From Actinomycetota bacterium (lineage in GTDB: Bacteria; Actinomycetota; Humimicrobiia; Humimicrobiales; Humimicrobiaceae), in contig JAMDEN010000014.1 in the NCBI GenBank assembly GCA_023487035.1, forward strand, positions 683-64,682: a stretch of DNA of 64,000 nucleotides, in the 5' to 3' direction. The notes below the pieces were generated by a model, which searched no databases, was not told the DNA's origin, and saw only the letters and a list, made by a program, of their open reading frames with translations. This document shows, in pieces, positions 1 through 64,000 of this stretch. The translations under genes were made by a program, and so were the position numbers. Positions within the stretch are counted from its first letter, which is position 1; each line of letters opens with the position of its first letter.

Positions 1-61
1 ATTACATTTATAATTTAAGAAATAAATAAAAAAAAATCAAGTAAATAAATAATTTTAATAA

Positions 62-511
62 TTAAGGTTTGTTTCTCCATCTTCCTCTTCTATGTCTTCT
101 AAAAGAATCAGCAGAAATTTCTGTCAAGTCATCGCTACTGCAATTTGAACAAATTTCTGCATTATCTTTTTTATTTTCTAAATTTTGAAACTGTCCGCAT
201 CTATTGCACTGAAAAACTTTTCCTGAGAATTTAAATTCTCCTCCCTCTATTCTGATAGCTTTCCCTTCTACAATAGCACTGCTGATTTTGTTATGAGCAC
301 TTTCCAGTAAGCGGGTAAATGTTGGTCTTGAAATATTCATCATTTTTGAAGATTCATAATGATTAAGCTTTTCATAATCAGCAAGTCTTATGGCTTCATA
401 TTCATCTATATTTAAATTTATAATTTCTGTTTCCCTGAGAGATCTTCCTTGTGGTTTAAAAAAAACAACCTTAGGCGGAAGGGATACTTCTCTTATTTTT
501 TTTGGTTTCAT
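62..511 (-). CDS. DUF134/UPF0251 family putative DNA-binding protein with C-terminal CxxC...CxxC zinc-ribbon extension
   Basis: ORF 149 aa. N-terminus (KPKKIRE..FKP.G..L..I.L..DEYEAIRL.D...L...E.S..M.ISRPTF.RLL.SAHNKI..A...GKAIRIEGG) matches the conserved UPF0251 pattern. C-terminal CNRCG...CSNCSS. 4-bp overlap (ATGA) with the upstream paralog. Confidence 0.65.
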   Translation of the reverse strand: MKPKKIREVSLPPKVVFFKPQGRSLRETEIINLNIDEYEAIRLADYEKLNHYESSKMMNISRPTFTRLLESAHNKISSAIVEGKAIRIEGGEFKFSGKVFQCNRCGQFQNLENKKDNAEICSNCSSDDLTEISADSFRRHRRGRWRNKP

Positions 512-828
512 TCCTGTTTTTTAGCTAAATCTGGATTTATTATTTCTACTGTGCCGCCTTTTAATTCAATTGCACAATTCTTATCTAATGCTTCTGCAAT
601 TTTTTTATGAGCTGAATTTAATATTCTCTGATATGTTCCTCTTGAAACATTCATGTGCTTTGCTGCTTCTATCTGACTCATTTCAAGTAAATCACTTAAC
701 CTTATCGCTTCATATTCATCTAATTCAATATGAATGATATTTAATTGCGTTAAAGGAATCCCTCTTGGTTTAAAATATCTGAAACCAGGATCATTATAAA
801 TGCATCTTTTTTTCTTTGGTCTTGCCAT
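508..828 (-). CDS. DUF134/UPF0251 family putative DNA-binding protein (paralog)
   Basis: ORF 508..837. Likely start at MARPKKKR (828). Strong similarity to the typical UPF0251 sequence (ARPKK.R......FKP.G.PL..L....I.LDEYEAIRL.D......EAA..M.VSR.T.QRIL.SA.KKIA.AL.....I...GG). Confidence 0.7.
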   Translation of the reverse strand: MARPKKKRCIYNDPGFRYFKPRGIPLTQLNIIHIELDEYEAIRLSDLLEMSQIEAAKHMNVSRGTYQRILNSAHKKIAEALDKNCAIELKGGTVEIINPDLAKKQE

Positions 829-1075
829 AAGATACATCCAATATAAATAATTTAAAATTTTAACTAATTTTTTACTTATAAATTATTTTATAAAATTATA
901 TTAAAATTAACCAGCTAATCAATTAATAAATTTCCCCAAATCACTTTATAATTGAAATCTATTATTTATCAGTTAATTTACAACTTCTAATTTTTCTGTG
1001 AAATATTTGTTATAGAATTTAAAAAAAATTGTAATAAAATATAACTAACACAAACAATAATAAAATATTTTAAAT

Positions 1076-3109
1076 ATGAATAATTCGGCAAGAATAAAAT
1101 TATATCATATTCTTTTCACTACTTTTATAGTTATTGGCTTGATAATATCCTTATTTCTAAAAAATTCTTTTATTTTTATAAATTTTTTATGTTTAATGTT
1201 AATAGTTGCTTTATCCTTTTTTTTAGGAATTAAAGGTTCGTTGCCTGCATTATTTTTTAGCATTATTTGTGTTATTTGTTATAATTACATTAATAATTTC
1301 AATTTAAATACACCCATTAACATCATAGTTATTGTTAATTACTCCATAATAAGTATTTCCTTTGGAATAGCCAGGGATATTTATTTAAAGCAAAGAAATA
1401 ATATTTTAAAATATGCAGCAAATTTAAATAATGCAAAGGAATCACTTGACAGCAAAAATGAACTGCTGGAAAAAATACTATCAAACATTCCTGCAATTTT
1501 TTACATTAGAGATACTAATTTAAAGTTTACAAAAGTAAATAACGCATTTGAGAATTTAGTAAATAAGAAGGCATCAGACATTATTGGAAAAACTGATTTT
1601 GATCTTTATCCTGAAGTTAACGCAAAGAAAATGGCACAAGATGATGTTGAAGTATTAAATTCAGATAAACCAAAATTAAACATCGAAGAAAATATTCTTA
1701 TGCCTGATGGAAGAAATATATGGCTAATTGCAAATAAAATGCCTCTTCATGATAAAGATGGCAAAGTTATTGGAATAATGGGAATTTCTCATGACATTAC
1801 AGAATTAAAAAAGATGAGTGTACAGGTAGAAACTATCCTTGACAGTTTTCCATATAAAGCATGGTTAAAAGATAAAGAAGGCCATTTTCTTGCTGTAAAT
1901 GAACTTTTAGCAAAATCTGTTTTTAAAAGCAAGAAGGAAATGATTGGAAAAACTGATTTTGATATTTATCCGGAAGAGCACGCAAAGAGATTTCGCGAAG
2001 ATGATTTGGCAATAATGAATTCAAGAGAAGCAAAATCTTTTGAAGAAATGTCTTATGATAATAATACAACAAAACTTCATGAAACATATAAGGCTCCTGT
2101 TATAAATGAAGCAGGTGAAGTAATAGGTACTACAGGTTATGCCAGAGATATCAGTGAAATACAGAAATGTCTTTTTGAATCAAGAGAATTAAATAATTTT
2201 TTTAACTCTGTTATAGATAACATTCCGATTATGCTTTTTTTAAAAGAAGCAAAAGATTTAAGATTTAGAATGATAAATAAAGCTACAGAAGAACTGTTAG
2301 GTTTATCAAGAGAAGATTTGATCGGGAAAACAGATTATGATGTTTTCCCCAAATATCAGGCGGATTTTTTTGTAAAAAAAGACAGGGAAGTTTTAAATAA
2401 TGGCACTCAACTTCTAATAGAAGAAGAAAAAATTACTTCTAAAAATAAAAAAATGATACTTAGTACAAAAAAAATACCTATTTTAGATGAAAATGGCAAA
2501 CCTGCATATCTTCTTGGAATTTCAGAAGATATAACAAACAAAAAGCAAATGGAAAAAATGATAAAAAAATTAGCTTATTACGATTTTGTTACAAATCTGC
2601 CAAATAGAAATCTCTTTAAAGACCGATTTAAAATTGCAGTTGAGCAGGCAAAAAGAAATAATAAAAAGATAATGATTACAATGATTGATTTTGATAAATT
2701 TAAAGAAATAAACGATAAATATGGTCATAATATTGGAGATAAATTATTAAAAAGTTTTGCAAACAGAATAAAAAGAATTGTTAGAAAAACAGATACTTTC
2801 GCAAGATTTGGCGGAGATGAATTTGCTATGATTTTAAGTGATTTTTATAATATTGAAGATATGGAAAAATTTGCTAAAAAAATAATTGATTCTTTTAAAG
2901 AGCCTTTTAAAATCAGTGAGCTAAAATTAAACATTAAAGGCAGCATGGGTATTTCTATTTATCCTGATGACGGCTTAAAACAATCAGATCTTGTTAAATT
3001 TGCTGATATTGCAATGTATGATTCAAAAAATAATGGAGGAAATAAATATCAATTTTATTTCAGATTAAAAGAAAATAAAAAGAATGTTAATAGTGTGCAA
3101 CTTAATTAA
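1076..3109 (+). CDS. membrane-anchored multi-PAS sensor diguanylate cyclase (GGDEF)
   Basis: 677 aa. N-terminal hydrophobic segment (about 4 TM helices). Three to four PAS-like repeats (repeated GKTDFD.YPE motifs). C-terminal GGDEF domain with intact RFGGDEF active site and an RxxD I-site (RKTD) 5 residues upstream. Confidence 0.85.
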   Translation: MNNSARIKLYHILFTTFIVIGLIISLFLKNSFIFINFLCLMLIVALSFFLGIKGSLPALFFSIICVICYNYINNFNLNTPINIIVIVNYSIISISFGIARDIYLKQRNNILKYAANLNNAKESLDSKNELLEKILSNIPAIFYIRDTNLKFTKVNNAFENLVNKKASDIIGKTDFDLYPEVNAKKMAQDDVEVLNSDKPKLNIEENILMPDGRNIWLIANKMPLHDKDGKVIGIMGISHDITELKKMSVQVETILDSFPYKAWLKDKEGHFLAVNELLAKSVFKSKKEMIGKTDFDIYPEEHAKRFREDDLAIMNSREAKSFEEMSYDNNTTKLHETYKAPVINEAGEVIGTTGYARDISEIQKCLFESRELNNFFNSVIDNIPIMLFLKEAKDLRFRMINKATEELLGLSREDLIGKTDYDVFPKYQADFFVKKDREVLNNGTQLLIEEEKITSKNKKMILSTKKIPILDENGKPAYLLGISEDITNKKQMEKMIKKLAYYDFVTNLPNRNLFKDRFKIAVEQAKRNNKKIMITMIDFDKFKEINDKYGHNIGDKLLKSFANRIKRIVRKTDTFARFGGDEFAMILSDFYNIEDMEKFAKKIIDSFKEPFKISELKLNIKGSMGISIYPDDGLKQSDLVKFADIAMYDSKNNGGNKYQFYFRLKENKKNVNSVQLN

Positions 3110-3390
3110 AAAGACTTAATTAAAAAATTTAAGCATTTTAGCTTTGCATTACGCATTATAATTAGTGCATTATATTAGTGCATTATAATTAAGGCTATTG
3201 CATCAGAATTAAGAAATTTTATAAATTATCTGGAAGATTATCCTGGAAATTTATTTATATTGTTACTCTATTTATAATACTTTATATTAACAATTTTACC
3301 CTTTATTTTACCCTCAAATTTGTCATAGACTAATTAATTAATAATTTTTTAATCATAATTTTTTAATCATACTTAATTTTATATATTGCT

Positions 3391-6300
3391 TTAATTTTTC
3401 TTTGCATCATTTTTACCCTGCAGATAATCAATCATAGGCTTTGAAATTAATGGAATTACATCTTTAAGCATATGAGGCATTAAGTTATCCATTACTTTTG
3501 GCATAATCTGCGGCATCTGTTCGTTCATATAATCAGGCATTGGAATTTTATCTGCCACTCTTTGCAGCATTGTATCCATTACTTTTGGCATCATTTTTGG
3601 AAGAAGTATTGGAAATAAAACTGGAAATAACGGCTTCATTGCTTGAAGTACGCCAGGTATTTTACCGAAAAACCTCATCATTGAGCCCATTTTAAATGGC
3701 ATAGCATTTATTAGCTCAGGCCACATTGACTTCATTATATCAGCAAAACCAGCAGGGCTCATAAGAGCAATCATAGCTTCAAAAACAGCCCATTGTTTTT
3801 TAACTTCCGGATCAGGTTCAGGGAAATCATAACCAATTGCAGATGCTGTAAAATGAGCAAGATCATCAATTTCAAGTGGTATCTGTTTTTTATTTTTTGT
3901 TACTCTGAATTGAAATTCACAACATGGACATAATGATAATACTTTCTTTGCTCCAGCTTCAACAGCTTCATCAAGTCTGACTTTGCCAACTTCTGCTGCT
4001 ACGGTGGGTTCTTTAATTAAGGTTAAAACACTTCCACAGCAATGAGCCTCCTCCTTATTATAATCCATCTCAACTAATGTTACATTGGGAATAGCCTTAA
4101 TAACTTCACGCGGAGCATCGTAAATTCCCATAGCTCTGCCCATATGACAGGAGTCATGCCATGTTACAGTTACAGGTTCCATATTATTTGGAGGAAAAGT
4201 AAATTCCTTATTTTTTATCTTTTCTGCAAGTATTTCAGAATAATGCTTTACCTTTATATCATACTTTATTCCAAGCTTCTTGGCCCATTGAGGATAAACC
4301 TGTCGCCACATCATGTCACATGAAGGACATGAGGCAACAATTGTATTGCCGCCAATATTATTTATAGCATTTATATTTCTCTTCATATTTTCTGCAAATA
4401 CATCCCATTTACCTGCTACAAGCATGGGCACACCACAACAGCTTTCCGTTATTCCCATATAATTAAAGTCAACACCAGCTTCATCCAGCAATCTCACTGT
4501 TGCCATTCCTATGTCATTTTCGACATAACTTGCAGTACAACCAGCAAAATAAACAATATCTGTTTTTTTATCTGGATTATAATGTTTAGCTTTTAAATCT
4601 TGTGGAAACCATGCATCTCTGTCTTTTCGATAACCTGCCCATATATCTCCTTCTTTCTGGAGAGCTGCAGACATCATTTCAAATGGTGGTATAGTCATTT
4701 TATTTTCTTCATTTATTAAAAGCCCCCTTAGTTTCATCCATGAAGGTTCTATCGGAAGATTTACAGAACATTTTGTATTACACATCTCACAAGTTGTACA
4801 TGCTAAAAAAGAATCCACCATATGCTGATTCCATTTTTCACGCCCTTCCATATATTCTCTTAGCCAATACCACCTGCCTCTCGGACTTTGACTTTCCCAA
4901 CCGCGTCCATAATATTGATCGCATTCAGGGACGCAATAACCGCATTGTGAGCATGTATAAGCATACCATGCAACATCAGCGGGAATATCCTTCACCGGTT
5001 TAGCTGGACGTTCCCCAATTTTTGTTGCTACGCTATTCCCGATTGGCCTAATTATTGGCTCTATAAACTCAGCAAAACCCATAATAATATCAATTTTTTT
5101 ATTACCAAAAATCTTTTTAGGATTCATGATATTATAAGGATCTTTATCTGATTTAAACTTTTTTAATTCGGCTAATCTCTCGCTACCTAAAACACTTCGT
5201 GCTTTTTTAGCAAAATACACTCCTGCTGCATAAGCACGTCCTCCATGTTTTTGCGCAATTTTTAATATTGTTAAAGTCAGAGCAAAAACTAAATTATAAC
5301 TGAACTTACGCTGATCACTGGGTATAAATCCTAAAATAACTACTTCTGGTTTACCTTCCCTTCCCTTTTTAATCACAAGCCCTTCTTTTACAACTGGCTG
5401 ACGAACTTTTTTATTTATTTCTGTTAAAACATCATCAAGTGCTGATAAAGGTATGCTAAATTCTGCAGGAACTAAGCTGGGACTTAATCTTTTTACTAAC
5501 ATAACTTTAAATCTGTTTTCCCATTCATGCTGTGCTATTTCGCTGTTAAGTATTTCACCCTGATTTGAATTAACTAAAGCAGATAAATTTTTACTGATTT
5601 CATTACTGTCTTTTTTTCTATAAGCTAAGGTTGCAATATAGGCTTCGGGCAAAATTATTTGCTTTTCTATTATATGGCCTTCATGAGTTCTAAGTGGTGA
5701 TTTATTCTTTAAACTTGCCATTTGCGGATTAATAAAAAGAATTGACCAGATAGGTAAATTTTTATCTGTAACAGTTTGTAAAAATTTTTGAAGGTCATTT
5801 AATTTCTTAAAACTTACAGCAGTAATATCAAGTTCATCATAAGGCATAACTTTAATTGTAATTTCACTTATCAAGCCTGTAGTTCCTTCAGCATCAGATA
5901 TTAAATCCAGTTCAGAGCCTTTAAAATCTTTTATTGTGCCGTCAGGTAGCACCACACGGGCACTTACCACATTATCACGAAATGTACCAGCTTCAAAGGA
6001 ACCTATGCCTGCACCACCCTGTGCAAGCCAGCCGCCAACTGTAGAACCAGGATAACTTGTTGGATATAATTTTAACGTTAACCCTTTTTTGTTAAGTTCC
6101 CTATCCAGTTTTTCCCAAATTATGCCTGGCTGAACTGTTACTGTATTATCTGAAGAATTGATTTTAATAATTTTTTTCATCCTGTAAAAATCAACAACTA
6201 TTCCCTTTTTTAAGGGCAAAACACCTCCATAACCTGAAGTTGCATTACCACGCGGCGTAAGTGCTATATTATGATTTACTGCAAAATTTACTAATTTTAC

Positions 6301-6477
6301 AAGTTCTTCTTCTGATTGGGGTTGTACTACTGCATCTGCTAATGTGCCACCAATAAGTGGCTTTATGATTGCCGGCATTGCAGCAATATCATGGCTATAT
6401 AATTTTCTTTCAATTCTATTAAAAGAAATCCTGCCGCCAAATATATCTATTAGTTCCTTTTGTAAATTAATTTTCAT
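3391..6477 (-). CDS. fused FAD-linked oxidase (GlcD-like) / Fe-S CCG-domain (GlcF/HdrD-like) oxidoreductase with Met/Pro-rich C-terminal tail
   Basis: 1028 aa. N-terminal FAD_binding_4-type motifs (RGNATSGYGG, GGWLAQGGAGIGS). Two CxxCxxCxxxCP ferredoxin-like motifs (CSQCGYCVPEC, CTTCEMCNTKC). Two CCG cysteine-rich domains (CCGVPM, CCGSV). About 130 aa C-terminal tail extremely rich in Met and Pro. Confidence 0.8.
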   Translation of the reverse strand: MKINLQKELIDIFGGRISFNRIERKLYSHDIAAMPAIIKPLIGGTLADAVVQPQSEEELVKLVNFAVNHNIALTPRGNATSGYGGVLPLKKGIVVDFYRMKKIIKINSSDNTVTVQPGIIWEKLDRELNKKGLTLKLYPTSYPGSTVGGWLAQGGAGIGSFEAGTFRDNVVSARVVLPDGTIKDFKGSELDLISDAEGTTGLISEITIKVMPYDELDITAVSFKKLNDLQKFLQTVTDKNLPIWSILFINPQMASLKNKSPLRTHEGHIIEKQIILPEAYIATLAYRKKDSNEISKNLSALVNSNQGEILNSEIAQHEWENRFKVMLVKRLSPSLVPAEFSIPLSALDDVLTEINKKVRQPVVKEGLVIKKGREGKPEVVILGFIPSDQRKFSYNLVFALTLTILKIAQKHGGRAYAAGVYFAKKARSVLGSERLAELKKFKSDKDPYNIMNPKKIFGNKKIDIIMGFAEFIEPIIRPIGNSVATKIGERPAKPVKDIPADVAWYAYTCSQCGYCVPECDQYYGRGWESQSPRGRWYWLREYMEGREKWNQHMVDSFLACTTCEMCNTKCSVNLPIEPSWMKLRGLLINEENKMTIPPFEMMSAALQKEGDIWAGYRKDRDAWFPQDLKAKHYNPDKKTDIVYFAGCTASYVENDIGMATVRLLDEAGVDFNYMGITESCCGVPMLVAGKWDVFAENMKRNINAINNIGGNTIVASCPSCDMMWRQVYPQWAKKLGIKYDIKVKHYSEILAEKIKNKEFTFPPNNMEPVTVTWHDSCHMGRAMGIYDAPREVIKAIPNVTLVEMDYNKEEAHCCGSVLTLIKEPTVAAEVGKVRLDEAVEAGAKKVLSLCPCCEFQFRVTKNKKQIPLEIDDLAHFTASAIGYDFPEPDPEVKKQWAVFEAMIALMSPAGFADIMKSMWPELINAMPFKMGSMMRFFGKIPGVLQAMKPLFPVLFPILLPKMMPKVMDTMLQRVADKIPMPDYMNEQMPQIMPKVMDNLMPHMLKDVIPLISKPMIDYLQGKNDAKKN

Positions 6478-6675
6478 TAGATAATCTCCTAAGTATTTCC
6501 ATATTATAAATTTTCGTATTATAAATTATAAATTTATTATTATTTTATTAATCTTTGATTATAACTTTCTAAACTTTTTAAATATTATAGCTATAAAATA
6601 TATTATTTTAATTTATTAAAACTTTTACTTTAAGACTTGTTCTTTATAGCCTCTCTCCTGGCAATTCTTAATAAG

Positions 6676-7044
6676 CTACTTATTTTCTTCGATTGCATCA
6701 TTTATAACTTTATGTTTATCCTGAAATGTTTTTTGAAGCACTTCACTTATAAGATCATAAGCCTGAATAATCTTAGGATTTGAAATTGAATAATAAATAT
6801 TATTCCCATCTCTTCTGGAATTAACTATCCCCCTGTTTCTTAAAATAGCCAGATGCTGGGAAATAGTAGCTTGAGTAATACCTGTTTCGTTAACAAGCTC
6901 AGTAACAGTTAGTTCTCTGCTTCTTAAAGTATCTATTATCGCCTGCCTGACTGGATTTCCGATTGTTTTACAAATATCAGAATGCAGGTTATAAAAATTT
7001 TTCTTTATCATATTTTTGTAATTTTTTTTATCGTATTTTTGCAA
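6676..7044 (-). CDS. ArsR/SmtB-family HTH transcriptional regulator
   Basis: 122 aa. Winged HTH signature (...NPVRQAIIDTL...LTVTELV..TGITQATISQHLAILRNRGIV..RRDG..IYYSI). No Cys in the alpha3 ELCVCDL position, so metal sensing is not evident. Confidence 0.75.
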   Translation of the reverse strand: MQKYDKKNYKNMIKKNFYNLHSDICKTIGNPVRQAIIDTLRSRELTVTELVNETGITQATISQHLAILRNRGIVNSRRDGNNIYYSISNPKIIQAYDLISEVLQKTFQDKHKVINDAIEENK

Positions 7045-7172
7045 TAAATTTATATTAATATTAGCAAATAAAAAATTACAATATATAAATATTATAATAT
7101 TTAAAATGTAATATATTTTTTAATATTTATCAAGATTTATTAAGAAAAAAATAAAACTCTTTCTTTAAAATG

Positions 7173-7583
7173 TTAAAAATCATTAACAGTCAGAAATTCA
7201 CCTGGGGAAATTATTTGAATATCATTATACTCTTTTAAATTTAATAAGTGCTTATCTCCAGAAATAATATAACTTGCTTTACCGGCAACAGCACATTCAA
7301 TAAATTTTAAATCATCAGAATCATCAATTTCCAAATCTATCTTTTGAACCATATTAAAATACAAAATGTTTTCTTTTCTTTCAAAAATTTTAATAAATTC
7401 ATATAGTTCAGGTTCACCAGCTAAGCCAAGCCGCATTAAAACTTCTAAATATTCTTCTATTATTTCTTTTGTTAAGCAAACAACTAATTTACTTGTTTTC
7501 CATAAATCAATAATTTTCCTCGGGTTGATTGATTGCTTAAAAAAAGAAGATATAAATACATTTGTATCTATAACTACTTTCAT
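7173..7583 (-). CDS. PIN-domain toxin (VapC-like)
   Basis: 136 aa. N-terminal MKVVIDTNVFISSF, characteristic of PIN-domain toxins with acidic residues D6, E, D. 4-bp overlap with the upstream small RHH gene. Confidence 0.75.
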   Translation of the reverse strand: MKVVIDTNVFISSFFKQSINPRKIIDLWKTSKLVVCLTKEIIEEYLEVLMRLGLAGEPELYEFIKIFERKENILYFNMVQKIDLEIDDSDDLKFIECAVAGKASYIISGDKHLLNLKEYNDIQIISPGEFLTVNDF

Positions 7584-7822
7584 TTTTTTCGCACTTCTTC
7601 TATGGCTTTATCAATATCTTTTTCTGAAAACCCTTTGTTTTCAATTTTTTCTGAAATTCTTGACCATAAATCATCAATAATTTTAGAAAAATCATTTTCT
7701 GCTACAAAATCAGCCATTAACTCCCTTACTTTGTCGCTGGTTGTTTTCCCTTCCATTCTTGCTAATTTTGTAAAATCATTTTTTAGATTTTTATCAACTC
7801 TTATTATTATTTTTTCATCCAT
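7580..7822 (-). CDS. ribbon-helix-helix antitoxin (VapB/CopG-like) paired with PIN toxin
   Basis: 80 aa. IIRVDKNLKNDFTKLAR..G.T.S..VRELM pattern of an RHH beta-strand plus two helices. ATGA overlap with the PIN gene. Confidence 0.55.
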   Translation of the reverse strand: MDEKIIIRVDKNLKNDFTKLARMEGKTTSDKVRELMADFVAENDFSKIIDDLWSRISEKIENKGFSEKDIDKAIEEVRKK

Positions 7823-7934
7823 ATTGTGCCTCTTTATCGTATCATTTGTATATTACGTATATACTAATTATACAACTTATGCTCAAAAATTAAATATAAG
7901 AAAATATAAGAAATATAAAATTGTTTAAAAAATA

Positions 7935-8120
7935 TTAAAGGCTTCTTTGCAGTGTCTTAAAATCCATATATTTATTAATCGTATCTATCTGAAATTTAAT
8001 TCTAATTTTTTCATCTTTACAAAAAATTAAATCTCCATAATAAATTACAGAATATTTTAATAAAATAGATGCAGAACTTAAAATTACTAAATCAATTTTA
8101 CTGGTTTTTAAATATGACAT
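7935..8120 (-). CDS. hypothetical small protein
   Basis: ORF 7935..8132 begins with TTG. ATG at 8118-8120 gives about 61 aa (MSYLKTSKIDLVIL...). No recognisable domain. Possibly a gene remnant. Confidence 0.2.
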   Translation of the reverse strand: MSYLKTSKIDLVILSSASILLKYSVIYYGDLIFCKDEKIRIKFQIDTINKYMDFKTLQRSL

Positions 8121-8474
8121 TAAATTAGACAATATTTCAGCCTGATAACCATATTAAGCTAAAGCAGGCTAAAATGAGAACCTTAAAAAAAGAAAAGTAA
8201 GCTAAATAAGAAAAACTTTTATGATTTATGATATTGTTAATGAAAATAAAATGATAAAAAAGTAATAAGATAAAAATATGAAAAATTTATTACATAATTT
8301 AAAAATTCTTTTATAATAAAATACAAGCATTTTTACAACAAATGTAATTTTTTAAAGAATGAAATTAAAGGGCTTGTTTTAAAGCTATATAATGATTTAA
8401 TAGAACTTTTTTAATTAAAATAATAAGTAATTATTTTTCATTAATATTGTTGATAGTAGATTGAAAGGAAATTC

Positions 8475-11400
8475 GTGGCAAGATCAACTGTTCATTATAC
8501 TGATAATGAAACAAATAATATCTTAAAAAGGCTTCACAATAAATTAAGACCTGCTGGTACCCCTGTTCAAAGGGTTGAATATATTATCGAACTTTTACTT
8601 CTTCGTATTTTTGAAATCAAATTAAAGCAGGATGAAGATTTTATACCTTTAAGAAGTCTTTTTGAAGGTGAGAATTATCAATTATTATTTTCTCATCTTG
8701 TAAGTATTCCGGGAGAACAAATAAAAATTTACCTTAATAAAAATATTTTTCCCTTTTATGCCCAAATTTTATCTAAAGCGAGAAGTGTATTTAAAGAAAA
8801 TTTACCACAAAAAGTTCAGGATAATTTAGTTTTAATTGAAGAAGTATTTGCCAATTCCAGCTTTTCAACCAATGTTCAAAGTGGTAATATGACTGAAATT
8901 ATTGGACTTGTTTCAGATATTGATGAGAATACTATTTTAAGAACTGATATTTTAGGCGATGCTATAGAATCAGCACTTTCTGAAACGGGAGGTACACAGG
9001 ATATAGGACTTTTTAGAACTCCTGAGCATATTCGCCAGATGATGGTTGCATTAGCCAATCCTACTTTCGAAGATACAATATTTGACCCTGCCTGTGGAAC
9101 AGGGGGTTTTCTTTTTGATGCTTATCATTATGTTTTAGAAAAGATTACTAAAGATGGAAAATGGCCGTCTTCAAAATTTCCACCATCTCATCCTGAATTA
9201 AATGAATATTTCAAGAAATACTTTATAAAATTTAATGAACCAATACCAGATATCGATACTGCCAATAGATTTTATCGCGAAGGAGTTAGTGGAATTGAAT
9301 ATTTGGGAATGATAAGGAAGATGGCGGCAATCAATCTTTATATTCGAGGTTTAAATCCGGCAAATATTATCCAAGGGGATTCTTTACAACGCTTTAACCC
9401 TGCACTTGATATGGAATCAAAGACTTTGATATTAAGTAATCCTCCTTTTGGTGCAGAAAGAGACCAACCAGCATATCCGAATATTTGGCAGGAATATGCA
9501 AAGGAGTCTGAAACAACAATTTTATTTGTAAAATTAATGTTTGATTTGCTTAAAAAAGGCGGTAGGTGTGCAGTTGTAGTGTCAGAAGGATTTTTAACCT
9601 GGGATAAAGCATCTGCAAGAGCAATGAGAAAAATTCTTTTAGAAGAGGCAAATTTAAGAGCAATTATTAGTGTTCCTCAAGGTGTTTTTGTCAGCAAGCA
9701 AGGCCAGGGTGCAAAAACCTCTATTTTATACTTTGAAAAAGGTGAACCTACTAAGTGGGTATGGTATTACAAGATTGAAAATGATGGCTTCTCAATGGGG
9801 GTGAATAGAAAACCTATTGAGGGATGCCAAATTCCAGAGATAATTGAGCTCTTTCATAATTATGTAAAACAAGGCAAAATTCCACCAGAAACAAAAAATA
9901 GTTTTATTATTCCTGCGGAATGGATAAAAACATTAGACCCGAGATTAAAAGAAAGAATAAAACAAGAAACAAAAAAAGTAATTTTGCTAAGGAATAAGGG
10001 TAAAAGAGACAAATTAGTTGAGGAGCTAGAAGAGAAAAAACAAAGAGGAAAAATAACCGATGAAATAATAAAAGAAAAACTCTGGCAGTTTGATAATGTT
10101 TTAGAAAACAAAATTAAAAATGAAATATCAAAGCAGATAGAGAAATCGCACCTTTATTCTTTCAATCTTCAGACATATAGAAGCGATCTAACTGATGAGC
10201 AAATCAAAGAATGGCAGAAAGCTTTAAAGAATATTGAGCCAAAAAATAATTCAACTTTGGATGAAAAATACCAGATGCTAAAAACTGCTGATGAAAAATT
10301 AGCTCTTCAATTAATAGCTTCTTTAAACCCAAAAAGTGCCATTGAAATGGACATAGCACATGAGTTTGTAGGAGCAAATCATGAATTGCATATATTTAGA
10401 AGTTTGAATGAGATATTGAAGAAAAGACATAGATATCCAAAAGAAAAACTTGAGAATCTTTTAATACCTAAATATGAAAAAATTGCCAAAGAAGACTACA
10501 AAGGCGATTTTGAGATAATTGAAAAAATAGATTTTGCAAAAGGGCAAATATATTTTAGAAAAGAAAAGCTGACAGGAATGGATCTTTATAAAGCAAATAC
10601 TGGGGATTTAATAACTTCAAAAATTAATCTTTATCAAGGTGCTATCACAATTGCTCCAATTGATTTGGTTTGTTCAACACATTATCAAGTTTATGAGATA
10701 AATACTCAAAAAATACTGCCAAAATATATGTTTTATGTTTTGAGATCAAAGAAATTTTTAGAACCAATTGCAGAGCAAAGAAGCCAAGGTATTAAAAATG
10801 AACAAGGACCAAAGTTTTTGTTAGATTTTTCAATCCCACTTCCCCCTCTTGAGGTTCAGCAACAGATTGTAGAACAAATTGAAAGGCAAAAAGCTATCAT
10901 TGAGGGTGCAGAAAAGATTTTGGAGAACTGGGAGGTAGATATAAATAGATTTTATGGTGAACAATTTGAATTCAGAGAGATTTTCAAAACTCAATATGGC
11001 TATACTGCCTCGGGAACTAATTATGGGGAATTTCGGCTGATTAGGATTACAGACATAAATAGATATGGACAATTAATTGAAGAAAATAAAATGTATGTAA
11101 ATACAATTAGCGAAGCCGATAAACAAATATATATGCTGAAAAAGGGAGATATTTTGATTGCAAGGACAGGAGCTACTTTTGGAAAAATGCTTTATTTTGA
11201 TAAAGATGAAAAGGCGATTTTTGGTTCATATTTGATTAGGTTAATACCTAAGATAAAAATAAATTCTAAATATATATGGTATTACTCATTTTCTATGTCT
11301 TATTGGAAACAAGCTAAAGAATTGGTCGAAGGAGGAACTCAACCTCAATTTAATGCAAATAAAATCATCAAAATAAAAATCCCTATTCCTCCTCTTGAAA

Positions 11401-11522
11401 TCCAAAAACAAATTATTGAAGAATTGGACAAAGAGATGGGGGTATTAGAAAAAGTCAAATTCCTTAAACAAAAAGCCGAAAAAAGAATTGAGGAGATTTT
11501 AGAAAAAGCATGGGGAGAATAA
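8475..11522 (+). CDS. fused type I restriction-modification methyltransferase-specificity protein (HsdM domain + two HsdS target-recognition domains)
   Basis: 1015 aa. GTG start 5 nt after AAAGGAA. HsdM_N-like N-terminus. N6-adenine MTase motif I DPACGTGGFL and motif IV NPPFG. Coiled-coil linker. Two TRD-like halves, each ending in the HsdS conserved-region pattern (PLPPLEVQQQIVEQIE.., PIPPLEIQKQIIEELD..). Confidence 0.8.
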   Translation: MARSTVHYTDNETNNILKRLHNKLRPAGTPVQRVEYIIELLLLRIFEIKLKQDEDFIPLRSLFEGENYQLLFSHLVSIPGEQIKIYLNKNIFPFYAQILSKARSVFKENLPQKVQDNLVLIEEVFANSSFSTNVQSGNMTEIIGLVSDIDENTILRTDILGDAIESALSETGGTQDIGLFRTPEHIRQMMVALANPTFEDTIFDPACGTGGFLFDAYHYVLEKITKDGKWPSSKFPPSHPELNEYFKKYFIKFNEPIPDIDTANRFYREGVSGIEYLGMIRKMAAINLYIRGLNPANIIQGDSLQRFNPALDMESKTLILSNPPFGAERDQPAYPNIWQEYAKESETTILFVKLMFDLLKKGGRCAVVVSEGFLTWDKASARAMRKILLEEANLRAIISVPQGVFVSKQGQGAKTSILYFEKGEPTKWVWYYKIENDGFSMGVNRKPIEGCQIPEIIELFHNYVKQGKIPPETKNSFIIPAEWIKTLDPRLKERIKQETKKVILLRNKGKRDKLVEELEEKKQRGKITDEIIKEKLWQFDNVLENKIKNEISKQIEKSHLYSFNLQTYRSDLTDEQIKEWQKALKNIEPKNNSTLDEKYQMLKTADEKLALQLIASLNPKSAIEMDIAHEFVGANHELHIFRSLNEILKKRHRYPKEKLENLLIPKYEKIAKEDYKGDFEIIEKIDFAKGQIYFRKEKLTGMDLYKANTGDLITSKINLYQGAITIAPIDLVCSTHYQVYEINTQKILPKYMFYVLRSKKFLEPIAEQRSQGIKNEQGPKFLLDFSIPLPPLEVQQQIVEQIERQKAIIEGAEKILENWEVDINRFYGEQFEFREIFKTQYGYTASGTNYGEFRLIRITDINRYGQLIEENKMYVNTISEADKQIYMLKKGDILIARTGATFGKMLYFDKDEKAIFGSYLIRLIPKIKINSKYIWYYSFSMSYWKQAKELVEGGTQPQFNANKIIKIKIPIPPLEIQKQIIEELDKEMGVLEKVKFLKQKAEKRIEEILEKAWGE

Positions 11523-13876
11523 AAAATAAATCAGGACAAGACATGATTAAAAGAATTAAAAAAATCAAAAATATAGCAGTTTTTAAGGATTTTAATTGGG
11601 ATTCAAATATTATTCCTGATTTTAAAAAGTATAATGCTTTTTACGGTTGGAATGGAACCGGTAAAACTACGATTGCTAGAATTTTGTCTACTTTTGAAAA
11701 ATGCGAATTAGGTAAACTTGAATTAGACGATGATTCACTCTGTGTTATTGAAATAGACAATAGTACATTAAAGTTATCAAAAAATGATCCTATTCCGGAT
11801 TTACTTAAAAATAATATAAGGGTTTTTAACGAAGATTTTGTAAATGAGAATCTTGATTGGGTAGAAGGAAGGGCTTCAAAAATTTTAATAATGGGTAAAG
11901 AACAGAAAAAACAGAGGGAAACATTAGATTCAATAATATATAAGTTAGGAAATAAAAATAATGATCTTAAAATGAAAGAGCAAGAAAATAGCAATATTAA
12001 AAAAGAGAAAAACAATATTTTAGAAAAAGCAAGAAATGAAATAAAAGAAAATTTAAGAGAGGTTAATGATATAAAGCCTAAAAGTGGCCGAGCAACTGAC
12101 TATATAAACTATACTGTAGTAGATGTTGAAAATATATTAATAAAAAGTGATGAAGTTATATTAATTAAAGATGATGAGATGTTACAGCTCAAAAATTCAT
12201 TAAAAGAAAAGGAAACAAAGGAGCTTATTGAAGATATAGAAATTCATTTGGGGTGGATTCATAGCATTATAGAGAAATCAAAAAAGATATTTGAAACCAT
12301 CATCCCGGATGAAGGTTTAAGATTATTATCAAATTTAGGAAATATTGATGAAAAATTAAAAGAATGGTTAAGAGTTGGCTATGAGATTCATAAAGAAAAA
12401 CAACATCCAGTTATATGTGAATTTTGCAAAAACGAAATTCCAGAAAAGAGAATCGAAAAATTAGGAGAGTATTTTAGCGATGTTTTAATAAATTTGATTA
12501 AAAATATCGACCAAATTACTAAAGATATCTTACGGAATGAACTTCAAAACTTTCAATTAAAAAAAGAAAAATTTTATAGTGAATTTCAAAATGAGTTTTT
12601 GAATTTAAGCAATATATTCAATCAGCAAGAAAATATAATTAGGCAAGAATTAGATAAAATCAAAAAGATACTAGCAGAAAAGAAAAATAATTCTTCACAA
12701 AAAATTATTTTTGATTTTAATATTCTTAACAAATCCATTACAGGTTTAGAAAATATTATTATTCAGATAAATAGCCTGATTAAAAAGAATAATGAAAAAA
12801 CTAATTCATTTAAAGAAAAACGGGCTGAATATGCACATAATTTAGAATCAGCCATTATTAACAAATATAAACCTGATTATGATGAAAAAGAGAAGAGGTT
12901 AAATGAATTGTGGACGGATATAAAATCATTAAGCAAAGAAATAGAAGAATTAAAAACAAATCAAAATAATATTGAGCGAAACCTTAAAAAACATTATTTT
13001 GCTGCTGAAGAATTTAATAATTTATTGAGATTTTTTTTGGGAAGAAGTGAGATAAGTTTAGAAACGGTGGAAGATGGTTATTTAATAAAAAGAAATGGGA
13101 AAGTTGCAAGTAATTTAAGTGAAAGTGAAAAAAATACAATAGCACTAATTTATTTTCTAATTAAATTAGATGAAGAAAATTTTGATTCTAAAAATGGAAT
13201 AATTGTGATAGATGACCCCGTTTCAAGTTTTGACTCTCAATATCTTTATGGTGCTTTTGCATTTATAAAAGAAAAAGTTAAAGAATTAAATCCACAACAA
13301 GTTTTTATTTTTACCCATAATTTTCCGTTTTTCAGACTTGTTAGAGATTGGATGAAATATGAATATTCTAGAAAAACTTGGGATAAGTTGCCATTTTATA
13401 TGATAAAATCCAAATTAAATGCTACTGGGCGCTATTCTACTTTAGATAAAATAGACAAATTATTAAATGAATATAACTCCGAATATTCTTATTTATTCAA
13501 AAAGATTTATAATAGGGCTAATACTCAAGATAGCAGTTTAGATGATGATTATATTTTCCCCAATGCGATAAGAAAATTTTTAGAGAATTATATTTCATTT
13601 AAAGTACCAATTAGTGGTATAAATATTCATGAGAAACTTAAAAATTTGTGTAATGACTATTATTCACTTATTGAACCGAAAATAAAAACACAAATAGAAT
13701 CTTATTGTCAAGACCAATCCCATCCTTTATATCAAGATAGTCCTATTGATTTTGATGAGAGATTACTTGGTGAAATACAAGAAATATGTTCAGCAATAAT
13801 TGAATTGGTAAAAAAAACAGATCCAAAGCATTATCAAAATTTATTGAAAGAATGTGGATTTAGTAATAATGAGTAA
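11510..13876 (+). CDS. AAA_13-family ABC-type ATPase with long coiled-coil and CxxC hook (RloC/PrrC-like candidate abortive-infection anticodon nuclease)
   Basis: 788 aa. Overlaps the hsdMS stop by 13 nt. Walker A GWNGTGKTT (aa 46-54). About 400-aa coiled-coil insert with C303-x2-C306 near its midpoint. Signature-like LSESEKNTIALIYFL. Walker B/D-loop IIVIDDPVSSFD. H-loop FIFTHN. C-terminal domain with FPNAIRKFLENYISFKVP...H. Confidence 0.6.
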   Translation: MGRIKNKSGQDMIKRIKKIKNIAVFKDFNWDSNIIPDFKKYNAFYGWNGTGKTTIARILSTFEKCELGKLELDDDSLCVIEIDNSTLKLSKNDPIPDLLKNNIRVFNEDFVNENLDWVEGRASKILIMGKEQKKQRETLDSIIYKLGNKNNDLKMKEQENSNIKKEKNNILEKARNEIKENLREVNDIKPKSGRATDYINYTVVDVENILIKSDEVILIKDDEMLQLKNSLKEKETKELIEDIEIHLGWIHSIIEKSKKIFETIIPDEGLRLLSNLGNIDEKLKEWLRVGYEIHKEKQHPVICEFCKNEIPEKRIEKLGEYFSDVLINLIKNIDQITKDILRNELQNFQLKKEKFYSEFQNEFLNLSNIFNQQENIIRQELDKIKKILAEKKNNSSQKIIFDFNILNKSITGLENIIIQINSLIKKNNEKTNSFKEKRAEYAHNLESAIINKYKPDYDEKEKRLNELWTDIKSLSKEIEELKTNQNNIERNLKKHYFAAEEFNNLLRFFLGRSEISLETVEDGYLIKRNGKVASNLSESEKNTIALIYFLIKLDEENFDSKNGIIVIDDPVSSFDSQYLYGAFAFIKEKVKELNPQQVFIFTHNFPFFRLVRDWMKYEYSRKTWDKLPFYMIKSKLNATGRYSTLDKIDKLLNEYNSEYSYLFKKIYNRANTQDSSLDDDYIFPNAIRKFLENYISFKVPISGINIHEKLKNLCNDYYSLIEPKIKTQIESYCQDQSHPLYQDSPIDFDERLLGEIQEICSAIIELVKKTDPKHYQNLLKECGFSNNE

Positions 13877-13930
13877 TTATCATGATCCTTAAAGAAACCG
13901 CATAAACATATTTAAGAGGAGTTGTGAGTT

Positions 13931-14974
13931 TTGCTAGTAAAAAAATCAAAAAATAACCTTACTGATAATCAAGCAGAGAAAACCGAAGATTCTGGCATTG
14001 TTATTTATCAAACAAATGATGGTAAAGTTGAATTAGATGTGAAACTTGAGAAAGAGACACTGTGGTTAACGCTTAATCAGATGGCTTTACTTTTTCAGAG
14101 AGACAAATCAGTTATATCAAGACATATAAAAAATATATATAAAACAGAAGAGTTAAATAAAAAATCAACTGTTGCATTTTTTGCAACAGTTCAAAATGAA
14201 GGTGGCAGACTTATTCAAAGACAAATGGAATATTACAATCTAGATATGATTATTTCTGTGGGCTATCGGGTAAATTCAAAGCAAGGTACTCAATTCCGTA
14301 TCTGGGCAACTAAGGTTTTGAAAGATTATCTTGTCCAAGGTTACGTCATAAATCAAAAAAAACTTCTGGAACAAACTGAGAAATTCGAGTTGCTGCAAAA
14401 TACTATAAATTTTTTAAAAAATAAATCTATATATCCTGAACTGCATGATAAAACAGAAGAACTTTTAAGCTTTCTTGAAGATTATTCAAAATCGCTTACT
14501 ATTCTAAATCAATACGATAGCGGTGAAATTTCTTTAGTTAAAGGATATAAACCAACTTATAAGATAACTTATAAAAAATGCGAGCAGTTGATACAAGAGG
14601 TAAAAATAAGTCTCATGCAGAAAAATGAGGCTACTGATTTATTTGGTAAAGAAATAAATAATAAACTTAAAAGTATAATTGGGGCAATTTATCAAACATT
14701 TAACAAAAAAGACTTGTATCCAAGTATTGAGGAAAAGGCAGCAAATTTATTGTATTTAATAATTAAAGACCATCCATTTGTTGATGGTAATAAGCGAATT
14801 GGTTCACTGCTTTTTTTACATTTCCTTGCAAAGAATAATTATTTATTAAAAAACAGTGGGGAAAGAAAAATTAATGATAACACTATTATTGCACTTGCTT
14901 TATTAATTGCTATAAGTTTGCCAGTTGAAAAAGATATTATGATTAAAATTATTACAAATTTGTTAATAGGATAA
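13931..14974 (+). CDS. RhuM-family protein with Fic/Doc (Fido) domain, Doc-type motif
   Basis: 347 aa. N-terminal RhuM-like region (IVIYQTNDGKVELDV..ETLWLTLNQMALLFQRDKSVISRHIKNI). C-terminal Fido motif HPFVDGNKRIG (Doc-type HxFx[DN][AG]NKR) at nt 14771-14803. TTG start at 13931 after AAGAGGAG. Confidence 0.75.
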   Translation: MLVKKSKNNLTDNQAEKTEDSGIVIYQTNDGKVELDVKLEKETLWLTLNQMALLFQRDKSVISRHIKNIYKTEELNKKSTVAFFATVQNEGGRLIQRQMEYYNLDMIISVGYRVNSKQGTQFRIWATKVLKDYLVQGYVINQKKLLEQTEKFELLQNTINFLKNKSIYPELHDKTEELLSFLEDYSKSLTILNQYDSGEISLVKGYKPTYKITYKKCEQLIQEVKISLMQKNEATDLFGKEINNKLKSIIGAIYQTFNKKDLYPSIEEKAANLLYLIIKDHPFVDGNKRIGSLLFLHFLAKNNYLLKNSGERKINDNTIIALALLIAISLPVEKDIMIKIITNLLIG

Positions 14975-14976
14975 TT

Positions 14977-17352
14977 ATGAATCTTAATGAAGCAACATCA
15001 ACTGATTTAAAGATAATAAACGAACTTCAGAAAATTGGCTGGAAACCAGGAGATACTCTACTTTATCAGCCAGAATATAAATTGACTGAAGACCAACAAA
15101 AAGAATTTTCTGGACATAAAAGTATTAAACCAGATGTTGTCCTCCAGGATTTACACGGTAATGTTTTAGCTGTTTTTGAAAATAAGCTTGAAAACGAGAA
15201 AAAAGCGTTAACCAAATTAAGAACTTTATATTGGCGTGTTTTAAAACCAAGATTTTTATACGCTTGTTCATCCGAAAGAATACTTTTTTATGATACTTGT
15301 TGGCGTGGACTGGAAGCAGGTGATTTCAGACGAGTTGACGGTTTTATGACACTGGAAGAAATGCTTTTAAAAATTGAGCAAGAAAAACAAAAGAATTTAC
15401 AAAGAGAAATTATTATTGATAAGGCAATAATTGGTGGTTATGACCCAGTAGTTGGTAAGGAAAGATATTTTCAGACTGAATGCGTTCAAACTTTGGTTGA
15501 AAAATATAAACAAGGAAAACAAAAAATGCTTGTGCATATGGCAACAGGTCTTGGAAAAACAAGGATAGCTGTTGCTTTTACAAAAGCATTATTACAGTAT
15601 GGACTTGCAAAAAGAGTTTTATTTGTGGTTGATAGAATTATACTTGCAGAACAAGCTCGTAATGAGGGATTTAGTTTGATTAATAAAGATTTTCATTGTG
15701 CCTGGGTTAAAAGTTCAAATTATAAACAATACAGAAATTATAATATCCATATTGTTGTTATTGATACTTTAGAGAATATTTTTCAGGAAATTCCCAATAC
15801 CTTTTATGATTTGATTATCGTTGATGAATGCCATCGTTCAATAAATATTAACCGTAAGTTGATTTTTGATCATTTTTTATGTCCAAGAGTAGGTTTAACT
15901 GCTACGCCAAAAAAGGCGATTTTAGCAAAAGATGCTAAAGATATTTCAGAAGAAGATTTAGAGATTTTAGACACTTATAAACTTTTTGGATGTGAAACAA
16001 ACGAACCAGATTATCAATTTGATTTATCCCATGGAATTGATGAAGGATTTTTAGCCCCATACAAAGTTTTGGAAATAAAAACCCAACTTACTAAGGAAGC
16101 AGAAGAAAAGGGAATTGAATTTGATTATGTTTTTGATCCTGACACAAGAAAAAAGATTGAATTAGATAAGACAAAAAAGATTTGGCTTGAACAACTTGAA
16201 AAGAAATACTTATCGGAAGAAAGAGCTTTAAGAATTGCTGAAGAAATCAAGAAAAATACTCAATATGGTGAAAAGATGATTTTATTTGGAGCAAGTCAAG
16301 CACATTGTATTATTCTTGCTGATGCCATTAACAAAGTTTTTAGTGATAATGGAGAAATTGCCCCAAAATATGCTGAGGCAATTATTTCAGATAATAGTAA
16401 TATAAATGATACTTTAAAAGAATGGTTTAAAAATCCAAATAGAAAACCATATATTGTAGCTTCAGTTGATATTATGACTACAGGAGTAGATATACCTTGT
16501 GTAAGATTTATCGGTTTTGTTACATTAACCAAATCTGTAGGAAAATATATTCAAATGCTTGGAAGAGGTACAAGACTTGATCCAAAATCAGGTAAGTTTA
16601 GCTTTACCATCTTAGATTTTGTAGGACTTTGCAAAAAGATGGAAGATAATGGAAAAGGTACACTAAAACCAAATATAAAAATTGTAAAAGAGTCAAAGAA
16701 CATCTTAAAAGGATGGGCTGAAAAAATAGGAGAAACTCCTATTAATTGGGTTTTTATACCTAATCCTGATCCTGCAAATATGATTCAAAGGGTTTGGGTT
16801 CATGAGCGAGGTATTAAAATTATAGATAATATCCCGATAGAAGAAGCAAAAAAGTTATTTGAAGAAGAGGCACAGAAAATCACAAGAGATGATATATTAT
16901 CATTGCAACAAAAAGTTAAAGAAAATCCAAAATATGAACCTACTGATAGCGATTTAGAAATTATAAAAGAATGGGCAAAAAATCCTGAAATATATCTTGA
17001 TGAAGAACAACTTAAAAGGATATACAATTATCCTCAAGGAAATATCTGGGATTTCTTTTTACATGCTACTGGAGTTAAAAGTATACCAACACTTGAAGAA
17101 AGGATAGAAAAAGGATTTGAAGAATTTATTAAAGCTTACAATTTCACTAATGACGAGCAGGTAAGAATTCTTGAAAGAATAAAAAATATTTTAGCTAAAA
17201 ATTATATAAATAATAAAAGATTATCTTCTAATGATATATTCTCCTCGCCCATTTATGAACAGATTGTTGGTAGAAAAGAAGAATTAGATAAAGTATTTCA
17301 AAATAGATTTTCTGAAATTTTAAAATATCTCGAAGAATCAATTAAAATTTAA
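14977..17352 (+). CDS. HsdR-like restriction endonuclease subunit (N-terminal PD-(D/E)xK nuclease + SF2 helicase), short form
   Basis: 791 aa. N-terminal KPDVVL...VFENKLE (PD...ExK). Helicase motif I MATGLGKTRIA, motif II IIVDECHR, motif III TATP, motif VI QMLGRGTR. Immediately follows the RhuM gene (stop/start separated by 2 nt). Confidence 0.8.
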   Translation: MNLNEATSTDLKIINELQKIGWKPGDTLLYQPEYKLTEDQQKEFSGHKSIKPDVVLQDLHGNVLAVFENKLENEKKALTKLRTLYWRVLKPRFLYACSSERILFYDTCWRGLEAGDFRRVDGFMTLEEMLLKIEQEKQKNLQREIIIDKAIIGGYDPVVGKERYFQTECVQTLVEKYKQGKQKMLVHMATGLGKTRIAVAFTKALLQYGLAKRVLFVVDRIILAEQARNEGFSLINKDFHCAWVKSSNYKQYRNYNIHIVVIDTLENIFQEIPNTFYDLIIVDECHRSININRKLIFDHFLCPRVGLTATPKKAILAKDAKDISEEDLEILDTYKLFGCETNEPDYQFDLSHGIDEGFLAPYKVLEIKTQLTKEAEEKGIEFDYVFDPDTRKKIELDKTKKIWLEQLEKKYLSEERALRIAEEIKKNTQYGEKMILFGASQAHCIILADAINKVFSDNGEIAPKYAEAIISDNSNINDTLKEWFKNPNRKPYIVASVDIMTTGVDIPCVRFIGFVTLTKSVGKYIQMLGRGTRLDPKSGKFSFTILDFVGLCKKMEDNGKGTLKPNIKIVKESKNILKGWAEKIGETPINWVFIPNPDPANMIQRVWVHERGIKIIDNIPIEEAKKLFEEEAQKITRDDILSLQQKVKENPKYEPTDSDLEIIKEWAKNPEIYLDEEQLKRIYNYPQGNIWDFFLHATGVKSIPTLEERIEKGFEEFIKAYNFTNDEQVRILERIKNILAKNYINNKRLSSNDIFSSPIYEQIVGRKEELDKVFQNRFSEILKYLEESIKI

Positions 17353-17548
17353 ATTTTATGAAAATCAAGAATTTAATAAATTCAGAATAATATTGGTCTG
17401 GTTAGATAATCTGGCTTATATATTCTTTTAATTAAGCAATTTCTAATATATCATTAATTTAATTATAAGCTTAATTGTAAACTTAAAATTTAGATCGTAA
17501 TTTAGATCGCAAAAACATTTATTTTGTACAAATAAAATATTAAAAATT

Positions 17549-18130
17549 ATGACTCAATACGAAAGAAAAATAGCAGCTATAAATAAAATTTTAAATTCAG
17601 CTGAAAATTACATTAAAAAAAATGGAATAAATTCTTTAGACATTAATGAAATTTGTAAAGAAGCTGGCCTCACAAAAGGTGCATTTTACCATCATTTTAA
17701 AAATAAACAGCACCTTTTACTGGAGCTACTTAACAGGTGGATAAATAAAGTCTCATCACAAGTTGAAATTCCAATATCAGGTGATTTTAATACAACTGAA
17801 CTTATATTTTATATTATTGAAAAAATGTCTCCTTCATTTGAGCAGGCTGAAAGCCAACTGCCAATTTTTCTGGAATTATATATTAAAGCCATAAGTGATA
17901 AAAATTTAAAAAAATATGTATTAAAATCCTATAACAGCTTCCTTGATTTTTTTAGTGATTTATTAAAAGAAGGTATGTCAAAAGGATATATTAAAAAAGA
18001 AAATCCGACACAAGTAGCGAAAATACTTTTTTCAATTACTTTAGGGCTTTTGATTCAAGGATTAATCGATCCCTCTGGAGAAAACTGGAATGAGTTAGCA
18101 AAAAAAAGTGTAAGAATGCTTTTATCTTAA
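17549..18130 (+). CDS. TetR/AcrR-family transcriptional regulator
   Basis: 193 aa. N-terminal HTH (INEICKEAGLTKGAFYHHFKNKQHLLLEL). Confidence 0.75.
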   Translation: MTQYERKIAAINKILNSAENYIKKNGINSLDINEICKEAGLTKGAFYHHFKNKQHLLLELLNRWINKVSSQVEIPISGDFNTTELIFYIIEKMSPSFEQAESQLPIFLELYIKAISDKNLKKYVLKSYNSFLDFFSDLLKEGMSKGYIKKENPTQVAKILFSITLGLLIQGLIDPSGENWNELAKKSVRMLLS

Positions 18131-18453
18131 TATCCTTATCTTCTCTTATTTTATCTTATCTTAATCATTTTACTTTATATTCTTTTATCTTATTTTTTTA
18201 TATAATCTTACTTTATCTTATCTAAAAATATTAAAAATAAAATTTTTGAGAATGTCTAAAAAACCGCCTATTATAAGTTTTTAATATTTCCTGATATTTC
18301 CTTTTTTTATTAGTCTCAGATGTATAAATTTCTTTTTTTCTAAATAATTTCACAAAAATTTTTTGAATTTTTTAATTAAAATATATTGATATTTATATTT
18401 ACATACCTTAAGATTGTATTAATATTTAAATTTATTAAAAGAAAGGAGTAAAA

Positions 18454-18618
18454 ATGATTAAGGTAGTAACAATAATTCTCGGAATAATTTTGGCTATCTT
18501 AGGTATTTTAGCTTTAATACCTGCTCTTCATTTTGCAGCAGTATGGCTAGCAGTTGTTTTAATAATAATTGGAATCATAAATATACTACTTGGTATATTT
18601 AATAAAAAAACTGCATAG
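18454..18618 (+). CDS. small hydrophobic membrane protein (54 aa, two predicted TM helices)
   Basis: Not in the ORF track (<60 aa). ATG preceded by strong SD AAAGGAG at -11. Sequence MIKVVTIILGIILAILGILALIPALHFAAVWLAVVLIIIGIINILLGIFNKKTA. Confidence 0.4.
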   Translation: MIKVVTIILGIILAILGILALIPALHFAAVWLAVVLIIIGIINILLGIFNKKTA

Positions 18619-18706
18619 CAAAAAGCTGCATAAGAAAGTTGCACAGATTATACAATTTGCAGCATAAAAAATTTTTACTTGTAATTTATATTTATATTAA
18701 TAAGAC

Positions 18707-18790
18707 CCTGTTAATTTAATTATTATTTAGTGATTCATAATAAATTAACAAATCAGGGTCTTATTAATTTTTTTATATCTTTTTGTTTAT
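18707..18790. terminator. long imperfect inverted repeat (about 22-bp arms) followed by T-run; probable bidirectional terminator
   Basis: ttaataagaccctgttaattta ...loop... taaattaacaaatcagggtcttattaa then tttttttat. Confidence 0.35.
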
Positions 18791-18904
18791 GATTTTTCTT
18801 TTATGATTTCTTTAAAAAAAAATTTCTTTAAAAAGGCTTTTAATTTTAACAGTAAAAATGTATTATTAATACGATAATTAGGTTAATAATTTATTTGAAA
18901 ACTT

Positions 18905-19060
18905 AATATTTTTAATTTATTCAGGGAATTCGGTGAAAAACCGGAGCGGTGCCGCCACTGTAATCGGGTGTGTGCTTTTCAATATGTCACTGACTTTAAA
19001 AGTCGGGAAGGCGAAAGGCAAAGTCCCGAAAGCCAGGATACCTTTAAAAAAATTTAAAAT
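18905..19060 (+). promoter_or_regulatory. cobalamin (AdoCbl) riboswitch aptamer
   Basis: Matches conserved core elements of the cobalamin riboswitch: AGGGAA, CGGTGAAAAACCGG, GCGGTGCCGCCACTGTAA (B12 box), CACTGAC, AGTCGGGAAGGC, GCCAGGATACC. Confidence 0.8.
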
Positions 19061-19125
19061 TATATCTCTTCGGCCTAAAGAGTATTTTTTTTATTTAAAA
19101 ATATTTTTATCTAAAAATGTATTTT

Positions 19126-19160
19126 ACTCCTGCCGAGAGGCAGGAGTTTTTGTTTTTTGT
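19126..19160 (+). terminator. intrinsic terminator (riboswitch expression platform)
   Basis: Perfect 9-bp stem actcctgcc/ggcaggagt with GAGA loop followed by TTTTTGTTTTTTG. Confidence 0.65.
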
Positions 19161-19275
19161 TCTTTATATTTTTAAGTTTTTAAGTCTTTATTTTAGGAAA
19201 CATTTAGCAATATTCAGTAATGTTTTAATTTTAATAGTAAGTAGTAAAATATAATTATTAAAGAAAGGATAAGAA

Positions 19276-19803
19276 ATGGCAAAATTAAAAAAGGGCTACA
19301 TTCAAATTTACACGGGAGATGGTAAAGGGAAAACAACAGCAGCATTAGGACTTGCTTTAAGGGCGGCTGGATTTGGCCTTAAAGTTTTTATTGCACAATT
19401 TATAAAAGGTATGCAGTATTCAGAGATAAAAGCTTTGAAAAAATATTCAGATAATATTTCAGTCAAGCAATATGGCAGAGGATGTTTTATTATGCGCGAA
19501 CCTGAAAAAGAAGATTATTCTGCTGCAAAAAATGGATTTGATGAGATTAAAAAAATTATAAAAGACGGATTATATGATATTGTCATACTTGATGAAATAA
19601 ATATAGCTGTTCAGTTAAAACTTATAAATATTATGGATCTGATAGAAATTATGGAAAACAAACCTGAAAATATCGAGCTTATTCTTACAGGAAGAGGCGC
19701 AGATGAAGAAATAATAAAAAGAGCTGATCTTGTTACGGAAATGAGAGAAATAAAACATTATTATAGAGCAGGTGTTTTAGCTCGAACTGGAATTGAAAGA
19801 TAA
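19276..19803 (+). CDS. cobO: cob(I)yrinic acid a,c-diamide / cob(I)alamin adenosyltransferase (CobA/CobO/BtuR type)
   Basis: 175 aa. GYIQIYTGDGKGKTTAALGLALRAAG P-loop. ...VILDEINIA... LILTGRGA... ADLVTEMREIKH typical of CobA-type ATP:corrinoid adenosyltransferases. SD AAAGGA upstream. Confidence 0.85.
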   Translation: MAKLKKGYIQIYTGDGKGKTTAALGLALRAAGFGLKVFIAQFIKGMQYSEIKALKKYSDNISVKQYGRGCFIMREPEKEDYSAAKNGFDEIKKIIKDGLYDIVILDEINIAVQLKLINIMDLIEIMENKPENIELILTGRGADEEIIKRADLVTEMREIKHYYRAGVLARTGIER

Positions 19804-20041
19804 GTAAATTTAAAAAATACAATAATTATAATAATTATAATTTTATAAGATAATAATACCTGATAATCTAATTTTAATTATTCTTATGTGTATTTATATT
19901 TATATGTAAATTTTATTATATGTAAATTTTATAATTTTTTAGTATTATTTTTTTTAATTTTTATTTTCTTATTTTAATAATTTTTTTATTTAAATAATTT
20001 TAAGATTAATAAAATTTATAAATTTTCTGGAGGTTTTTAAA

Positions 20042-20287
20042 ATGGCTGAGAATAAAAAAATATGTAAAAATATAGATCCTAAAGTTATTGCATATATTGC
20101 AGGTGGGGCTGTTGCGGGCGGAATAGTTGGCTATATCATACATAAAGTTGGTTTTAAAAATGTGGCAAAGATTTTAAAAGATAAAAATATAATCTCTTCA
20201 GGTATTGGTGACTTTATAAAAGATTTTGATTTAAAATCTTTTACTTCAAAAAATAATAAGGATTTTGAAGATTTAGAAGAGGATTAA
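20042..20287 (+). CDS. hypothetical small protein with one Gly/Ala-rich TM segment
   Basis: 81 aa. SD GGAGG 8 nt upstream of ATG. VIAYIAGGAVAGGIVGYIIH hydrophobic segment. No recognisable domain. Confidence 0.3.
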   Translation: MAENKKICKNIDPKVIAYIAGGAVAGGIVGYIIHKVGFKNVAKILKDKNIISSGIGDFIKDFDLKSFTSKNNKDFEDLEED

Positions 20288-20544
20288 GGAATGTCTATTT
20301 GCATTTCCTTGTGAATATTCGATTCGCTTATCCTCGAGAGAAGCTCTTTAAGTTCATACTCTTCTGTCTCAACAGGTGATATAACTATTTGCTTATTTTC
20401 AACTTTAATTTCTACAGCTGAGTTCTCCTTAAGCTTTAGCTCCTTAATGTAAGCATTTGGCAGTCTTAATCCAAGACTATTACCCCATTTTTGAATTTTA
20501 GTTATCAAATTAAATAGTTTGTATGTGTTAATTAATATATACAA
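20284..20544 (-). CDS. AbrB/MazE/SpoVT-type (swapped-hairpin) antitoxin-like protein, apparently orphan
   Basis: IQKWGNSLGLRLP motif typical of MazE/PemI/ChpS-type antitoxins. True start probably downstream of the annotated one. No toxin gene adjacent. Confidence 0.5.
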   Translation of the reverse strand: MYILINTYKLFNLITKIQKWGNSLGLRLPNAYIKELKLKENSAVEIKVENKQIVISPVETEEYELKELLSRISESNIHKEMQIDIP

Positions 20545-20634
20545 TGTATATGCAATTATTTTTAAATTTTGTCAATACAAAATATATAAAAAATGTATAA
20601 AAAATTAATTAATTTTACTTAATTTTAATTAATT

Positions 20635-20979
20635 TTACTGGTTCTGTGGAGGTTGTTGCTCTTGTGGTGGAACAACCTGATTACTTTGTCCTCTTGGTTT
20701 TTTCCTGATAACCATAAAATAATAAACAAGTCCTGCAACACCATTAAGCCCGACAACCCAGCTAACAAGCAAAATTATTAGCCATGTGGTTTTTGAACTT
20801 TCAGTTGCATTAGGAAACTCTTCATTTTTTCTCTGTGCACAATCAACAATTGCAATAACCCAAAAAGCAAAAAGAGCTAAAGCTATAAGTGCAAAAACAA
20901 CCCAGAAGCAAATCATAAACCATACTAAACCTCCAAAAGCTGTTGCAACAGCTGCATCTCCTGCTTTTGCAATTAACAT
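20635..20979 (-). CDS. small integral membrane protein (PLDc_N-like C-terminal TM motif W..L....G...Y....R), Pro/Gln-rich tail
   Basis: 114 aa. Three to four hydrophobic helices. TTWLIILLVSWVVGLNGVAGLVYYFMVIRKK. C-terminal PPQEQQPPQNQ. Confidence 0.4.
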   Translation of the reverse strand: MLIAKAGDAAVATAFGGLVWFMICFWVVFALIALALFAFWVIAIVDCAQRKNEEFPNATESSKTTWLIILLVSWVVGLNGVAGLVYYFMVIRKKPRGQSNQVVPPQEQQPPQNQ

Positions 20980-21251
20980 AATATCCTCCTAACTTATTGT
21001 ATTCTTTAGTATTCTTCCTGATATTGGCTGCTTAAAAAATAATAATAATTTTTTATTTTTAATTATATAATACCTGTCTTAAATTATTATATTATAATTA
21101 ATCCAATAAAACTAAACTTTTCCATAGAATGTTAGTATTTTGGTCTCTTAAATCTTATATTTCATACAAACCATTTCCAATCTTTAATTATTTTATTGTT
21201 ATTAATTCTTACATTTTATTTTTTTATTAAATTTTAAATTATTTTTTAAAA

Positions 21252-21746
21252 CTATTGTTTTAAAGTTGGGGAATCAAACCATAAACCAGCTACCAGCATT
21301 TTCCCATTTTCATCTTTAAAAACAAGCTGGATTGAAACATCTCCTTTAGTTTCTTTTGAATATTTTGCTGTATAAAATACACTATTGTATCCTTTTTCTG
21401 TTAAAGTCCTGTTAAATTTCAATGTACCCTGTTGATACTCACCAATTTTATCCATTAGTGGTTTACAAACTGTATTAACAAAAGCATCTTTATCTGTTGC
21501 ATAAGTTTTTTGAGTTTCAGGATCAATTAATTTTTTAAAAGAATCTTTAAATTCTGCATTAAAATAATTAGAAATTGAATCATAATCACTTTTATTAATA
21601 GCAACAAGTACTTTTTCTGCAACTTCTGCTGAATAATCAGGCTCAACTGTTCCTCTTTTGGCACATCCTGATGAAAATGATAAAAATAAAACTGAAAGAG
21701 ACAGACAAATTAATAAAACAATACCTGATAATTTTTTATTCTTCAT
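21252..21746 (-). CDS. hypothetical lipoprotein
   Basis: 164 aa. Signal peptide with lipobox-like FSSGC. Confidence 0.5.
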   Translation of the reverse strand: MKNKKLSGIVLLICLSLSVLFLSFSSGCAKRGTVEPDYSAEVAEKVLVAINKSDYDSISNYFNAEFKDSFKKLIDPETQKTYATDKDAFVNTVCKPLMDKIGEYQQGTLKFNRTLTEKGYNSVFYTAKYSKETKGDVSIQLVFKDENGKMLVAGLWFDSPTLKQ

Positions 21747-21960
21747 TTTTATTCTCCAATATTTTTTAATAGTTAATAATTTTAATAATTAAGAATTCAG
21801 GATTAACATTTTAACTTTATAACTTTATTTACAAGACAAATTTTATTTTTATTATTATATTCAATAAATATCTTTGATAATTATTTTTGATTTTTCAAAA
21901 AAATCTTTTAATTATTATCTTTAATTATTAATTATCTTAAATTTCAATTTATATTTTATA

Positions 21961-22536
21961 TCAGGAATATAATTTTTTAAGTAACCATGCCATATTCTGA
22001 CCTAAAGTCTTAAGAGTATCAACTCCTTCTTTATCTTGCATAACTTCACCTTTTGCATTTGCAAATACAATATTCCAGTAAGTTGAGGCAGCAATGATAC
22101 ACTGGTTTAAGAAAAACAGGTTGTTTATCTCATTACATACATCTACTGAGCCGGTTCTTCTTGCAATAGCAATCCCTGCTGCTACTTTTCTTTTAAGTTT
22201 AAAGCCTCCTGCACGTGCACAATATCCTACTCTGTCAATAAAAGCTTTTGTTTGAGGAGTTAAAGAACCAAAATATGTGGGTGAACCAATTATTAAACTC
22301 TCTGACTCATAAATATTTTCTAATGCCTTATTAACTAAATCATCATCAATTGCACAAAAACCGTCACCTGTTTTTTTACATATCAGACAAACATTACAAC
22401 CTTTTATTTGCTCACTTCCAATTTGAAATAATTCTGTCTTTATACCTTCATTTTTTAACTCATCTAAAACTATATTTAGTGCCAAAAAGGTATTGCCATC
22501 CTTTCTCGGGCTCCCGTTAAAAGCTACTACCTTCAT
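21961..22536 (-). CDS. iron-sulfur flavoprotein (Isf) / NADPH-dependent FMN reductase family
   Basis: 191 aa. MKVVAFNGSPRKDGNT flavodoxin-like FMN site. Compact Cys cluster CNVCLICKKTGDGFC (Cx2Cx2Cx7C) characteristic of Isf. Confidence 0.7.
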   Translation of the reverse strand: MKVVAFNGSPRKDGNTFLALNIVLDELKNEGIKTELFQIGSEQIKGCNVCLICKKTGDGFCAIDDDLVNKALENIYESESLIIGSPTYFGSLTPQTKAFIDRVGYCARAGGFKLKRKVAAGIAIARRTGSVDVCNEINNLFFLNQCIIAASTYWNIVFANAKGEVMQDKEGVDTLKTLGQNMAWLLKKLYS

Positions 22537-22677
22537 TTAAAACTCCTCCTTAATTTATCCTTAATTTAAAAAAATTATAATTATGGTTAACTGCAATTAA
22601 AAATTAAATTTAAAAAATTATAAGTACTATCCAAACTTGTTGTTTACAATTAACTCTTTTACCCCTCAAGCAAAAAA

Positions 22678-23883
22678 TCATATATAAATTCTGGGGATTC
22701 TATCACCAATCATACAAACAATTTCATAACTTATGGTGCCAATTAAATCCGCCAGTTCATTTGCAGCTAAAGTTTTTCCTTTGCTGCTGCCAATAAGAAT
22801 AACTTCATCTCCAACCTTTGCATTTTGTGCATCAGGACAATCTGTTAAATCTATCATTGTCTGGTCCATCGTCACTCTGCCAACTACTGGTGCAAAACAG
22901 CCATTAAAAATAACGCTTGATTTATTTGAAAAATTCCAGGAATAGCCATCAGCATACCCTACAGGAATTGTAGCTATTATACTATCTTTTTTAGTCGTAT
23001 AAGTTGCGCAATAAGAAATATTTTCTCCTTTAGCAACTTTTTTTATAAATGAAATTTTAGCTTTAAGGCTTAAAACAGGTTTTAATTTTTTAATAAACTC
23101 TGAAGCTTCTTTGCTGCAAAACTCATCATAATTATTATCAAAAGGATTTATTCCATAAATAATAATTCCAAGTCTTACTATATCAAGATGCATATAAGGA
23201 TATCTAATAAAAGCTGCGCTATTAACACAATGATAATTTTTAATATCCGGGTTTGTATCTTTAAGCCCTGTCATTATTTTATTAAATCTTGACCATTGCA
23301 GAATTGTATATGAATCATCTTCTTTTGAAGCACATGCAAAATGAGTAAAGACTCCATCTATTTTAATATTAGGCATTTTTTTTATCATAATGATGCTTTG
23401 AATAGCATCTTTATAATTTATTCCTATCCTGTTCATGCCTGTATCAATTTTAATATGTACTTTTGCTTCCCTGTTTATTTCACGGCATAAATCTGAAATT
23501 AATCTTGCGCTTTCTATTGAAGTAACAGATAAAGTAATATCATTATAAACAGCATCTTTTATTTTTTCAGGTGCATGTGAACCAAGACACAATATTGGAG
23601 CTTTAATTCCCCCCTTTCTTAATCGAAGTCCTTCCTGAACCAATGCAACACCAAGCCAGGAAGCACCTGACTGAATTGCTTTTTTGGAAATTTCAACTAA
23701 TCCATGGCCGTAAGCATTTGCCTTAACAACTGCCATTATACCTGGACTTAAGGAATCTGAGGATGTTTTAAGACTTCCCAGATAATTTTTAATTAATTCA
23801 ATATTACAGTAAAGATCATTCAGATTTATTTCAACCCATGCAAATCTGTTTTCTGGAGAATATATTTTACTGTAATTCTGCAT
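22678..23883 (-). CDS. alr: alanine racemase
   Basis: 401 aa. PLP-lysine motif AVVKANAYGHG. Typical Alr length and C-terminal beta domain. Confidence 0.85.
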   Translation of the reverse strand: MQNYSKIYSPENRFAWVEINLNDLYCNIELIKNYLGSLKTSSDSLSPGIMAVVKANAYGHGLVEISKKAIQSGASWLGVALVQEGLRLRKGGIKAPILCLGSHAPEKIKDAVYNDITLSVTSIESARLISDLCREINREAKVHIKIDTGMNRIGINYKDAIQSIIMIKKMPNIKIDGVFTHFACASKEDDSYTILQWSRFNKIMTGLKDTNPDIKNYHCVNSAAFIRYPYMHLDIVRLGIIIYGINPFDNNYDEFCSKEASEFIKKLKPVLSLKAKISFIKKVAKGENISYCATYTTKKDSIIATIPVGYADGYSWNFSNKSSVIFNGCFAPVVGRVTMDQTMIDLTDCPDAQNAKVGDEVILIGSSKGKTLAANELADLIGTISYEIVCMIGDRIPRIYI

Positions 23884-24096
23884 AAAAATTCTTTCCTAAA
23901 ATTATCTGCCCTTTTCTGTTTATAATCATAAAAATAAATTTAATGCCCGGATAAAAAATATCTTTAATATTGAACTTAAAATAGAGCTAAAACTAACCGG
24001 CAAAAACAATTTAAATATTTTATATAATATTTAATTAACTTTTACTAATTAAAATTTATTCATATAATGACTGAAAATAACATTATTTTATTTAAT

Positions 24097-24561
24097 TTAC
24101 TTATTTAAAACCATAGATTTTACTATATCAGCCCTTGTAATAATACCTGAAAGTTTTTTATCTTCTGATAACACGGGTATTCTGTTTATTTTATTGTCAA
24201 CCATCAGATTAGCAACATCATCAACTGGCGTATCAGGTGAACATGAAATAACATTGGAAGTCATTATTTCATAAACTTTAGTTGCAAGATGCTTTTTTAA
24301 ATTATTTTTAAATTTTGTAAGACTTTCAAGATAAATTATGCTATCCAAAAGTTTAAAATACCTGGGAAAATGCAAATCCGTATCTTTTACAATTATATCT
24401 CCTTCAGTAGCTATACCTATTACTTTACCTTCATCATCAACTACAGGCACTCCACTTATATTATTATTTAAAAGAACATTGGAAAGCTCTTCGATAGAAG
24501 CATCTTTATGAATTGTAATTACATTTTTTGTCATTATATCCTTTGCTAAAAGATCCGGCAT
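24097..24561 (-). CDS. CBS-pair domain protein
   Basis: 154 aa. Two CBS motifs (DIMTKNVITI...GVPVVDDEGKVIGIATEGDII; IMTSNVISC..RIPVLSEDKKLSGIITRADIV). Confidence 0.7.
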   Translation of the reverse strand: MPDLLAKDIMTKNVITIHKDASIEELSNVLLNNNISGVPVVDDEGKVIGIATEGDIIVKDTDLHFPRYFKLLDSIIYLESLTKFKNNLKKHLATKVYEIMTSNVISCSPDTPVDDVANLMVDNKINRIPVLSEDKKLSGIITRADIVKSMVLNK

Positions 24562-24599
24562 CTTAGCCTCCTTTAATTTAATTTGAAATCGGGTTTATT

Positions 24600-26315
24600 T
24601 TAATACTTTAATTTTTCTATTTCCAAAAAAACGCGTTTAATTCCTTCAAGTAAATCTGTAGCAATTAAAGACGTCTTACTTGTTTTTTTACTAATAATAT
24701 CAGAAGAAAGTCCATGAATATATGCTCCGCATACAGCTGCATCCATTATATCCATACCCTGACATAAAAGTGATCCTATTATTCCTGTTAAGATATCTCC
24801 TGTTCCAGCAGTTGCAAGCGCAAAATCACCAGTCGGATTTATAAAACTCACACCATCTGTATTTGTAATAATAGTACCTGAACCTTTCAGTAAAGAAACT
24901 ACGTTAAATTTCTTTGAAACCTCCAGGTTTACCTCAAATCTGTTTTCAAACCCTATATTTACACGAGATAGAATTGAAGCAAGTTCTCCAGGATGAGGAG
25001 TTATTAAAACATGCTTAAGATTATATAATTCATCATCTTCGTTATCAATAAGATTAGTAAGTGCTTTTAAACCATCTGCATCAAGAACAGTTGGTTTCTT
25101 TATTTTTTTTAATATTTCTTTAATAAGCTTTATAGTGCTTGGATTTCGTGAAACACCAGGTCCAATTGCAAGAGCATCATATTTATCACTTACGGCTAAA
25201 ATTTCACTTAGTGCGTTTAAATGCAATGAGCCTTCTTCAGTTTGTGCAACAGGAAGAGTCATAACTTCAGTAAGCTTAACTTCAAAAATGGAATTTAAAT
25301 CCCAGGGACAAACAAGAGTAACAATACCTGCCCCAGCCCTCATTGCTGCTTCACAAACCATTGTTGCAGCGCCTGTAAATCCAAGTGAACCTGCAATTAC
25401 GAGCAGCTTCCCTACGCTATGTTTATAAGACTTAAATGTTCTTTCCGGAATTTGCTGAGCAACCCACTGAAGATTTGCTTCATAAACCTTTTCATGTTCA
25501 TCATAATATTTTTTTGGAATTCCTATATCTGTAACTTCAATTTTACCTGCATAATTTGCACCAGGATAATTTGCGAGCCCTAATTTTTTTACTCCAAAAG
25601 TAATAGTAAAATCTGCCTTTACTGCAACCCCAAGAATTTTCCCATTATCAGAATCTATTCCTGAAGGAATATCTATGGCAAATATTTTTAAATCGTTATT
25701 AAGCCCTTTAGCTTCATTTTTAGCTTCATTTATAAATTCTATAATTTCTCTTGCAATACCATGAACTTCGCTGTCATGAAGCCCGGTCCCGAATATTGCA
25801 TCAACTATAAAATTGGCGCTTTTCAAACTTTCTTTAAAAATTTTTATTTCTTTTTCAGAATTTTCATTAATGAAATTAATATTTAAATTATTAAAATTGC
25901 CTTCATCTTTAAGTTTAACTAATTCATTAAAATAATAAGCGCTATCACTGGAAAATTTCTGCAGGGGCGCAAGACAAAATAAATTAATTATAAAATTTTG
26001 TTTTACTAAATTTAATGCACATACAAACCCGTCTCCTCCATTATTTCCACCACCACATACAATAACACCTCTTATTTTATTTAAACTGAATTCTTTTATA
26101 GGGTATTTTTTCATTTCAATATCATCTATAACAAAAGGCCCTTCACTTTCAGAAGTATTTTCAAAATATGAAATAATGAAATCAGACACTTTTGTGCCTG
26201 CATTATTCATAAGCCATTTTGAATCAATACCGTTATTTATACATTTTCGGTCAATTTCAGAAATGTGGCTTCCTTTTATTATGCTGATAAGATTTTGCGA
26301 ATTTAATGAATTCAT
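24600..26315 (-). CDS. nnr: bifunctional NAD(P)H-hydrate repair enzyme Nnr (YjeF_N epimerase + ADP-dependent dehydratase)
   Basis: 571 aa. N-terminal GGGNNGGDG motif. C-terminal carbohydrate-kinase-like GPGVSRN...LDADGL...TPHPGE...LKGSGT...GDFALATAGTGDILTG. Confidence 0.8.
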   Translation of the reverse strand: MNSLNSQNLISIIKGSHISEIDRKCINNGIDSKWLMNNAGTKVSDFIISYFENTSESEGPFVIDDIEMKKYPIKEFSLNKIRGVIVCGGGNNGGDGFVCALNLVKQNFIINLFCLAPLQKFSSDSAYYFNELVKLKDEGNFNNLNINFINENSEKEIKIFKESLKSANFIVDAIFGTGLHDSEVHGIAREIIEFINEAKNEAKGLNNDLKIFAIDIPSGIDSDNGKILGVAVKADFTITFGVKKLGLANYPGANYAGKIEVTDIGIPKKYYDEHEKVYEANLQWVAQQIPERTFKSYKHSVGKLLVIAGSLGFTGAATMVCEAAMRAGAGIVTLVCPWDLNSIFEVKLTEVMTLPVAQTEEGSLHLNALSEILAVSDKYDALAIGPGVSRNPSTIKLIKEILKKIKKPTVLDADGLKALTNLIDNEDDELYNLKHVLITPHPGELASILSRVNIGFENRFEVNLEVSKKFNVVSLLKGSGTIITNTDGVSFINPTGDFALATAGTGDILTGIIGSLLCQGMDIMDAAVCGAYIHGLSSDIISKKTSKTSLIATDLLEGIKRVFLEIEKLKY

Positions 26316-26333
26316 ATTAAACCCTTTAAATTA

Positions 26334-26765
26334 TCATATTTTATCATATTTCTTTATTAATGAAACTGCATAAGCCATACAATAATATCTTGTAGAAGAT
26401 AAAGAAATTTTTATATCAGCTATATTATTAGCTAAAAAATAAAAATGAGATTTTCCATGCAGAATTACATAAGGGTTTCCCATTTCACTATTTAATATTT
26501 CTATTTCATTAAAAAAAATAAACCTGCCAAGCCCTACATATAAACTTTTAGCAACTGCTTCTTTTGCAGCAAATCTTGCTGCATAACTTTGATATTTATT
26601 AATATTTTTTGACTGGCAATATTGTATTTCGTTACTGGTATAAACTTTTTGCAGAAATTTCGGATATTTGTTAATAGCTTCTTTTATTCTATTTATTTCA
26701 ATTAAATCTGTACCAATTCCAAAAATTTCAATATTTCTATCATTATAAGTTTCATAATTTACCAT
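26334..26765 (-). CDS. acpS: holo-[acyl-carrier-protein] synthase
   Basis: 143 aa. IFGIGTDLIEINRI and FAAKEAVAKSL motifs of AcpS-type phosphopantetheinyl transferases. Confidence 0.8.
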   Translation of the reverse strand: MVNYETYNDRNIEIFGIGTDLIEINRIKEAINKYPKFLQKVYTSNEIQYCQSKNINKYQSYAARFAAKEAVAKSLYVGLGRFIFFNEIEILNSEMGNPYVILHGKSHFYFLANNIADIKISLSSTRYYCMAYAVSLIKKYDKI

Positions 26766-27028
26766 TTTTTAAATATATTTAAGTTGTTAATTTTATAAAT
26801 TTATAAATTGTTATGAACTTTTTATAAATTTTAGAAAAATTTTATAAGTTTTTTAATATTATTTAATATATTATCAGAACCAGATGTATTTAAAAAATAT
26901 TATTTTCCATTTTTCTCAATTTTAGTTGTCACAGGGACGTATAATTTGACATGACATATCAGTTTCTTAGCGATTATTATAATAGTAAAAGCTTAAAAAA
27001 AATTTAATATAAAAAATATAAAAAACTA

Positions 27029-27082
27029 TTGACATCCGGATTTCTCAATTATAAGATATATCTATACCTGAGGTATAGGTAT
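27029..27082 (+). promoter_or_regulatory. candidate sigma70-type promoter (TTGACA-17-TAAGAT) with overlapping pseudo-palindromic candidate CsoR operator ATACCTGAGGTAT(AGGTAT)
   Basis: TTGACA at 27029-34, TAAGAT at 27052-57. Inverted repeat ATACC-N3-GGTAT at 27064-27076, about 150 bp upstream of copZ. Confidence 0.35.
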
Positions 27083-27222
27083 TAATTATTAAAATATAGT
27101 TAAAATATAAGATATTTTTAAAGTAAAATGAATAAAAAACAAAAGTCTTTAAATATTTTTAAATATTTTTTAATTAAAATTCAAAGGAATAAAGGGAAAA
27201 TTACCTTAAGAAGGGGATTGAT

Positions 27223-27447
27223 ATGAAATATCAAATAGAAATAAAAGGCATGCATTGTACAGGGTGCAGCAGTCTTATAAAGATGAGCCTTGAAGGGGCA
27301 GGGTTGACTAATGTTAATGCAGATATCAAAACAAACACAGCTACATTTGAAAGCAGTTCAAATGAACCATCCAAAATAAAAGAGGTACTTGATAAAATTT
27401 TCGCAGATTTACCTGATTATTCTTATGAAAATATTCAAATAGTTTAA
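27223..27447 (+). CDS. copZ: copper chaperone CopZ (HMA domain)
   Basis: 74 aa. GMHCTGC metal-binding motif. SD AAGGGGA upstream. Confidence 0.8.
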   Translation: MKYQIEIKGMHCTGCSSLIKMSLEGAGLTNVNADIKTNTATFESSSNEPSKIKEVLDKIFADLPDYSYENIQIV

Positions 27448-27702
27448 ATGCTGAAAAAACTAAATAAAAAATGAAAATATTTGGATTTTTAATAATTTCA
27501 CTTGCAGCTATCATTTTAATATTGCATTAGTAATCTGTAAAGATTAAGAATATATAATCACACCTTTATGCTTGATAAATGGTTTTTAAAAATAATACTG
27601 AATGATAGATGGTTTTTAACAATATTTTTAACAATACAATAAATAATATATAAAATAATATAGAAATAAAATAATTAATATAATATATGAAAATAAAATA
27701 AT

Positions 27703-30018
27703 ATGGAAAAAGTAACAGTACCAATTAAGGGAATGCATTGCGCAAGCTGTGCTTTAGTGATTGAAAAGACTTTAAAAAAAACTGAGGGTGTCAAAGAAGT
27801 CAAAGTAAATTACGGTACAGAAAAAGCAACAATAGAATTTGATAAAGATAAGGTTTCGCTTTCAAAAATGAGCGATTCTATTAAGCCTTTTGGATATGAG
27901 TTTATTAAAAGCGAATTACCTGAAAAGATTACTCAAAAATTACAAGATAAAAATATTAATGACTCCTTAGCTTGGAAAATAGATCCTGCCAAGCAGCAAA
28001 AACTTTTAGAATTAAGAGACCAAAAAGCAAAAATTCAATTTGTTTTACCTGTAGCTGTAGTTGTTTTTGTATTTATGATGTGGGAAATAGCAGCAAAGAA
28101 TATATCATGGATGCCTTCTTTTTTTATTACACATGAAATTTATTCAACAATTTTACTAATAATATCAACAATAGTTTTATTTTGGATAGGAAAACCATTT
28201 TTAGCAGGCATAGTTAAATTTATAAAGTACAGAGCTGCAAATATGGATACACTTGTTGGAATAGGAACATTTACTGCGTATCTTTATAGTGCATTTATTG
28301 TGTTGTTTCCACAGCTTAGGGTTTCTTTAAGACTTCCTGAAAGTAATTATTTTGATGTAGTAATAATTGTAATCGGATTTGTATCTTTTGGAAAATATCT
28401 TGAAGCAAGATCTAAATTGAAAACTGGAGAGGCAATAGAAAAACTTATGAACCTTCAGGCAAAAACAGCGTTAGTTGAGCGAGATGGTATGGAGATTGAG
28501 GTTCCGGTAGAACAGGTCTTAATAAACGATATTGTAATTGTAAAACCCGGCAGCAAAATACCTGTTGATGGTGAAATAATTGAAGGTAAATCATCAATTG
28601 ATGAGTCTATGGTAACCGGTGAATCTATCCCAGTCGATAAAGAAAAGGGTGATAAAGTAATCGGCGGTACTATAAATAAACAAGGCAGGTTTAAATTTGT
28701 CGCAACAAAGATTGGTTCAGATACACTTCTTGCCAACATAATCAAATGGGTGGAAGAAGCTCAAGGTTCAAGAGCTCCAATACAACGAATAGCAGACAGG
28801 GTATCGGGAATTTTTGTTCCAGTAGTGCTTGGCATTGCAGTAGCTACACTGGTTGTCTGGTTAGCAGCCGGCAGTCAGTTTATGCCTTTTAGTAATGCAT
28901 TAACATATGGATTGCTTAATTTTACAGGTGTTCTTGTTATTGCATGTCCTTGTGCTCTTGGTCTGGCCACTCCAACTGCAATAATCGTGGGAGTCGGTAA
29001 AGGCGCTCAAAATGGTATACTTATTAAAAATGCTGAAAGTTTGGAAAAGCTTCATAAAATAAATACAATTGTAGTGGATAAAACCGGTACAATTACAAAG
29101 GGGAAACCTGAAGTTACAGACATTATTTTAGCTAATCCAGTTAATGACGCAAATCATGTTTTTTCCTTATTTGCTTCACTTGAAAAATATTCTGAACATC
29201 CTCTTGCAGTTGCAGTGGTTGAAAGAGCAAATGAAGAAAATATCGGATTTTTAAAAGTTGATGACTTTGAAATTATAGAAGGTAAAGGCCTTAAAGGTAC
29301 AATTAACGGAGTACAGTATTATGCAGGAAACTTAAGGTTAATGGAAGAACTCAATATCAGTTACGATGCGGAGCTGATTAGCAACCTGGCAAAACAGGGT
29401 AAAACACCTGTGATTTTTGCAAATAATGACGAAGTTATTGCTACTATAGCTATTGCAGATACTATAAAAGATTCCAGCGTTGAGGCAGTGAAACAGCTTC
29501 ATAAACTTGGCATAAAAGTTGTAATGCTTACAGGCGATAATATCAATACTGCAAAATTCATTGCCCAGCAGGTAAAAATAGATATGGTTTTTGCAGAGGT
29601 ACTTCCTCAGGATAAAGCTGATAAGATCAAAGAACTGCAATCACAGGGATTCATTGTAGCAATGGCTGGTGACGGTATTAATGATGCACCTGCTCTTGCT
29701 CAATCTGATGTAGGCATTGCAATGGGCACTGGTACAGATGTTGCCATAGAATCAGCTGATATTACACTGCTGGCCGGTGATATTTTAAAGATCCCGAAAG
29801 CAATAAAGTTATCAAAGCAGACAATGACAGTAGTTAGACAAAATCTGTTCTGGGCATTTATTTACAACATTATTGGCATTCCGCTTGCTGCTGGTGTATT
29901 CTTTCCTTTTTTTGGCTTACTCTTAAACCCGGCATTTGCAGGACTTGCAATGGCTTTAAGCAGTGTGTCTGTGGTTACCAATTCTTTAAGATTAAGGTTT
30001 GCAAGATTAGGAAAATAA
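27703..30018 (+). CDS. copA: copper-translocating P1B-type ATPase
   Basis: 771 aa. N-terminal HMA GMHCASCA. TM CPC motif (IACPCALGLATP). DKTGT phosphorylation site, GDGINDAP, and TGES actuator motif. Confidence 0.9.
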   Translation: MEKVTVPIKGMHCASCALVIEKTLKKTEGVKEVKVNYGTEKATIEFDKDKVSLSKMSDSIKPFGYEFIKSELPEKITQKLQDKNINDSLAWKIDPAKQQKLLELRDQKAKIQFVLPVAVVVFVFMMWEIAAKNISWMPSFFITHEIYSTILLIISTIVLFWIGKPFLAGIVKFIKYRAANMDTLVGIGTFTAYLYSAFIVLFPQLRVSLRLPESNYFDVVIIVIGFVSFGKYLEARSKLKTGEAIEKLMNLQAKTALVERDGMEIEVPVEQVLINDIVIVKPGSKIPVDGEIIEGKSSIDESMVTGESIPVDKEKGDKVIGGTINKQGRFKFVATKIGSDTLLANIIKWVEEAQGSRAPIQRIADRVSGIFVPVVLGIAVATLVVWLAAGSQFMPFSNALTYGLLNFTGVLVIACPCALGLATPTAIIVGVGKGAQNGILIKNAESLEKLHKINTIVVDKTGTITKGKPEVTDIILANPVNDANHVFSLFASLEKYSEHPLAVAVVERANEENIGFLKVDDFEIIEGKGLKGTINGVQYYAGNLRLMEELNISYDAELISNLAKQGKTPVIFANNDEVIATIAIADTIKDSSVEAVKQLHKLGIKVVMLTGDNINTAKFIAQQVKIDMVFAEVLPQDKADKIKELQSQGFIVAMAGDGINDAPALAQSDVGIAMGTGTDVAIESADITLLAGDILKIPKAIKLSKQTMTVVRQNLFWAFIYNIIGIPLAAGVFFPFFGLLLNPAFAGLAMALSSVSVVTNSLRLRFARLGK

Positions 30019-30110
30019 TTTGATAAAAAACCATTATTAAATATCAACAGTATTTTAAATTTTAAGTTTTTAAATTTTAAATAATATTTAAAAGGCAATA
30101 ACAAACAAAT

Positions 30111-30404
30111 ATGAATAAGCAGACAAAAAACGACAATAATAAAAAAAATGATTCTTTGATAAACTTTAAAAAATCAAAAAGCCTTCTTGAGAAGATAATA
30201 AAGATGGTTGAAGACAATGAATACTGTATAGATATTATGCAGCAGAATCTTGCGGTTATAGGAATGCTAAAATCTGCTCATCAGATTCTTATGGAAAATC
30301 ATTTAAGAACCTGTTTTACGACAGCGATGGAATCCAGGCAGGACAAAAGAAAATTTGAGATGATTGAGGAAATACTTAAAGTTACAAAGCTTGCAAATAA
30401 ATAA
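30111..30404 (+). CDS. csoR: CsoR/RcnR-family metal-sensing transcriptional repressor
   Basis: 97 aa. RIEGQ-like helix with C(x)DI..Q..A...L..AH...H......C pattern (CIDIMQQNLAVIGMLKSAHQILMENHLRTC). Located immediately 3' of copA. Asn/Lys-rich N-terminal extension. Confidence 0.7.
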   Translation: MNKQTKNDNNKKNDSLINFKKSKSLLEKIIKMVEDNEYCIDIMQQNLAVIGMLKSAHQILMENHLRTCFTTAMESRQDKRKFEMIEEILKVTKLANK

Positions 30405-30569
30405 AATATAAAATATAAAAATGAATTAAAGAAATAAAAAGGTTTGCAAATAGAAAAATTAAAAAGAACTTTAAGGCTAAAAATTATATATCTTAAAATA
30501 ATATTTTTTAATTTTAATTAATAATAGATATTTTTAATTTTTAATTTTAAATCATTTTATAAAAACAAT

Positions 30570-32519
30570 TTATTCTACAGTAACACTTTTTGCCAGGTTT
30601 CTAGGCTGATCAACATTTCTCCCCAAGTTCTTTGCAATATAATATGCCAGTAATTGCAGCGGGATAATTGTTAAAATACCATACAGCTCCTCAATTGTAG
30701 AAGGAATATAAAAAACATAATTTGAATATTTCTGTATTTCGTCATCTCCCTCTGTTGCAATAGTTAAAATAGTTGCATTTCTGGCCTTTACTTCTTCAAT
30801 ATTACTTAGCATTTTTTCATAAACAAAATCCTTCGGAACAATACCTACAACTGTAGTATTAGTATCAGTTAATGCTATCGGTCCATGTTTCATCTCGCCG
30901 CCAGCATATCCTTCAGCATGTATATATGAAATTTCTTTTAATTTTAAAGCTCCTTCCAGTGCAATCGGAAGACCGGATAATCTTCCTAAAAATAAAAAAG
31001 TTCTGTATTTATACAGATGGTCAGCTATCTTTTTAATTTTATCAGCATCATTTAATATTAACTGTATTTTATTTGGAATAAACTCAAGTTCTTCTATAAT
31101 TTTTGCATATTTTTCCTTATCAATATGGCCTGTTATTTTACCAAAATACAGAGCCATTAAATACATGACAATTATTTGGGCAGTAAAAGTTTTTGTAGCG
31201 CAAACACCAACTTCAGGACCTGCATGAGTATAAATAACAGAATCCGATTCTCTTGCTACAGTGCTTCCCACTACATTTGTAATTGCTACAATTTTTGCTC
31301 CTTTTGATTTGGCTTCTCTGATTGCAGCAAGCGTATCTATTGTTTCTCCTGATTGTGTTATGGCAATAAATAAACAATTTTTCTCAACTATTGGATCTTT
31401 ATATCTGTATTCTGAAGAAACTTCAACTTCAACAGGAATTCGTGCCCATCTCTCAATAAGCTGCTTGCCAAGTAAAGCAGCATGGGAAGAAGTTCCACAA
31501 GCAATAATTTGTATTTTATTTAAATTTTTTATCTGCTCCTCTGTCATATTTAATTCTTCAAACTGCAGATTCCCGTCAATTAGCCTTCCTCTCATTGTTT
31601 CTTTTATGCCGAAAGGTTGCTCAAATATCTCTTTTAGCATGAAATCTTCATATCCTGATTTTTCAGCACTTGTTATAGACCAGTTTACTTTAAATGGATC
31701 TCTCTGTATTAACTTGCCATCTATATCAAAAATTTCAATACTATCTTTTTTAAGTCGAATAGTTTCAAAATCATTAACAATAATAAAATTTCTTGTGTGC
31801 TCCAGTACCGCAGGCATGTCTGATGCAACAAAATTTCCGTCTTTTCCAATACCTATAATAAGAGGGCTTGCAATTCTTGCTGCTACTATCTCGTCCGGGA
31901 AATCTGAATTTAGCGCAACTATCGCTCCTGATCCTTTAATTCTTTTTATGAGTTTTTGCATTGCAAGAAGAAAATCGCCATCTTTATATTCTTCCAGAAG
32001 ATGTGGAAGAACTTCTGTATCTGTTTCTGAAATGAATTTATGCCCTTTTTGAATTAATTCTTCCTTAAGTTCTGCATAGTTTTCAATTATACCATTATGA
32101 ACTACCACTATTTTCCCGATGCAATCAGAGTGAGGATGTGCATTAATTTGAGTTGGTGCACCATGAGTTGCCCATCTCGTGTGGCCTATTCCAATATGAC
32201 TGTCAAAATTCTGACCCTGCAGTAATTCTTCCAGATCTTTTATTTTACCTGCCTGTTTTGCAGTCAAAATTTTAACTGCTGAACTATTTCCCGGTTCATT
32301 ACCAATTAATTCAATTAATTCATCTTTATTTTTATTATTATCTTTATTTTGATTTTTCTCTTTTTCTTTATCCTGTTGTTCTTTATCTATAACTTTTTCA
32401 TTTTGTATTAAAATTGCTATACCAGCAGAATCATATCCACGATATTCAAGCCTTTTAAGACCGTTAATTATAATATCTTTACAATATTTATCTCCAACAT
32501 ATGCAATAATTCCACACAT
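30570..32519 (-). CDS. glmS: glutamine--fructose-6-phosphate aminotransferase (isomerizing)
   Basis: 649 aa. N-terminal MCGIIAY Ntn-glutaminase. Two SIS domains. C-terminal ...NLAKSVTVE. About 25-aa K/N/D/E-rich low-complexity insertion after residue 44. Confidence 0.9.
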   Translation of the reverse strand: MCGIIAYVGDKYCKDIIINGLKRLEYRGYDSAGIAILIQNEKVIDKEQQDKEKEKNQNKDNNKNKDELIELIGNEPGNSSAVKILTAKQAGKIKDLEELLQGQNFDSHIGIGHTRWATHGAPTQINAHPHSDCIGKIVVVHNGIIENYAELKEELIQKGHKFISETDTEVLPHLLEEYKDGDFLLAMQKLIKRIKGSGAIVALNSDFPDEIVAARIASPLIIGIGKDGNFVASDMPAVLEHTRNFIIVNDFETIRLKKDSIEIFDIDGKLIQRDPFKVNWSITSAEKSGYEDFMLKEIFEQPFGIKETMRGRLIDGNLQFEELNMTEEQIKNLNKIQIIACGTSSHAALLGKQLIERWARIPVEVEVSSEYRYKDPIVEKNCLFIAITQSGETIDTLAAIREAKSKGAKIVAITNVVGSTVARESDSVIYTHAGPEVGVCATKTFTAQIIVMYLMALYFGKITGHIDKEKYAKIIEELEFIPNKIQLILNDADKIKKIADHLYKYRTFLFLGRLSGLPIALEGALKLKEISYIHAEGYAGGEMKHGPIALTDTNTTVVGIVPKDFVYEKMLSNIEEVKARNATILTIATEGDDEIQKYSNYVFYIPSTIEELYGILTIIPLQLLAYYIAKNLGRNVDQPRNLAKSVTVE

Positions 32520-32792
32520 TATTACTCCTGTAATTTAAATTTTATAAAATGTAAAAAGCAATTTCAGATAAAGGTAAATATTTCAATAATTAACTCATTA
32601 ATTTGGAAATATTTATAGATATGATACCAGATTTTTCAAAATTCTGAAAAATAATTTAAATATTAAAAATATATAATGATTATAATCTTAAATAAGAATA
32701 TTAAAATTAAAACCAATTAAATCTTAAATTTACTAATTTGAAGATTTGCTTTATAAAAAATAAAACAATTCTTTTTTTAAAATTTTCTTTAA

Positions 32793-33623
32793 TTAATCTT
32801 TTATTAAGATTCCAGAAGTAGTAGAATTTGCGGGGATATTACCTATTTCATTAAAAGCTTGAGTTCTTTTCAAATCTGTAACTAACTTAATTCTATCAGC
32901 TCTATGAAGAGCTACGTAATATTCAATAGGAATATTACCTGTTAAATAGCTCACACTTTCAATAAATAATAATGGCGAACCTTTTTTTATATTTAATAAT
33001 TTTGCTTCTTCATCTTTTGCAATTGTTGCTTCAATAAATTTTCTTCCCCTGTCAATTTTCAAATTATATTTTCCCTCTATGAAACTATATAAAGATTTGT
33101 TAGTTAAATCTTCTTTTAAAAGATCAGGACATAATTTAAATGGTAAATATGTTCTATCTAATACTATAGGCTCATCATTTAATTTTCTTAATCTATAAAT
33201 AGCAATAACATCCTCATCTAATTTTAGATTTAGATTCTCTCCTATCTTTTTTGTAGGTTTAATTTTTTCCTGATATAAAACATCATTTTTTACATTATAG
33301 CCACGAGCCGTCATGTCTTCAAAAAAGCCTCTTAAACTTTGAACTAAATTTTCACTTATTTTTGGCTCAGCAACAAAAGTGCCTTTGGCTTTTTTCTTTA
33401 CAAGATAACCTTCATTTACAAGTTCCTGATAAGCTTGCCTTGTAACGGTTCGACTTATATCAAACAATTCACAAATTTTAATCTCAGGGATTACTTGCTG
33501 GCCCGGTTTCCAATGCCCTGATTCAATTTCCTCGATAATATGTTGCTTCAGTTGAAAATAATAGGGAATTCTGCTATTTTTATCAATTTTAAAATTGCTA
33601 TATAATTCAACATTATCTTTCAT
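32793..33623 (-). CDS. GntR-family (HutC/UTRA subfamily) transcriptional regulator
   Basis: 276 aa. N-terminal wHTH (ISRTVTRQAYQELVNEGYLVKKKAKGTFVA). C-terminal UTRA-like effector domain. Confidence 0.8.
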   Translation of the reverse strand: MKDNVELYSNFKIDKNSRIPYYFQLKQHIIEEIESGHWKPGQQVIPEIKICELFDISRTVTRQAYQELVNEGYLVKKKAKGTFVAEPKISENLVQSLRGFFEDMTARGYNVKNDVLYQEKIKPTKKIGENLNLKLDEDVIAIYRLRKLNDEPIVLDRTYLPFKLCPDLLKEDLTNKSLYSFIEGKYNLKIDRGRKFIEATIAKDEEAKLLNIKKGSPLLFIESVSYLTGNIPIEYYVALHRADRIKLVTDLKRTQAFNEIGNIPANSTTSGILIKD

Positions 33624-33736
33624 AATTAATAAATAAATTAAAATTTTTAATATTATTATTAAAATAATACCATTCTTAATACTGATTTATATATTATACT
33701 CATATAATAATTACAATGCCATCAGATTTTAAAAAT

Positions 33737-35071
33737 CTAAATTCCTGTTATTTGTATATCAAAAACTTTTGATATAATGTTTTCTATTTCAACTAATCTT
33801 TTACCTTCAACAATACAATTATGATGAGAATAAAAAGCATTCATCAATTTATAACCATTTGCAACCTTAACAAGTGCGCCATTTCTACAATCAGTCCCAG
33901 GGTATTGGACATATCTTTCAATAATGCCTTCAACTGCCATAAGTTTTGTTAAAGTTGGATCTAGCTTTGTAAGAGTTATATCTCCTTCAGGCATCCTTGC
34001 ATCAATAGCAGTTGCATTATCATCAACAATAGCAAGTACTTTTGGTTTTAATACCCATGAAGAACAAAATGATTGTGGAACGACACCAAAATACCCGCAA
34101 TGAACAATAAGACTATAATTTTGAGGATCTTTTACTTCAGGAAATTTATCTATTTTTTCATGTTTTAGTGCTGCAAGTCCCATTAAGAATGGATAAATAT
34201 TACTCATCATTGCTGGAGCATCTAAAGATTTATTGATAATATAATTGGTAAGTAAAGAACTTATATCAGCTTCACAAGCCCACATTATTTTCTTTTCTTC
34301 ATACAGCAAATTCCATGCAAGACAAGGGGTTGTATCTGAATAAAAAGATTCATTTAGGCAATTTATTCCGACTCCTTTTATCTCAGAATCTTTTCCAATT
34401 TCTTCTTTTACAGCTATATAAATTTTTATTGCACTGTTCAATGCTCTCTCAGAAACATCTTCAATTTTTATATTCAAATTTTTCAAAATTTTTCTTGCTT
34501 CACTATCAGGAATCTCTTTTGCTTTACTACCTAATTCTTTAAAACTCTTTTTTATTAAGGATATACCAAATTTGTCTTTCACTCGATTTATATATTGGTC
34601 TTCCCACCAATAAAATCTTTTAAATATTTCCGCCTGCATTCCACCAGTCCCAGGATTATCTTGAAATACCAAAAACTTTGTTTTTTCCATTTCTTTTTTT
34701 AATGCAAGACTTTTACAAATTTTTTTTGTAAGTTCTGAATTATATGGTGCAAAAACTTTTATACCTTCTGACTGCATAAATGCAACAATTTCCCAATCCC
34801 ACATATTAACAGTTCCAAAATCAGAAGTGGCTATAATAATAGGAACTTTTATTTTTTTTATCTCATTTATTTGTTTAAAAGCATCACCAAGCAACTGAGG
34901 AAAAATTACCGCATCTACATCTGGGATATTTTTTCCAATAGGGATGGAGTCTTGTATTTCGGCATAATCTACTAAAAGATTTCTTAAATTTTGTAATTGT
35001 TTTTCAAAATCTTCATCTTTGCCTGATTTAAAATATAAAGGAATGAGCTTTGCTTTCATAAATTTCTCCAA
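33737..35071 (-). CDS. putative sugar isomerase (L-arabinose/L-fucose isomerase-like fold)
   Basis: 444 aa. Weak resemblance to AraA/FucI family central and C-terminal regions (acidic and His residues in WACEADISS, IVHCGYFG, FYSHHNC). Assignment tentative. Confidence 0.3.
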   Translation of the reverse strand: MEKFMKAKLIPLYFKSGKDEDFEKQLQNLRNLLVDYAEIQDSIPIGKNIPDVDAVIFPQLLGDAFKQINEIKKIKVPIIIATSDFGTVNMWDWEIVAFMQSEGIKVFAPYNSELTKKICKSLALKKEMEKTKFLVFQDNPGTGGMQAEIFKRFYWWEDQYINRVKDKFGISLIKKSFKELGSKAKEIPDSEARKILKNLNIKIEDVSERALNSAIKIYIAVKEEIGKDSEIKGVGINCLNESFYSDTTPCLAWNLLYEEKKIMWACEADISSLLTNYIINKSLDAPAMMSNIYPFLMGLAALKHEKIDKFPEVKDPQNYSLIVHCGYFGVVPQSFCSSWVLKPKVLAIVDDNATAIDARMPEGDITLTKLDPTLTKLMAVEGIIERYVQYPGTDCRNGALVKVANGYKLMNAFYSHHNCIVEGKRLVEIENIISKVFDIQITGI

Positions 35072-35179
35072 TTTTAATTTTACAAAAATAAATAAACAAA
35101 CTACCTTATAATTTATTATAATAATAAATTATTTTTCTTTATCAATCTATATTAAACTTTAGTAATTTCTAATTAATTT

Positions 35180-36040
35180 TTATCTTAAGTTGTTTGCTAT
35201 ATTTTTTAAAGCTTCTACACTTTTAGCAACAGCTGCATCCTCATCATTATTATAATCAGGGTGAAGATAATCGATCTCAACAGCTAAAAATCCTTCATAT
35301 CCAGCATCTTTTAGTAATTGAGCAAGTTTTTGATTATCTACTAAACCATCTCCAACTGGTGTACATGCAAAGAAATGCCAGCTACTTACAGGTTGTCCTT
35401 TTTGAGGCTTTAAATCTTTAACATGGGTTGCAAAAGTATATTTTGCTAATTTCTCCATACCTTCTATTGGATCTGCAAGTACACGCATAAAATTACCTGT
35501 GTCAAAATTAATGCCAAAGTTAGGTGAGTTTACATTATTTATAATTTGCAGCATTTCATCAGGGTTAAAATCTATATGGTTTTCATCAGCCAATTTAATT
35601 CCATATTTTTCTGCAACTTTTACTGCTTCTGAAAACATCTCTGATAGCTTTTCAATTTGAGGAGTATGAGGTTCAAATCTAAACATAAGGCTGCTTCCGA
35701 CTACTCGCATAACTCTTGCCCCAATTGTTTTAGCATGCTCAATATGTTCAATCATTTCTTCATAAGCTTTTTTATTTTTTCCACCTTCTAATCCATCTGG
35801 ATGACCCCAAGCATAAACTCTATCTAAATTATACTCATCTAACATTCCCTTAATTTCACTCAAATATGAATCATCATATCCGGGTATAAAACAAGATTCC
35901 AAAGATACTCCATCTGCTTTAAGCTCATATGCTCTTTTAATAAAGTCTTCTAATGTCATGCTTTTTGAAGGTTTTTCTTGATCATCATAAACTTCCCCAA
36001 AAAATCTATGATAACAGTAACTGTCAATTCCAACTTTCAT
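35180..36040 (-). CDS. sugar phosphate isomerase/epimerase (xylose-isomerase-like TIM barrel)
   Basis: 286 aa. Pattern typical of AP-endonuclease-2/TIM-barrel family (MKVGIDSY..., ...HxKD..., E...H metal ligands). Confidence 0.55.
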   Translation of the reverse strand: MKVGIDSYCYHRFFGEVYDDQEKPSKSMTLEDFIKRAYELKADGVSLESCFIPGYDDSYLSEIKGMLDEYNLDRVYAWGHPDGLEGGKNKKAYEEMIEHIEHAKTIGARVMRVVGSSLMFRFEPHTPQIEKLSEMFSEAVKVAEKYGIKLADENHIDFNPDEMLQIINNVNSPNFGINFDTGNFMRVLADPIEGMEKLAKYTFATHVKDLKPQKGQPVSSWHFFACTPVGDGLVDNQKLAQLLKDAGYEGFLAVEIDYLHPDYNNDEDAAVAKSVEALKNIANNLR

Positions 36041-36161
36041 AACACCCTCCTTAAAATATTAATATTTTTAAAACTTTAATTTTAAGTAATTTTTAATTAT
36101 TAATATACTTTAAATTTTCAACAATTCTATAAAATTTTATATTGATGTTTAAATAAACAAC

Positions 36162-37367
36162 TTACTCAAATACACAAAACTCTTTCTTACCAGTTTCTGA
36201 TGATTTTATGATTGCATCACTTACAACAGCATTTCTATAACCATCTTCAAAAGTGGCAATATATGGTTCAACAGGCTTATTATTAATTACAGCTTCAGTC
36301 ATATTATAAACAATATGAACAAATGTATTTTCCCAACCAATTATATGTCCATGTGGCCACCATCTATCATAATACGGATGATAAGACTCAGTAACATTCA
36401 CACAATGAAAACCTTGAGTTTCAATAAGTGATTCATTTCTCCAGAAAACCCATAAATTGTTCATATTCTCAAGGTCCCACCAAATACTTCCATTTTCAGC
36501 ATTTATTTCAATCGTATTATAATTTTTTCTTCCAGCACAAAATCTCGATGCTTCAATAGTACCAATTGCACCATTCTCAAATTCAAGAACTGATGCTATT
36601 GCGTCGTCTACTTCTACTTTTTCTTTACTTTTAGTTTGTTCATTGTATCTTTCTTTAATAAATGTCACACTTGTTGCCATAACTGCCTTTATTTCCCCAC
36701 ATAAAAATCTGCCAAGATCAATTATGTGTGAGCCTAAATCACCTAGAGCGCCACTACCACTTTCACTTTTTTTCAACTTCCATATCATTGGAAAATTAGG
36801 ATCCATTATCCATTCTTGAAGATATCTTGCTCTAAAATGATATATTCTTCCCAGTTTTCCATCCATTATTAAATTTTTTATTAAAACAATAGCTGGAACA
36901 GTCCTATAATTAAAACAACAAATATTTTTTACACCAGCTTTTTTTATAAAATCCCGCATCTCTTTAGCTTCTTTAGAATTTCTTGCAAGCGGCTTTTCAC
37001 AAATTATATTTTTCCCTGCTTTTGCCGCTTCAATTGATATTTCAGCATGAAGATAATTCGGAGTTCCTATATCAACTATTTGTATTTTCTCGTCATTTAT
37101 TACATCTTTCCAATTAGTAGTATATTTTTCATATCCATATCTTTTAGCTGATTCTTTTAAAGCTTCTTCATGAACTCCACAAATTGTAACAAGTTTTGGA
37201 ATTGCAGCTGGCGGCCAGAAAATATAAGGCATCTGTTTCCAAGCATTAGAATGAGCTTTACCCATAAAAGCTTGCCCAATCATACCAATACCAACTTCAG
37301 GTATATTTGCTTTAGCTTTTTCTTCGCTTGTCATAGCAACAAATCCAACTTTTCCCCCCTCTGCCAT
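36162..37367 (-). CDS. Gfo/Idh/MocA-family NAD(P)-dependent oxidoreductase
   Basis: 401 aa. N-terminal Rossmann (VGIGMIGQAFMGKAH), EKP motif (ICEKPLA) and C-terminal alpha/beta domain typical of the family. Confidence 0.7.
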   Translation of the reverse strand: MAEGGKVGFVAMTSEEKAKANIPEVGIGMIGQAFMGKAHSNAWKQMPYIFWPPAAIPKLVTICGVHEEALKESAKRYGYEKYTTNWKDVINDEKIQIVDIGTPNYLHAEISIEAAKAGKNIICEKPLARNSKEAKEMRDFIKKAGVKNICCFNYRTVPAIVLIKNLIMDGKLGRIYHFRARYLQEWIMDPNFPMIWKLKKSESGSGALGDLGSHIIDLGRFLCGEIKAVMATSVTFIKERYNEQTKSKEKVEVDDAIASVLEFENGAIGTIEASRFCAGRKNYNTIEINAENGSIWWDLENMNNLWVFWRNESLIETQGFHCVNVTESYHPYYDRWWPHGHIIGWENTFVHIVYNMTEAVINNKPVEPYIATFEDGYRNAVVSDAIIKSSETGKKEFCVFE

Positions 37368-37559
37368 ATTTTACCTCCATTTTTAATAAAAAGTTTTAAA
37401 CATATTTTTATTTATTTATTTTTTGTTTTCTTCTTTTTTCCCTTTTTTATATTTTTTAAATATATCTATAAAATTATTTATATTCTTTATTTAAATTCTA
37501 TTTCTATTTTAAGCTTTTAATATTTGCTTTTATTATTTTTTAGATATGATTAAAGTGTT

Positions 37560-38234
37560 TTAACTGTTTCTAACTTTGCGAATTATTTCTAAAGCTTTTG
37601 CAGCATTAGTTTCAATTAACTTATAATTCTTTTCATTCATAGCTTTTTTACTAACAAGTTGCGATCCCATACCTATGCAAGCTACACCTGCTTTAAACCA
37701 ATTCTTTATATTTTCTTCATCTACAGAAACTCCACCTGTTGGCATTACTTTTGTTTTAGGACATGGTCCAAGCAAAGCTTCTACAAATTTAGGTCCTCCA
37801 ATAGTTGATCCTGGGAATATCTTTACAAGCTCAACCCCAAACTCTTCAGCTTTCAATATCTCATTTACTGTTGCTGCCCCTGGTATATATGGAATTCTTT
37901 TTAAATTACAAAGTCTTGCAATTTCTTCATTAAAATTTGGGCCCACGATAAAATTTGCCCCATAAGCTATAAATAATGCTGCTGTAGGTGCATCAATTAT
38001 TGTTCCTGCACCAATAATAAGTTCTGGGAAAACATCTGGAGCAATATTAATTAAGTAAGAAAATACTTCTAAAGCGCCTTCCCCTCTGTTTGTAAACTCA
38101 AGAACATGGCATCCTCCTTTTACTAGAGCATCAGATATTTTTTTTGCTTCTTCCTTGTCTTTATTATAAAAAAGTGGAATCATGCCATCTTTAAAAATAG
38201 TATTATAAACCGTTAACCTATCAAACCTTGCCAT
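37560..38234 (-). CDS. eda: 2-dehydro-3-deoxy-phosphogluconate / 4-hydroxy-2-oxoglutarate aldolase
   Basis: 224 aa. Aligns with Eda motifs: GGCHVLEFTNRG (GG.RVLEVTLRT), IGAGTII, catalytic-Lys region KIFPGS, PTGGVS, GMGSQLV. Confidence 0.8.
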   Translation of the reverse strand: MARFDRLTVYNTIFKDGMIPLFYNKDKEEAKKISDALVKGGCHVLEFTNRGEGALEVFSYLINIAPDVFPELIIGAGTIIDAPTAALFIAYGANFIVGPNFNEEIARLCNLKRIPYIPGAATVNEILKAEEFGVELVKIFPGSTIGGPKFVEALLGPCPKTKVMPTGGVSVDEENIKNWFKAGVACIGMGSQLVSKKAMNEKNYKLIETNAAKALEIIRKVRNS

Positions 38235-38270
38235 AAAATCACCTCATTAATTTAAATTTTTTAATTTATC

Positions 38271-39233
38271 TTATCTTATACTGTCAGCAATTCTTTTTAA
38301 TTTATCAAATAATTCATCAGTTAATGTTAAATGAAGAGCTTGAAATATTACCTGGGTCCAACCATGTATAAAATAAACCCATCCATCTTCTACTTTAACC
38401 CCTCTTGTTTCTTTTTGAGATTCTGCCTGATGTAAAAAGTCTAACTCTCCTCTATAATTAAATTCCCAAGCCCAGCCATTTTTTGGAAATAAACCATCAT
38501 TAGTAATAGGGGAACCTGGGATATCTTTGCCCATTCCGGTTGCATTTATTACTATGCTATATTCTGGAAGAGCGCCCATAATTTCATCATTTACTTTTGG
38601 ATCTTGATTGCATATATATTCAAACTTTATATCTGTCCCAACTTTTTCTACTATGGCTTTTAAATGATCTAACCTTGGTTGACTTCTGTTAACAACAGTA
38701 ATTTTTTTAGGCTTATCACCTTCATCTTTTTTATTTATAAGATGAAGTACGGTTGCAATACTTGAGCCACCAGCACCAAATATTAAAATTTCAGCATTAT
38801 TATTTTCAAAGTAATTCTTTTTTATAAAATAATCATAACTAGCTCCCGCTGTTATTGGATCCTTTGCGTGCCCTTCCAATCTGCCTTCATTTTTAGAAAT
38901 ACATGAAATTTCATCAAGTAATTTTGCGTATGGATCAAAATAATCAAACATATCTTTTGCAGCTGCATATAAATCCATTTTATGAGTTGTAACAAGAGCT
39001 CCATAACAATTTTCATCATATTTTATTTGTGCAACAGCTTTTCTATAATTTTCCGGTTCATCATGAATTTTTAAATCATATGGATAAATTTTTAAATCTG
39101 AATATCCTAAAGCATCCATCCATAATGGAAAAAGTTTCATTATTGAGGATTTTGTTGTAGTAACCCCAATAAAATAAAAGGATTTCCCTTCTTTTTTAAC
39201 AATATTGTATCTTTTAGCTTCGTCTTCTGCCAT
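38271..39233 (-). CDS. shikimate/quinate dehydrogenase-like (AroE-family) protein
   Basis: 320 aa. N-terminal FYFIGVTTTKSSIMKLFP resembles the AroE substrate-domain start. ILIFGAGGSSIATVLHL NAD(P)-binding Rossmann. Tentative. Confidence 0.4.
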   Translation of the reverse strand: MAEDEAKRYNIVKKEGKSFYFIGVTTTKSSIMKLFPLWMDALGYSDLKIYPYDLKIHDEPENYRKAVAQIKYDENCYGALVTTHKMDLYAAAKDMFDYFDPYAKLLDEISCISKNEGRLEGHAKDPITAGASYDYFIKKNYFENNNAEILIFGAGGSSIATVLHLINKKDEGDKPKKITVVNRSQPRLDHLKAIVEKVGTDIKFEYICNQDPKVNDEIMGALPEYSIVINATGMGKDIPGSPITNDGLFPKNGWAWEFNYRGELDFLHQAESQKETRGVKVEDGWVYFIHGWTQVIFQALHLTLTDELFDKLKRIADSIR

Positions 39234-39421
39234 TTTTTCTTCCTTCCTATAAATTTCTTTAATTCCAAATTATATTTATAATTAATCCTCAAATTTCATA
39301 ATTATTTAATATCAATAATATTTATTAATAGCTTTATATTAACTTAAATATCTTTATGCTTACCTTTTTATAGAATTATTAAATTTAAAACTTTTTAAAT
39401 TTTTCAATAAAAAATAAATAA

Positions 39422-40402
39422 TTATGGTTCAATTACTGCAAATTTTGGTTTCTCACCTTTTAAAACTGCAAGACAATCTGAAATAGAAATTCTTGTCATC
39501 TCATTAGATGCATTATCAGTAGCCGCACCCATATGAGGTGTTGCTATTACTTGTTTTAAAGATAATAATTTATTATCGCTGTCTGGCGGTTCTTTTTTAA
39601 ATGTATCCAGTGCAACAGCTCTAACTTTCCCGTTTACCAAACTTTCATATAACGCATCTTCATCTATAAGTTCTCCCCGTGAAGTATTAATAAGTATTAC
39701 TCCATCTTTCATTTTTTCTATATTCTCTTTATTAATTATATTTGAAGTTTTGGCAGTAACTGGGATATGAAGAGAAATAAAATCAGAATTTTTAAAAAGA
39801 TCATCAATCTCTGCATACTCTATGTTGTATTTTGAAGCAAATTCTTTATCAAAATAAATATCATATGCTAATATTTTCATTTCAAATAATGATAACCTTT
39901 TTGCAAGTTCTTTTCCTATGTTACCAAATCCAATTATTCCAAAAGTTTTATCACATAAAGAAATTCCAGAAAGTCTTGGCCAAGATCCTGTTTTAGTTTG
40001 AGTATCTGCAATAATAATATTTCTAGCAGCAGCTATAGCTAAACCTATTGTTAATTCTGCTACAGACACTGAATTAACACCTGGAGTATTTGTAACATAT
40101 ATTCCAGCTTTTTTTGCTGCTTCTAAATCAACTCTGTCAACTCCAGCGCCATATCTTGCTATAACTTTTAAATTTTTTGCATTTTCTATAACTTTACCAG
40201 TAATTTCATCAAGACCAGCAATCATTCCATCAAATTTTTCAATTATTGGTAATAAATCTGCCTCTTTTAGTGGTTTACCAGTAGTATTATAAACTACTTC
40301 ACCGACCATTTTTTCAAGATCCTTTGCTAAGTCTTTATTGTATTTTGCAAAGCTTGTGGGAGTAACAAGAATTTTACAATCCTTTAAGTCTTTAATCGTC
40401 AT
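39422..40402 (-). CDS. D-isomer-specific 2-hydroxyacid dehydrogenase (PGDH/GyaR-like)
   Basis: 326 aa. NAD-binding GIIGFGNIGKELAKRL. Catalytic-domain pattern (INTSRG...D, ..TPHMGAAT). Confidence 0.75.
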   Translation of the reverse strand: MTIKDLKDCKILVTPTSFAKYNKDLAKDLEKMVGEVVYNTTGKPLKEADLLPIIEKFDGMIAGLDEITGKVIENAKNLKVIARYGAGVDRVDLEAAKKAGIYVTNTPGVNSVSVAELTIGLAIAAARNIIIADTQTKTGSWPRLSGISLCDKTFGIIGFGNIGKELAKRLSLFEMKILAYDIYFDKEFASKYNIEYAEIDDLFKNSDFISLHIPVTAKTSNIINKENIEKMKDGVILINTSRGELIDEDALYESLVNGKVRAVALDTFKKEPPDSDNKLLSLKQVIATPHMGAATDNASNEMTRISISDCLAVLKGEKPKFAVIEP

Positions 40403-40472
40403 TATGTTTTATCCCTCTTCTAATTTCTTCTTAAAAATATTCTTAAAAATATCCATATTTATTTAATTAATT

Positions 40473-41057
40473 TTATTTCCACTTTGGATTATCAATTATT
40501 TCTGGTTTGCCATTTTCTTCTATTACTAACTTTCTGAAGCCTTTAGTTTCTATTGTCGCATAATCATGCCCTGCATTTGCAGGATATGCAAATATAGTAA
40601 CTAAGTCCTCATCACTTTTAATATTAATTGAACGATGTGCCCATCTACCCGGAACATACAAAACAGTGTTTGGAAGTAATTCTTCTGCAGCCCAATCCCC
40701 TTCAGGATTTTCCATCATCATATAGCCATGGCCTTTTACACAATAATAAAATTCTGCAGTATCAAGAATTTGGTGAAAATGTCCTTTTGTCATAAAATAT
40801 TCATTACCAACCTTCCCAGGATGAACTATTGACATCCCTTGTAAGAGCTCTCCTTCAACCTCTGGAGCAAATTTTTCATAAACTTCATATAAAATACAAT
40901 CTTCTTTTTTAATCATTTCCTCATATGCTTTTTCATCCATGTATTGCCCCTTCATAGAAGACAGCTTTCTAATAATATGATTATCTGGATTTGATATCTC
41001 TTCATTTTTTATATCTACCTTATAGGTAAAAGGTTTGAAATTTTTATTATCACGCAT
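40473..41057 (-). CDS. pgiA: cupin-type glucose-6-phosphate isomerase (archaeal-type cPGI)
   Basis: 194 aa. Strong similarity along the full length to Thermococcales cPGI, as recalled from memory (HPGKVGNEYFMTKGHFH; YVPGRWAHRSINI; AGHDYATIETKGFRKLVIEENGKPEIIDNPKWK). Confidence 0.85.
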   Translation of the reverse strand: MRDNKNFKPFTYKVDIKNEEISNPDNHIIRKLSSMKGQYMDEKAYEEMIKKEDCILYEVYEKFAPEVEGELLQGMSIVHPGKVGNEYFMTKGHFHQILDTAEFYYCVKGHGYMMMENPEGDWAAEELLPNTVLYVPGRWAHRSINIKSDEDLVTIFAYPANAGHDYATIETKGFRKLVIEENGKPEIIDNPKWK

Positions 41058-41248
41058 TTATTATCCTTTCAGTTTTTTTATAATTTAATTTTTTGTAATT
41101 TATAAATTTTCTTATTTTACTAAACAAATATTTTTTCTTTTCTTTTTCTTTTTAAACTATTTTTTTACTGTTTTCTATTTTTTTATTAATTCTATTTTTT
41201 AATAAAACTTGGATATAAAAAATTTTAAAATAACTGCGCCTTGTTTAA

Positions 41249-42235
41249 TTAGTATTTACTTATACTAAAAAAATTTGCTGCATTTTCTCCAATTATCTTA
41301 TTAATTGCTTTTAATTTTAAATTTTTAGCTAATGCAGTATTTCTTATATCATTAAAAAATCCAAAATAACCTTTATTTGATATAAACTTTTTCCACATCT
41401 CATTATCAGCAATATCTGTTCCAATCATAACAGAGCTTTTAAAGCCTTCTTCTACCATTTTCTCAATCAACGGCCAAACATTTATAGAAGGATTATATTT
41501 TTCTCTCAAAAAAGTATCATATTCTAAGAAAAAACCTTCTTTTGCTAAATTTTTATGTAAATTAAAATCATTTCTTTTATCCATATGACATAAGACAACC
41601 CTACTTGGGTTTATTTTTTTAGATTCAATATAATTTATAAAATATTCAATATTTAAACCTTGCTCAGTATGCACTAAAATAGGAAGCTTGGTTTCAATAG
41701 AAGCATAAATGGCAGCATCAGTTAATATCTTTAATTGATTATCTTCTAAATTTCCAACAAAAGGTATCTTAATAACTCCAGCTTTTACTTTAATATTATC
41801 AGTAAGAGTTTCTTTTAAGCCCTGCGTATATTCGTTTATAAAGAAAGCTTGAGCTTCTTTTAAACTCATGCTCCATATTTTTGAATTAGGCGGGTAATAT
41901 TGCCTTTTATGAAATCCTGTAACAGAAATAATATTTACTCCTGTCTTTAACGAAAACTCATATAATTTATTGCCATCTCTTCCGCATTCATAAGGGGTAC
42001 AATCAACTAATGAACCATTAAGTTTTGTTTTAAAATCAGTTAATTCGTCTAAAATCAAAGAAAAATCATTTACTTCTGAAATAAAATTATTTAATTCATC
42101 CTCATATTTTTTTATCCAAATATGAGTATGGCAATCTATAACATTAAAAAAAGTATTTTCTATCAAACCTCTTACGGTTTGTATAAATTTTTCTTTTTTA
42201 TTTCCATTATTATTTAAATTTTTATTCTTTATCAT
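41249..42235 (-). CDS. phosphotriesterase-family (COG1735) binuclear-metal hydrolase, probable sugar(-phosphate) lactonase
   Basis: 328 aa. HxH (IDCHTHIW), carbamylated-Lys position (IKVKAGVIKI), His in VHTEQG and LCHMDKR, Asp in IGTDIA. This is the PTE/PHP metal-ligand constellation. Confidence 0.55.
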   Translation of the reverse strand: MIKNKNLNNNGNKKEKFIQTVRGLIENTFFNVIDCHTHIWIKKYEDELNNFISEVNDFSLILDELTDFKTKLNGSLVDCTPYECGRDGNKLYEFSLKTGVNIISVTGFHKRQYYPPNSKIWSMSLKEAQAFFINEYTQGLKETLTDNIKVKAGVIKIPFVGNLEDNQLKILTDAAIYASIETKLPILVHTEQGLNIEYFINYIESKKINPSRVVLCHMDKRNDFNLHKNLAKEGFFLEYDTFLREKYNPSINVWPLIEKMVEEGFKSSVMIGTDIADNEMWKKFISNKGYFGFFNDIRNTALAKNLKLKAINKIIGENAANFFSISKY

Positions 42236-42350
42236 TTTACGAAATCTTATTTTATTCTTCTTAACTAAATATTATTTAAATAATTTTAAAAATCATAAAA
42301 ATAAAATTTAAATCAAACTTTTTAGCTTTAAATATAAATAAAATCAGATT

Positions 42351-43940
42351 TTAAGGTAAATTCTTTAATTTTTTAAAAATTAAATTAGTATCCTGTAAAA
42401 GTTCTTCATAAAAACTTGAATATTTTTTATATAAATCAACAATTTGCTCTTGAGGTTCTAATATATAATTTATTTCATTAAATTTATTAGCTGTATTTTT
42501 TAAATCAGTAAATATCCCTGTGGCAAACCCAGCAAGTATTGCTGAGCCTAAAACCCCAAATTCTTCTCTTTTTAATTTAACATAAGGTAAATTTAAAACA
42601 TTTGCTTTTAATTGATTCCAAAATTTACTTTTGCTGCCTCCGCCTATAACTCTTGCTTCTTTTACTTTTAAGTCTGTTATTAAAGATTTTTCAACTTTTA
42701 AATAAATAAGATATTCATAAGCTATTGATTCTAGAATAGACCTATATAAATGTTCTTTTTTATGACGCCAAGTAAGACCTACCCAACTTCCTTTTAAATT
42801 AGGATCGTTTGGACAAACTCTTCCTCCTAAATGAGGAATAAAGAATAATTTTTCAGAACCAGCTGAAATTTTTGATGCAAGATTATCAAATATTTCATAT
42901 TCTTTTCCATTGAATAATTCTTGCATGATATAAATATTATTAATATCCTTAATATCTGGATTCTTAATTATTTCATCTCTAAACCATCTTATATCCAATC
43001 CCCCTCCGTTAATATAAGCAATTGCATACCATAAATCTTCAAGAACTGTTCTAGCAGTTAATAAAGTCTTATTTTTAACATCAGGGACATATTTATCAAC
43101 ACAAATTGAAAAAACTGAAGCAGTTCCAGCAACATCAAAAATCATTCCTGAATCATTAATGGCAGCTCCAAGAATGTTTGCCGCTTGATCTCCGCACCCT
43201 GCAGCTATAGGTGTTCCTTCTAATAATCCTGTAATGTTTGCAGTTTCTTTATTTACCTTACCAATAATTTCCCAAGGCTTTATAATTTTTGGCAGTTTAT
43301 TTGCTGGTAAATTAAATTCATTACATAAATCTTCAGACCATTTATTATTTAAAATATCAGCAAAACATGAAAAATGAATATAAGTATAATCAATAAAAGC
43401 TTCATCACTTTTTAATCCAGCCATTTCACCAGCAACATATGCAGAAGGCATGATAAATTTTGAAATCTTTCTAAAAATATCAGGTCTTTCATTCTTCCAC
43501 CACAACATTTTAGGACCATGAGAAAAAGTTGGAGGCCCACCTGATAGTGAGATTACTTTATCTTTTACTGAATTTAATATAGTTATATAGTCCGAACACC
43601 TTGTATCTAACCAAGAATCATACGGAATAACTGGTTGCCAATTATTATCTACCGCACATATACCTGCCATTTGCCCATCAATAGAAATACCAAAAATATC
43701 TTTTGGACTAATTAAATTTGATGATTGTGCTCTTTGTAGGCAATCTTTTATTGTATCAATTACAGAATAATAAATTTCATTCATATCTTGCTCAACAGCA
43801 CCAGGTTCTGGATAATAAAGTTTTGATTCTTGAAAAGATTCAGAAATAAGATCTCCATCATCATTAAAAATTGCGGTTTTTGTCCCACTTGTTCCAATAT
43901 CTATTCCGATAAGGTATTTATTACTTCTCATTAACTGCAT
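42351..43940 (-). CDS. FGGY-family carbohydrate kinase
   Basis: 529 aa. N-terminal YLIGIDIGTSGTKTAIF and C-terminal actin-fold ATPase motifs (GGGSKSKFWNQL). Confidence 0.75.
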   Translation of the reverse strand: MQLMRSNKYLIGIDIGTSGTKTAIFNDDGDLISESFQESKLYYPEPGAVEQDMNEIYYSVIDTIKDCLQRAQSSNLISPKDIFGISIDGQMAGICAVDNNWQPVIPYDSWLDTRCSDYITILNSVKDKVISLSGGPPTFSHGPKMLWWKNERPDIFRKISKFIMPSAYVAGEMAGLKSDEAFIDYTYIHFSCFADILNNKWSEDLCNEFNLPANKLPKIIKPWEIIGKVNKETANITGLLEGTPIAAGCGDQAANILGAAINDSGMIFDVAGTASVFSICVDKYVPDVKNKTLLTARTVLEDLWYAIAYINGGGLDIRWFRDEIIKNPDIKDINNIYIMQELFNGKEYEIFDNLASKISAGSEKLFFIPHLGGRVCPNDPNLKGSWVGLTWRHKKEHLYRSILESIAYEYLIYLKVEKSLITDLKVKEARVIGGGSKSKFWNQLKANVLNLPYVKLKREEFGVLGSAILAGFATGIFTDLKNTANKFNEINYILEPQEQIVDLYKKYSSFYEELLQDTNLIFKKLKNLP

Positions 43941-44147
43941 TCCTTTATAATTTAATATTTAATTCCCTTTACATCAAAATATTTGTTTTATTTAAAAGTA
44001 AAAATATTTTTAAAAAATTAAAGAATTTTAAAAAATTAATTTAAAATATTAAAATCAAAAAAATTTATAAAAAACAAAATTAAAAAATTAAATTAATATA
44101 ATAATATAATAATTAATTATTATGATAATTTATTAAGCATTAATAAT

Positions 44148-45227
44148 TTAAACATTAAACATTACTTTTAAAACATTTTCTAATTTTGCATTTTTAAATG
44201 CTTCTTCTGCTTCCGATAATGAATACCTTATACTAATTAACTTTTTTAAATCTATTTTCTTTGCAGCAATAAGCTCTACTGACTTCCTATATTGCAAGAT
44301 ACTTTGCCCAGTAGTTCCTGTAACAATTATATGTTTATAATGAATAATATTAGATTTAAAATTAATAATATCCTGACCTTTAGGAAGGCCGCCAAAAAAC
44401 AATATCCTACCCTGTATCGCAACAAGATCTAAGCTATCTTCCTGGGCTTTTTTTGAAGGAGCTGTGATAATTATGACATCCGCTCCTCTGCCATAACTAT
44501 TAGCCAAAATAAATTCTTTCAAATTTTCATTTTGTGGATTAATTACTAAATCAGCACCAAATTTTAAAGCTTGCTCGCTTCTTATTTTACTAATTTCACT
44601 AACTATTATTTTTTGTGCACCTCTTAATTTTGCCATCATTACATGCAAAATTCCCATAGGACCTGCACCCATTATTAAAACAATATCTTTTGGCCCAATT
44701 TCAACAGCTTCTGAAGCACAAAATACTGTAGACAAGGGTTCAGCTAGTGATGCTTCTTCAAAAGAAACATTGTCTTGTAATAAATAAATATTTCCTTGTC
44801 GAATATATTCTTCTGGAATAACCATATATTCAGCAAAAGATCCATTTAAATTAATTCCTATTGCGGAATAATCTTCACAATAATTACTTTGGCCAGATAC
44901 ACATTGATCACATACCCCACACCCTATATTTGGCGCCATTGACAATCTCATTCCAACTTTAAATTGTTTGATATTTGAGCCAACTTCAGCTATTTCACCA
45001 GCAACTTCATGTCCTAAAATTATTTTTTTATCAAGTGGATTTTTAAAATGGCCAAATTCTTTAATTTTTAAATCTGTTGCACAAATTGATGTAGTTTTTA
45101 CTTTTAATAATATTTCATCAGATTTAATTTTCGGAATTGGGATATCTTCAACTTTAATTAAACCTTTACCTTGGTATACTACTGCTAACATAAAACTCCT
45201 ATTAATATTATTTTTTATCTTTAACAT
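44148..45227 (-). CDS. zinc-dependent medium-chain alcohol/polyol dehydrogenase (sorbitol/threonine-DH-like)
   Basis: 359 aa. Catalytic Zn GHEVAGEI. Structural Zn CGVCDQCVSGQSNYC. Rossmann GAGPMG. Confidence 0.8.
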   Translation of the reverse strand: MLKIKNNINRSFMLAVVYQGKGLIKVEDIPIPKIKSDEILLKVKTTSICATDLKIKEFGHFKNPLDKKIILGHEVAGEIAEVGSNIKQFKVGMRLSMAPNIGCGVCDQCVSGQSNYCEDYSAIGINLNGSFAEYMVIPEEYIRQGNIYLLQDNVSFEEASLAEPLSTVFCASEAVEIGPKDIVLIMGAGPMGILHVMMAKLRGAQKIIVSEISKIRSEQALKFGADLVINPQNENLKEFILANSYGRGADVIIITAPSKKAQEDSLDLVAIQGRILFFGGLPKGQDIINFKSNIIHYKHIIVTGTTGQSILQYRKSVELIAAKKIDLKKLISIRYSLSEAEEAFKNAKLENVLKVMFNV

Positions 45228-45232
45228 TTTTT

Positions 45233-46252
45233 TTATAAATTTACTGGCATTCCCTTCTTTATAGATTCATTTGCTGCAATTACTGCCTTTACAGCATGTT
45301 TTCCATCTTTACCAGTCACAATTGGGGTTTTATTATCTAATATACATTCAATAAAGTGTCTATCTTCAGCTATATAGGCTTCATGAAATCTTTTTTTCCA
45401 ACTTAAAACTTGTGGAGAGACACATCCTTTATTTCTTGTGCAAGTAATTGTGGTATGTTCCTTTAAATAACCTATAAAGATAACACCCTTAGTTCCAACA
45501 ATTTCAACTCTTGCATCATAGCCATAATCACAAGGACAAACACTATCAATTACTCCAAAAACTTCGTTATTTAATGTTGCTAATACTGTGGCATTATCAT
45601 AAAAATCAGGATACTCTTTACCTATTTCAGGATTTTTTGAATTTTTTGCTACTGAATAAATTACTTTATAATCAGATTCAGCTAGCCATCTTATAGAATC
45701 AAAATCATGACTATTTACCTCTGCTAACGTTCCATTACTATTTTTAATATCATAAGCCCATTTCCCGGGAAGACCTGGCCCTCTCCCAACTGATTTTATA
45801 ATTAAAGGTTGTCCTATTTCTCCTTCCATAAGCAACTGTTTGCCATTTTTAAATCCATCATCAAAACGTCTCATAAAACCTATTTGTAAAATAACATTTG
45901 CTTTTTTACAAGCTTCAATCATCTTATCGCAGTCTTCCAATGTTATACACATTGGTTTTTCACAAAAAACATGTTTTTTGTTTGCAGCAGCTATCTCTGT
46001 GTATTGACGATGAGTAAATGTTGGTGTAGTTATGACAATAGCATCAAAATCAACATTTTTTATTGCATCATCAAAATTTGTAAATGCTCTTGTTTTATCA
46101 AGATTAAATTTAGAAGCTAAATTTTTTGCTTTTGTTAAATCTGTATCAAATACTGATACTATTTCTGCGTCAGGTATAGAAAATTTATAAACATCTCCAT
46201 GAACTTCACCGGCTCTTCCAGCACCAACAAGACATATTTTTACCTTTTCCAT
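45233..46252 (-). CDS. Gfo/Idh/MocA-family oxidoreductase
   Basis: 339 aa. VKICLVGAGRAGEVH Rossmann and CEKPM motif. Confidence 0.75.
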   Translation of the reverse strand: MEKVKICLVGAGRAGEVHGDVYKFSIPDAEIVSVFDTDLTKAKNLASKFNLDKTRAFTNFDDAIKNVDFDAIVITTPTFTHRQYTEIAAANKKHVFCEKPMCITLEDCDKMIEACKKANVILQIGFMRRFDDGFKNGKQLLMEGEIGQPLIIKSVGRGPGLPGKWAYDIKNSNGTLAEVNSHDFDSIRWLAESDYKVIYSVAKNSKNPEIGKEYPDFYDNATVLATLNNEVFGVIDSVCPCDYGYDARVEIVGTKGVIFIGYLKEHTTITCTRNKGCVSPQVLSWKKRFHEAYIAEDRHFIECILDNKTPIVTGKDGKHAVKAVIAANESIKKGMPVNL

Positions 46253-46684
46253 AAACCTACCCTTTGTAAAATTTTTATATAATTTAAATAAAAATAATTT
46301 TATTATTTATTCGTTAATTGGTTTATTTAAACTTAATATTTCATGAATATAAAAAATACTTAATTGATTAATGTTGTAATTACAATATTAATAATGTTAT
46401 TTATTTTTCTTTTTTTTGTCAAATTATTTAACTATTTTTTTATTTTTTCTATTTATATCAAATTTATAATTATTAAAGAATATGAAGATATTTTTAGTTG
46501 AATATAAGAATGATAATAAATTATTAATACTCTTAAAAATATTTTTAGCCAGCATTGACGTTGGAACTGCTATGGAAGCATCTAAGAGATTTGAGTAAAA
46601 TTAATTAAATTTTTAGTATTATTGTTTAAAAGAGAAGGTGCTTTTGATAAAACATGGTGAATTAAATAGATTTTTATTTAAACA

Positions 46685-48697
46685 CTATACTGCCTGCTGC
46701 TCGTCAAGGTTTGCTCCCAGGAACTGGCTATTATAAAGTTCTGCATAAAAACCCTTCTTAGCAAGAAGTTCCTTATGATTTCCCATTTCAATAATACTAC
46801 CCTGATTCATTACAAGAATTAATTCCGCATCTCTAATTGTTGAAAGTCTGTGGGCAATTACAAAACTTGTTCTGCCTTTCATAAGTGTTGCCATCGCTTT
46901 TTGAATTAAAACTTCTGTTCTTGTATCAACATTACTTGTAGCTTCATCAAGAATAAGAATCGCGGGATCAGCAAGAAAAGCACGTGCAATAGTTAACAAT
47001 TGTTTTTGTCCTTGTGAAATATTTGTAACTTCCTCATTTAGTACAGTATTATATCCCTCAGGTAATGTTTTTATAAAATGATCAGCATGAGCTGCTTTTG
47101 CTGCATTAATAACTTCTCCCTCAGTTGCACCTTCCTTGCCATAAGCGATATTTTCCATAATAGTTCCGTTAAATAACCATGTATCCTGTAAAACCATACC
47201 GAAAATACTTCTTAAGTTACCACGTTTTATATCTCTAATATCTACCCCATCAATAGTAATTTTCCCCCCATTAATTTCATAAAACCTCATAAGAAGATTT
47301 ACAAGAGTAGTTTTACCGGCACCGGTTGGCCCAACAATGGCAATTGTATGACCTTTTTTAACATCAATATTCATATTCCTTATAAGCGGCTCATCAGCTT
47401 TATAACTGAAATCTACATTTTCAAACTTTACTTCTCCTTCAGGATATTTAAGTACCATTGCATTTTTACTATCAGGAATTTCCTCTTCTTCATCAAGAAG
47501 CTCAAACACTCTCTCAGCAGATGCTATAGTTGACTGAATAATATTTGCAATATTTGCAGTTTGAATTATAGGCATTGTAAACTGGCTGGTATATTGAATA
47601 AATGCCTGAACATTACCAATAGTTATAATTCCTCTTGTTACAAATATGCCACCTGCAACACTAACTATCACATACCCTAAGTTACTTATAAATCTCATAA
47701 GAGGCATAATCATACCTGAGATAAACTGAGCTTTCCAGCCAGCAGCATAAAGTCTTTTATTTATTTGATTAAAAGTCTCAATTGATTCTTTTTCATGTCC
47801 GAAAGACTTTACAATTTTATGACCACCATACATTTCTTCAACATGCCCGTTCAGTTCACCTAATGATTTTTGCTGATGAGCAAAATATTTTTGTGAACGC
47901 CTTGCAATAACAGTTGTTACTAATATATAAAGCGGTAGTGTTAAAATTACTATAAGAGTTAGTAAGGGACTTATTGTCAGCATCATAATGATTACCCCAA
48001 TAATAGTAACAAAAGATGTTATCAGTTGCGTTATACTTTGCTGAAGAGTATTTGCAATATTATCAACATCATTTGTAACACGACTTAAAATATCACCATG
48101 AATTCTTGAATCATAAAATTTAAGTGGCAGTCTGGATAATTTTTCATCTACATCTTTACGCAACTTATAAACAGTTTTTTGTGCAACGCCTGCCATTATA
48201 TACTGCTGAATATAATTAAACAGCGCACTTAAAAGATAGAGAGTTATTAAAATAAGTATTATTATTTGTATATAATGAAAGTCTATTTTACCGCCATTTG
48301 TACTCATTATTTTAGCTATGCCAGCTTTAACCTGATTTAAACTATCTAATACTTTTGGTGTTGCTGTTGCCGGATCAGCGGCAAGCTTAGTTAATTTATC
48401 CTGAGCTGCAAGTAAATCTGCCAAAGCTTTCTTGCTCATTATGCCTTCAAATATTTTAGTTGTAGCTTTTCCTAAAGTCTTTGGCCCGAAAATATTAAAA
48501 ACTGTACCAAGAATTGCAAATATAAAAACAACAATTAACTTAAATTTTTGCGGTTTCAGATACCCTACAAGCCTTATAAAAGTACCTTTAAAATCTTTTG
48601 CTTTTTCAACAGGTCTGCCAGCAAATCCTGCGGGTCCGCCATGTCTTCCCATTGGAGGTCCTATTTCAGCTCTTTCCTTTTTAATTTCTTCACTCAT
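46685..48697 (-). CDS. ABC transporter permease/ATP-binding protein (type I exporter, heterodimer partner B)
   Basis: 670 aa. Six-TM domain plus NBD with Walker A GPTGAGKTT, signature LSGGQKQ, Walker B ILILDEATS. 4-bp overlap with the upstream partner. Confidence 0.85.
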   Translation of the reverse strand: MSEEIKKERAEIGPPMGRHGGPAGFAGRPVEKAKDFKGTFIRLVGYLKPQKFKLIVVFIFAILGTVFNIFGPKTLGKATTKIFEGIMSKKALADLLAAQDKLTKLAADPATATPKVLDSLNQVKAGIAKIMSTNGGKIDFHYIQIIILILITLYLLSALFNYIQQYIMAGVAQKTVYKLRKDVDEKLSRLPLKFYDSRIHGDILSRVTNDVDNIANTLQQSITQLITSFVTIIGVIIMMLTISPLLTLIVILTLPLYILVTTVIARRSQKYFAHQQKSLGELNGHVEEMYGGHKIVKSFGHEKESIETFNQINKRLYAAGWKAQFISGMIMPLMRFISNLGYVIVSVAGGIFVTRGIITIGNVQAFIQYTSQFTMPIIQTANIANIIQSTIASAERVFELLDEEEEIPDSKNAMVLKYPEGEVKFENVDFSYKADEPLIRNMNIDVKKGHTIAIVGPTGAGKTTLVNLLMRFYEINGGKITIDGVDIRDIKRGNLRSIFGMVLQDTWLFNGTIMENIAYGKEGATEGEVINAAKAAHADHFIKTLPEGYNTVLNEEVTNISQGQKQLLTIARAFLADPAILILDEATSNVDTRTEVLIQKAMATLMKGRTSFVIAHRLSTIRDAELILVMNQGSIIEMGNHKELLAKKGFYAELYNSQFLGANLDEQQAV

Positions 48698-50421
48698 GCC
48701 AGTTCCTCCTCCGAAAGTTGTGAATATACGATTTCACGATAAACCTCGCATGTTTTCAGCAGTTCCCTATGTGCTCCAATTCCAACAATTTTCCCGTCAT
48801 CAAGTACTATTATCTTGTCAGCATTCATTATTGTTGAAACTCTTTGAGCAATCAGAATAACAGTAGAACTTTTAATTTCAGGTTTTAGTGCAGCTCTTAA
48901 TCTGGCATCAGTTTTAAAATCAAGAGCAGAAAAACTGTCATCAAAAATATATATTTCAGGTTTTCTCACGAGGGCACGGGCAATTGAAAGACGCTGTTTT
49001 TGACCGCCGGAAACATTGGTGCCGCCTGCTGAAATATAATGATCAAATCCGCCTTCCATTTTTAAAATAAAATCAGTAGCTTGCGCTATATCTGCAGCAT
49101 GCCTGATTTCTTCCATAGTTGCATCTTTTTTACCATATCTTATATTTTCAGCAATGGTGCCGGAAAATATTATAATGTTTTGTGGAACAAAACCAATTTT
49201 AGCCCTTAAGACTTCCTGACTTATTTCCCTGACATCAACTCCATCTATCATAACACTCCCGCTATCAACATCATAAAATCTTGGAATAAGATTAACTAAA
49301 GTAGATTTACCTGAACCGGTGCTTCCAATAATTGCTGTTATTTCACCAGGGACTGCAGTGAAACTGATATTACATAAAACCGGCTGCTCTGAACCTTTAT
49401 AGCTGAATGTAACATCTTTAAATTCAACAACACCCCGTTTTTCAAAAACATTAACTGGCTTTTGGGGATCAACGATTTCAGGTTTCGTATCGAGAACTTC
49501 ATTAATTCTTACAGAAGAAGCCTGAGCACGTGGAACAAGAATAAATAATAACGTAAGCATAAGTAATGAAAATAATATTTGCATTGCATATTGGATAAAA
49601 GCCATAAGTGAGCCTATTTGCATATTCCCCTGATCTATTTTTATTCCACCAAACCAGATAATTGCTATTGTTGTAAAATTCATAATGAGCATCATTAATG
49701 GCATTAAAATTGCCATTATTTTATTTACTTTAATTGCATTTTCCATTAAATCAGCATTAGCATAATCAAATCTTGCCTTTTCTTTATCTATTCTATTAAA
49801 AGCCCTGATTACTCTTATTCCTGTAAGATTTTCACGTAAAACAAGATTTAATTTATCAAGCTTTATTTGCATCAATCTGAATAAAGGAATTCCTTTTACT
49901 AAAACAGTGCCTATAATTGCAGCCAGTATTGGAATTACTACAGCAAGAACCCATGTTAAGGATTTATTTTCCCTTAATGCCATTATTACCCCACCTATAC
50001 TAGTTAAAGGCGCAGTAATCATCATGCTAAAAATCATAACAGTTACTTGCTGAATTTGGGTAACATCATTTGTTGTTCTTGTAATAAGAGTAGCTGTTCC
50101 TAATTTATCAAACTCACTTAAAGAAAAACCCTCAACTTTTGTAAATATTTTTTCGCGTAAAATTTTACCAAGACCTACTGCTGTTTTTGATGTAAAAAAT
50201 GCTGCTATAATCGCACATGTTATACCAACAGCAGCGGTAATTAACATGATCCCGCCGGTTCTTAAAATATAATTAATATCCTTATTAATTATTCCATTAT
50301 TAACAATATTGGACATTAATGTTGGAAGGTAAAGATCAGCTATCACTTGAATAAATAATAATGTAACAATTGCTATAATAAAAAATGTAAATGGTTTTAA
50401 AAATCTGTATAATCTGAGCAT
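48694..50421 (-). CDS. ABC transporter permease/ATP-binding protein (type I exporter, heterodimer partner A)
   Basis: 575 aa. TMD plus NBD with Walker A GSTGSGKST, signature VSGGQKQRLSIARAL, Walker B IYIFDDSFSALD. Confidence 0.85.
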   Translation of the reverse strand: MLRLYRFLKPFTFFIIAIVTLLFIQVIADLYLPTLMSNIVNNGIINKDINYILRTGGIMLITAAVGITCAIIAAFFTSKTAVGLGKILREKIFTKVEGFSLSEFDKLGTATLITRTTNDVTQIQQVTVMIFSMMITAPLTSIGGVIMALRENKSLTWVLAVVIPILAAIIGTVLVKGIPLFRLMQIKLDKLNLVLRENLTGIRVIRAFNRIDKEKARFDYANADLMENAIKVNKIMAILMPLMMLIMNFTTIAIIWFGGIKIDQGNMQIGSLMAFIQYAMQILFSLLMLTLLFILVPRAQASSVRINEVLDTKPEIVDPQKPVNVFEKRGVVEFKDVTFSYKGSEQPVLCNISFTAVPGEITAIIGSTGSGKSTLVNLIPRFYDVDSGSVMIDGVDVREISQEVLRAKIGFVPQNIIIFSGTIAENIRYGKKDATMEEIRHAADIAQATDFILKMEGGFDHYISAGGTNVSGGQKQRLSIARALVRKPEIYIFDDSFSALDFKTDARLRAALKPEIKSSTVILIAQRVSTIMNADKIIVLDDGKIVGIGAHRELLKTCEVYREIVYSQLSEEELA

Positions 50422-50706
50422 AAATTATTTTTTCCCCTTATTTTCATCTTTCTTTTTCAATTATTTTTCTCTTTATTTTTTCCTATTTTTCCATTACTTC
50501 ATCTATTTTATCTTTATCTTCAATTTTCATAGTTTAATAAATAAGTTGAGATTAAAAATATTAATTATGATATTTATTTAATAGAAATAAATAAAAACTT
50601 AAAAAAACGATAAAATTTATAATTTATAAAATTATTAACTTTATAAGATAAATGTCAATTTAAATTTTTATTAAATAAGAAATTATTTTTAAGAATAGAA
50701 ATGCGG

Positions 50707-52116
50707 TTATTTAAGCTCGTAAATAAAATTGCATATTTCTTCCTGAATTTCTGTTGCCAGTTCAAGAGTTTTTGCTTCAACCATAATTCTTATTAACGGT
50801 TCAGTTCCGGAAGATCTTACGACTACTTTTCCCTCACCTTCCAGCTTATTTTGGGCTTCTGAAATTTTTTGCTTTAGCTTGTTGCTTTGCATTATTTCAT
50901 TTTTGTTTTTAACTTTTAAATTTTTTAAAAGTTGTGGATAATGTTCAATAATATCATAAATTTCGTTTATTTTTATTTGTGTTTTATTTATATACTCAAG
51001 GAATATAAGAGTTGAAACAAGACCATCACCAATATGGCTAAAATTTTTAAATATAATATGCCCTGATTGTTCTCCACCAAGAACACTATCAGTTTCAATC
51101 ATTTTTTCCAGAACATATCTGTCACCAACATTAGTTTTATAAACTTTTATATTATTTTCCTGCATTGCTTTTTCAAATCCATAATTTGCCATAATTGTTG
51201 TTACCACTGAATTATTTTTTAAAATATTTTCATTTTTCATATTAATTGCACAAAAAGCCATTATAACATCGCCATCAAAAATTCTTCCCTTGCTATCACA
51301 GCCTATTACCCTGTCACCGTCTCCATCATAAGAAAATCCGATATCTGCACGGGATTGCAGTACAATATTCTTTAAAACTTCAGGATGTGTCGAACCACAA
51401 TTATTATTAATAAGACCGCTTTCAAAATCCGTATTATAACTGATAACATCTGCACCAGACATCTTAAGCACTTTGGGAACAATTATACTCATTGCTCCAT
51501 TTGCACAATCAACTGCTACTTTTAGTTTGTTCAGATTAAAAGAAAAGTTTTTTATGATATGTTTAATATAAATATTAATTGAATTATTCAGGTTTTTTAT
51601 TCTTCCTACTTCAAGTCCGATTGGAACACTTTTTGTAATATTTTTGTCTGCTGTATCGCTATCTAAAATAAAATCCTCTATTAATTTTTCCTGTTCATCG
51701 CTTAACTTTTCCCCACCTTTTTTAAAGATTTTAATTCCGTTATCTTCAAGCGGGTTATGAGACGCAGATATAACGATTCCACCATCCATTTCTAACATTT
51801 TTGTGAGCATGGCTATTGCAGGAGTGCTGAGTATCCCAGCCATATAAACATCCGCTCCGCTGGATAAAATCCCTGCTGCAATAGATGCTTCTAAAAAATC
51901 ACCGGATGGTCTGCTGTCTTTACCAATTAATATCTTTGCTTTTCTGCCTTCACTATCCTTAATCAGAAATCTTGCAGCAGCCTTACCTGTTTTTAATGCA
52001 AGCTCTGGTGTTAATTCTTCATTTGCAATTCCTCTTATACCATCGGTACCAAATAATTTTCTTATATTTTCATTCATATAAACCTCTATATCTTTTATAA
52101 ATTCATTAATTTTCAA
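50707..52116 (-). CDS. glmM: phosphoglucosamine mutase
   Basis: 469 aa. FGTDGIRG, active-site SASHNP, PGM domains I-IV. Confidence 0.9.
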   Translation of the reverse strand: MKINEFIKDIEVYMNENIRKLFGTDGIRGIANEELTPELALKTGKAAARFLIKDSEGRKAKILIGKDSRPSGDFLEASIAAGILSSGADVYMAGILSTPAIAMLTKMLEMDGGIVISASHNPLEDNGIKIFKKGGEKLSDEQEKLIEDFILDSDTADKNITKSVPIGLEVGRIKNLNNSINIYIKHIIKNFSFNLNKLKVAVDCANGAMSIIVPKVLKMSGADVISYNTDFESGLINNNCGSTHPEVLKNIVLQSRADIGFSYDGDGDRVIGCDSKGRIFDGDVIMAFCAINMKNENILKNNSVVTTIMANYGFEKAMQENNIKVYKTNVGDRYVLEKMIETDSVLGGEQSGHIIFKNFSHIGDGLVSTLIFLEYINKTQIKINEIYDIIEHYPQLLKNLKVKNKNEIMQSNKLKQKISEAQNKLEGEGKVVVRSSGTEPLIRIMVEAKTLELATEIQEEICNFIYELK

Positions 52117-53161
52117 TATATTTTTTTATAACAAATGGCGAAGTCATACATGATAAAAGACCGAAATAATCAAGTTTAAATTTAACTACACTCCCAACTT
52201 TTAATTCTATCTCTAAATTTTTTGAAATATCTTTAATATTAGAATTATAATACTGTTTCTTTAATCCTAAAACTGTATGGTCACTACTCTGGCCAATAAT
52301 TTCATAAAACGGGTTTTCAATTTTTATATGCTTGTAACTTACATCCTGTAACCCCAGAGCAATAATTGCCTTATATATTTTTCCATCTTTTTCTTTAACT
52401 TCTATGACTTCGGCTTCAAGTTTAAAACAATCTTCATATGCTCCCGAAATTTTTTCATAATGTGAAGTTTCATTACCAATAAAAATTGCTTCTCCAATCC
52501 TTACCTGATTAACTTCTTTGGGAATAGTCCCAGCTTCAATATATTTCCATAAGCTTGAATTCCCTCCAGAAATTACAGGAATTTTATAATTATATATTTC
52601 ATTTATTTTATTTCTTATCTTTATAAGATATTCAATACTCTTTAAAGTTGGCCTTTTTTTTGATAAACATCTTGCATTAGTTCCAAGCCCTATAACCTTA
52701 ATATTTTTATAATTTACATACACTTCATTAAAAAATGCCAGTACCTCTTTTGGATAAATCCCTTCACGTTTATCATCAATTTCAACCATTATTATAATAT
52801 TATGGGTTATCTTTTTCCTTAAACAAATTTGCGAAATAAGTTTTATTGTTTCAAGCTCTGTTTGCATGGAAGTATCGCAAATTTTAACAAGTGATTCGCA
52901 CTCAGAAAGCATTGGGGTTCTAAGTAATAAAAGTTCCTGCCCATAGCCAAAATAATTTCTCAGTTTCTGTAAATTTAAAAGTCGGCTGTCTCCAAAAATT
53001 TTAATTCCTGATTTTTTAAGAACTTTAACAATTGTAATATCTGCCAGTATGCTTTTAGTAACACCAACGACCGATATACCTGATTGGTTACATCGGTCGT
53101 TTATTAATTTTGCATTATCAGCAATTTTTTTTAAATTTATTTTAATACATGGAAAACTCAT
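52106..53161 (-). CDS. alanine-racemase-fold PLP-dependent enzyme (Orr/YhfX-like putative amino-acid racemase)
   Basis: 351 aa. N-terminal TIM-barrel with candidate PLP lysine in VVGVTKSILAD. C-terminal beta domain. 11-nt overlap with glmM. 15 bp downstream of rpsI. Confidence 0.5.
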   Translation of the reverse strand: MSFPCIKINLKKIADNAKLINDRCNQSGISVVGVTKSILADITIVKVLKKSGIKIFGDSRLLNLQKLRNYFGYGQELLLLRTPMLSECESLVKICDTSMQTELETIKLISQICLRKKITHNIIIMVEIDDKREGIYPKEVLAFFNEVYVNYKNIKVIGLGTNARCLSKKRPTLKSIEYLIKIRNKINEIYNYKIPVISGGNSSLWKYIEAGTIPKEVNQVRIGEAIFIGNETSHYEKISGAYEDCFKLEAEVIEVKEKDGKIYKAIIALGLQDVSYKHIKIENPFYEIIGQSSDHTVLGLKKQYYNSNIKDISKNLEIELKVGSVVKFKLDYFGLLSCMTSPFVIKKYIEN

Positions 53162-53175
53162 TAAAAAAGATTAAA

Positions 53176-53571
53176 TTATCTCTTTGAGTATTGTGGTCTC
53201 TTTCTTGCTTTTTTAAGACCGTATTTCTTTCTTTCTTTTATTCTTGAATCTCTTGTTAAAAATCCCTCTTTCTTTAAAATAATTCTATACTCAGGATTTA
53301 TTTCAAGTAATGCTCTGGAAATACCATGTCTTAAAGCTCCAGCCTGCCCTGATATACCTCCACCTTCAATTGATGCAATGACATCATAAGCATTCAAAGT
53401 ACCTGTCAGGTTAAATGGCTCAATAATTGAATTTATAATAGTTTCTCTTGGAAAATATTCTTTAAAATCTCTATTATTAACAATAATTTTACCTTCGCCA
53501 GGTTTAATCCAGACTCTTGCTGTAGATTCCTTCCTTCTTCCAGTTGCATAATATTTAACTTCTTCTGCCAA
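53176..53571 (-). CDS. rpsI: 30S ribosomal protein S9
   Basis: 131 aa. C-terminal ...[14 protein letters not shown]. Confidence 0.9.
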
Positions 53572-53753
53572 CTTTTTCTCCTTTTAACCTTCCTAAAAAA
53601 TTAAGCTTATAAACTTAGATTATATATAATTTTTTAAAATAACTTTAATATTAATATCTATCTCCATAAATCTATATTTCTATAATTATATATCTATAAA
53701 CCTGTAATTAATTTAATTTAATTTAATTATATATCTGAATTATATCTAAATAA

Positions 53754-54212
53754 TTATACTTCTAAAACTTCGGGCTTTTGTGCTTTGTGCGGATGAACAG
53801 GCCCTGGATATATTTTTAATTTCTTTATCAATTTTCTTCCTAATATATTATGTGGAAGCATTCCTTTAACAGCTTTTAAAAGTACATACTGCGGACTTTT
53901 CTTCATTAATTTTCCAAGGCTTGTAATTTTCATATTTCCAACATATCCTGAATGTCTGTAATATTTTTTATCCTCAAGCTTATTACCCGTAACTGCAAGC
54001 TTACTTGAATTAATAACAATAACATAATCTCCACAATCTACATGAGGAGTAAATATTGGTTTATTTTTGCCTCTTAATATTTTGGCAATTTCAGTAGAAA
54101 TCCTTCCAAGCGTTTTTCCACTGGCATCTATTACATACCATTTTTTTTCAATATCTTTTTCTTTTGCACTATAAGTTTTTGTGCCAACAGTTACCATTTG
54201 TCCTCCAATCAA
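53754..54212 (-). CDS. rplM: 50S ribosomal protein L13
   Basis: Conserved KKWYVIDASGKTLGR. Start may be an internal Met (MVTV...). Confidence 0.9.
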   Translation of the reverse strand: MIGGQMVTVGTKTYSAKEKDIEKKWYVIDASGKTLGRISTEIAKILRGKNKPIFTPHVDCGDYVIVINSSKLAVTGNKLEDKKYYRHSGYVGNMKITSLGKLMKKSPQYVLLKAVKGMLPHNILGRKLIKKLKIYPGPVHPHKAQKPEVLEV

Positions 54213-54232
54213 GTGATAAAACTAATTATACC

Positions 54233-54988
54233 CTATCTATAACCTACATCTGTAAGAAATAAACCCTTAGCTTCAACAATTTTCCCGGCTAAATCTCTAC
54301 TATTATTTTTAAAAGCATAATCAATTGTAGAGATATCTCTTACACCTTTACCAATTTCCAGTAAAGTTCCAACTATAATTCTTACCATATTATAAAGAAA
54401 AGAATTTGCTTTAATCTTAAAAACTAAAACTTCATTAACTCCAAAAATACTTTTTTTAAAAATTTTAAAATCAAAAATTTCTCTAATTTTGTTTTCATTT
54501 TCATCATTTGGACTGCAAAATGACGAAAAATCTTTTTCCCCGATAAAAGCTTCCGAAGCTTTAATCATTAAATCCAGATTTAATTTTTTACAAACCAGAA
54601 TGCTATATTTTTTCAAAAAAACATCCTGATAATTATCATTTACAACAAAATAACTATATTCCCGCCACAGTGCATCACGTCTCGAATCAAACGTATCTGC
54701 TTCTCTTGTAATAAATCTTACTGATATATCATCTGGAAGAAGTGAATTTAAAGACCATTTAAATTTATATAAATCCAGTTCTTCTTCACTTTTAAAATTT
54801 ATTACCTGATTTAATGCATGAACGCCTGCATCTGTTCTTCCTGCATAAGCTATTTTTGTTTCTTTATTAAAAATCATGTTAAGAACTTTTACTATTTCAC
54901 CCTGTACAGTTCTTAATCCACCTGGCTGAATCTGAAAACCATAAAATTTTGTTCCATCATATTCAATTACAGCTTTATAATTAATCAT
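54233..54988 (-). CDS. truA: tRNA pseudouridine(38-40) synthase
   Basis: 251 aa. YDGTKFYGFQIQ and catalytic-Asp region GRTDAGVHA. Confidence 0.85.
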   Translation of the reverse strand: MINYKAVIEYDGTKFYGFQIQPGGLRTVQGEIVKVLNMIFNKETKIAYAGRTDAGVHALNQVINFKSEEELDLYKFKWSLNSLLPDDISVRFITREADTFDSRRDALWREYSYFVVNDNYQDVFLKKYSILVCKKLNLDLMIKASEAFIGEKDFSSFCSPNDENENKIREIFDFKIFKKSIFGVNEVLVFKIKANSFLYNMVRIIVGTLLEIGKGVRDISTIDYAFKNNSRDLAGKIVEAKGLFLTDVGYR

Positions 54989-55017
54989 TAAAAAACTGAA
55001 TAAAAAAATAACTTAAA

Positions 55018-55371
55018 TTATTTTAATAATTCTACTTGTACTATTTCTGCTCCATCTCCAGGACGATTTTTCACCCTTACAATTCTTGTAAATCCACTTG
55101 AACGTGCATAAGTAGCTGGAGCAATTTCATTAAATAATTTTTGAACAGAACTATAGTTTCCAAGAAGCTTTAAACATTGTCTTCTTGATGCCAGGTCACC
55201 TTTTTTTGCAAATGTAATTAATTTATCAACGAACATCCTTAAAAATTTTGCTTTAGTTATTGTAGTTTCAATTTTACCATTTTCAAATAATGATATAGCA
55301 AGATTTTTCATTATTGCTTTTTGATGGCTACCACTTCCACCAATTCTTCTTCCTTTTTTTGGTTGAACCAT
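55018..55371 (-). CDS. rplQ: 50S ribosomal protein L17
   Basis: 117 aa. SGSHQKAIMKNLA...TT..KAK.LR. Confidence 0.9.
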   Translation of the reverse strand: MVQPKKGRRIGGSGSHQKAIMKNLAISLFENGKIETTITKAKFLRMFVDKLITFAKKGDLASRRQCLKLLGNYSSVQKLFNEIAPATYARSSGFTRIVRVKNRPGDGAEIVQVELLK

Positions 55372-55398
55372 ATTACTATACTCCTATATTCTCCTGCT

Positions 55399-56334
55399 TT
55401 ACTTTTTCTTAAATGACAGACCCAATTCACTAACTTTATTTTTAACTTCCTGTATAGATTTTTGTCCAAAATTTCTAATGTCAAGCAATTCATCTTCAGT
55501 ATATTGAAGCAGTTTTTCTACAGTATCAATGCCTGCTCTTTTCAGACAATTATATGATCTTACAGATAATTCCATATCCTCGATAGATGGATATTGCTGT
55601 TTTTTAGCTTTTTGTTCGATTTTTTCAAAAATAGGATCTTCATTTTTTGTCTTTTCAGATAAATCAATCATTAAAGCCATATAATCATTTATAATTTTTG
55701 AAGCCTGGCTTAAAGCTTCTTCAGGTTTTATACTTCCATTTGTTTTTATAGTCATAGTAAGCTTATCAAAGTTAGTCATTTGTCCAACACGAGTATTTTC
55801 AACTTTAAACATTACTCTTTTTATTGGAGAAAAAACTGTATCAACAGGTATAACGCCTAAGGGATCTCCTTGAGAAATATTTTCTTCTGCGTTCTTATAA
55901 CCTATTCCTTTTTCTACAACCATTTCTATTCTTAATTTACCATCTTTTGATAATGTTGCTATATAACAATCTTTATTAATAATTTCGACTTCTGAAGGAA
56001 GATTGATATCGGCTGCCGTAACTTCACAAGGCCCGCTTTTATCTAACTTAACTACTGCCTGATCAGCAAGTTCCATTTTAAAAACTACCTGCCTTAAATT
56101 AGAAATCAATTCAATAATATCTTCTTTTAAACCTTCAAGAGTGGAAAATTCGTGCTGAACATTATCAATTCTTATTTTTGTGACACCAGCACCTTCAATC
56201 GAAGATAGTAATACTCTTCTTATTGAATTACCTAAAGTATGGCCAAATCCTCTTTCTAAAGGTTCAAGAATAAATTCCCCTTCGAAATCATTAGCCATTT
56301 TAATACTAATATTTGGTTTATGCATTTTTAACAA
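55399..56334 (-). CDS. rpoA: DNA-directed RNA polymerase subunit alpha
   Basis: 311 aa. EPLERGFGHTLGNSIRRVLLSS. C-terminal CTD. Confidence 0.9.
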   Translation of the reverse strand: MLKMHKPNISIKMANDFEGEFILEPLERGFGHTLGNSIRRVLLSSIEGAGVTKIRIDNVQHEFSTLEGLKEDIIELISNLRQVVFKMELADQAVVKLDKSGPCEVTAADINLPSEVEIINKDCYIATLSKDGKLRIEMVVEKGIGYKNAEENISQGDPLGVIPVDTVFSPIKRVMFKVENTRVGQMTNFDKLTMTIKTNGSIKPEEALSQASKIINDYMALMIDLSEKTKNEDPIFEKIEQKAKKQQYPSIEDMELSVRSYNCLKRAGIDTVEKLLQYTEDELLDIRNFGQKSIQEVKNKVSELGLSFKKK

Positions 56335-56468
56335 TTTATTTTAACCTCCTAATACTAAGAGAGAAAATTTATCAAAATAATAAAAATATAAAAAATAAAT
56401 AAAATATTTGTAATATATAATTAAATATAATAATTAAATATAATTTAATAAATAAGAAATATTAAGAA

Positions 56469-57095
56469 TTACTTGGAATAAAGCTCAATAATCATTTGTT
56501 CATTAATAGGAGCTTTAATGTCTGTTCTTTCAGGAACTCGAATAACTTTACCTTTTAAATTTTTTAAATCAACTTCAAGCCATTCAGGAATATTTAAACT
56601 TCCCGCACTTTCCTTAGCTTCTACAATAAAAGGTAATTCTTTGCTTTTTTCTGCAATTGAAATTTCCTGACCTTCTTTTACTTGATATGATGGTATATCA
56701 ACCTTTTTCCCGTTTACTTGTACATGCCCATGGGAAATAATTTGCCTTGCCTGAGCTCTTGATGTTGCAAAACCCATCAGATATAAAACATTATCAAGCC
56801 TCATTTCAAGCAATTGCAATAAAACTTCACCTGTAATACCTTGTTTTCTTGTAGCTTTTTTATAATAATTATAAAATTGTGCTTCTAATATACCATAATA
56901 TCTTTTTGCTTTTTGTTTTTCTCTAAGCTGAGCATAATATTCAGACTCAACTAATCTCATTTTTGCTTTCTGGCCAGGAACATATGGTTTTTTTACTACT
57001 GCACATTTATCTGTAAAGCACCTTAACCCTTTTAAAAATAATTTTTCTTTTTCTCTTCTGCATAACTTACAAACAGCATCTTTAACTCTAGCCAT
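56469..57095 (-). CDS. rpsD: 30S ribosomal protein S4
   Basis: 208 aa. Zn-finger CKLCRREKEKLFLKGLRCFTDKC. S4 domain. Confidence 0.9.
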   Translation of the reverse strand: MARVKDAVCKLCRREKEKLFLKGLRCFTDKCAVVKKPYVPGQKAKMRLVESEYYAQLREKQKAKRYYGILEAQFYNYYKKATRKQGITGEVLLQLLEMRLDNVLYLMGFATSRAQARQIISHGHVQVNGKKVDIPSYQVKEGQEISIAEKSKELPFIVEAKESAGSLNIPEWLEVDLKNLKGKVIRVPERTDIKAPINEQMIIELYSK

Positions 57096-57141
57096 TTAAA
57101 ATAACTCCTTATTTGTAAATATTTCTAAACATCTAAATTTC

Positions 57142-57540
57142 TTATACTCTTCTTCTCTTTGGTGGTCTGCAACCATTATGTGGAACTGGAGTAACATCCA
57201 TTATTGACCCTATTTCTAACCCGACTGCTTGTAAGGATCTTACAGCAGTTTCTCTTCCTGAGCCAACACCTTTAACTCTTACATCAACTTTTGTTAAACC
57301 ATGTTCCTGTGCTGCTTTTGCAACAGCAGTTGCTGTAACCTGAGCCGCAAATGGAGTGCTTTTCCTTGAACCTTTAAAACCTTGCCCGCCTGCACTACCC
57401 CATGCAATTGTATTACCTTTTAAATCCGTTATATTAACTATAGTGTTATTAAAAGTAGACTGAATATGAGCAATTCCATAAGGAATATTTTTTCTTTCTT
57501 TTCTTTTAATTCTTTTTTTAGCAGTTTGTTTTGTTGCCAA
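57142..57540 (-). CDS. rpsK: 30S ribosomal protein S11
   Basis: 132 aa. C-terminal ...[13 protein letters not shown]. Confidence 0.9.
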
Positions 57541-57555
57541 GTTTTATCCTCCTGA

Positions 57556-57942
57556 TTATTTAGCAGAAACTGTTGCTTTTTTCTTAATTCCAACTGAAGG
57601 CCTTCTCCCTTTTCTGGTCCTTGCATTTGTATGAGTTCTCTGGCCTCTTACTGGTAAATTCCTTTTATGTCTAATTCCTCTATAAGAATTTATTTCAATA
57701 AGCCTTTTTATGTTTTGACTTACTTCTCTTCTTAAGTCACCTTCAATTTTTAAATTTGCATCAATATATTCTCTTATCTTTATGATTTCCTCTTCTGTCA
57801 ATTCACTTGTCTTCCTTGCAGGATCTATATTAAGCGCTGCAAGAATCTTTTTAGCAGCAGGTCTTCCAATACCATAAATATAAGTAAGAGCAATACATAT
57901 ATGTTTATTTCTGGGAATATCGATTCCACCAATTCTAGCCAA
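57556..57942 (-). CDS. rpsM: 30S ribosomal protein S13
   Basis: 128 aa. [14 protein letters not shown]... Confidence 0.9.
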
Positions 57943-57955
57943 TTAAATTTCCTCC

Positions 57956-58069
57956 TTATCCTTGTCTTTGCTTATGACGGGGATTTTTACAAATAACCAT
58001 GACTTTACCCTCACGCCTGATAATTCGGCAATCATTGCAAATTTTTTTAACTGATGGTCTAACTTTCAT
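57956..58069 (-). CDS. rpmJ: 50S ribosomal protein L36
   Basis: Absent from the ORF track (37 aa). Translation [37 protein letters not shown]. Zn-ribbon CxxC...C...H. Confidence 0.85.
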
Positions 58070-58112
58070 TTTATTTCCTTTTATATTTAAATATCTTTAT
58101 AATATTGTCTGA

Positions 58113-58367
58113 TTATTTTTTTCTGTAAATTATTCTACCCCTGGTCAAATCATATGGGGATAATTCTACTTTTACAACATCTCCAGGTAATATCTTTATA
58201 TAATGCATTCTCATTTTACCTGAAATATGTGCAAGAACTTTATGCCCATTCTCCAACTCTACACGAAACATTGCATTGGGCAATGCTTCAAGTATTGTCC
58301 CTTCTACTTCAATTATTTCTTCTTTTTCTGAAATAATTCCCTCCTTAATATTCAAAAAAGAAGGCAA
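58113..58367 (-). CDS. infA: translation initiation factor IF-1
   Basis: Conserved core [65 protein letters not shown]. The annotated TTG start is probably too far upstream (see findings). Confidence 0.85.
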
Positions 58368-58439
58368 ATAAGTAATTTATCAAATTAAATTAAAAATGTC
58401 TATCACTTTTTTAATTTAATTTAAATATTAATTAAATTA

Positions 58440-59207
58440 CTAATTAATCCTCGTTAATATTATTGAGCCATTTGAAGTAATTGCAACTGTATCTTCAAAA
58501 TGACAGGATAGTTTTCTATCACTTGTAACAACTGTCCAGTTATCATTTAGAACTTCCACTTCGCTTTTGCCTTCATTTAACATAGGCTCAATTGCAAGCA
58601 CGATTCCTTTTTTTAATAAAGGTCCCTGGTGTGCCGGTCCATAATTTAATACCTGTGGGTCTTCATGCATATTTCTTCCAATACCATGGCCAACAAAATC
58701 TTTTACAACTGAATATCCATTTCTTAATGCTAACTGCTCTATTGTACTGGAAATATCTCCTAACCTGTTACCTTCAACACACTTGCCAATTGCCGCATTT
58801 AAAGCATCCCGGGTAGTTTTTATTATTTTTTGTACCTTTTCATTAACATTCCCGACAGGAAAACTTCTTGCAGCATCTCCAAAAAACCCGTCAAGTTGTA
58901 CACCAACGTCTATCGATATTAAATCTCCATCTTTTAAAATTCTTTTACCTGGAATTCCATGAACAACTTCCTCATTAATTGATGCGCAAATTGTACCAGG
59001 AAATGGTATTTTTGAAATTCTTCCAAGATAACCTTTAAATGCAGGTTTTGCATTATGCTCAATTATCATTTTTTCTGCAATTTTATCTAAAAATTCCGTT
59101 GAAATCCCCGGTTTTATTAAACTTTCAAGTTTTAAAAGAACATTACACACAAGCTCACCTGCACGCTTCATGAGCTTTATTTCGTCATCTGATTTATAAA
59201 TAATCAT
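58440..59207 (-). CDS. map: type I methionine aminopeptidase
   Basis: 255 aa. Metal ligands in D..DVG..L.G..GD...H..E...E pattern. Confidence 0.9.
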   Translation of the reverse strand: MIIYKSDDEIKLMKRAGELVCNVLLKLESLIKPGISTEFLDKIAEKMIIEHNAKPAFKGYLGRISKIPFPGTICASINEEVVHGIPGKRILKDGDLISIDVGVQLDGFFGDAARSFPVGNVNEKVQKIIKTTRDALNAAIGKCVEGNRLGDISSTIEQLALRNGYSVVKDFVGHGIGRNMHEDPQVLNYGPAHQGPLLKKGIVLAIEPMLNEGKSEVEVLNDNWTVVTSDRKLSCHFEDTVAITSNGSIILTRIN

Positions 59208-59839
59208 AACCGAGCAAGGATCCTTTCAAAAATTTCATTTTCAGTTCCAAGCCCATCAATATTTTCAAGTAAACCTGAATTTTTATAATACTCAACAACT
59301 GGCTGTGTCTGTTTTTTATAAACTTCAAGTCTATTCTTTATTACTTCTTCAGAATCATCATTCCTTTTATACAATTCTCCACCACAATCACATTTAAGCG
59401 GCTGTTCTTTTGAAAAATCGCTTAATTTAAATATTTTATTACATTTTTTACACACAATTCTGTCTGTAAGTCTTCTTACAATCTCATCTTCATCAACAAC
59501 TATATTTATAACTTTATTAAGACTTAAATTAAGTTCTTTTAATAACTGGGAAAATTTTTCTGCCTGTTCAATAGTCCTTGGAAAACCATCCATTAAGAAA
59601 CCAGTCCTGAACTTATCTTTTTTAAATTCTTCTTTAATCATTCCTATAATCAGTTCATCCGGAACTAGTTTACCACTATTTACATATTCCTCTGCTTTTT
59701 TACCTAACTCACTATTACTGCTTATTTCAGATCTTAAAATATCACCAGTTGAAACATGGGGAATATTAAATTTTGATGAAATCTTTTTCGCCTGAGTTCC
59801 TTTACCTGCACCAGGTGCACCAAGTAATATAAGTCTCAT
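59204..59839 (-). CDS. adk: adenylate kinase (zinc-lid type)
   Basis: 211 aa. GAPGAGKGTQA P-loop. Lid CKKCNKIF...CDCGG. Confidence 0.9.
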   Translation of the reverse strand: MRLILLGAPGAGKGTQAKKISSKFNIPHVSTGDILRSEISSNSELGKKAEEYVNSGKLVPDELIIGMIKEEFKKDKFRTGFLMDGFPRTIEQAEKFSQLLKELNLSLNKVINIVVDEDEIVRRLTDRIVCKKCNKIFKLSDFSKEQPLKCDCGGELYKRNDDSEEVIKNRLEVYKKQTQPVVEYYKNSGLLENIDGLGTENEIFERILARL

Positions 59840-61098
59840 TTTATAAATCCCTCATAATCTCGCATCATAAGTTGAGATTCAATCCATTTCATAGTCTCAA
59901 GAGCAACACTTACAGCAATTAAAACAGAAGTACCACCAAATCTGAATGGAATACCCATCGCATCAATTAATATCTCCGGCAATATTGCAATAATCGCCAG
60001 AAATATAGCACCAGGAAGAGTTATTCTATTTAAAATATTAGATAAATAATCTGAAGTATTCTTACCTGGTCGAATACCTGGAATATAACCGCCATATTTT
60101 CTTAAATTATCTGCAGTTTCATTAGGGTTAAATGCAATTGCTGTATAAAAATAAGCAAATACAATAATTAAAAGTGAGTAAATTATAATATAAAAAGGAT
60201 TAACCCTGCCTGCGATTGAAGGACTAAGCCATGAAGCAAGAGACTGCAACCATCTTACATTTATAAATTGAGCAATAGTCGCTGGAAAAAGTAAAACTGA
60301 GATTGCAAAAATTATGGGCATAACACCTGATTGGTTTACTTTTAAAGGGATATAAGTAGATTGACCTCCAAATACCTTTCTACCCACTATCCTTTTTGCA
60401 TATTGAACAGGCATTCTTCTTTCACCCTGATTTATTAAAATAATAGCCATAACAACTGCAACAGAAAGTATGGCAAATATTCCAATAAGAAACCAGTTTG
60501 TACCCTTCAGTCTAAATAAACTTATTAATCCTCCAGGTATTCTTGAAATAATTGATGCAAAAATTATTAAAGAAATACCGTTCCCTATTCCATGGATATT
60601 TATTAATTCTCCAAGCCACATAATAACTGTAGTTCCTGCTGTTAAAGTCATAATTATTAGTGTTACATGCATCCAGTCAAAACTAATAACGGCTCCAAAA
60701 TTACGAAAATAAAAAGTCATGGCAACTGATTGAATTAAAGCAAGCCCGACTGTCACATATCTGGATATCTGATTAATTCTTCTTCTGCCTGTTTCTCCTT
60801 CTTTTGCAAGAGCATCAAGTTTTGGTATAACTACCTGAAGAAGTTGCATAATAATTGAAGATGTAATATAAGGCATAATTCCAAGAGAAAAAACTGAAAA
60901 TTTTCCTAAAGCTCCACCAGAAAATAAATCCATCATTCCAATTATTCCGGTCCCGACCTGGTTTAAAATTTTTGTCGGATTAACTCCAGGTATTGTAAGA
61001 TTTGCTCCAAATCTGTAAAGAGCAAGGATACCTACCGTAAATAAAATTCTATTTCTTAATTCCCTGATTTTAAACGCATTTAATAAAGCACGAAACAT
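59836..61098 (-). CDS. secY: preprotein translocase subunit SecY
   Basis: 420 aa. 10 TM helices. Conserved SecY motifs (GIMPYITSSII, GGTSVLI). Confidence 0.9.
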   Translation of the reverse strand: MFRALLNAFKIRELRNRILFTVGILALYRFGANLTIPGVNPTKILNQVGTGIIGMMDLFSGGALGKFSVFSLGIMPYITSSIIMQLLQVVIPKLDALAKEGETGRRRINQISRYVTVGLALIQSVAMTFYFRNFGAVISFDWMHVTLIIMTLTAGTTVIMWLGELINIHGIGNGISLIIFASIISRIPGGLISLFRLKGTNWFLIGIFAILSVAVVMAIILINQGERRMPVQYAKRIVGRKVFGGQSTYIPLKVNQSGVMPIIFAISVLLFPATIAQFINVRWLQSLASWLSPSIAGRVNPFYIIIYSLLIIVFAYFYTAIAFNPNETADNLRKYGGYIPGIRPGKNTSDYLSNILNRITLPGAIFLAIIAILPEILIDAMGIPFRFGGTSVLIAVSVALETMKWIESQLMMRDYEGFIK

Positions 61099-61550
61099 TA
61101 AATTGCCTCCGCTTCCCCTCCAGCTTTTTCTATTTTTTCAATTGCGCTTTTACTAAAATAATCAGCTTTAACTACAAGTTTTTTTGTAAGACTTCCATTG
61201 CCTAAAATTTTAATTTTATTAACTTTATCTCTTATCAATCCTGATTTGATTAAAGCTTCCATATCTACTATTGAATCATTATCAAATTTTTCAAGCTGGC
61301 TTAAATTAATAATATTAAATTCTTCTTTTCTTGTATTTTTAAAACCTTTAATATGCGGAAGCCTTCTATTAAGTGGCATCTGCCCGCCTTCAAAACCAAG
61401 TCTTGTCTTACTTCTACCTCCTGATCTTGCAAGCTGGCCTTTATTTCCTCTTCCAGAAGTTGTTCCGTGACCCGAACTATTACCTCTTCCAATTCGTTTT
61501 TTATTTTTAACTGAACCATAAGCTGGCCCTAAATCACTAAGATTAACCAT
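61098..61550 (-). CDS. rplO: 50S ribosomal protein L15
   Basis: 150 aa. Gly/Arg-rich N-terminus RIGRGNSSGHGTTSGRGNKGQ. Confidence 0.9.
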   Translation of the reverse strand: MVNLSDLGPAYGSVKNKKRIGRGNSSGHGTTSGRGNKGQLARSGGRSKTRLGFEGGQMPLNRRLPHIKGFKNTRKEEFNIINLSQLEKFDNDSIVDMEALIKSGLIRDKVNKIKILGNGSLTKKLVVKADYFSKSAIEKIEKAGGEAEAI

Positions 61551-61577
61551 TTTTTCTCCTCAAAAGCTTATGAAATA

Positions 61578-62048
61578 TTATAACTTATTATTTAATTCAT
61601 CAGGACTTTTTATGCTTTTAAGTCCATGAATTGTTGCATTTACAATAGATAATGCATTTGAACTACCTATAGATTTTGCAACAACATCCTTGATTCCTGC
61701 AAGTTCCATAATTGCCCTTACAGGTCCGCCAGCAATTACACCAGTACCATGAGTTGCTGGCTTGAAAAATACATGTCCTGCACCTTTAATTGCATTAATT
61801 TCATAAGGAATAGTTCCATTTTTCATTGGAACTTTAAACATATTTTTCTTTGCAGCATGAACTCCTTTCTGGATTGCAGTTGAAACTTCATTTGCTTTAC
61901 CAAAGCCAACGCCTACCATTCCATTCATATCACCAACTGCAACTAAAGCTGAAAAACTAAACCTTCTTCCACCTTTTACTACTTTAGCTACCCTATTTAT
62001 TTTTAAAACTTTTTCAGCAATATTTTCTTCTTTAGAAAATTCCGGCAC
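61578..62048 (-). CDS. rpsE: 30S ribosomal protein S5
   Basis: 156 aa. [20 protein letters not shown]. Confidence 0.9.
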
Positions 62049-62075
62049 TACTTTCCTCCTTAAATAAAAACCTGT

Positions 62076-62438
62076 TTAAAATATTAAGCCACCATCTCTA
62101 GCACCATCTGCTAAAGCTTTGATTCTTCCATGATATTTAAAACTTCCTCTATCAAAAACCACTTTATCTATATTTTTTGCCTTTGCTTTTTCTGATAAAG
62201 CTTTCCCTGTTCTAAAACAAACACCAAGATAACCTTTTTCATCAGGATTTTTCTCAATTACCTTACTGGTTATTCCTGTTATGGTTTTGCCTGTTTTACT
62301 ATCAATAATCTGTGCATAAACATATTTATTACTTCTAAAAACACAGAGTCTTGGACGATCAGTTGTTTTTTTTATTTTAGCCCTTACTGATAGTTTTCTT
62401 CTTTCAGCAGCGCTTCTTATTTCTCTTTTAGTTCTCAT
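62076..62438 (-). CDS. rplR: 50S ribosomal protein L18
   Basis: 120 aa. RLCVFRSNKYVYAQIID. Confidence 0.9.
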   Translation of the reverse strand: MRTKREIRSAAERRKLSVRAKIKKTTDRPRLCVFRSNKYVYAQIIDSKTGKTITGITSKVIEKNPDEKGYLGVCFRTGKALSEKAKAKNIDKVVFDRGSFKYHGRIKALADGARDGGLIF

Positions 62439-62520
62439 TAAAACTCCTGTATTTTAAAAAATTATTCAAAATTGTTGAATTTTTTTAAAATTATTAAAAT
62501 ATTAAAATAAACTATTTTTA

Positions 62521-63084
62521 TCATTTCTTGCCGCCTGATTTTCCACCAGCAGCTGTAGTCTTTCCAACTTTTCTTCTGATTACTTCGTCTCTATATTTAA
62601 TGCCTTTACCTTTATATGGTTCAGGCTTTCTCACATTTCTTATCATATTGGCAACTTCACCAACTTTTTGCTTATCTATGCCCTTAACAATGATAAGATT
62701 CTGATTAGGTAAGTCAAACAAAATTCCATCTACTGCTTTTATAAAAACCGGATTTGAATATCCAATTAAAATTTCAAGATCATTTCCTTTTTTACTTGCC
62801 CTATAACCTACTCCAATAATATCAAGAGCTTTTTCAAAACCTTCGCTAACTCCTTTAACCATATTATTTAAAAGGCTTCTATAAAGACCATGCTGAGAAC
62901 GACCCAGCTTATCATCAGATTTTCTGGTTAAAACCATTTTATTTCCCTCAATAGTTAGTGATACCAAATCACCAAGCTCCTGGGAAAGTTCTCCAAGTTT
63001 TCCTTTAACAATTACTTTATTCCCATCAACGGTAACATTTACACCTGATGGAATATCAATTGGTATTTTTCCAATTCTGGACAC
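62521..63084 (-). CDS. rplF: 50S ribosomal protein L6
   Basis: 187 aa. [15 protein letters not shown]. Confidence 0.9.
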
Positions 63085-63102
63085 TTTAAATCCCCCTTTT
63101 AG

Positions 63103-63501
63103 TTACCAGATGTAACAAATAATTTCGCCACCAAGACCATTCTTTTTTGCTTCAGAACCAGTTAAAACTCCTTTTGATGTTGAAATAATAACTGTCCCAA
63201 TCCCGCCTAATACTTTAGGGATTTCATTATTCTTAGCATAAGTTCTAAGTCCAGGTTTGCTTATTCTTTTAATTCCAGTGATTACACTATTTTTATTTTT
63301 ATCAAACTTTAAATAAATTCTAATTGACTTTATTATGCTATCACTGGTTAATTCAAAATTTCTAATATAACCCTTTTCCAGCAAAATTTTTGCGATATCC
63401 TTTTTTATTCTCGAATAAGGTATATCAACAAAATCCAACTTCGCCTTATTGGCATTTCTAATCCTGGTTAGCATATCTGCAATAGGGTCTGTTACAACCA
63501 T
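63103..63501 (-). CDS. rpsH: 30S ribosomal protein S8
   Basis: 132 aa. [13 protein letters not shown]. Confidence 0.9.
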
Positions 63502-63516
63502 TAAATCCTCCTTTAA

Positions 63517-63702
63517 TTACCAACTGGACTTTGTAAGTCCAGGTATTTTTCCTTCATGAGCAAGCTCTCTAAGACAAATTCTGCATAATCCAAAAGTTCT
63601 AAAATATCCTCTAGGCCTCCCGCATCTGCTACACCTGTTATATTTTCTTGTTGAAAATTTAGGTGTCCTGCTATGTTTTACAATTAACGACTTTTTTGCC
63701 AA
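63517..63702 (-). CDS. rpsN: 30S ribosomal protein S14 type Z (zinc-binding)
   Basis: 61 aa. [20 protein letters not shown]. Confidence 0.9.
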
Positions 63703-63724
63703 AAAACCCTCCTATAATAAAAAA

Positions 63725-64000
63725 TTATTTTCTAAATGGAAAACCAAATTTTTCAACCAAATTTAATGCATCCTTATCACTACTAGTATTAGTGGTAAGA
63801 GTAATATTCATACCTTTAATAACCTGAGATTCTTCTAAATCAACTTCAGGGAAAATAGTTTGTTCTTTCAGGCCAAGAGTGAAATTGCCATTCCCATCAA
63901 ACCCTTTTTTTGAAATACCTCGAAAATCTTTAATTCTTGGTATAGCAATATTTAAAAGTCTGTCTAAAAATTCATACATCCTATTACCTCTTAATGTAAC
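63725..64000 (-). CDS. rplE: 50S ribosomal protein L5 (3' portion; gene runs off the window edge)
   Basis: C-terminal 84 aa match L5 (..YEFLDRLLNIAIPRIKDFRG...FPFRK). The frame stays open upstream through 64000 (..VTLRGNR MYEF..), so the true start lies beyond the window. Confidence 0.85.
   Translation of the reverse strand, partial: VTLRGNRMYEFLDRLLNIAIPRIKDFRGISKKGFDGNGNFTLGLKEQTIFPEVDLEESQVIKGMNITLTTNTSSDKDALNLVEKFGFPFRK

Follow-up and report, generated by a model that had tools for sequence, protein, structure and literature searches.

An intact Type I-like restriction-modification operon with two predicted self-contained toxin genes in an exchangeable slot

Within the 64,000-nucleotide stretch of Actinomycetota DNA that we analysed (henceforth the window), four co-directional genes on the plus strand make up an hsd locus at positions 8475-17352. 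In order, they encode an HsdM-HsdS fusion, an RloC-family ATPase/anticodon nuclease, a RhuM-Doc protein and a Type IB-like HsdR. Strand, lengths and coordinates of the open reading frames agreed exactly with a first-pass annotation of the same DNA, as did the gene junctions (-13, +54 and +2 nt) and the flanking ArsR, PIN/VapC and TetR genes; the flanks contained neither a tRNA nor an integrase. The earlier domain assignments were likewise upheld for all four proteins by Pfam, PADLOC and NCBI-type profile matches, and the catalytic motifs are intact in 4/4 sequences. Independent assemblies, derived from three or more sequencing runs, show the identical four-gene order, and we therefore rejected the possibility that the locus is an assembly chimera.

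The spacing of the four genes makes it probable that they are transcribed together as an operon. The best sigma-70-like promoter match (8289..8317, plus strand; 10/12 consensus) lies in the 342-nt gap upstream of the first gene and is a weak candidate only, since the promoter/terminator scan returned fewer sites in the real sequence (48) than in shuffles (57). The operon is bracketed by an imperfect inverted repeat with a 41-nt left arm (8390..8430) that is 80% complementary to the right arm (17416..17456). Its score of 21 compares with a null of 12.3 +/- 1.5 and was reached in 0/200 shuffles; the repeat was absent from the four related modules that we searched for it.

The first gene (8475..11522, plus strand, GTG start) encodes 1015 aa in which an N6-adenine methyltransferase and a specificity module form a single polypeptide (Pfam N6_Mtase, 9e-36; Methylase_S, 3e-23, with its best stretch at aa 832-986), an architecture common to more than 1000 homologues. 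PADLOC places MTase_I over aa 16-523 and Specificity_I over aa 705-986. The HsdM part (aa 1-523; 8475..10043, plus strand) is a full-length match to MTase_I PDLC03021 (profile positions 6-476 of 491) and carries motif I (DPACGTGGF at 204) and motif IV (NPPF at 322). The first TRD-like region (aa 643-810; 10401..10904, plus strand) is conserved in the family: it is 71-85% identical among related loci, and its majority-residue fraction of 0.64 across 40 homologues equals that of the linker. The second TRD (aa 836-985; 10980..11429, plus strand) is hypervariable, with a majority-residue fraction of 0.39 and only 26-30% identity where the M part is 82-89% identical. This pattern suggests that the target site is set mainly by the second TRD. 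As a single TRD varies in the family, the bipartite target expected by the first-pass annotation is doubtful.

At the other end of the operon, the fourth gene (14977..17352, plus strand, ATG start) encodes an HsdR with a PD-(D/E)xK nuclease, an SF2 motor and an EcoEI_R_C tail (Pfam: ResIII/helicase domains and EcoEI_R_C), in which we located the motifs P52-D53...E68-N-K70, GLGKT at 191, DECH at 283, TAT at 308 and QMLGRGTR at 526. It resembles the HsdR of Type IB (EcoAI/EcoEI) systems, matching the EcoAI/FtnUII profile NF046051 at 3.7e-75, with a score (253.8) below the equivalog cut-off of 550. At 791 aa it had been described as short, but this is a normal size for the family, given that HsdR measures 789-794 aa in five relatives and the EcoAI/FtnUII profile spans 768 positions.

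The first of the two middle genes (11510..13876, plus strand, ATG start) encodes a 788-aa protein with a Rad50-like ABC ATPase (Pfam AAA_13, 1e-116 over aa 23-764; Walker A at 46), a coiled-coil/zinc-hook insert and a C-terminal anticodon-nuclease domain. The ATPase, coiled coil and CxxC hook had been recognised from the sequence at the outset. Across 27 homologues, some with as little as 27% identity, neither cysteine of the hook (C303-E-F-C306; 12416..12427, plus strand) varies, and the predicted structure places the two in a short beta-hairpin of the helical insert, flanked by the long helices 130-182 and 357-493. The ACNase/HEPN-type nuclease domain (aa 659-788; 13484..13876, plus strand) is all-helical in the model. 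Its triad (R688, E692 and S737-H738, i.e., R-x3-E-x45-SH) conforms to R-x3-E-x36-52-(S)H as published, with all four residues invariant in 27 homologues. The protein thus has every feature by which Davidov & Kaufmann 2008 (PMC2610378) recognise RloC. Its homologues carry the COG4694 name 'wobble nucleotide-excising tRNase', the most distant of those sampled being 24-33% identical. The predicted structure is Rad50/SMC/LmuB-like, and PADLOC returned a full-length match to PDC-S06 (9e-166) together with weak LmuB matches.

The first-pass annotation had supposed that the toxins are kept latent by the restriction-modification (R-M) complex. In such an arrangement the Type I enzyme would bind RloC and/or RhuM-Doc, and phage anti-restriction proteins would release both toxins, as happens with PrrC-EcoprrI. 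The 13-nt overlap and 2-nt gap, which suggest translational coupling, are consistent with this idea, as is the genomic context of RloC: within the family, no other genes are immediate neighbours as often as R-M genes (Methylase_S 12/97, ResIII 10/97), and the clade of the window protein was R-M- or BREX-adjacent in 7/7 contexts examined (n=7 look-ups), whereas the RloC papers rate R-M linkage as rare (8/72). Klaiman et al. also leave room for an R-M protein acting on RloC (PMC3458546). However, latency under the R-M enzyme is the logic of PrrC, and it is not implied here because the characterised RloC of Geobacillus kaustophilus (GkaRloC) is silenced from within by its zinc hook and ATPase, and ATP together with linear dsDNA activates it (PMC3458546). 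Moreover, the partner systems differ: the closest RloC relatives (59-68% identical) lie between Type III mod and res in 5/5 contexts and a Kosmotoga homologue adjoins BREX/Pgl-like genes, which makes both a specific partnership with the Type I enzyme of the window and a conserved, specific silencing interface unlikely. Family members also stand alone on conjugative plasmids and are present on viral contigs.

The second middle gene (13931..14974, plus strand, TTG start, with AAGAGGAG 8 nt upstream of the start) encodes 347 aa with Pfam matches to Virulence_RhuM (8e-27) and Fic (2e-12) and PADLOC matches to PDC-S23 along its entire length (5e-127) and to PDC-S05 in the N-terminal half (9e-72); an identical protein is named 'virulence protein RhuM/Fic/DOC family protein' at NCBI. 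Profile searches thus placed both middle proteins in the families proposed for them, RloC/AAA_13 and RhuM-Fic, and both genes match PADLOC candidates. The RhuM region (aa 43-188; 14057..14494, plus strand) comprises a winged-helix-like helix-turn-helix and beta-hairpin followed by long helices. The Fic domain (aa 214-346; 14570..14968, plus strand) carries the active-site motif HPFVDGNKR (aa 281-289; nt 14771-14797), which is invariant among homologues and, as first noted, of Doc type rather than AMPylase type; the DOC_P1 profile TIGR01550 scores 46.3 bits (cut-off 38.65), and the closest structure is P1 Doc. We saw no Doc antitoxin gene beside it, the upstream gap being 54 nt. The earlier description of this gene as restriction-linked does not fit its family, in which the gene mostly stands by itself and neighbours are heterogeneous: across 71 metagenomic loci, R-M domains account for approximately 3/111 immediate neighbours, the gene was stand-alone in 3/3 plasmid contexts examined, and it also occurs as a Tn3 passenger and on viral contigs.

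Members of either toxin family are often carried by plasmids, transposons and prophages, and P1 Doc is a textbook addiction toxin. The two middle genes might accordingly be selfish passengers in a tolerant intergenic slot, acting by post-segregational killing with little phage defence; Payne et al. 2024 discuss the selfish benefit of such embedding. We consider this improbable, given that addiction modules need a partner antitoxin, which is missing here, and that strong conservation has kept the catalytic residues invariant. In addition, a PDC-S05 RhuM-domain gene alone gave approximately 1000-fold protection against T7 and T5 (bioRxiv 10.1101/2024.09.26.614923), although a Doc domain is not established in that protein.

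The nature of the slot became apparent from six look-ups of related loci. In four closer relatives (HsdR 77-84% and M part 82-89% identical), the gap between the fusion gene and hsdR holds a KAP NTPase (L173), RhuM-Fic alone (L174), an AAA_15/21 ATPase plus RhuM-Fic (L175) or a reverse transcriptase (L176). In L175, RhuM-Fic is broken into two ORFs (65 and 261 aa), a state suggestive of decay that would suit selfish passengers; the other slot contents, by contrast, belong to defence-associated families. L177 and a JGI locus, which are more distant (54-55% identical), have no cargo: their two genes abut, with R preceding MS. The recurring RhuM-Doc proteins are 55-63% identical, below the identity of the chassis. 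On these sequence comparisons, the core is a two-gene system of an M-S fusion and an approximately 790-aa HsdR, and the middle genes are exchangeable cargo, not components of an evolved four-part system. That the same chassis is found with other cargo or none, that plasmids, transposons and phages carry each toxin gene by itself, and that a RhuM-domain gene defends alone all argue further against R-M-imposed latency, which we regard as unlikely.

Two details of the slot could nevertheless point to closer ties. The order of an ABC ATPase upstream of RhuM-Doc, seen in the window and L175, hints at a possible pairing, and RhuM-Doc lies directly 5' of hsdR, at 2-5 nt, in three chassis loci, a spacing that could mean that it is linked to HsdR in function more closely than independent cargo would be. 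Taken further, RhuM-Doc could be a C-protein-like regulator of hsdR whose Doc domain modifies HsdR or the fusion protein (e.g., in restriction alleviation) and which is no toxin at all, as its winged-helix-like N-terminal domain and the absent antitoxin would allow. Against this, most RhuM-Doc genes have no R-M neighbour, some adjoin hsdM or hsdS instead, and same-chassis systems exist without the gene, making such a role very unlikely.

We thus favour, as the probable explanation, a Type I-like chassis that has captured two self-contained, single-gene defence modules as additive cargo, with no obligate complex. As its domains and motifs suggest, the fusion protein would methylate host DNA and, together with HsdR, translocate and cut unmodified incoming DNA. 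By analogy with the Geobacillus protein, RloC would be kept silent by its own zinc hook and coiled coil until ATP, along with DNA ends or damage to DNA, activates the C-terminal nuclease, which would then excise the tRNA wobble nucleotide and stop translation. In RhuM-Doc, the winged-helix-like domain may serve as sensor or regulator and the Doc-type kinase domain as effector, probably phosphorylating EF-Tu as P1 Doc does. The three layers would share one transcript and one mobile unit, and the R-M enzyme would not be needed to hold the toxins latent. The layered DNA and translation defence proposed by the first-pass annotation is supported in this form.

An M-S fusion was engineered in 'Type IMS' EcoKI, which restricts in vivo with HsdR alone (Roberts et al. 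2012, PMC3510504), while the fusion described here is natural and widespread and has only one variable TRD. The RloC-family protein shares with GkaRloC its size, ABC motifs, coiled-coil/CxxC hook and R-x3-E-x36-52-SH triad, a likeness of features and not of directly compared sequences. It also recalls PrrC-EcoprrI of the E. coli Type IC hsd locus, where a gene of anticodon-nuclease type likewise lies between hsd genes and the triad is of the same kind. PrrC, however, is 341-416 aa long, lacks the coiled coil and hook, is always Type IC-linked and is silenced by the R-M enzyme (PMC2610378), whereas here a 788-aa protein with a hook sits in an IB-like M-S-fusion chassis and has relatives in Type III loci. 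The best structural matches of its modelled ATPase head and coiled coil are Lamassu LmuB/Rad50/SMC heads, yet there is no LmuA or LmuC partner and the predicted effector is a fused C-terminal RNase-type domain. RhuM-Doc differs from phage P1 Phd/Doc in lacking a Phd antitoxin gene and in the fusion of its Doc domain to a RhuM/helical N-terminal region of approximately 200 aa.

The operon as a whole, which is real and intact and holds two extra, predicted anti-phage toxin genes in its slot, belongs to a known pattern. Payne et al. 2024 described defence genes nested in Type I R-M loci as 'guilt by embedding', and PADLOC lists PDC-S05, PDC-S06 and PDC-S23 as candidates from that study, the last two treated as separate single-gene systems, which agrees with independent cargo. 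The combination, which the first-pass annotation did not recognise as characterised, has a precedent in Anantharaman, Makarova, Burroughs, Koonin and Aravind 2013 (Biol Direct 8:15, PMC3710099), who reported neighbourhoods of R-M, RloC-like ABC-HEPN and DOC/RhuM genes and proposed the same logic, a 'three-level defense strategy' on DNA, RNA and protein. That work was computational only; the chassis with its M-S fusion, the slot for cargo and the preference of this RloC clade for Type III loci are not part of it. With the arrangement described since 2013 and related operons holding other defence genes in the same slot, the locus is of modest interest: it exemplifies a known kind of system well and does not represent a new one.

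The four plus-strand genes and their junctions (-13, +54 and +2 nt) were reproduced exactly by the ORF list: an HsdM-HsdS (MS) fusion at 8475-11522 (1015 aa), an RloC-family gene at 11510-13876 (788 aa), a RhuM-Doc gene at 13931-14974 (347 aa) and hsdR at 14977-17352 (791 aa). The domain calls made for all four in the first-pass annotation were upheld by Pfam, PADLOC and NCBIfam, and its concern that the hsd genes might be inactive pseudogenes was excluded, as the catalytic motifs are whole in all four genes. Specifically, the first gene combines an N6_Mtase domain with two Methylase_S stretches (Pfam; PADLOC MTase_I, 1.4e-78) and carries the motifs of a gamma-class N6-adenine methyltransferase (motif I, DPACGTGGF, at 204; motif IV, NPPF, at 322). 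The fourth encodes an EcoAI-type HsdR that combines ResIII/helicase domains with a tail matching EcoEI_R_C (PADLOC REase_I, 3.4e-51), in which we found the nuclease and SF2 translocase motifs (P52-D53...E68-N-K70, GLGKT, DECH, TAT and QMLGRGTR). This HsdR had been called short, yet 791 aa is the usual size for its family. It aligns end to end with NF046051, the EcoAI/FtnUII HsdR equivalog profile (residues 8-775 vs. profile positions 6-750 of 768), but its score of 253.8 bits is below the curated threshold of 550; it is related to the EcoAI HsdR but is no equivalog.

Instead of being separate subunits (i.e., an M2S1 core), M and S form a single 1015-aa polypeptide in the window. The same fusion was found in more than 100 full-length homologues, and the family of ~1000-aa M-S fusions has over 1000 matches in many phyla. 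The arrangement matches the ‘Type IMS’ version of EcoKI, an engineered M-S fusion that restricts with HsdR alone and has been suggested as an evolutionary link to Type IB (Roberts et al. 2012, PMC3510504). Within the S module, both Pfam and PADLOC detected two Methylase_S-type regions. The second target-recognition domain (TRD; 10980-11429, aa 836-985) has a majority fraction of 0.39 and is only 26-30% identical between loci, whereas the first TRD-like region (10401-10904, aa 643-810) has a majority fraction of 0.64, equal to that of the linker, and 71-85% identity. Specificity changes seem to be confined to one TRD, unlike in classical HsdS, and, given that the C-terminal TRD alone varies in the family, the fusion may not have a bipartite target that is free to vary; we note this as a mildly new lead.

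We then compared six contexts of MS-fusion homologues (loci L173-L177 and a JGI locus), in which the constant partner of the fusion was an HsdR of ~790 aa with EcoEI_R_C. In L177 and the JGI locus (MS 55% and 54% identical to the window, respectively) R is followed by MS, the two genes abutting with no gene between them. In the remaining four, MS comes first and is separated from R by a KAP NTPase (L173; MS 75% identical), a reverse transcriptase (L176; 68%), a RhuM-Fic gene (L174; 66%, with R cut by the contig end) or an AAA_15/21 ABC ATPase followed by a split RhuM-Fic gene (L175; 69%). In L173-L176, identity to the window's proteins is 77-84% for HsdR and 82-89% for the M part, whereas the cargo is either unrelated or a RhuM-Doc at only 55-63% identity. 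A conserved chassis with differing cargo implies that the core is a two-gene system. Between MS and R lies a slot for cargo that several interchangeable genes occupy, RloC and RhuM-Doc among them. We regard this conserved chassis with a hot-swappable slot as a further mildly new lead, and make no claim of it. The pairing of an M-S fusion with a ~790-aa EcoEI_R_C HsdR was seen as a widespread natural two-gene system (the window, L173, L175, L176 and L177). The split RhuM-Fic gene in L175 consists of a 65-aa ORF with the HTH part (5156-5353) and a 261-aa ORF (5365-6150); some 20 residues at the junction are lost, and the gene is probably a disrupted copy.

The first cargo gene was compared with the description of RloC by Davidov and Kaufmann 2008 (PMC2610378), which comprises PrrC-like ABC motifs, a size of 658-897 aa, a Rad50-like coiled-coil insert bearing a CxxC hook, and a C-terminal triad R-x3-E-x36-52-H, often with Ser preceding His. 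The protein matches AAA_13 (Pfam, 1e-116), falls within this size range at 788 aa, and has a Walker A motif (GWNGTGKT at 46), a signature (LSESEK; L536, S537, E540), a Walker B/D-loop (IVIDDP at 564-570) and a switch His (H603). A coiled-coil insert with a central CxxC zinc hook (C303-x-x-C306) splits the ATPase, and the triad reads R688-x3-E692-x45-S737-H738. The ABC motifs, hook, triad and S737 are invariant across 27 aligned homologues, down to 27% identity, and JGI annotates several homologues as ‘wobble nucleotide-excising tRNase’. Since every testable RloC feature is present, the protein is, judged on its sequence, a member of the RloC family, and it is on the RloC side that the earlier call of an RloC/PrrC-like ATPase with coiled coil and CxxC hook stands. 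It is not PrrC because its size is wrong (788 aa vs. 341-416 aa), it carries the insert and its R-M context is of the wrong kind: PrrC is linked to a Type IC hsd locus, whereas here we found an IB-like chassis with an M-S fusion and close relatives in Type III mod-res operons. Other candidates were also rejected. No conjugative ATPase family, an alternative raised in the first pass, was matched in Pfam, PADLOC or NCBIfam; for Lamassu, LmuB matches were weak (6.7e-9), LmuA and LmuC genes absent and the RloC triad present; for MADS, scores were far below the cut-offs (MAD2, 74.7 vs. 720; MAD5, 39.7 vs. 400). As PDB sequence searches returned no match, and a PDB profile search only coiled-coil noise and a marginal Rad50 match, we turned to fold searches for this protein.

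Members of the Doc subfamily carry the motif HxFx(D/N)(A/G)NKR, where K replaces the second G of Fic, and this lysine separates Doc kinases from Fic AMPylases. The second cargo protein has HPFVDGNKR at aa 281-289, with each Doc-motif residue invariant in 42 homologues, passes the curated cut-off of TIGR01550 (DOC_P1; 46.3 vs. 38.65 bits) and has a Doc-like minimal Fic fold. Its RhuM match (PF13310; 94.6 bits vs. a gathering score of 33.7) spans only profile positions 1-111 of 252 (aa 79-188), the Doc domain replacing the rest. Such fusions are extremely common: over 8000 matches were scored, the best 120 of them all share the architecture, and such proteins go by the standard NCBI name ‘virulence protein RhuM/Fic/DOC family protein’. 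In the N-terminal region, a helix-turn-helix and a beta-hairpin (residues 43-113) lead into two long helices; structural matches here are weak and point to small DNA-binding domains, and searching the N-terminal RhuM part and the linker against Pfam at relaxed thresholds gave nothing but a weak HTH_38 hint (E 0.13). A Phd-type antitoxin gene is absent directly upstream, the 54 nt to rloC holding no ORF, and none of three plasmid examples has an annotated partner upstream either. By analogy with P1 Doc only, the Doc domain would phosphorylate EF-Tu. The ORF begins (13931-14000) with a TTG start preceded by a good Shine-Dalgarno sequence; an N-terminal extension of ~13-20 aa is missing in most homologues, and residues 1-42 are disordered in the predicted model.

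The first-pass annotation had assumed PrrC-type coupling, in which the R-M complex holds the toxin latent, and for this we found no support. DNA-dependent-ATPase-gated, wobble-nucleotide-excising tRNase activity is established for Geobacillus kaustophilus RloC (GkaRloC) only (PMC2610378, PMC3458546), and this protein silences itself: its nuclease is kept inactive by the zinc hook and the ATPase as long as ATP and linear DNA are missing. The authors take this built-in control to explain how rloC can spread independently of a silencing R-M system (PMC3458546). The partners of RloC relatives also differ. In 5/5 contexts of the closest ones (59-68% identical) the gene is flanked by Type III mod and res, and a Kosmotoga homologue (58%) adjoins a BrxC/PglY-methylase-SNF2 cluster. 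With GkaRloC self-silenced and the relatives of the window's RloC sitting with Type III or BREX-like partners, we consider silencing of the toxins by the R-M complex improbable, even though one point speaks for less than full independence: RhuM-Doc lies only 2-5 nt from hsdR in three chassis loci, in two of which it also follows an ABC ATPase. In the mod-res operons, the gaps around RloC are often 1-4 nt; among the loci of RloC relatives (L084, L085, L088, L090, L091 and L092) RloC lies at about 8001-10300 in most, and in L090 an IS1595 transposase breaks the mod gene.

While R-M linkage is described as rare for RloC in general (PMC2610378), the window's clade is strictly R-M/BREX-adjacent in the 7 contexts examined, mostly with Type III, which is another mildly new lead. 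We also sampled 80 distant RloC family members, one per species (24-33% identical among the matches listed), using batch Pfam annotation of neighbours instead of single-sequence phmmer context counts, which under-detect ordinary hsd genes. R-M components were the top immediate neighbours (Methylase_S 12/97, ResIII 10/97) but were present in only a minority of the 80 loci; an hsd cluster with both RloC and a RhuM-domain gene was found in 5/80, in different phyla. RloC-family members also occur as stand-alone genes on conjugative plasmids and on viral contigs. Around RhuM-Doc, neighbours in 71 metagenomic loci came from 164 families, R-M domains accounting for ~3/111. It was stand-alone in all three plasmid contexts examined (once as a Tn3 passenger), and occurs on viral contigs as well. 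On whether RloC and RhuM-Doc are tied to the window's R-M enzyme, then, the evidence says no. Regulation of hsdR by RhuM-Doc, which the DNA-binding-like N-terminal region and the short distance to hsdR might suggest, is set against this stand-alone occurrence, and we give it very little credence. Plasmid and transposon carriage could also be expected of selfish toxin genes that hitch-hike or cause addiction. We think this unlikely: a lone RhuM-domain gene, the PADLOC defence candidate PDC-S05, lowered T7 and T5 plating in E. coli ~1000-fold (bioRxiv 10.1101/2024.09.26.614923), and such protection by a single gene supports the autonomy of the RhuM module.

Several independent sequencing runs yielded assemblies with the same gene order and identical proteins. 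The identical proteins (P0001, P0087 and P0207) were deposited under conflicting MAG labels (‘Actinobacteria bacterium’ and ‘Cyanobacteriota bacterium’); with window DNA at 29% G+C, at least one of the two is probably a binning error. As previously reported, ArsR, VapC and TetR genes flank the operon, and neither an integrase nor a tRNA lies beside it. To the left are ArsR, a PIN/VapC pair (a VapC-like PIN gene, 7173-7583, and its 80-aa upstream partner, 7580-7822, both on the minus strand) and a 65-aa Pol-beta nucleotidyltransferase fragment without a HEPN partner (7935-8132, minus strand). To the right, TetR is followed immediately by a cobalamin riboswitch (18878-19063, 90.7 bits) preceding a CobA/BtuR-type corrinoid adenosyltransferase gene (19276-19803), with a MazE-like antitoxin ORF further on (20284-20544). 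This riboswitch is unremarkable in itself but marks the contig as bacterial; the PIN pair, the nucleotidyltransferase fragment and the MazE-like ORF are small toxin-antitoxin-like genes. At the operon boundaries we looked for tRNAs, integrases and flanking direct repeats and found none; the GC content of the region (0.25-0.32 vs. 0.29) does not deviate. A promoter/terminator scan of 7900-17700 gave 48 sites against 57 expected, which is uninformative in AT-rich DNA, and no convincing terminator downstream of hsdR. The two gaps flanking the operon each hold one arm (8390-8430 and 17416-17456) of an imperfect inverted repeat of 41 nt with 80% complementarity. It scores 21, higher than any of 200 shuffles (12.3 +/- 1.5 under the null); a comparable repeat was absent around four related modules. 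We note the repeat as one more mildly new lead; it may represent cassette ends or a promoter/terminator coincidence.

Taken together, we favour reading the operon as a layered yet modular defence, which is probably correct. MS-HsdR, given its domains, would restrict unmodified DNA; RloC would answer DNA ends or damage with tRNA wobble-base excision, as GkaRloC does; and the DNA-binding-like region of RhuM-Doc would take a cue, upon which phosphorylation, as by P1 Doc, would inactivate a translation factor. A more elaborate version, which we offer tentatively and consider doubtful, is that of a natural ‘Type IMS’ chassis whose MS-to-R gap is a dedicated, fast-turnover landing site, with wiring opposite to that of PrrC. 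Single-gene abortive-infection modules would swap there faster than the chassis diverges, and phage-DNA ends cut by the operon's own restriction enzyme may trigger the Rad50-like RloC. Translation shutdown would then follow successful, not failed, restriction.

The component set, described in the first-pass annotation as an uncharacterised combination, has been in print since 2013, when Anantharaman et al. (PMC3710099) reported that RhuM is often fused to DOC, noted RloC also in Pgl operons and inferred ‘a three-level defense strategy’ directed at DNA, RNA and proteins. The three-layer idea was thus right in spirit, but already published, and the PrrC-type coupling it borrowed is unsupported. 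Payne et al. 2024 subsequently formalised ‘guilt by embedding’, with RhuM as embedded family FAM_00003, and entered such families into PADLOC, where the window's cargo proteins match PDC-S06 and PDC-S23. Because related genomes hold near-identical chassis with other cargo, the operon is a convenient test bed for asking whether toxins nested in this way depend functionally on the R-M enzyme around them or are mere co-travellers, how the antitoxin-less RhuM-Doc stays off and what it targets. It is no new kind of system, RloC being biochemically characterised and a RhuM-domain gene already known to be phage-protective. It is a clean, intact natural case of defence genes nested in a restriction operon, and the two-gene system that houses them looks like a naturally occurring version of the ‘Type IMS’ fusion engineered from EcoKI.

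Follow-up and report, generated by a model that had tools for sequence, protein, structure and literature searches.

What does the long open reading frame inside a type I restriction-modification (R-M) operon encode, when its only database label is 'AAA family ATPase'? We examined this gene in a stretch of 64,000 nucleotides from an Actinomycetota bacterium (the window, to which all coordinates refer). The product is likely an anticodon nuclease of the RloC family, whose gene is a cassette within the operon, in the order hsdMS - rloC-like - rhuM/doc - hsdR. A preliminary description of this DNA had proposed an RloC-like candidate anticodon nuclease that combines a Rad50-like ABC ATPase, a CxxC hook and a PrrC/RloC-type C-domain. 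A full-length family match and a series of invariant residues support that proposal. The features are collected in Table 1.

The reading frame described earlier is real. The true start is probably the ATG at 11543 (M12), because an AGGA locates 6 nt 5' of it, homologues and alignments begin at M12, and residues 1–7 of the longest frame have a pLDDT below 50 in the AF2 model. This ATG lies 20 nt past the hsdMS stop.

Table 1. Features of the rloC-like gene and its operon. Positions are those of the window; invariance refers to the homologue sets described in the text.
Feature	Position	Strand	Residues	Remarks
Fused hsdM-hsdS, type I R-M methyltransferase and specificity	8475..11522	+	1015 aa	First operon gene
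RloC-family ORF	11510..13876	+	788 aa	Longest ORF
Walker A / P-loop GWNGTGKTT	11645..11671	+	46-54	G46, G51, K52 invariant in 73 sequences
VFNEDF segment	11822..11839	+	105-110	End of head lobe I; N107 invariant
Helical insert, ~385 aa	11894..13045	+	129-512	Splits ATPase head; AF2, mean pLDDT 86
Putative zinc hook CxxC (CEFC)	12416..12427	+	C303-C306	C303, C306 76/76; F305 75/76
ABC signature-like LSESE	13115..13129	+	536-540	L536, S537, E540 invariant
Walker B and D-loop IIVIDDPVSSFD	13199..13234	+	564-575	D568, D569, P570, S573, D575 invariant
H-loop FTHN	13310..13321	+	601-604	H603 invariant; T602 75/76
C-terminal helical HEPN-fold domain	13457..13873	+	~650-788	Putative anticodon nuclease
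N685-x2-R688-x3-E692	13562..13585	+	685-692	N685, R688, E692 invariant in 76 and 73 sequences
H707	13628..13630	+	707	His in 28/76, gapped in 27/76
Q728...S731, sites aligned to HEPN/PrrC Arg349-type arginine	13691..13702	+	728-731	No Arg here
S737-H738, conserved catalytic His with preceding Ser	13718..13723	+	737-738	Invariant 76/76
RhuM and Doc-type Fic protein	13931..14974	+		Motif HPFVDGNKR; second embedded toxin-like cassette
HsdR, EcoAI/EcoEI-like type I restriction subunit	14977..17352	+		Last operon gene

The Pfam family AAA_13 (PF13166) matches over its full length (E=1e-116, profile positions 3–712 of 713). The PADLOC candidate PDC-S06 (PDLC04894, E=9e-166) covers the whole protein, aligning aa 12–780 with profile positions 1–736 of 740. 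The RhuM-Doc neighbour matches PDC-S23 (PDC-S23/PDC-S05; 5e-127). PDC-S06 and PDC-S23 are single-gene defence candidates catalogued bioinformatically with no described mechanism, and they add nothing functional beyond RloC.

Homologues of 56–68% identity bear the JGI name 'wobble nucleotide-excising tRNase' (RloC). A profile comparison with RloC, suggested earlier as a check, aligns the subfamily with the canonical RloC clade by hhalign at a probability of 100% (E=2e-92, 740 columns). By BLASTP, the protein matches a member of this clade, P0095, at E=2e-50, and P0095 is 93% identical to the published RloC orthologue Q36U84_MARHY over a 43-aa fragment. The clade includes proteins named 'Wobble nucleotide-excising tRNase', and the identity of our protein to it is only ~26–28%. 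Applying the RloC definition of Davidov & Kaufmann 2008 (PMC2610378), we conclude that the protein, as judged by its sequence, belongs to the known RloC family and is an ordinary representative of it. The same architecture has already been described (Miller 2005, cited in Davidov 2008; Anantharaman 2013, PMC3710099).

The protein and RloC, the 'wobble nucleotide-excising tRNase' of COG (GkaRloC, Acinetobacter baylyi RloC), belong to the same length class (788 aa versus 804 aa) and share one order of elements, namely Walker A, the CxxC insert, the signature, Walker B/D-loop, the H-loop and the R-X3-E-X36-52-(S)H C-domain. Key positions nearly coincide, with K52, C303/306, D568, R688, E692 and H738 here and K44, C291, D572, R692, E696 and H737 in GkaRloC. 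Mutation of K44, the counterpart of the Walker A site, abolishes activation of the anticodon nuclease (ACNase) of GkaRloC, and the D572N mutant is inactive (PMC3458546).

We counted conservation in two homologue sets, of 76 and 73 sequences. The Walker A motif, signature-like segment, Walker B/D-loop and H-loop named in the preliminary description are all present and hold invariant residues. At the signature site the family consensus is LSEGE, and H603 is the linchpin His of the H-loop. The VFNEDF segment, at the end of lobe I, has a putative Q-loop-like function. In both homologue sets, the invariance of the ATPase, hook and R688/E692 residues is far above chance.

In the AF2 model, the insert contains long helices at 130–182 and 357–492, and its centre (183–356) is made of shorter helices rather than a plain antiparallel coiled coil. 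In a crude heptad test, 27% of the sequence windows of the insert exceed the 95% null, versus 6–8% in the head. The '~400-aa coiled coil' proposed earlier holds as a mostly helical insert of slightly smaller size, but not as a coiled coil throughout its centre. The identical gene sequence is found on 8 independent contigs, which excludes that the insert is an assembly artefact.

The cysteine pair was correctly placed near the middle of the insert, whose midpoint is residue 320. It lies within a family motif, W286-x3-G290-x3-H294-K...C-x-F-C, in which W286 and G290 are invariant (73 sequences), and AF2 places it in a small beta-hairpin. The hook region of GkaRloC (YP_146738), ...WVREGLGLHKGLECAFCGNKI (OCR copy of residues 121–540 from the paper's supplement), resembles ...WLRVGYEIHKEKQHPVICEFCKNEI here in its pattern. 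A largely alpha-helical insert with a central CX2C, a feature of the RloC definition, is present, with putative Zn binding.

The C-terminal domain has the four-helix up-down HEPN fold. Its identity to HEPN structures is 4–9%, and Foldseek hits to HEPN fall short of significance (E>0.1). A sequence search of the PDB returned no PrrC or RloC structure. R688 and E692, located in FPNAIRKFLENYISFKVP (aa 683–700) as had been noticed before, match the Arg and Glu of the published PrrC/RloC catalytic triad; their counterparts are R320/E324 in PrrC and R692/E696 in GkaRloC (PMC2610378). The third residue had been assigned to H707, and here the earlier reading fails. H707 is conserved only inside the close subfamily, and its spacing from E692 would be X14, outside the X36–52 of the published RloC motif, in which Ser often precedes the His (PMC2610378). 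The arrangement R688-X3-E692-X45-(S)H738 falls within that spacing. By motif and conservation, H738, which follows S737, is the predicted catalytic His.

On the other hand, no arginine stands 7 positions ahead of the catalytic His (Arg349 in EcoPrrC; HEPN Rx6H), with S731 at H-7 and Q728 at H-10. S731 faces the R of the canonical 'RINNEYSH' in the joint MSA, and Q728 (codon CAA) faces it in hhalign with a 3-aa insertion; the canonical clade retains this R. Arg349 is strictly essential in EcoPrrC, where its replacement by Ala, Lys or Gln (R349A, K, Q) abolishes activity (PMC3025547; Meineke & Shuman 2010). The H-4 amide (PrrC N352) is Q734, and an N352-to-Q substitution is tolerated in PrrC (PMC3025547). 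Compared with HEPN RNases such as MNT-HEPN toxins, Csm6, RNase LS/LsoA and Las1, the protein lacks the canonical Rx4-6H arginine, and its conserved Arg and Glu come from the upstream N-x2-R-x3-E helix. Because the equivalent of PrrC Arg349 is absent, catalytic competence is something we infer rather than hold as certain.

The position of the gene is restriction-linked, as noted earlier, both here and in its homologues. The upstream hsdM-hsdS matches Pfam N6_Mtase (9e-36) and Methylase_S (3e-23) and PADLOC MTase_I (1e-78) and Specificity_I (5e-36). The downstream HsdR matches Pfam ResIII (2e-30) and Helicase_C and, below the cutoff, the NCBIfam EcoAI/FtnUII family (E=4e-75); EcoEI_R_C is annotated for it on an identical contig. 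As for prrC, the gene sits inside a type I hsd locus, on one strand and with tight spacing. The claim that it lies between hsdMS and hsdR holds for the operon as a whole, but not for direct adjacency to hsdR, since RhuM-Doc intervenes (Pfam Virulence_RhuM 8e-27 and Fic 2e-12; NCBIfam DOC_P1 4e-12). A PIN toxin-antitoxin pair adjoins the defence operon.

Five of six close homologues sit between type III mod and res, the sixth adjoins a BREX/Pgl-like locus, and a canonical-clade member is found between hsdS and hsdR. Close relatives almost always lie between methylase and restriction subunit genes, with 3–10 nt spacing or overlap. R-M and Doc/RhuM neighbourhoods and the HEPN assignment have already been described (PMC3710099). 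In the 2008 survey, however, only 8 of 72 RloCs were R-M-linked (PMC2610378), whereas the close subfamily is nearly always inside R-M operons.

A more specific reading we put forward tentatively. The close subfamily (at least 56% identity, about 30 clusters) would be a distinct RloC branch that is obligatorily R-M-embedded, with a zinc hook, PrrC-like guarding and a remodelled HEPN site. Guarding may be exerted by the co-translated restriction enzyme, type I here and type III in most relatives. Relative to the canonical RloC clade, the protein has a 3-aa insertion before SH and no Arg at the PrrC-R349/HEPN position. The remodelling may consist of this insertion, with the Rx6H arginine moved to H-10 or, here, lost.

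The same arginine bears on a rather improbable alternative, in which the protein is an RloC homologue with an attenuated or specificity-changed HEPN domain. Such a domain may act on another RNA (mRNA/rRNA), be active only in the R-M complex, or sense RNA or DNA as a partner of the R-M system, without catalysis. The replacement of the essential PrrC arginine by Q728/S731 agrees with this idea, and HEPN domains devoid of the motif can be non-catalytic (HEPN survey, PMC3710099). Most members of the subfamily carry R728, and 5 of 27 lack it, so the position is not strictly constrained. However, N685, R688, E692, S737 and H738 do not vary between very divergent clades, the close subfamily included, which is hard to explain without catalysis, and the original RloC definition asks only for R-E-H (PMC2610378).

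It is very unlikely that the protein is an SMC protein of the Rad50/SbcC or Lamassu LmuB kind whose target is DNA, in repair or in the sensing of DNA ends alongside a separate effector, and whose C-domain is not a nuclease. By Foldseek the head fold is Rad50/SMC-like, and the whole model aligns best with the coiled-coil-bearing heads of LmuB, SMC and Rad50. Weak matches to PADLOC LmuB (E=7e-9) and to an archaeal SMC-related protein in NCBIfam (E=1e-8, far below cutoff) point in the same direction. Rad50/SbcC and LmuB also resemble the protein in having a coiled-coil insertion between two head lobes, and Rad50 carries a CxxC zinc hook at the tip of its coiled coil (PMC2610378). Nevertheless, the full-length AAA_13 and PDC-S06 matches are better by more than 100 orders of magnitude. 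Rad50, SbcC and LmuB lack a C-terminal HEPN-fold domain with invariant R/E/SH, the operon has no Mre11/SbcD, LmuA or LmuC gene, and the insert is far shorter than that of Rad50, with the atypical centre described above.

Finally, an orthologue of PrrC itself, the tRNA-Lys nuclease of ~400 aa that is regulated by GTP/dTTP and masked by a type Ic R-M enzyme, would fit the classic prrC position in the type I hsd operon, the ABC ATPase N-domain and the C-terminal R-X3-E...H triad. The domain architecture effectively refutes this reading, since PrrC (396 aa) has no hook-bearing helical insert. PrrC also spaces its Glu and His by 31 residues (45 here), the nearest relatives of our protein bear RloC names, and PrrC differs further in needing the Arg349 that is absent here. 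The PrrC box (GTP/dTTP specificity) and the LARP motif (tRNA-Lys recognition) are absent or degenerate in RloC (PMC3458546, PMC3025547). Of the earlier label 'RloC/PrrC-like', the first half stands and the second does not. What the protein may share with PrrC is the proposed logic, by which an R-M system guards a tRNase that stays latent.

For the RloC-family nuclease that we favour, a mechanism can be proposed on the model of the RloC of Geobacillus kaustophilus and the PrrC of E. coli (RloC literature: PMC2610378, PMC3458546), and the Zn binding, dimerisation, trigger and tRNA substrate in it are all presumed from these relatives. The nuclease would be latent in normal cells, with two protomers joined via a Zn ion held by their CxxC hooks. 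The ATPase head would respond to DNA, as GkaRloC does to DNA ends; the trigger here may come from the state of the R-M complex expressed alongside it, such as its disabling by a phage anti-restriction factor. ATP hydrolysis would then turn on the HEPN RNase, which would cleave the anticodon loops of tRNA through a transesterification that needs no metal and might remove the wobble nucleotide. Translation would stop and the infection would be aborted. In the RloC family, tRNA cutting is thought to be a back-up phage defence.

The main yield is that a gene known as 'AAA family ATPase' can be read as an RloC-type abortive-infection nuclease in a layered defence operon of type I R-M, RloC and RhuM-Doc. 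It is one further example of a pattern known since 2005–2013 and leaves the field unchanged. The PrrC/RloC HEPN active site is still structurally uncharacterised, and the loss here of an arginine that PrrC cannot do without is relevant to how that site works. If the close subfamily is a distinct branch, its catalytic arrangement or RNA target could differ from those of GkaRloC and PrrC, and activation could come from failure of the R-M complex and not from DNA ends. The consistently tight R-M linkage of this branch makes it a good system to test guarding by the restriction enzyme, as in PrrC.

The 788-codon RloC-like ORF encodes every motif named in the preliminary description, each at its reported position by a script check. 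An identical 788-aa protein is present in NCBI, labelled 'AAA family ATPase'. The ORF is not an assembly artefact, because the same protein with identical neighbours is found on at least eight independently assembled contigs. The public names of the identical protein differ in phylum ('Actinobacteria bacterium' and 'Cyanobacteriota bacterium'), which suggests a mis-binned metagenome-assembled genome. The true start of the gene is probably M12 (ATG 11543), with AGGA 6 nt 5' of it. M12 is the starting point of all homologues, of the PADLOC profile match and of the BLASTP and hhalign alignments, and AlphaFold pLDDT is below 50 at residues 1–7. The numbering below follows the longest ORF.

Features of the gene and its surroundings in the window; motifs of the RloC-like protein were located by script
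Feature	Window position (nt)	Protein position (aa)	Strand	Remark
ArsR-type regulator	6676–7044			adjoins the PIN_3 toxin-antitoxin candidate
PIN_3-domain toxin gene	7173–7583		-	start overlaps the 80-aa ORF
80-aa ORF	7580–7822		-	no Pfam match
Fused hsdM-hsdS	8475–11522		+	1015-aa single ORF, GTG start
RloC-like gene	11510–13876		+	788 codons
Walker A GWNGTGKTT		46–54	+	
CEFC	12416–12427	303–306	+	
LSESE		536–540	+	
IIVIDDPVSSFD		564–575	+	
FTHN		601–604	+	
FPNAIRKFLENYISFKVP		683–700	+	with R688 and E692
RhuM + Doc-type Fic gene	13931–14974		+	motif HPFVDGNKR; PADLOC PDC-S23, E=5e-127
hsdR, EcoAI/EcoEI-like	14977–17352		+	starts 3 nt past preceding stop
MazE_antitoxin-domain ORF	20284–20544		-	86 aa; gene calls on the identical contig L009

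In Pfam, the protein's match to AAA_13 (PF13166) spans profile positions 3–712 of 713 (E=1e-116), and the match to the PADLOC single-gene defence candidate PDC-S06 covers it entirely (E=9e-166). NCBIfam contains no RloC or PrrC model and none specific to this protein; only sub-threshold SMC and ABC matches were obtained. A search of 5.8 billion proteins returned 83 relatives, of which the 56–68% identical ones are named by JGI 'wobble nucleotide-excising tRNase', that is, RloC. With a profile of more distant relatives of about 800 aa, a second search gave 951 proteins, some also named 'Wobble nucleotide-excising tRNase'. This canonical clade includes proteins 90–93% identical, over a 43-aa fragment, to Q36U84_MARHY, an RloC orthologue that appears in the supplementary alignment of the founding paper (PMC2610378). 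Profile-profile comparison by hhalign joins the close subfamily (relatives at least 56% identical) to the canonical RloC clade with a probability of 100% and E=2e-92 over 740 columns, which bears out the assignment to RloC in the preliminary description. BLASTP against P0095, a canonical-clade protein, gave E=2e-50 at 26% identity. By tblastn, relatives occur on 246 plasmids, each annotated as 'AAA family ATPase' or 'hypothetical'. A fragment of the Geobacillus kaustophilus protein GkaRloC, taken from the imperfect OCR text of the 2008 supplement, matched nothing in genome contigs or the protein database; other rows of the same OCR-read figure do match retrieved proteins. Among the retrieved proteins, there is no 804-aa protein whose triad residues carry the same numbers as in GkaRloC (R692/E696/H737). 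We found no functional data in the literature on PDC-S06 and PF13166.

The RloC motif is defined as Arg-X3-Glu-X36-52-His, the His often following a Ser (PMC2610378). The triad corresponds to R692/E696/H737 in GkaRloC and R320/E324/H356 in E. coli PrrC (EcoPrrC), and mutation of any single triad residue abolished GkaRloC activity (PMC2610378). In this protein, R688-X3-E692-X45-S737-H738 fits the published motif exactly. We counted conservation in two alignments, one with 76 full-length homologues and the other with 73 sequences. In both, N685, R688, E692, S737 and H738 of the C-domain are invariant, as are G46, G51, K52, N107, W286, G290, C303, C306, L536, S537, E540, D568, D569, P570, S573, D575, Q597 and H603 of the head and hook. 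H707, initially proposed as the third catalytic residue, is histidine in 28 of the 76 homologues and gapped in 27, being conserved solely within the close subfamily, and its X14 spacing misfits the RloC motif; we rejected it on conservation. The functionally tested residues K44 (Walker A), D572 (Walker B) and C291 (hook) of GkaRloC lie at positions nearly identical to those of K52, D568/D569 and C303/C306, respectively (PMC3458546).

We notice a difference directly before the catalytic histidine. Arg349 of EcoPrrC, seven residues before His356, is strictly essential, its A, K and Q mutants all being inactive; Asn352 is also required, with Gln tolerated there, and the authors state that RloC conserves Arg349 (PMC3025547). 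In the HEPN Rx4-6H motif, Arg349 is the R (PMC3710099). The canonical clade reads R-I-N-N-E-Y-S-H before the histidine, and the same stretch of this protein reads K-T-Q728-I-E-S731-Y-C-Q734-D-Q-S-H738. S731 stands opposite the canonical arginine in a joint alignment; in hhalign it is Q728, with a 3-residue insertion. The close subfamily (window nt 13691–13702, aa 728–731) has 3 aa inserted relative to canonical RloC, and its arginine closest to the catalytic SH is found at H-10 (R728), not H-7. Most members have R728, which is absent in 5 of 27, this protein among them (Q728, codon CAA). Judged from these alignments, the counterpart of an essential PrrC residue is absent from this protein, and mainly for this reason nuclease activity should not be taken as certain.

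The full-length AlphaFold model, built from 73 sequences, has a mean pLDDT of 86. It predicts a two-lobed head (aa 13–128 and 513–620) and long helices at 130–182, 357–393, 404–432 and 434–492. The central region (183–356) is predicted as shorter helices, with a short beta-hairpin that holds the CxxC. In the PDB, Foldseek recovered Lamassu LmuB, SMC heads with coiled coil and Mre11-Rad50 complexes, with E down to 2.5e-6. A crude heptad test exceeded the 95% null in 27% of windows of the insert, compared with 6–8% in the head lobes, and the signal lies mostly on the returning arm (340–480). On the basis of the fold matches and the heptad pattern, the proposed Rad50-like topology holds, whereas the description of a coiled coil of about 400 aa is overstated. 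For the HEPN domain, Foldseek ranked HEPN toxins first but without significance (E 0.1–0.3), which is consistent with the published HEPN assignment of the PrrC/RloC nuclease domain (PMC3710099). Single-sequence and profile searches of the PDB returned no PrrC or RloC entry, just AriA, Rad50 and coiled-coil noise.

In the window, the order on the plus strand is hsdM-hsdS, the RloC-like gene, the RhuM-Doc gene and hsdR. The placement between hsdMS and hsdR is thus right as to the outer genes, but the RhuM-Doc gene intervenes before hsdR. The fused HsdM-HsdS carries an N6_Mtase domain (aa 157–466) and two Methylase_S stretches, the best-scoring at aa 832–986; counted from the longest-ORF start, the RloC-like gene overlaps the end of this ORF by 13 nt, but its probable true start comes 20 nt after the hsdM-hsdS stop. 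The RhuM-Doc motif is of the Doc type HxFxDGNKR, not the AMPylating GNGR, and the gene probably starts downstream of the listed TTG, since profile matches begin at about aa 20. The PIN_3 gene and the 80-aa ORF likely form a toxin-antitoxin pair directly upstream of the restriction-modification (R-M) operon, and the pair makes up a small defence cluster together with the genes for R-M, RloC and Doc. The surrounding genes are those of an ordinary chromosome (SecY, alanine racemase, GlmS-like, PGM and others), and the DNA is of about 29% GC, with no compositional break, no sign of a foreign island by GC content and no tRNA or tmRNA genes in the 64-kb window. Scanning the operon for promoters and terminators was uninformative in 29% GC DNA (48 promoter-like sites, 58 expected).

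We inspected ten homologue loci, six close and four more distant. A type III methylase and Res flank five of the six close homologues (L003, L005, L006, L007 and L008), with gaps or overlaps of 3–10 nt; the mod genes encode TypeIII_RM_meth/N6_N4_Mtase and the res genes ResIII and HI_1054 domains. At L006, mod is in three fragments adjoining an IS1595 transposase, and the RloC-like and res genes are intact. A BREX/Pgl-like cluster adjoins the sixth. Among the more distant relatives, an Abi_C gene adjoins a 41% relative, a helicase-DUF4391-methylase cluster adjoins a 31% relative, one canonical-clade member sits between hsdS and hsdR, and another has no R-M neighbour at its locus. R-M embedding is near-obligatory in the close RloC branch. 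The RhuM-Doc gene is absent from all ten loci; therefore the RloC-like and RhuM-Doc genes are independent cassettes. Outside the window, the 903-aa RloC-like protein P0051 combines a Peptidase_S24 (LexA-like autoprotease) domain with AAA_13, a fusion that would agree with the proposal that DNA damage controls RloC.

In Campylobacter hsd loci the gene was a 'restriction-linked orf', hence the name rloC (Miller 2005, cited by PMC2610378), and Davidov and Kaufmann linked 8 of 72 RloCs to type I or III R-M (PMC2610378). Three-level defence by R-M, RloC-like ABC-HEPN and Doc has been described (PMC3710099), so the architecture here is already known from published neighbourhoods.

We observe the organisation of the domains, the invariance of the motifs, the folds and the embedding in an operon; the mode of action is modelled on GkaRloC and PrrC. 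Zn-mediated dimerisation of the hook would hold the nuclease inactive. DNA (ends), or a change in the restriction complex with which the protein is associated, would stimulate ATP hydrolysis and so turn on the HEPN RNase, which would cut tRNA anticodon loops, so that translation stops and infection is aborted. By analogy, PrrC-like guarding by the restriction enzyme is plausible, because this subfamily is tightly coupled to R-M genes.

Family match, motif invariance, fold and R-M context support the reading as an RloC-like candidate anticodon nuclease of putative activity, and the preliminary description is largely correct apart from its choice of histidine. Two points are of modest interest: an arginine of the Arg349 type is missing, and embedding in R-M loci is near-obligatory for this RloC branch.

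Follow-up and report, generated by a model that had tools for sequence, protein, structure and literature searches.

The gene at positions 13931 to 14974 (forward strand) of the window, the 64,000-nucleotide stretch of DNA analysed here, encodes a 347-aa protein in which the N-terminal module of RhuM is fused to a Doc-type Fido domain, with a catalytic loop, HxFxDGNKR, that reads as intact and conserved family-wide. On balance, we lean towards the view that this RhuM-Doc protein is an autonomous single-chain sensor-plus-kinase toxin of family PDC-S23 that serves in abortive infection. The gene itself is already known: NCBI lists an identical protein (MCL4385482.1 / MCL5770791.1) as 'virulence protein RhuM/Fic/DOC family protein', and all three PADLOC models of PDC-S23 match it (E 4.7e-127 to 9.5e-116) over residues 20-345 of 347. 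What is added here to prior knowledge is (i) the conservation of the motif in 120/120 homologues, (ii) the lack of an antitoxin partner, (iii) the retention of the gene in the sister strain L003, and (iv) a predicted likeness of the N-module to KilA-N and Bro-N domains, together with an exchangeable cassette within it.

An earlier note on this DNA had described a RhuM-family gene with a Doc-type motif lying in a restriction-modification (R-M) operon, a description borne out by the open reading frame, the motif and the HMM matches. The start codon is TTG, and its assignment to 13931 is supported by the sister-strain allele, which has ATG at the same position; a Shine-Dalgarno-like AAGAGGAG (13913-13920, forward strand) was read directly from the sequence 10 nt upstream of this start. 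The codons CAT CCA TTT GTT GAT GGT AAT AAG CGA at 14771-14797 (forward strand) encode the active-site motif HPFVDGNKR (residues 281-289), which aligns with HIFNDANKR of P1 Doc; the note had assigned HPFVDGNKRIG to the same interval, and the only amendment, a trivial one, is that 'IG' extends to 14803. Throughout all six frames of the window, the pattern H.F.[DN][AG]NKR has a single occurrence, with about 2e-4 matches expected by chance according to a rough estimate from typical residue frequencies.

The Doc-type Fido domain (residues 213-347; 14567-14971, forward strand) was recognized by Pfam Fic (E=1.6e-12, residues 219-299), by NCBIfam TIGR01550 DOC_P1, whose curated cut-off is passed (46.3 bits vs 38.65, residues 224-316), by PHROG 577 'Doc-like toxin' (E=2e-16) and by Foldseek, for which the top PDB match was P1 Doc 3k33_A (prob 1.00, TM 0.66 on target, rmsd 3.2 Å, 126 columns) and PDB 9vzc, a 'death-on-curing family protein', was also matched (E=2.4e-5). 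AF2 models residues 211-340 as an all-alpha Fido core fold with pLDDT of about 77-91. Column entropy over the protein reaches its minimum in the active-site block. HxFxDGNKR is kept in every one of the 120 closest homologues, and GNKR is found in 73/78 Doc-domain ORFs of species-representative genomes, the remaining five being four single-residue variants (one without the catalytic His) and one 88-aa fragment; the fragment is also the sole exception to retention of the K-R pair (77/78). The conserved S329-x-P-x-E333-K334 resembles a Fic inhibitory helix ([ST]xxxE[GN]), a reading that was rejected, as its position is that of the loop joining the final two Doc-core helices. This loop aligns with 'GEIS' of P1 Doc.

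The identity of one residue within the loop bears on the chemistry of the enzyme. HPFVDGNKR carries the Doc-distinguishing Lys (K73 of Doc), where Fic has Gly; the AMPylation signature is HxFx(D/E)GNGRxxR (PMC7758455), and Lys in place of Gly converts the Fic AMPylase into the Doc kinase (PMC7180214; PMC7758455). The claim that the motif is of the Doc type and not the AMPylating one is thus upheld by the presence of this Lys and by its conservation. EF-Tu is the only documented target for the Doc motif class (PMC7758455; PMC7180214), and to name it as the target of RhuM-Doc would be an extrapolation by analogy from one enzyme, P1 Doc, with which identity is 16-18% in the Foldseek alignments. 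A protein of the same architecture and defence role could employ other chemistry or act on another target, such as a phage protein, another GTPase, gyrase/topoisomerase or nucleic acid, since what is held in common with P1 Doc at this identity is only the catalytic loop and the core fold, and Fido enzymes are very diverse in their targets (PMC7180214). On the other hand, the Doc-specific Lys sets gamma-phosphate transfer, for which EF-Tu is the precedent just cited, and we regard a departure of this kind as rather unlikely.

The second half of the earlier description, that the N-terminal half is RhuM-type, is correct with one limit. Pfam Virulence_RhuM (PF13310) matches residues 79-188 (E=7.7e-27, 94.6 bits vs a gathering threshold of 33.7), and both this HMM and Fic, the Pfam check proposed in the note, match independently of the motif. 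The match is, however, limited to model positions 1-111 of 252 and fails for the whole model, whereas canonical RhuM proteins match positions 1-250. What is shared with canonical RhuM (PF13310; PDC-S05) is the N-module to about residue 188, including NLDxIISVGYRV...TQFRxWAT, while the canonical C-terminal domain (model positions 112-252), which is unrelated to Doc, has been swapped for Doc in this protein.

The globular part of the N-module (residues about 21-140; 13991-14350, forward strand) was delimited from AF2 models, Foldseek searches against BFVD and PADLOC PDC-S05 models, the last of which match residues 20-150. In the AF2 models it consists of, in order, two short strands, a helix-turn-helix (HTH), a beta-hairpin wing and the highly conserved NLDxIISVGYRVNSxxxTQFRIWAT helix-loop-helix. 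Next comes a pair of long helices with a linker of low confidence (residues about 141-212; 14351-14566, forward strand), which canonical RhuM shares as far as about residue 188; AF2 places the helices at H117-165 and H169-196 with pLDDT of 45-70. Foldseek against BFVD returned antirepressor, KilA-N and Bro-N proteins (E 3.5e-5 to about 1e-3) with low TM-scores of 0.3-0.5, and the PDB gave no significant match to the fold of the N-module. As modelled, the fold resembles that of KilA-N/Bro-N, and DNA binding by the module is plausible.

Within this module, residues 47-103 (14069-14239, forward strand), which hold the HTH helices and the wing, behave as a swappable cassette that is exchanged between otherwise near-identical alleles: amino acid identity to the sister-strain allele is 32% in this segment and 88-91% in the rest of the protein, and the identity of the cassette is bimodal across homologue pairs. 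At least three different kinds of C-terminal domain were found joined to this N-module, an observation that, together with the exchange of the cassette between alleles, speaks for a sensor joined to a variable effector. A more specific version of this reading, which we put forward only tentatively, is that the N-module, with its KilA-N/Bro-N-like fold, serves as a modular sensor of phage that members of the RhuM superfamily couple to at least three effector domains. In this protein the cassette would pick the phage cue that unlocks the covalently attached Doc kinase, and phosphorylation of EF-Tu would shut off translation, all within a single-protein system of abortive infection.

The host operon holds, on one strand and with short gaps, hsdMS, the ATPase gene, the RhuM-Doc gene and hsdR, in this order. 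The first encodes a fused HsdM-HsdS methyltransferase-specificity subunit of 1015 aa (8475-11522, forward strand; Pfam N6_Mtase and 2 x Methylase_S; PADLOC MTase_I and Specificity_I), the second an AAA_13 ABC-type ATPase of 788 aa with RloC-like layout (11510-13876, forward strand; PADLOC PDC-S06), which overlaps hsdMS by 13 nt, and the last an EcoAI/EcoEI-like type I restriction subunit of 791 aa (14977-17352, forward strand). The RhuM-Doc stop codon TAA at 14972-14974 is followed by 'TT' and then by the hsdR ATG at 14977, so that the 2-nt spacer reported previously was confirmed and shows operon membership. AGGA precedes the hsdR ATG by 6 nt, which makes translational coupling of the two genes plausible; the spacer is no demonstration of functional dependence on hsdR, with the sister strain keeping the gene after hsdR decay. 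The ATPase, considered as a possible partner of RhuM-Doc, was dismissed, being absent in all 76 other loci of the family; as the two are never found together there, the ATPase is an independent embedded module and not a conserved partner.

Further features of the region were inspected as well. A promoter and terminator scan of 7800-18300 gave 51 promoter-like sites vs 61 in shuffles and no credible intra-operon terminator, an uninformative outcome in DNA of 29% G+C, and an island of deviant composition was rejected, as G+C is 28.9% in the island vs 29.1% in the window. A 41-nt imperfect inverted repeat (8390-8430 / 17416-17456, 80% complementary) brackets the operon. It was discarded as a rearrangement boundary because it lies off the sister-strain breakpoints, and it may be a chance occurrence in AT-rich DNA.

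Sister strain L003 provides a direct comparison, as it is without hsdMS, the ATPase gene and most of hsdR and has an intact RhuM-Doc gene. Comparison with the window allele gives a dN/dS of 0.12 when the cassette is left out and of 0.13 for the Doc domain; the gene is under purifying selection in L003 despite the decayed R-M genes. This retention weighs against the proposal that RhuM-Doc serves the type I R-M enzyme as an accessory or regulatory subunit, with the N-module on DNA and the Doc domain phosphorylating HsdR or HsdM so as to control restriction (e.g., alleviation, or the timing of HsdR after acquisition). The proposal accords with the position of the gene directly upstream of hsdR, and also with hsdR being immediately downstream in four other species (gaps of 8-54 nt), but it accords poorly with the destruction of hsdMS and hsdR around a conserved gene in L003, with the absence of any hsd gene near most members of the family, or with neighbours of both EcoEI/EcoAI-like and HindI-like HsdR types, which leave RhuM-Doc untied to one enzyme. 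We therefore consider it quite improbable.

The RhuM-Doc family is large, and most of its sampled members lie in contexts without obvious defence genes; for RhuM-domain proteins as a whole, the query alone retrieves 27,100 cluster representatives (50% identity) at E<=1e-3. Among 76 loci, hsd genes were found within 2-4 genes in about 8-13 (~10-15%), leaving about 85-90% without R-M neighbours, and HsdS, HsdR and HsdM were the only recurrent neighbours; co-occurrence with hsd is not obligate across these loci, as is also seen from the lone gene in L003. The statement that RhuM/Fic genes recur in hsd loci, with their role unproven, agrees with what has already been published (PMC3710099; the guilt-by-embedding PDC set). 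Typing of neighbours by single-sequence phmmer and iterated HMMs is insensitive, and a Pfam census of 238 neighbours and clustering of ORFs were added. No Phd/YefM or other antitoxin family was present in the census, and all-against-all clustering of adjacent ORFs in the 76 loci revealed no conserved adjacent ORF or small neighbour. Some solo copies are surrounded by housekeeping genes, and others are carried on plasmids or by a Tn3-family element.

These distributions can also be read in terms of addiction, with RhuM-Doc as a fused toxin-antitoxin in which the N-module takes the part of Phd, as autorepressor and neutraliser, and which stabilises its carrier island, plasmid or transposon rather than acting against phage. 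Doc is a classic plasmid-addiction toxin (PMC7758455; PMC7180214), a separate antitoxin is absent, some copies reside on conjugative plasmids and beside a Tn3-family transposase, and the gene is the sole survivor of a decayed island in L003, as would be expected of something hard to lose. However, a covalent fusion, unless cleaved, would be without the differing half-lives of toxin and antitoxin that post-segregational killing requires; many single copies have housekeeping genes on either side and no mobile element within sight; and the variable cassette is more in keeping with recognition of a diverse external cue than with self-repression. We hold this reading to be unlikely, though with appreciable weight. 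A role as virulence effector, as the family name would have it, is close to negligible: the name derives only from Salmonella SPI-3 rhuM (PMC3710099), the family extends across many phyla of free-living and uncultured bacteria (Patescibacteria, Omnitrophota and Nitrospirota among them), its members are associated in genomes with R-M genes and with mobile elements, and the commonest Pfam families in the census of 238 neighbours include none related to secretion.

With respect to known systems, RhuM-Doc shares with PDC-S23 the two-domain architecture, single-gene status and embedding in type I R-M, and shows no structural difference from it; the N-terminus of this copy is 12-15 residues longer than in most members, and its operon also holds the PDC-S06 ATPase. 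Selection for the PDC set relied on genes lying inside type I R-M, BREX or DISARM systems (bioRxiv guilt-by-embedding paper). The main text of that paper mentions neither RhuM, Fic nor S23, the PADLOC web-server paper does not describe PDCs, and our literature search found no paper that names PDC-S23, with 'RhuM' from 2022 on yielding almost only unrelated matches. Neighbourhoods of R-M, RloC-like ABC-HEPN and DOC or RhuM-DOC genes were described as a 'three-level defence' by Anantharaman et al. (2013, Biol Direct 8:15; PMC3710099); their gene content is alike (type I R-M, an ATPase of RloC-like layout, a RhuM-DOC fusion), but NMPylation by the DOC domains was assumed, whereas the motif here is of the kinase type. 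In comparison with RloC itself, the ATPase matches PDC-S06/AAA_13, and RloC/PrrC models are absent from its PADLOC matches.

P1 Doc and SoFic are the closest points of reference for the Fido domain. P1 Doc, of the Phd/Doc type II toxin-antitoxin system, has in common with RhuM-Doc the Fido core fold, the aligned HxFx(D/N)(A/G)NKR loop and the passed Doc HMM cut-off, but RhuM-Doc lacks a Phd/YefM gene, has a 210-residue N-module covalently attached, and is flanked by the ATPase upstream and hsdR downstream rather than by an adjacent antitoxin. SoFic, validated as a single-gene phage defence, is likewise one polypeptide with a Fido domain; it is described as a class II Fic, a predicted AMPylase, with another N-terminal region, and its PADLOC model matches just 25 residues around the active site (E=5e-4), which places RhuM-Doc, with Lys at the Gly position of the AMPylation signature, outside that group. 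On the RhuM side, T7 and T5 plated about 1000-fold less well on E. coli carrying a RhuM-domain PDC-S05 protein, which also protects against T4 (PMC12881386). RhuM is reported as the sole domain of the tested protein, with no Fic/Doc (PMC12881386), and its plating result therefore does not bear on the Doc domain.

Taken as an autonomous sensor-plus-kinase toxin, RhuM-Doc would work as follows. The N-module would be both sensor and autoinhibitor, binding nucleic acid or a phage protein with a specificity set by cassette residues 47-103, and upon infection would free the Doc domain, which, as in P1 Doc, would take ATP in inverted orientation and phosphorylate a translation GTPase (with EF-Tu Thr382 as precedent), halting translation and aborting the infection. 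Autoinhibition by the N-module we purely infer, and the interdomain arrangement in AF2 is of low confidence (pTM 0.51, linker pLDDT below 50). The operon could then be a layered defence island, in which DNA restriction comes first and translation shut-off modules act as backup, and RhuM-Doc would be cargo of the R-M operon, not an enzyme subunit. Counting for the link to defence are the recurrent hsd neighbours, the embedding-based selection of the PDC set, the three-tier proposal of 2013, the activity of PDC-S05 and the precedent of SoFic, and counting for autonomy are the lack of a conserved neighbour, the solo copies and the intact gene in L003. Counting against this explanation are that P1 Doc itself is a toxin of addiction and not of defence and that so few of the sampled members adjoin R-M genes.

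To conclude, RhuM-domain proteins form a very large family and are among the commonest passengers of type I R-M operons, and the Doc-fused branch is the easiest route to RhuM function, since its effector chemistry is predictable. The locus itself adds little beyond one more example, its assets being a natural control, in the gene standing alone in the sister strain, and a clear mosaic cassette that points to the specificity site. If the modular-sensor reading is true, RhuM-Doc would give the first case of a Doc-type kinase with a demonstrated role in immunity, and the function of 'RhuM' proteins would be accounted for.

RhuM-Doc (13931-14974, +) combines a RhuM-type N-terminal module with a Doc-type Fido domain whose kinase-type loop is intact and conserved. 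Its 347-codon reading frame begins with TTG, a start supported by the sister strain (contig L003), which has ATG at the homologous position, and AAGAGGAG, a ribosome-binding site, precedes the TTG by 10 nt. Direct translation places the active-site motif HPFVDGNKR at 14771-14797 (+); neither the pattern H.F.[DN][AG]NKR nor looser Fic patterns match anywhere else in the six frames of the window. HMM support for the domains is independent of this motif: Pfam Virulence_RhuM (E=7.7e-27) aligns to residues 79-188 with positions 1-111 of its 252, Pfam Fic (E=1.6e-12) aligns to residues 219-299, NCBIfam TIGR01550 DOC_P1 scores 46.3 bits against a curated cut-off of 38.65, and PHROG 577 'Doc-like toxin' matches at E=2e-16. 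An earlier note, made from the sequence alone, had described a RhuM-family gene with a Doc-type motif and had named the two Pfam models as a check; reading frame, motif and both Pfam matches are confirmed, and its interpretation was correct overall.

The arrangement is a rediscovery of that reported by Anantharaman et al. 2013 (PMC3710099), who described R-M neighbourhoods in which DOC or RhuM-like toxins accompany RloC-like or PrrC-like ABC-HEPN proteins, noted frequent RhuM-DOC fusion and proposed multi-level defence. RhuM-Doc is an ordinary finding, a new member of a known, widespread and already annotated family. Three models of the PADLOC phage-defence candidate family PDC-S23 match it end to end (E 4.7e-127 to 9.5e-116), and its N-terminal 130-200 residues match many models of another, PDC-S05; the PDC set originated from 'guilt by embedding' in type I R-M, BREX and DISARM systems (bioRxiv 10.1101/2024.01.29.577857). 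More than 8000 homologues were retrieved, and of 1.84 billion cluster representatives searched, 27,100 matched at E<=1e-3, 1,477 of them at E<=1e-30. Two NCBI proteins, MCL4385482.1 and MCL5770791.1, are 100% identical and carry the name 'virulence protein RhuM/Fic/DOC family protein'; a role as a virulence effector seems to us extremely improbable. The corresponding MAGs are labelled 'Actinobacteria bacterium' and 'Cyanobacteriota bacterium', labels that disagree with each other and fit the AT-rich DNA of the window (29% G+C) poorly, so that the taxonomic labels are doubtful.

The fold match to P1 Doc, the Lys typical of Doc and the strong conservation of the motif make it very likely that the Doc domain is an active enzyme of the kinase type. 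The AF2 model (63 input sequences, mean pLDDT 72) reaches a pLDDT of ~77-91 across residues 211-340, and its best PDB matches are P1 Doc chains (3k33_A: prob 1.00, TM 0.66 normalised on Doc, rmsd 3.2 Å, 126 columns). The family profile aligns HIFNDANKR of P1 Doc to HPFVDGNKR and also matches the 'death-on-curing family protein' of PDB 9vzc (E=2.4e-5). In Doc, K73 replaces the Gly of Fic, which flips the bound ATP and converts an AMPylase into an EF-Tu Thr382 kinase (PMC7180214, PMC7758455); the presence of this Lys, together with the TIGR01550 score, bears out the original assignment to the Doc subfamily rather than to the AMPylating Fic motif. HxFxDGNKR occurs in all 120 closest homologues and GNKR in 73 of the 78 Doc-domain ORFs from species-representative genomes, the exceptions being four single-residue variants (HPLADGNKR twice, RPLADGNKR and HPFNDGCKR once each) and an 88-aa fragment, and column entropy across the protein is lowest in the active-site block (0.32 bits). 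SoFic, a validated single-gene Fic defence, belongs to a different family, its PADLOC model covering just 25 residues (E=5e-4).

The predicted fold of residues ~21-140 comprises two short strands, a helix-turn-helix (HTH), a beta-hairpin wing and a helix-loop-helix made by the near-invariant block NLDxIISVGYRVNSxxxTQFRIWAT, with two long helices following to about residue 196. No Pfam family besides RhuM matches this module, and comparison with the PDB gave no match by sequence and none of significance by Foldseek (best E=0.03). Among predicted viral structures, Foldseek consistently returned phage antirepressors, 'regulatory protein' entries, KilA-N and Bro-N (E from 3.5e-5, 17 at <=1e-3, prob 1.00), with TM-scores of just 0.3-0.5. 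Of the putative RhuM-type DNA-binding module proposed earlier, the RhuM type stands on the Pfam match, and DNA binding may reasonably be inferred from the KilA-N/Bro-N-like matches. Canonical RhuM shares the module but differs in its C-terminal domain, an architecture seen in paralogues at three other loci (L018, L057 and L079), each within a few genes of RhuM-Doc, and in Streptococcus satellite phage Javan66, where the gene sits between int and the regulatory region; a further locus (L062) joins the module to a third kind of C-terminus. In Streptococcus satellite phages canonical RhuM (L092, 1306-2310, -) adjoins the integrase gene, as Javan66 shows, and bears the RAST name 'putative DNA-binding protein in cluster with Type I restriction-modification system'. 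Defence proteins usually pair a common module with varying effectors, and a RhuM-domain protein of PDC-S05 is anti-phage, ~1000-fold against T7 and T5 (PMC12881386).

Within this module, the HTH helices and wing (residues 47-103; 14069-14239, +) form a mosaic cassette recognized by the identity pattern among alleles and homologues, an observation made in the present analysis. Relative to the sister-strain allele (P0002), amino acid identity is 89% over residues 1-46, 32% over 47-103, 88% over 104-212 and 91% over 213-347, while nucleotide identity is 44-64% in the cassette and 82-100% elsewhere, save for a 67% shoulder immediately past it. Across 7140 pairs from the 120 closest homologues, cassette identity is bimodal among otherwise similar proteins: where pairs are 80-90% identical outside the cassette, 44% are <45% and 36% are >80% identical inside it, and pairs just 50-60% identical outside reach 88% inside. 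This bimodality indicates that the segment is shuffled between alleles, much as HsdS target-recognition domains are, and makes it a probable specificity determinant.

RhuM-Doc occupies the third position in a type I R-M operon of four co-directional genes. It is preceded by a fused HsdM-HsdS gene (8475-11522, +; 1015 aa, N6_Mtase then two Methylase_S repeats) and an AAA_13 ATPase gene (11510-13876, +; 788 aa), which overlaps hsdMS by 13 nt and ends 54 nt before RhuM-Doc, and is followed by an EcoAI/EcoEI-like hsdR (14977-17352, +) starting 2 nt past its stop. The earlier note had taken this spacer to imply co-translation; spacer and operon membership hold, and translational coupling is plausible because the 3' end of RhuM-Doc contains an AGGA that precedes the hsdR ATG by 6 nt. 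Promoter and terminator scans were uninformative at a G+C content of 29%. PADLOC includes models of fused methyltransferase-specificity proteins similar to the HsdM-HsdS product. The ATPase matches PADLOC PDC-S06 (E=8.9e-166); its PADLOC matches include neither RloC nor PrrC models, and a sequence search of the PDB gave no relative. It carries Walker A (GWNGTGKT, residue 46) and Walker B (IIVIDD, residue 564), a zinc-hook-like CEFC pair as in RloC (residue 303, mid long helical insert), and a C-terminal RKFLE (residue 688) with a His ~50 residues on, in a pattern suggestive of the nuclease triad of PrrC/RloC. The entire operon is flanked by an imperfect 41-nt inverted repeat (8390-8430/17416-17456, 80% complementary), which may be a chance feature of AT-rich DNA and does not coincide with the rearrangement boundaries of L003. 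A VapBC-like pair (PIN_3 toxin gene and 80-aa upstream ORF, ~7173-7822, -) adjoins the island; in L003 the PIN gene is cut to 59 aa and the ORF is absent.

The sister strain provides a natural control. Its flanks are 95-97% nucleotide-identical to the window, and its R-M island (L003 7550-9714 versus window 7150-17406) is rearranged relative to them and decayed to a 74-nt hsdMS scrap, RhuM-Doc with the first ~330 nt of hsdR, and the last 114 nt of hsdR. RhuM-Doc, the sole intact gene, is under purifying selection (dN/dS between the two alleles 0.12 outside the cassette, 0.13 in the Doc domain), which argues that it is tolerated and maintained without methyltransferase, ATPase or HsdR. Such upkeep speaks against RhuM-Doc being an R-M subunit and against an antidote function of these genes. 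Island DNA is ~86% identical (dS 0.44), far more diverged than the flanks, which points to an exchange of alleles, not to simple vertical descent. Elsewhere, the window holds a MazE-like antitoxin gene (20284-20544, -) without its PemK toxin and lacks 511 nt holding pemK (junction at 20284-20288), the sister strain having mazE-pemK (L003 2710-3284); the L003 Vut_1 gene (4056-4778) is likewise missing, at ~19881.

In 76 loci surveyed across many phyla, all taken from species-representative genomes, recurrent neighbours were limited to HsdS (4 loci), HsdR directly downstream (4 loci, gaps 8-54 nt) and HsdM (2 loci), and the AAA_13 ATPase lay beside RhuM-Doc in the present genome alone. A Pfam census of 238 neighbours at most two genes away gave 147 families on the upstream side and 149 on the downstream side, mostly singletons, with type I R-M families ranking top downstream and among the top upstream, and no antitoxin family; RhuM-Doc stands without any partner gene. 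Other copies are solitary among housekeeping genes or lie on plasmids, and in Legionella one directly follows a Tn3-family transposase. The claim that RhuM/Fic genes recur in hsd loci holds as enrichment, by rough estimate at least 20-fold above expectation, yet only a minority of members, roughly 10-15%, is R-M-linked, and RhuM-Doc is independent of these operons.

We consider it slightly better than an even bet that (i) infection would be sensed by the N-module, which would otherwise keep the Doc domain inactive; (ii) the released Doc domain would phosphorylate a translation factor, causing abortive infection; and (iii) RhuM-Doc would thereby back up restriction as a second line of defence, alongside the RloC-like ATPase. 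We regard a fused addiction module as unlikely, the same architecture with another target as somewhat less likely still, and an accessory regulator of R-M as very unlikely. The value of the locus lies in a testable effector chemistry, a natural 'orphan' control and a cassette pointing to a probable specificity surface.

Follow-up and report, generated by a model that had tools for sequence, protein, structure and literature searches.

The iol clusters typically contain AP_endonuc_2 and MocA proteins, CUT2 transporters and ROK or GntR regulators, and levoglucosan dehydrogenase works with TIM-barrel eliminases. The inositol routes known so far that end in KDPG still need the dehydratase UxaA, and the L-glucose route is analogous to these routes with UxaA (PMC12632266). 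In our study, the window (the whole stretch of 64,000 nucleotides that was analysed) was found to contain a catabolic gene cluster which, judged from its protein families, seems to reach the Entner-Doudoroff (ED)-type aldolase step without the usual dehydratase. No Edd/IlvD, enolase-superfamily or UxaA/UxuA-type protein was found in the window, and no dehydratase family was present among the gene clusters common to at least five of 80 related loci; the earlier note's remark that no dehydratase is visible held for the window and likewise for some 80 related loci. A literature search gave no paper on the module, and the gene cluster is apparently undescribed.

The region from 32793 to 46252 on the minus strand was filled by 12 co-directional ORFs (G01–G12, all coordinates below referring to this strand), comprising 11 intact enzyme genes and a GntR/UTRA regulator. 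These genes were also called on L001 and L002, two independent assemblies of the same sequence. Families were assigned by profile searches against Pfam and NCBIfam (equivalog cut-offs) and by PDB sequence searches, and folds by AF2 models and Foldseek. The NCBIfam cut-off for a characterised equivalog was passed by G08 alone, all other genes scoring below. The 11 enzymes and the regulator named in the earlier note were recovered with their families (12 minus-strand ORFs with Pfam/NCBIfam matches, G11 by AF2 and Foldseek), but its count of four dehydrogenases was wrong, the NAD(P) oxidoreductases being five. Its term island, in the sense of horizontal transfer, found no compositional support: the GC content of the array was 27–30%, and both GC and GC skew equalled those of the flanks, which contained housekeeping genes (glmS, glmM and ribosomal genes). 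No importer was found in the window; both ABC genes located at 46685–50421 coded for exporter-type fused TMD-NBD proteins. The array is made of two fused modules, A (G01–G08) and B (G09–G11). In one related MAG the modules occurred on separate contigs, and each had a GntR gene and a CUT2 ABC transporter of its own; module B also had its own kinase. Being separable, they do not form the one linear 11-enzyme pathway suggested earlier.

Module A contained four dehydrogenases. G01 (45233–46252, 339 aa) was a Gfo/Idh/MocA oxidoreductase of the inositol-dehydrogenase-like (IolG-like) type, matching both the N- and C-terminal GFO_IDH_MocA domains of Pfam. It scored 271.8 bits against TIGR04380 iolG (NCBIfam cut-off 355); its top PDB sequence match was 3ezy, labelled just "Dehydrogenase", followed by inositol dehydrogenases. 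A homologue was present in 66 of the 80 loci, and we propose G01 as an upper-pathway dehydrogenase of the module. G02 (44148–45191/45227, called start 45191, 347–359 aa) was a Zn-dependent medium-chain dehydrogenase (ADH_N and ADH_zinc_N), threonine/sorbitol-dehydrogenase-like, with NCBIfam scores below the cut-offs for tdh (231 bits), IolM (201.5) and L-idonate 5-dehydrogenase (129), PDB sequence matches to threonine 3-dehydrogenase (183 bits) and sorbitol dehydrogenase (123 bits), and a homologue in 62/80 loci. The D-isomer-specific 2-hydroxyacid dehydrogenase G06 (39422–40402, 326 aa; 70/80 loci) was PGDH-like and had no ACT domain. It matched 2-Hacid_dh_C with 201.6 bits, PGDH with 300.6 bits (cut-off 454) and glyoxylate reductase with 235 bits, and its proposed reaction is the oxidation of a phospho-aldonate at the C2-OH. 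The divergent shikimate-dehydrogenase-family (AroE-like) oxidoreductase G07 (38271–39233, 320 aa) reached just 44 bits against TIGR00507 aroE. The top fold match of its AF2 model (pLDDT 89.5) was the Gluconobacter 5-ketofructose reductase (7cok), with shikimate and quinate dehydrogenases next. The TTHK(85) motif, D125 and the GAGGS loop were invariant. G07 was the best-conserved gene of the cluster, with 52–82% identity in the Actinomycetota/Chloroflexota loci and 41–52% in alphaproteobacteria, and its predicted fold leads us to propose a sugar-ring dehydrogenase.

The FGGY carbohydrate kinase G03 (42351–43931/43940, 526–529 aa) matched FGGY_N and FGGY_C, and scored below the cut-offs of XylB (260.7 bits) and FGGY-type gluconokinase (228.6 bits). 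An orthologue was found in 61/80 loci; in the loci devoid of it, a second FGGY type adjoined the PTE gene. G04 (41249–42235, 328 aa) was a binuclear metallohydrolase of the PTE family (amidohydrolase superfamily; Pfam PTE 105 bits), its nearest characterised models being the phospho-furanose lactonase NF045706 (86 bits, cut-off 630) and PDB 3msr (71 bits). H36, H38, K156, H189, H217 and D274 were invariant in 26 homologues, and G04 is proposed to be a phospho-sugar lactonase. The cupin-type phosphohexose isomerase G05 (40473–41057, 194 aa; Pfam GPI PF06560, 113.8 bits) aligned over its full length with glucose-6-phosphate isomerase chains of the PDB (198 bits), such as 1x7n and 4luk, which we take to be archaeal cupin PGIs. 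Its homologues, in 72/80 loci, showed 53–87% identity across phyla. G08 (37560–38234, 224 aa; homologue in 60/80 loci) was a class I KDPG/KHG-type aldolase (PF01081, 147.8 bits), which scored 289.3 bits against the KHG/KDPG aldolase equivalog NF005499 (cut-off 275), in agreement with the KDPG-type aldolase named earlier.

Module B started with G09 (36162–37367, 401 aa), a levoglucosan-dehydrogenase-like Gfo/Idh/MocA oxidoreductase scoring 389.8 bits against NF052479 (LevoglcsnDh, cut-off 650) and 314 bits against PDB 6a3f. In locus L091 its orthologue (73% identity) adjoined G11. G10 (35180–36040, 286 aa) was a xylose-isomerase-like TIM barrel (AP_endonuc_2, 117.6 bits) with weak matches to the L-ribulose-5-phosphate 3-epimerase, IolE and IolO models and a top PDB match to 3tva, a structure without known function. 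Its homologues (58–66% identity) adjoined G09 in 27 loci, and G10 may act as an isomerase, an epimerase, an eliminase or a dehydratase. G11 (33737–35059/35071, called start 35059, 440–444 aa) had neither a Pfam nor a PDB sequence match. Its AF2 model (pLDDT 87) showed the AraA/FucI fold, with Foldseek matches to L-arabinose isomerase 4f2d (E 4.5e-19, TM 0.70) and to L-fucose isomerases (E about 1e-11). More than 3,700 homologue clusters with 60–75% identity across phyla were found, often with a MocA gene or CUT2 ABC transporter as a neighbour, and the modelled fold leads us to propose a free-sugar aldose-ketose isomerase.

The last gene, G12 (32793–33623, 276 aa), encoded a repressor of the GntR/HutC type carrying a UTRA effector domain (Pfam GntR and UTRA, the latter 138.7 bits), and its orthologues (38–53% identity) were present beside the cluster in 40/80 loci. 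Upstream of G01, at 46374–46422, a promoter-like site was found together with a palindrome as candidate operator. The promoter, TTGACA (46422–46417) and TAACAT (46399–46394) with a 17-nt spacer, scored best among the sigma-70-like matches of the minus strand in the region, and the palindrome TTGTAATTACAA lay downstream of it at 46374–46385. The exact palindromic 12-mer occurred as a single copy in the window. The TTGACA...TGT(A/C)ATTACA layout was present upstream of the G01 homologue in L003–L006 and was conserved in 4–5 Actinomycetota loci; in L091 it was also found near the module-B GntR gene, and in L006 upstream of the GntR gene as well. The conserved palindrome TGTAATTACA fits one GntR regulon. 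The recurring clusters and the conserved promoter/operator before G01 support the conserved, co-regulated catabolic unit suggested earlier.

The 80 loci, from Actinomycetota and Chloroflexota, were retrieved via the PTE gene. All eight genes of module A were present in 46 of them, and the PTE, cupin PGI, 2-hydroxyacid dehydrogenase and AroE-like genes occurred together in 62/80 loci and in 41 of the 47 full-length loci. The earlier note had set scattered homologues in related genomes against its proposal; they were not scattered, and since the clusters recurred across phyla, the clustering is far beyond chance. The cluster is conserved in three phyla: Actinomycetota, Chloroflexota and the Alphaproteobacteria lineage. 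Five alphaproteobacterial plasmid loci carried the cupin PGI, AroE-like (41–52% identity) and PGDH-like genes in 5/5 and the KDPG-type aldolase in 4/5. No PTE homologue was found in these five loci; an MBL-fold hydrolase, weakly matching the UlaG lactonase model, took its place, and this replacement supports the lactonase role proposed here and earlier for G04. Their regulator was HexR-like (283.6 bits), and HexR senses KDPG in Pseudomonas. The aldolase was absent from some clusters, e.g., R. leguminosarum L086, as expected if the product is ordinary KDPG, cleavable by the housekeeping Eda. CUT2 ABC genes were linked in at least 22 loci, including the nearest Actinomycetota relatives; the earlier statement that no transporter is visible held for the window, but in relatives a CUT2 ABC importer belongs to the system. 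In Anaerolineae and S. meliloti, the module was accompanied by a deoC-equivalog aldolase that had an FGGY kinase of its own; in Anaerolineae and alphaproteobacteria, genes for glycerol dehydrogenase, aldo/keto reductase, glyoxalase-fold and OYE proteins were found with it. These genes lend circumstantial support to a deoxy-sugar theme.

We tentatively propose, at somewhat less than even probability, that the two modules in one transcription unit include, as module A, a dehydratase-free phosphorylative oxidative ED-like route for a 3-deoxy substrate class. The single unit G01–G12 would probably be repressed by G12, acting at the TGTAATTACA operator overlapping a single strong promoter upstream of G01. 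From the gene families, the invariant core of module A across phyla would comprise the kinase, cupin PGI, AroE-like dehydrogenase, metal-dependent lactonase, PGDH-like dehydrogenase and KDPG-type aldolase. G03 would convert a ketose to the ketose-6-phosphate and G05 this to the aldose-6-phosphate; G07 would oxidise C1 with NAD(P)+ to the aldonolactone-6-phosphate, which G04 would open to the 6-phospho-aldonate; G06 would oxidise C2 to the 2-keto acid, and G08 would cleave it to pyruvate and glyceraldehyde-3-phosphate. This was the only order found that uses each enzyme once without extra enzymes, both the order of steps and the substrate being inferred. The 3-deoxy class is proposed because the six-step chain gives a 2-keto-3-deoxy acid only from a C3-deoxygenated sugar. 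Our best guess is 3-deoxy-hexoses, -hexuloses or -hexitols, e.g., 3-deoxyfructose or 3-deoxyglucosone-derived compounds. Upstream of these steps, G01 and G02 would convert the polyol, the aldose and the ketose into one another. Through module B, which consists of a C3-type sugar dehydrogenase, a TIM-barrel protein and an isomerase of the AraA fold, a related free sugar would reach the G03 kinase; a CUT2 ABC system with genes in another part of the genome would presumably serve uptake. Of the oxidative sugar route suggested earlier, the catabolic unit, lactonase and aldolase are supported, but the single linear pathway is not.

Several observations count against a 3-deoxy substrate. The module was seen in thousands of metagenomic contigs, and we know of no 3-deoxy-hexose abundant enough for this. 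A simpler path from 3-deoxyglucosone to KDG is aldehyde oxidation, no literature on bacterial 3-deoxy-sugar catabolism was found, and G05, given its likeness to the PDB isomerases, may act on plain G6P/F6P. The sole operator copy in the window, the 100–200 bp spacers along a 13.5-kb unit and the missing importer also count against the proposal. Dehydration may also be cryptic, as the AP_endonuc_2 family of G10 includes the genuine dehydratase IolE, which counts against the dehydratase-free scheme. An ordinary hexose, hexitol or cyclitol dehydrated by an unrecognised enzyme is unlikely but a serious contender. The candidates would be G10 on a keto-sugar (as IolE does with inosose), the PTE/MBL enzyme by removing water from the lactone, or G11 by diverting its enediol intermediate, with the dehydrogenases creating and later reducing keto groups for redox-assisted dehydration. 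The weak IolE match of G10, whose family includes beta-eliminases besides dehydratases, the closeness of G09 to levoglucosan dehydrogenase, TIM-barrel paralogues inside the operon in Caldilineae-type and Promineifilum-type loci, and five oxidoreductases, more than the simple scheme needs, speak for it. However, the minimal module without G09–G11 keeps its aldolase (Actinomycetota loci L004–L006 and 4/5 alphaproteobacterial loci; the fifth, Shinella L090, has two sugar phosphate isomerase/epimerase genes of the TIM-barrel type), and module B lies on a separate contig in one MAG. We know of no PTE-family or MBL-fold enzyme that dehydrates a lactone, and the PGDH-like G06 would be left without an obvious role.

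A rare hexose keeping its C3-OH (psicose/allose, tagatose family) could pass through the same order, each core enzyme being used once, from ketose-6-phosphate, aldose-6-phosphate, lactone and 6-phospho-aldonate to a 2-keto-6-phospho-aldonate, which the aldolase would cleave to hydroxypyruvate and glyceraldehyde-3-phosphate. The likeness of G06 to glyoxylate/hydroxypyruvate reductases and the GolD/DthD-type polyol dehydrogenases accompanying the module in S. meliloti agree with this. To our knowledge, however, pyruvate is the donor in all characterised PF01081 aldolases, G08 passes the KDPG/KHG cut-off, the cluster contains neither a glycerate kinase nor a second hydroxypyruvate reductase, and an aldolase dispensable in some clusters is odd for a non-standard cleavage; we consider this improbable. 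About equally doubtful is an inositol/cyclitol pathway akin to the Thermotoga maritima IolG/IolM route, in which G01 and G02 would form a diketo-inositol, whose ring would be opened by the PTE enzyme, and the resulting keto-aldonate would pass to the other enzymes. Although iolG is the best NCBIfam model of G01, most G01 PDB matches are inositol dehydrogenases, G02 matches IolM, the AP_endonuc_2, MocA, CUT2 and GntR families typical of iol clusters recur here, a ROK gene occurs in 23 loci and the Shinella locus has an inositol-monophosphatase-family gene, all iol models score below their cut-offs, and threonine dehydrogenase outscores IolM for G02. Furthermore, G01 and G02 are absent from the minimal module in alphaproteobacteria and from L011, L043 and L057, and known inositol routes have no place for a phosphohexose isomerase or phospho-lactonase and, where they end in KDPG, still require UxaA. 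A grouping of unrelated sugar enzymes by chance, the cupin PGI and aldolase being housekeeping genes, might be suspected from the 100–200 bp spacers between many of the genes and the window lacking an uptake transporter, but it is contradicted by gene content and largely gene order conserved in Actinomycetota, Chloroflexota and Alphaproteobacteria and by the conserved operator candidate; we regard it as very improbable.

The likeness of G01 and G02 to IolG and IolM of inositol breakdown counts against a 3-deoxy substrate. For G07, the 5-ketofructose reductase that is its top fold match provides an AroE-family precedent for acting on a pyranose-form sugar.

The region 32793-46252 of the window was found to contain twelve intact ORFs (G01 to G12 in transcription order), all co-directional on the minus strand, and the identical genes were called on L001 and L002, which are independent metagenome assemblies of the same sequence. 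The families named in an earlier note, made by reading the sequence alone, were upheld by Pfam and NCBIfam, whereas its four dehydrogenases are in fact five oxidoreductases. G01 encodes a Gfo/Idh/MocA protein (iolG model 271.8 bits, cut-off 355) and G02 a Zn-ADH (tdh 231; IolM 201.5, cut-off 450), both scores of G02 being below cut-off, so that neither gene reached its IolG or IolM equivalog level. G03 encodes an FGGY kinase (XylB 261; GntK 229). G04 belongs to the PTE family (PF02126; 105.3 bits, cut-off 22.4) and thereby to the amidohydrolase superfamily; its binuclear-metal ligands H36, H38, K156, H189, H217 and D274 were invariant in 26 homologues, and its score against the phospho-furanose lactonase equivalog NF045706 was 86.2 bits, short of the cut-off of 630. 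G05 belongs to the cupin-type phosphoglucose isomerases, by Pfam (PF06560; 113.8 bits, cut-off 20.7) and by full-length similarity to solved structures, residues 8-194 matching the glucose-6-phosphate isomerases 1x7n and 4luk with 198 bits.

G06 encodes a PGDH-like 2-hydroxyacid dehydrogenase (2-Hacid_dh_C 201.6; PGDH 300.6, cut-off 454). The AroE-like protein G07 is not an AroE equivalog (TIGR00507, 44.1 bits, cut-off 200.2); its fold is SDH-like, and K85 and D125, mapped by inspection, are invariant at the expected Lys/Asp dyad motifs. G08 is a KDPG/KHG aldolase (PF01081, 147.8 bits) that exceeded the cut-off of the Eda equivalog NF005499 (289.3 bits against 275). G09 encodes a second MocA protein, which missed the cut-off of the levoglucosan dehydrogenase model NF052479 (389.8 against 650 bits) and still had 6a3f as its best PDB match. 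G10 encodes an AP_endonuc_2 TIM barrel (117.6 bits), and G11 (33737-35071) a protein without a family, for which no Pfam or PDB sequence match was found. The regulator G12 contains an N-terminal GntR wHTH (46.6 bits) and a C-terminal UTRA domain (138.7 bits) and is of the GntR/HutC type. No riboswitch or ribozyme was found by Rfam in or beside the cluster.

The conservation of the cluster was examined in 80 loci of species-representative genomes, which were retrieved by alignment of PTE homologues; the twelve window proteins were mapped onto them and all their ORFs were clustered. All eight genes G01-G08 were present in 46 of the 80 loci, and the PTE, cupin PGI, 2-hydroxyacid dehydrogenase and AroE-like genes occurred together in 62 of the 80, and in 41 of the 47 full-length loci. 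The homologues are thus clustered in related genomes; had they been scattered, the proposal of the earlier note would have been refuted. The loci come from a few Actinomycetota (43-87% identity) and from many Chloroflexota (28-70% identity), chiefly Anaerolineae and their relatives. An island in the sense of horizontal transfer is not supported, since the compositional signal is absent: base composition and skew are like those of the flanks. These are of housekeeping type, with glmS, glmM, ribosomal protein genes and two ABC genes of the exporter type.

The eleven enzyme genes had been taken as one array; in the relatives they fall into two separable modules, G01-G08 (module A) and G09-G11 (module B). 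The nearest Actinomycetota relatives, L004-L006, contained only G01-G08, adjoining a CUT2 ABC transporter, an SDR and a GntR gene. On another contig of the MAG of L006 (L091), G11 and G09 (73% identity) were found with a TIM barrel, an FGGY kinase, a second GntR gene and a second CUT2 ABC system. In the Anaerolineaceae, G11-G09-G10 is divergent from an operon of GntR and G03-G01-G02-G04-G05-G06-G08-G07. Because L004-L006 hold G01-G08 alone and module B lies on the separate contig L091, the array of the window is a fusion of modules A and B, with one regulator and without a transporter.

The best minus-strand promoter match in the region was found upstream of G01 at 46422-46394 (TTGACA, 17-nt spacer, TAACAT). 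It is followed at 46374-46385 by a perfect palindrome, TTGTAATTACAA, which is unique in the window. The layout of TTGACA followed by TGT(A/C)ATTACA was kept upstream of the G01 homologue in L003-L006, and the palindrome occurred twice near the GntR gene of L091 and once upstream of that of L006. The candidate operator TGTAATTACA is thus conserved at the promoter and has the palindromic GT...AC form as for GntR/HutC regulators; the palindrome appears to be the phylogenetic footprint of a GntR/HutC-type operator. Its occurrence both at module-A promoters and near the GntR gene of L091 argues that the two modules may belong to one regulon. A second operator copy was sought inside the cluster and none was found above chance.

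The invariant part of the cluster was recognised from loci in which genes are missing or exchanged. In the Chloroflexota loci L011, L043 and L057 the kinase, PTE, cupin PGI, 2-hydroxyacid dehydrogenase and AroE-like genes were kept and G01 and G02 were missing. Since these loci dispense with G01 and G02, the core is the kinase, the isomerase, the AroE-like dehydrogenase, the lactonase, the PGDH-like dehydrogenase and the aldolase, and G01, G02 and module B are upstream accessories. A search of plasmids with G07 gave 15 matches (41-52% identity), from Rhizobium, Sinorhizobium, Shinella, Marinovum, Paraburkholderia and Lichenicola. In the five of these loci that were opened, the G07 homologue adjoins a cupin 'glucose-6-phosphate isomerase' and a 'phosphoglycerate dehydrogenase'; a KDPG aldolase was present in four, an MBL-fold metallo-hydrolase in all five and a PTE in none. 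The neighbours included a HexR-like RpiR regulator, an ABC importer, one or two FGGY kinases and variable polyol dehydrogenases, and the MBL protein showed a weak match to the L-ascorbate-6-phosphate lactonase model. That an unrelated metallo-hydrolase takes the place of the PTE while the rest of the module is conserved is good, though indirect, evidence that their shared step would be the hydrolysis of a (phospho)lactone, and it lends support to the lactonase role that had been suggested for the PTE-family enzyme. In Sinorhizobium meliloti Ak57 (L087, CP090106.1) the sugar module lies on a 3.72-Mb replicon labelled 'plasmid pSymB'. No near match to it was found on the other Sinorhizobium records of the plasmid collection, including other pSymB replicons; the replicon may be mislabelled, or the locus may be confined to this strain.

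The call of G11 as a FucI/AraA-like isomerase was right at the level of fold, as its AF2 model (pLDDT 87) resembles L-arabinose isomerase 4f2d (E 4.5e-19, TM 0.70) and also L-fucose isomerases. An alignment of 34 homologues showed E241, E267, D269, H324, H416 and H417 to be invariant; these residues are putative equivalents of the AraA ligands. The family contains more than 3,700 clusters at E<=1e-5, carries only 'hypothetical protein' names and has no Pfam model. The best 120 homologues (59-75% identity) belong to Actinomycetota, Spirochaetes, Atribacteria and Deltaproteobacteria; in other phyla the gene was found alone beside a MocA dehydrogenase or a CUT2 ABC transporter (L084, L092, L093), and a search against plasmids gave no match.

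No dehydratase had been visible in the first reading, and this holds: no dehydratase family, Edd/IlvD included, was found when Pfam was run on the window's long ORFs, nor among the gene clusters common to at least 5 of the 80 related loci. The absence of a transporter holds for the array of the window but not for its relatives, where CUT2 ABC components were linked in at least 22 of the 80 loci. The binding proteins of two such transporters, compared with the PDB, were only generically ribose-binding-protein-like and no ligand could be inferred from them; the solute is probably of monosaccharide size, and nothing narrower can be said.

A class I aldolase that forms pyruvate requires a 2-keto-3-deoxy-4-hydroxy acid. 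We infer that the core supplies, after phosphorylation, one isomerisation, two oxidations and one lactone hydrolysis, and only one order was found that would use every core enzyme once. In this order G05 would convert a ketose-6-phosphate to an aldose-6-phosphate, G07 would oxidise the latter to a lactone-6-phosphate, G04 would open the lactone to a 6-phospho-aldonate, G06 would oxidise this to a 2-keto acid, and G08 would cleave it. KDPG is reached only if C3 is already without a hydroxyl group, and the substrate class is therefore proposed to be 3-deoxy-hexoses, -hexuloses or -hexitols; a dehydratase would be unneeded in module A, as the substrate, a sugar derived from a dicarbonyl, would arrive already deoxygenated. 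The retained Lys/Asp dyad motifs of G07 count for this route, as does its closest structure, the SDH-family 5-ketofructose reductase, whose substrate is a sugar in pyranose form. The aldolase is dispensable in some clusters (e.g., R. leguminosarum), as expected if the product is ordinary KDPG. HexR responds to KDPG, and the HexR-like regulator of the alphaproteobacterial version counts for a KDPG-forming route.

The extended clusters point the same way, with a deoC-equivalog aldolase that has its own xylulokinase-like FGGY kinase. Glycerol dehydrogenase, aldo/keto reductase, glyoxalase-fold and OYE genes were also found there, and these extended-cluster genes fit deoxy-sugar and dicarbonyl/acetol chemistry. 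Downstream of the core, the Anaerolineaceae have a further conserved module (L054, 14273-20611, and about 25 other Anaerolineae loci), in which the deoC-equivalog aldolase and the xylulokinase-like FGGY kinase are accompanied by a second Zn-ADH, a TIM barrel, an OYE flavoenzyme and a glyoxalase-fold protein; this aldolase and kinase were also found together beside the sugar module in S. meliloti (L087, 15624-17922). A pathway of this kind would be widespread, occurring in anaerobic Chloroflexota, deep-branching Actinomycetota and some rhizobia.

The account of the cluster as a whole, being drawn from sequence, is tentative and stands somewhat below an even chance. Much more secure than the substrate is the outline: a conserved, GntR-controlled, two-module, phosphorylative-oxidative, ED-like route that is free of a dehydratase. 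That module A serves dedicated 3-deoxy-hexose or -hexulose catabolism (of the 3-deoxyglucosone/3-deoxyfructose type), as an ED variant with an AroE-family sugar-phosphate 1-dehydrogenase and PGDH-like installation of the 2-keto group, is possible and rather doubtful. 3-Deoxy sugars are not known to be abundant, which counts against it, and so does the presence of a true dehydratase (IolE) in the family of G10. A further point against it is that G05 is so near the solved glucose-6-phosphate isomerases that its substrates may be plain hexose phosphates. A cryptic dehydration by G10, G04 or G11, with an ordinary sugar or cyclitol as substrate, is only slightly less probable. A rare-hexose route that ends in a hydroxypyruvate-forming cleavage is unlikely.

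The resemblance of G01 and G02 to inositol enzymes also speaks against the 3-deoxy scheme and brings in an inositol route like that of T. maritima. The T. maritima pathway (IolG, IolM, IolN, IolO) and the Bacillus iol system share with the cluster an upper oxidising pair of MocA protein and Zn-ADH, AP_endonuc_2 proteins, CUT2-type uptake and a ROK or GntR regulator. However, all iol models scored below cut-off, equivalents of IolN, IolD, IolB, IolC and IolJ are absent here, and the core module occurs without G01 and G02 in other taxa; this route is improbable, to about the same degree as the rare-hexose one. A chance juxtaposition of the genes is contradicted by the conservation of the cluster and is very improbable. 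Ascorbate/ula-type routes were dropped as the decarboxylase is absent, tetronate and apiose routes as DUF1537 and RLP are absent, KduI/KduD uronate routes as the cupin is PGI-type and a PfkB kinase is absent, and KDO cleavage as it leaves four core enzymes unexplained.

The window as a whole, at about 28% G+C, is unusually AT-rich for Actinomycetota, although its proteins and their nearest homologues bear Actinomycetota (Humimicrobiaceae-like) labels in public records. Outside the cluster it contained several other features. A 175-aa ORF (19276-19803) is preceded by a cobalamin riboswitch (18878-19063, plus strand; RF00174, 90.7 bits), which is unrelated to the sugar cluster. On the plus strand, 8475-17352 is a defence-type block, in which a type I R-M-like fusion of an N6-methylase with specificity domains (1015 aa) is accompanied by an AAA_13 ATPase (788 aa), a RhuM/Fic protein (347 aa) and a ResIII/helicase restriction subunit (791 aa). 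The gene at 3391-6477 (minus strand) encodes a 1028-aa fusion of a FAD_binding_4 domain, a 4Fe-4S dicluster and two CCG cysteine-rich domains, perhaps a fused glycolate/lactate-type oxidoreductase. GlmS (30570-32519, minus strand; 649 aa) contained, after the N-terminal Cys, a low-complexity insertion rich in Lys, Asn, Asp and Glu at roughly residues 45-80, and its alignment with the NCBIfam models begins only at about residue 82; no glmS ribozyme was found by Rfam in the 273-bp spacer upstream of the gene. Between glmM and the ribosomal protein genes, 52106-53161 (minus strand) encodes a 351-aa Ala_racemase_N protein (ornithine racemase model 288 bits, cut-off 480).

No description of the module was found in the open-access literature on PTE/lactonase/FGGY clusters, the T. 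maritima iol genes, bacterial cupin PGI or the rhizobial locus. Searches on 3-deoxyglucosone/3-deoxyfructose catabolism likewise gave nothing on the module, the matches to '3-deoxygluconate' being fragments of the name of KDG. If the 3-deoxy scheme is right, it would be a new way to KDPG, with oxidation of a deoxy-sugar phosphate in place of dehydration, and would for the first time assign a function to each of two very large families, those of G11 and G07, that are unannotated or mis-annotated; the 'shikimate dehydrogenase' family of G07, with at least 8,000 clusters, probably does not consist of shikimate dehydrogenases. The PTE-family phospho-lactonases, to our knowledge characterised so far only in vitro, would likewise gain a physiological role, and a carbon source would be indicated for Anaerolineae and Humimicrobiaceae-like Actinomycetota, which are abundant and poorly cultured. 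Even with a wrong guess of the substrate, the invariant five-enzyme module with its non-orthologous lactonase swap and conserved operator is a clean target for enzymology. The cluster is a solid lead for pathway discovery and not a categorically new system.

Among the known systems, the nearest characterised relatives of G04 are the PTE-family phospho-sugar lactonases 3msr and 3pnz, which we take to be Mycoplasma MS53_0025 and Listeria Lmo2620, acting on pentono-1,4-lactone-5-phosphates. G04 shares their fold and six metal-ligand positions, and its tight pairing with the FGGY kinase fits a phosphorylated lactone as substrate, whereas its scores of 71-86 bits are far from the equivalog cut-off of 630 and its genomic context is different. 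Judging from spacing, its bridging ligand would be Lys156, as in true PTEs, and not Glu. The best structural match of G07 was the Gluconobacter 5-ketofructose reductase (7cok/7col; E 9.8e-17), which shows that the shikimate-dehydrogenase family can take pyranose-form sugars in place of shikimate or quinate. However, the identity is 17-19%, G07 is about 40 residues longer, and it lies in a clade apart, of at least 8,000 clusters. It is proposed that G07 oxidises the anomeric carbon of a sugar phosphate, for which we know of no precedent. G09 is closest to the levoglucosan/3-keto-glycoside pathway (LgdA, LgdB1, LgdB2, LgdC), with 314 bits to 6a3f, and forms a pair with an AP_endonuc_2 TIM barrel in the same way as LgdA with LgdB; it differs in its score of 390 against the LGDH cut-off of 650, in the single TIM barrel, in that LgdC is not evident, and in its constant partner, the AraA-fold protein G11.

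The Entner-Doudoroff pathway, classical and semi-phosphorylative (Zwf, Pgl, Edd, Eda), with sulfo-ED and De Ley-Doudoroff, resembles the cluster in the C1 oxidation of a sugar (phosphate) to a lactone, its opening by a lactonase, the cleavage of a 2-keto-3-deoxy acid by a PF01081 class I aldolase and, in the alphaproteobacterial version, the HexR-like regulator. The cluster differs in having no Edd/IlvD-type or other recognised dehydratase, which the known KDPG-ending routes from L-glucose, L-galactose and inositol all contain (e.g., PMC12632266). Its dehydrogenase is AroE-like instead of Zwf, its lactonase is a PTE or MBL-fold protein instead of Pgl, and an integral PGDH-like C2 dehydrogenase and a cupin isomerase are added. 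Because Edd is absent, the route of the cluster fails the defining criterion of the Entner-Doudoroff pathway, yet it is ED-like in operation.
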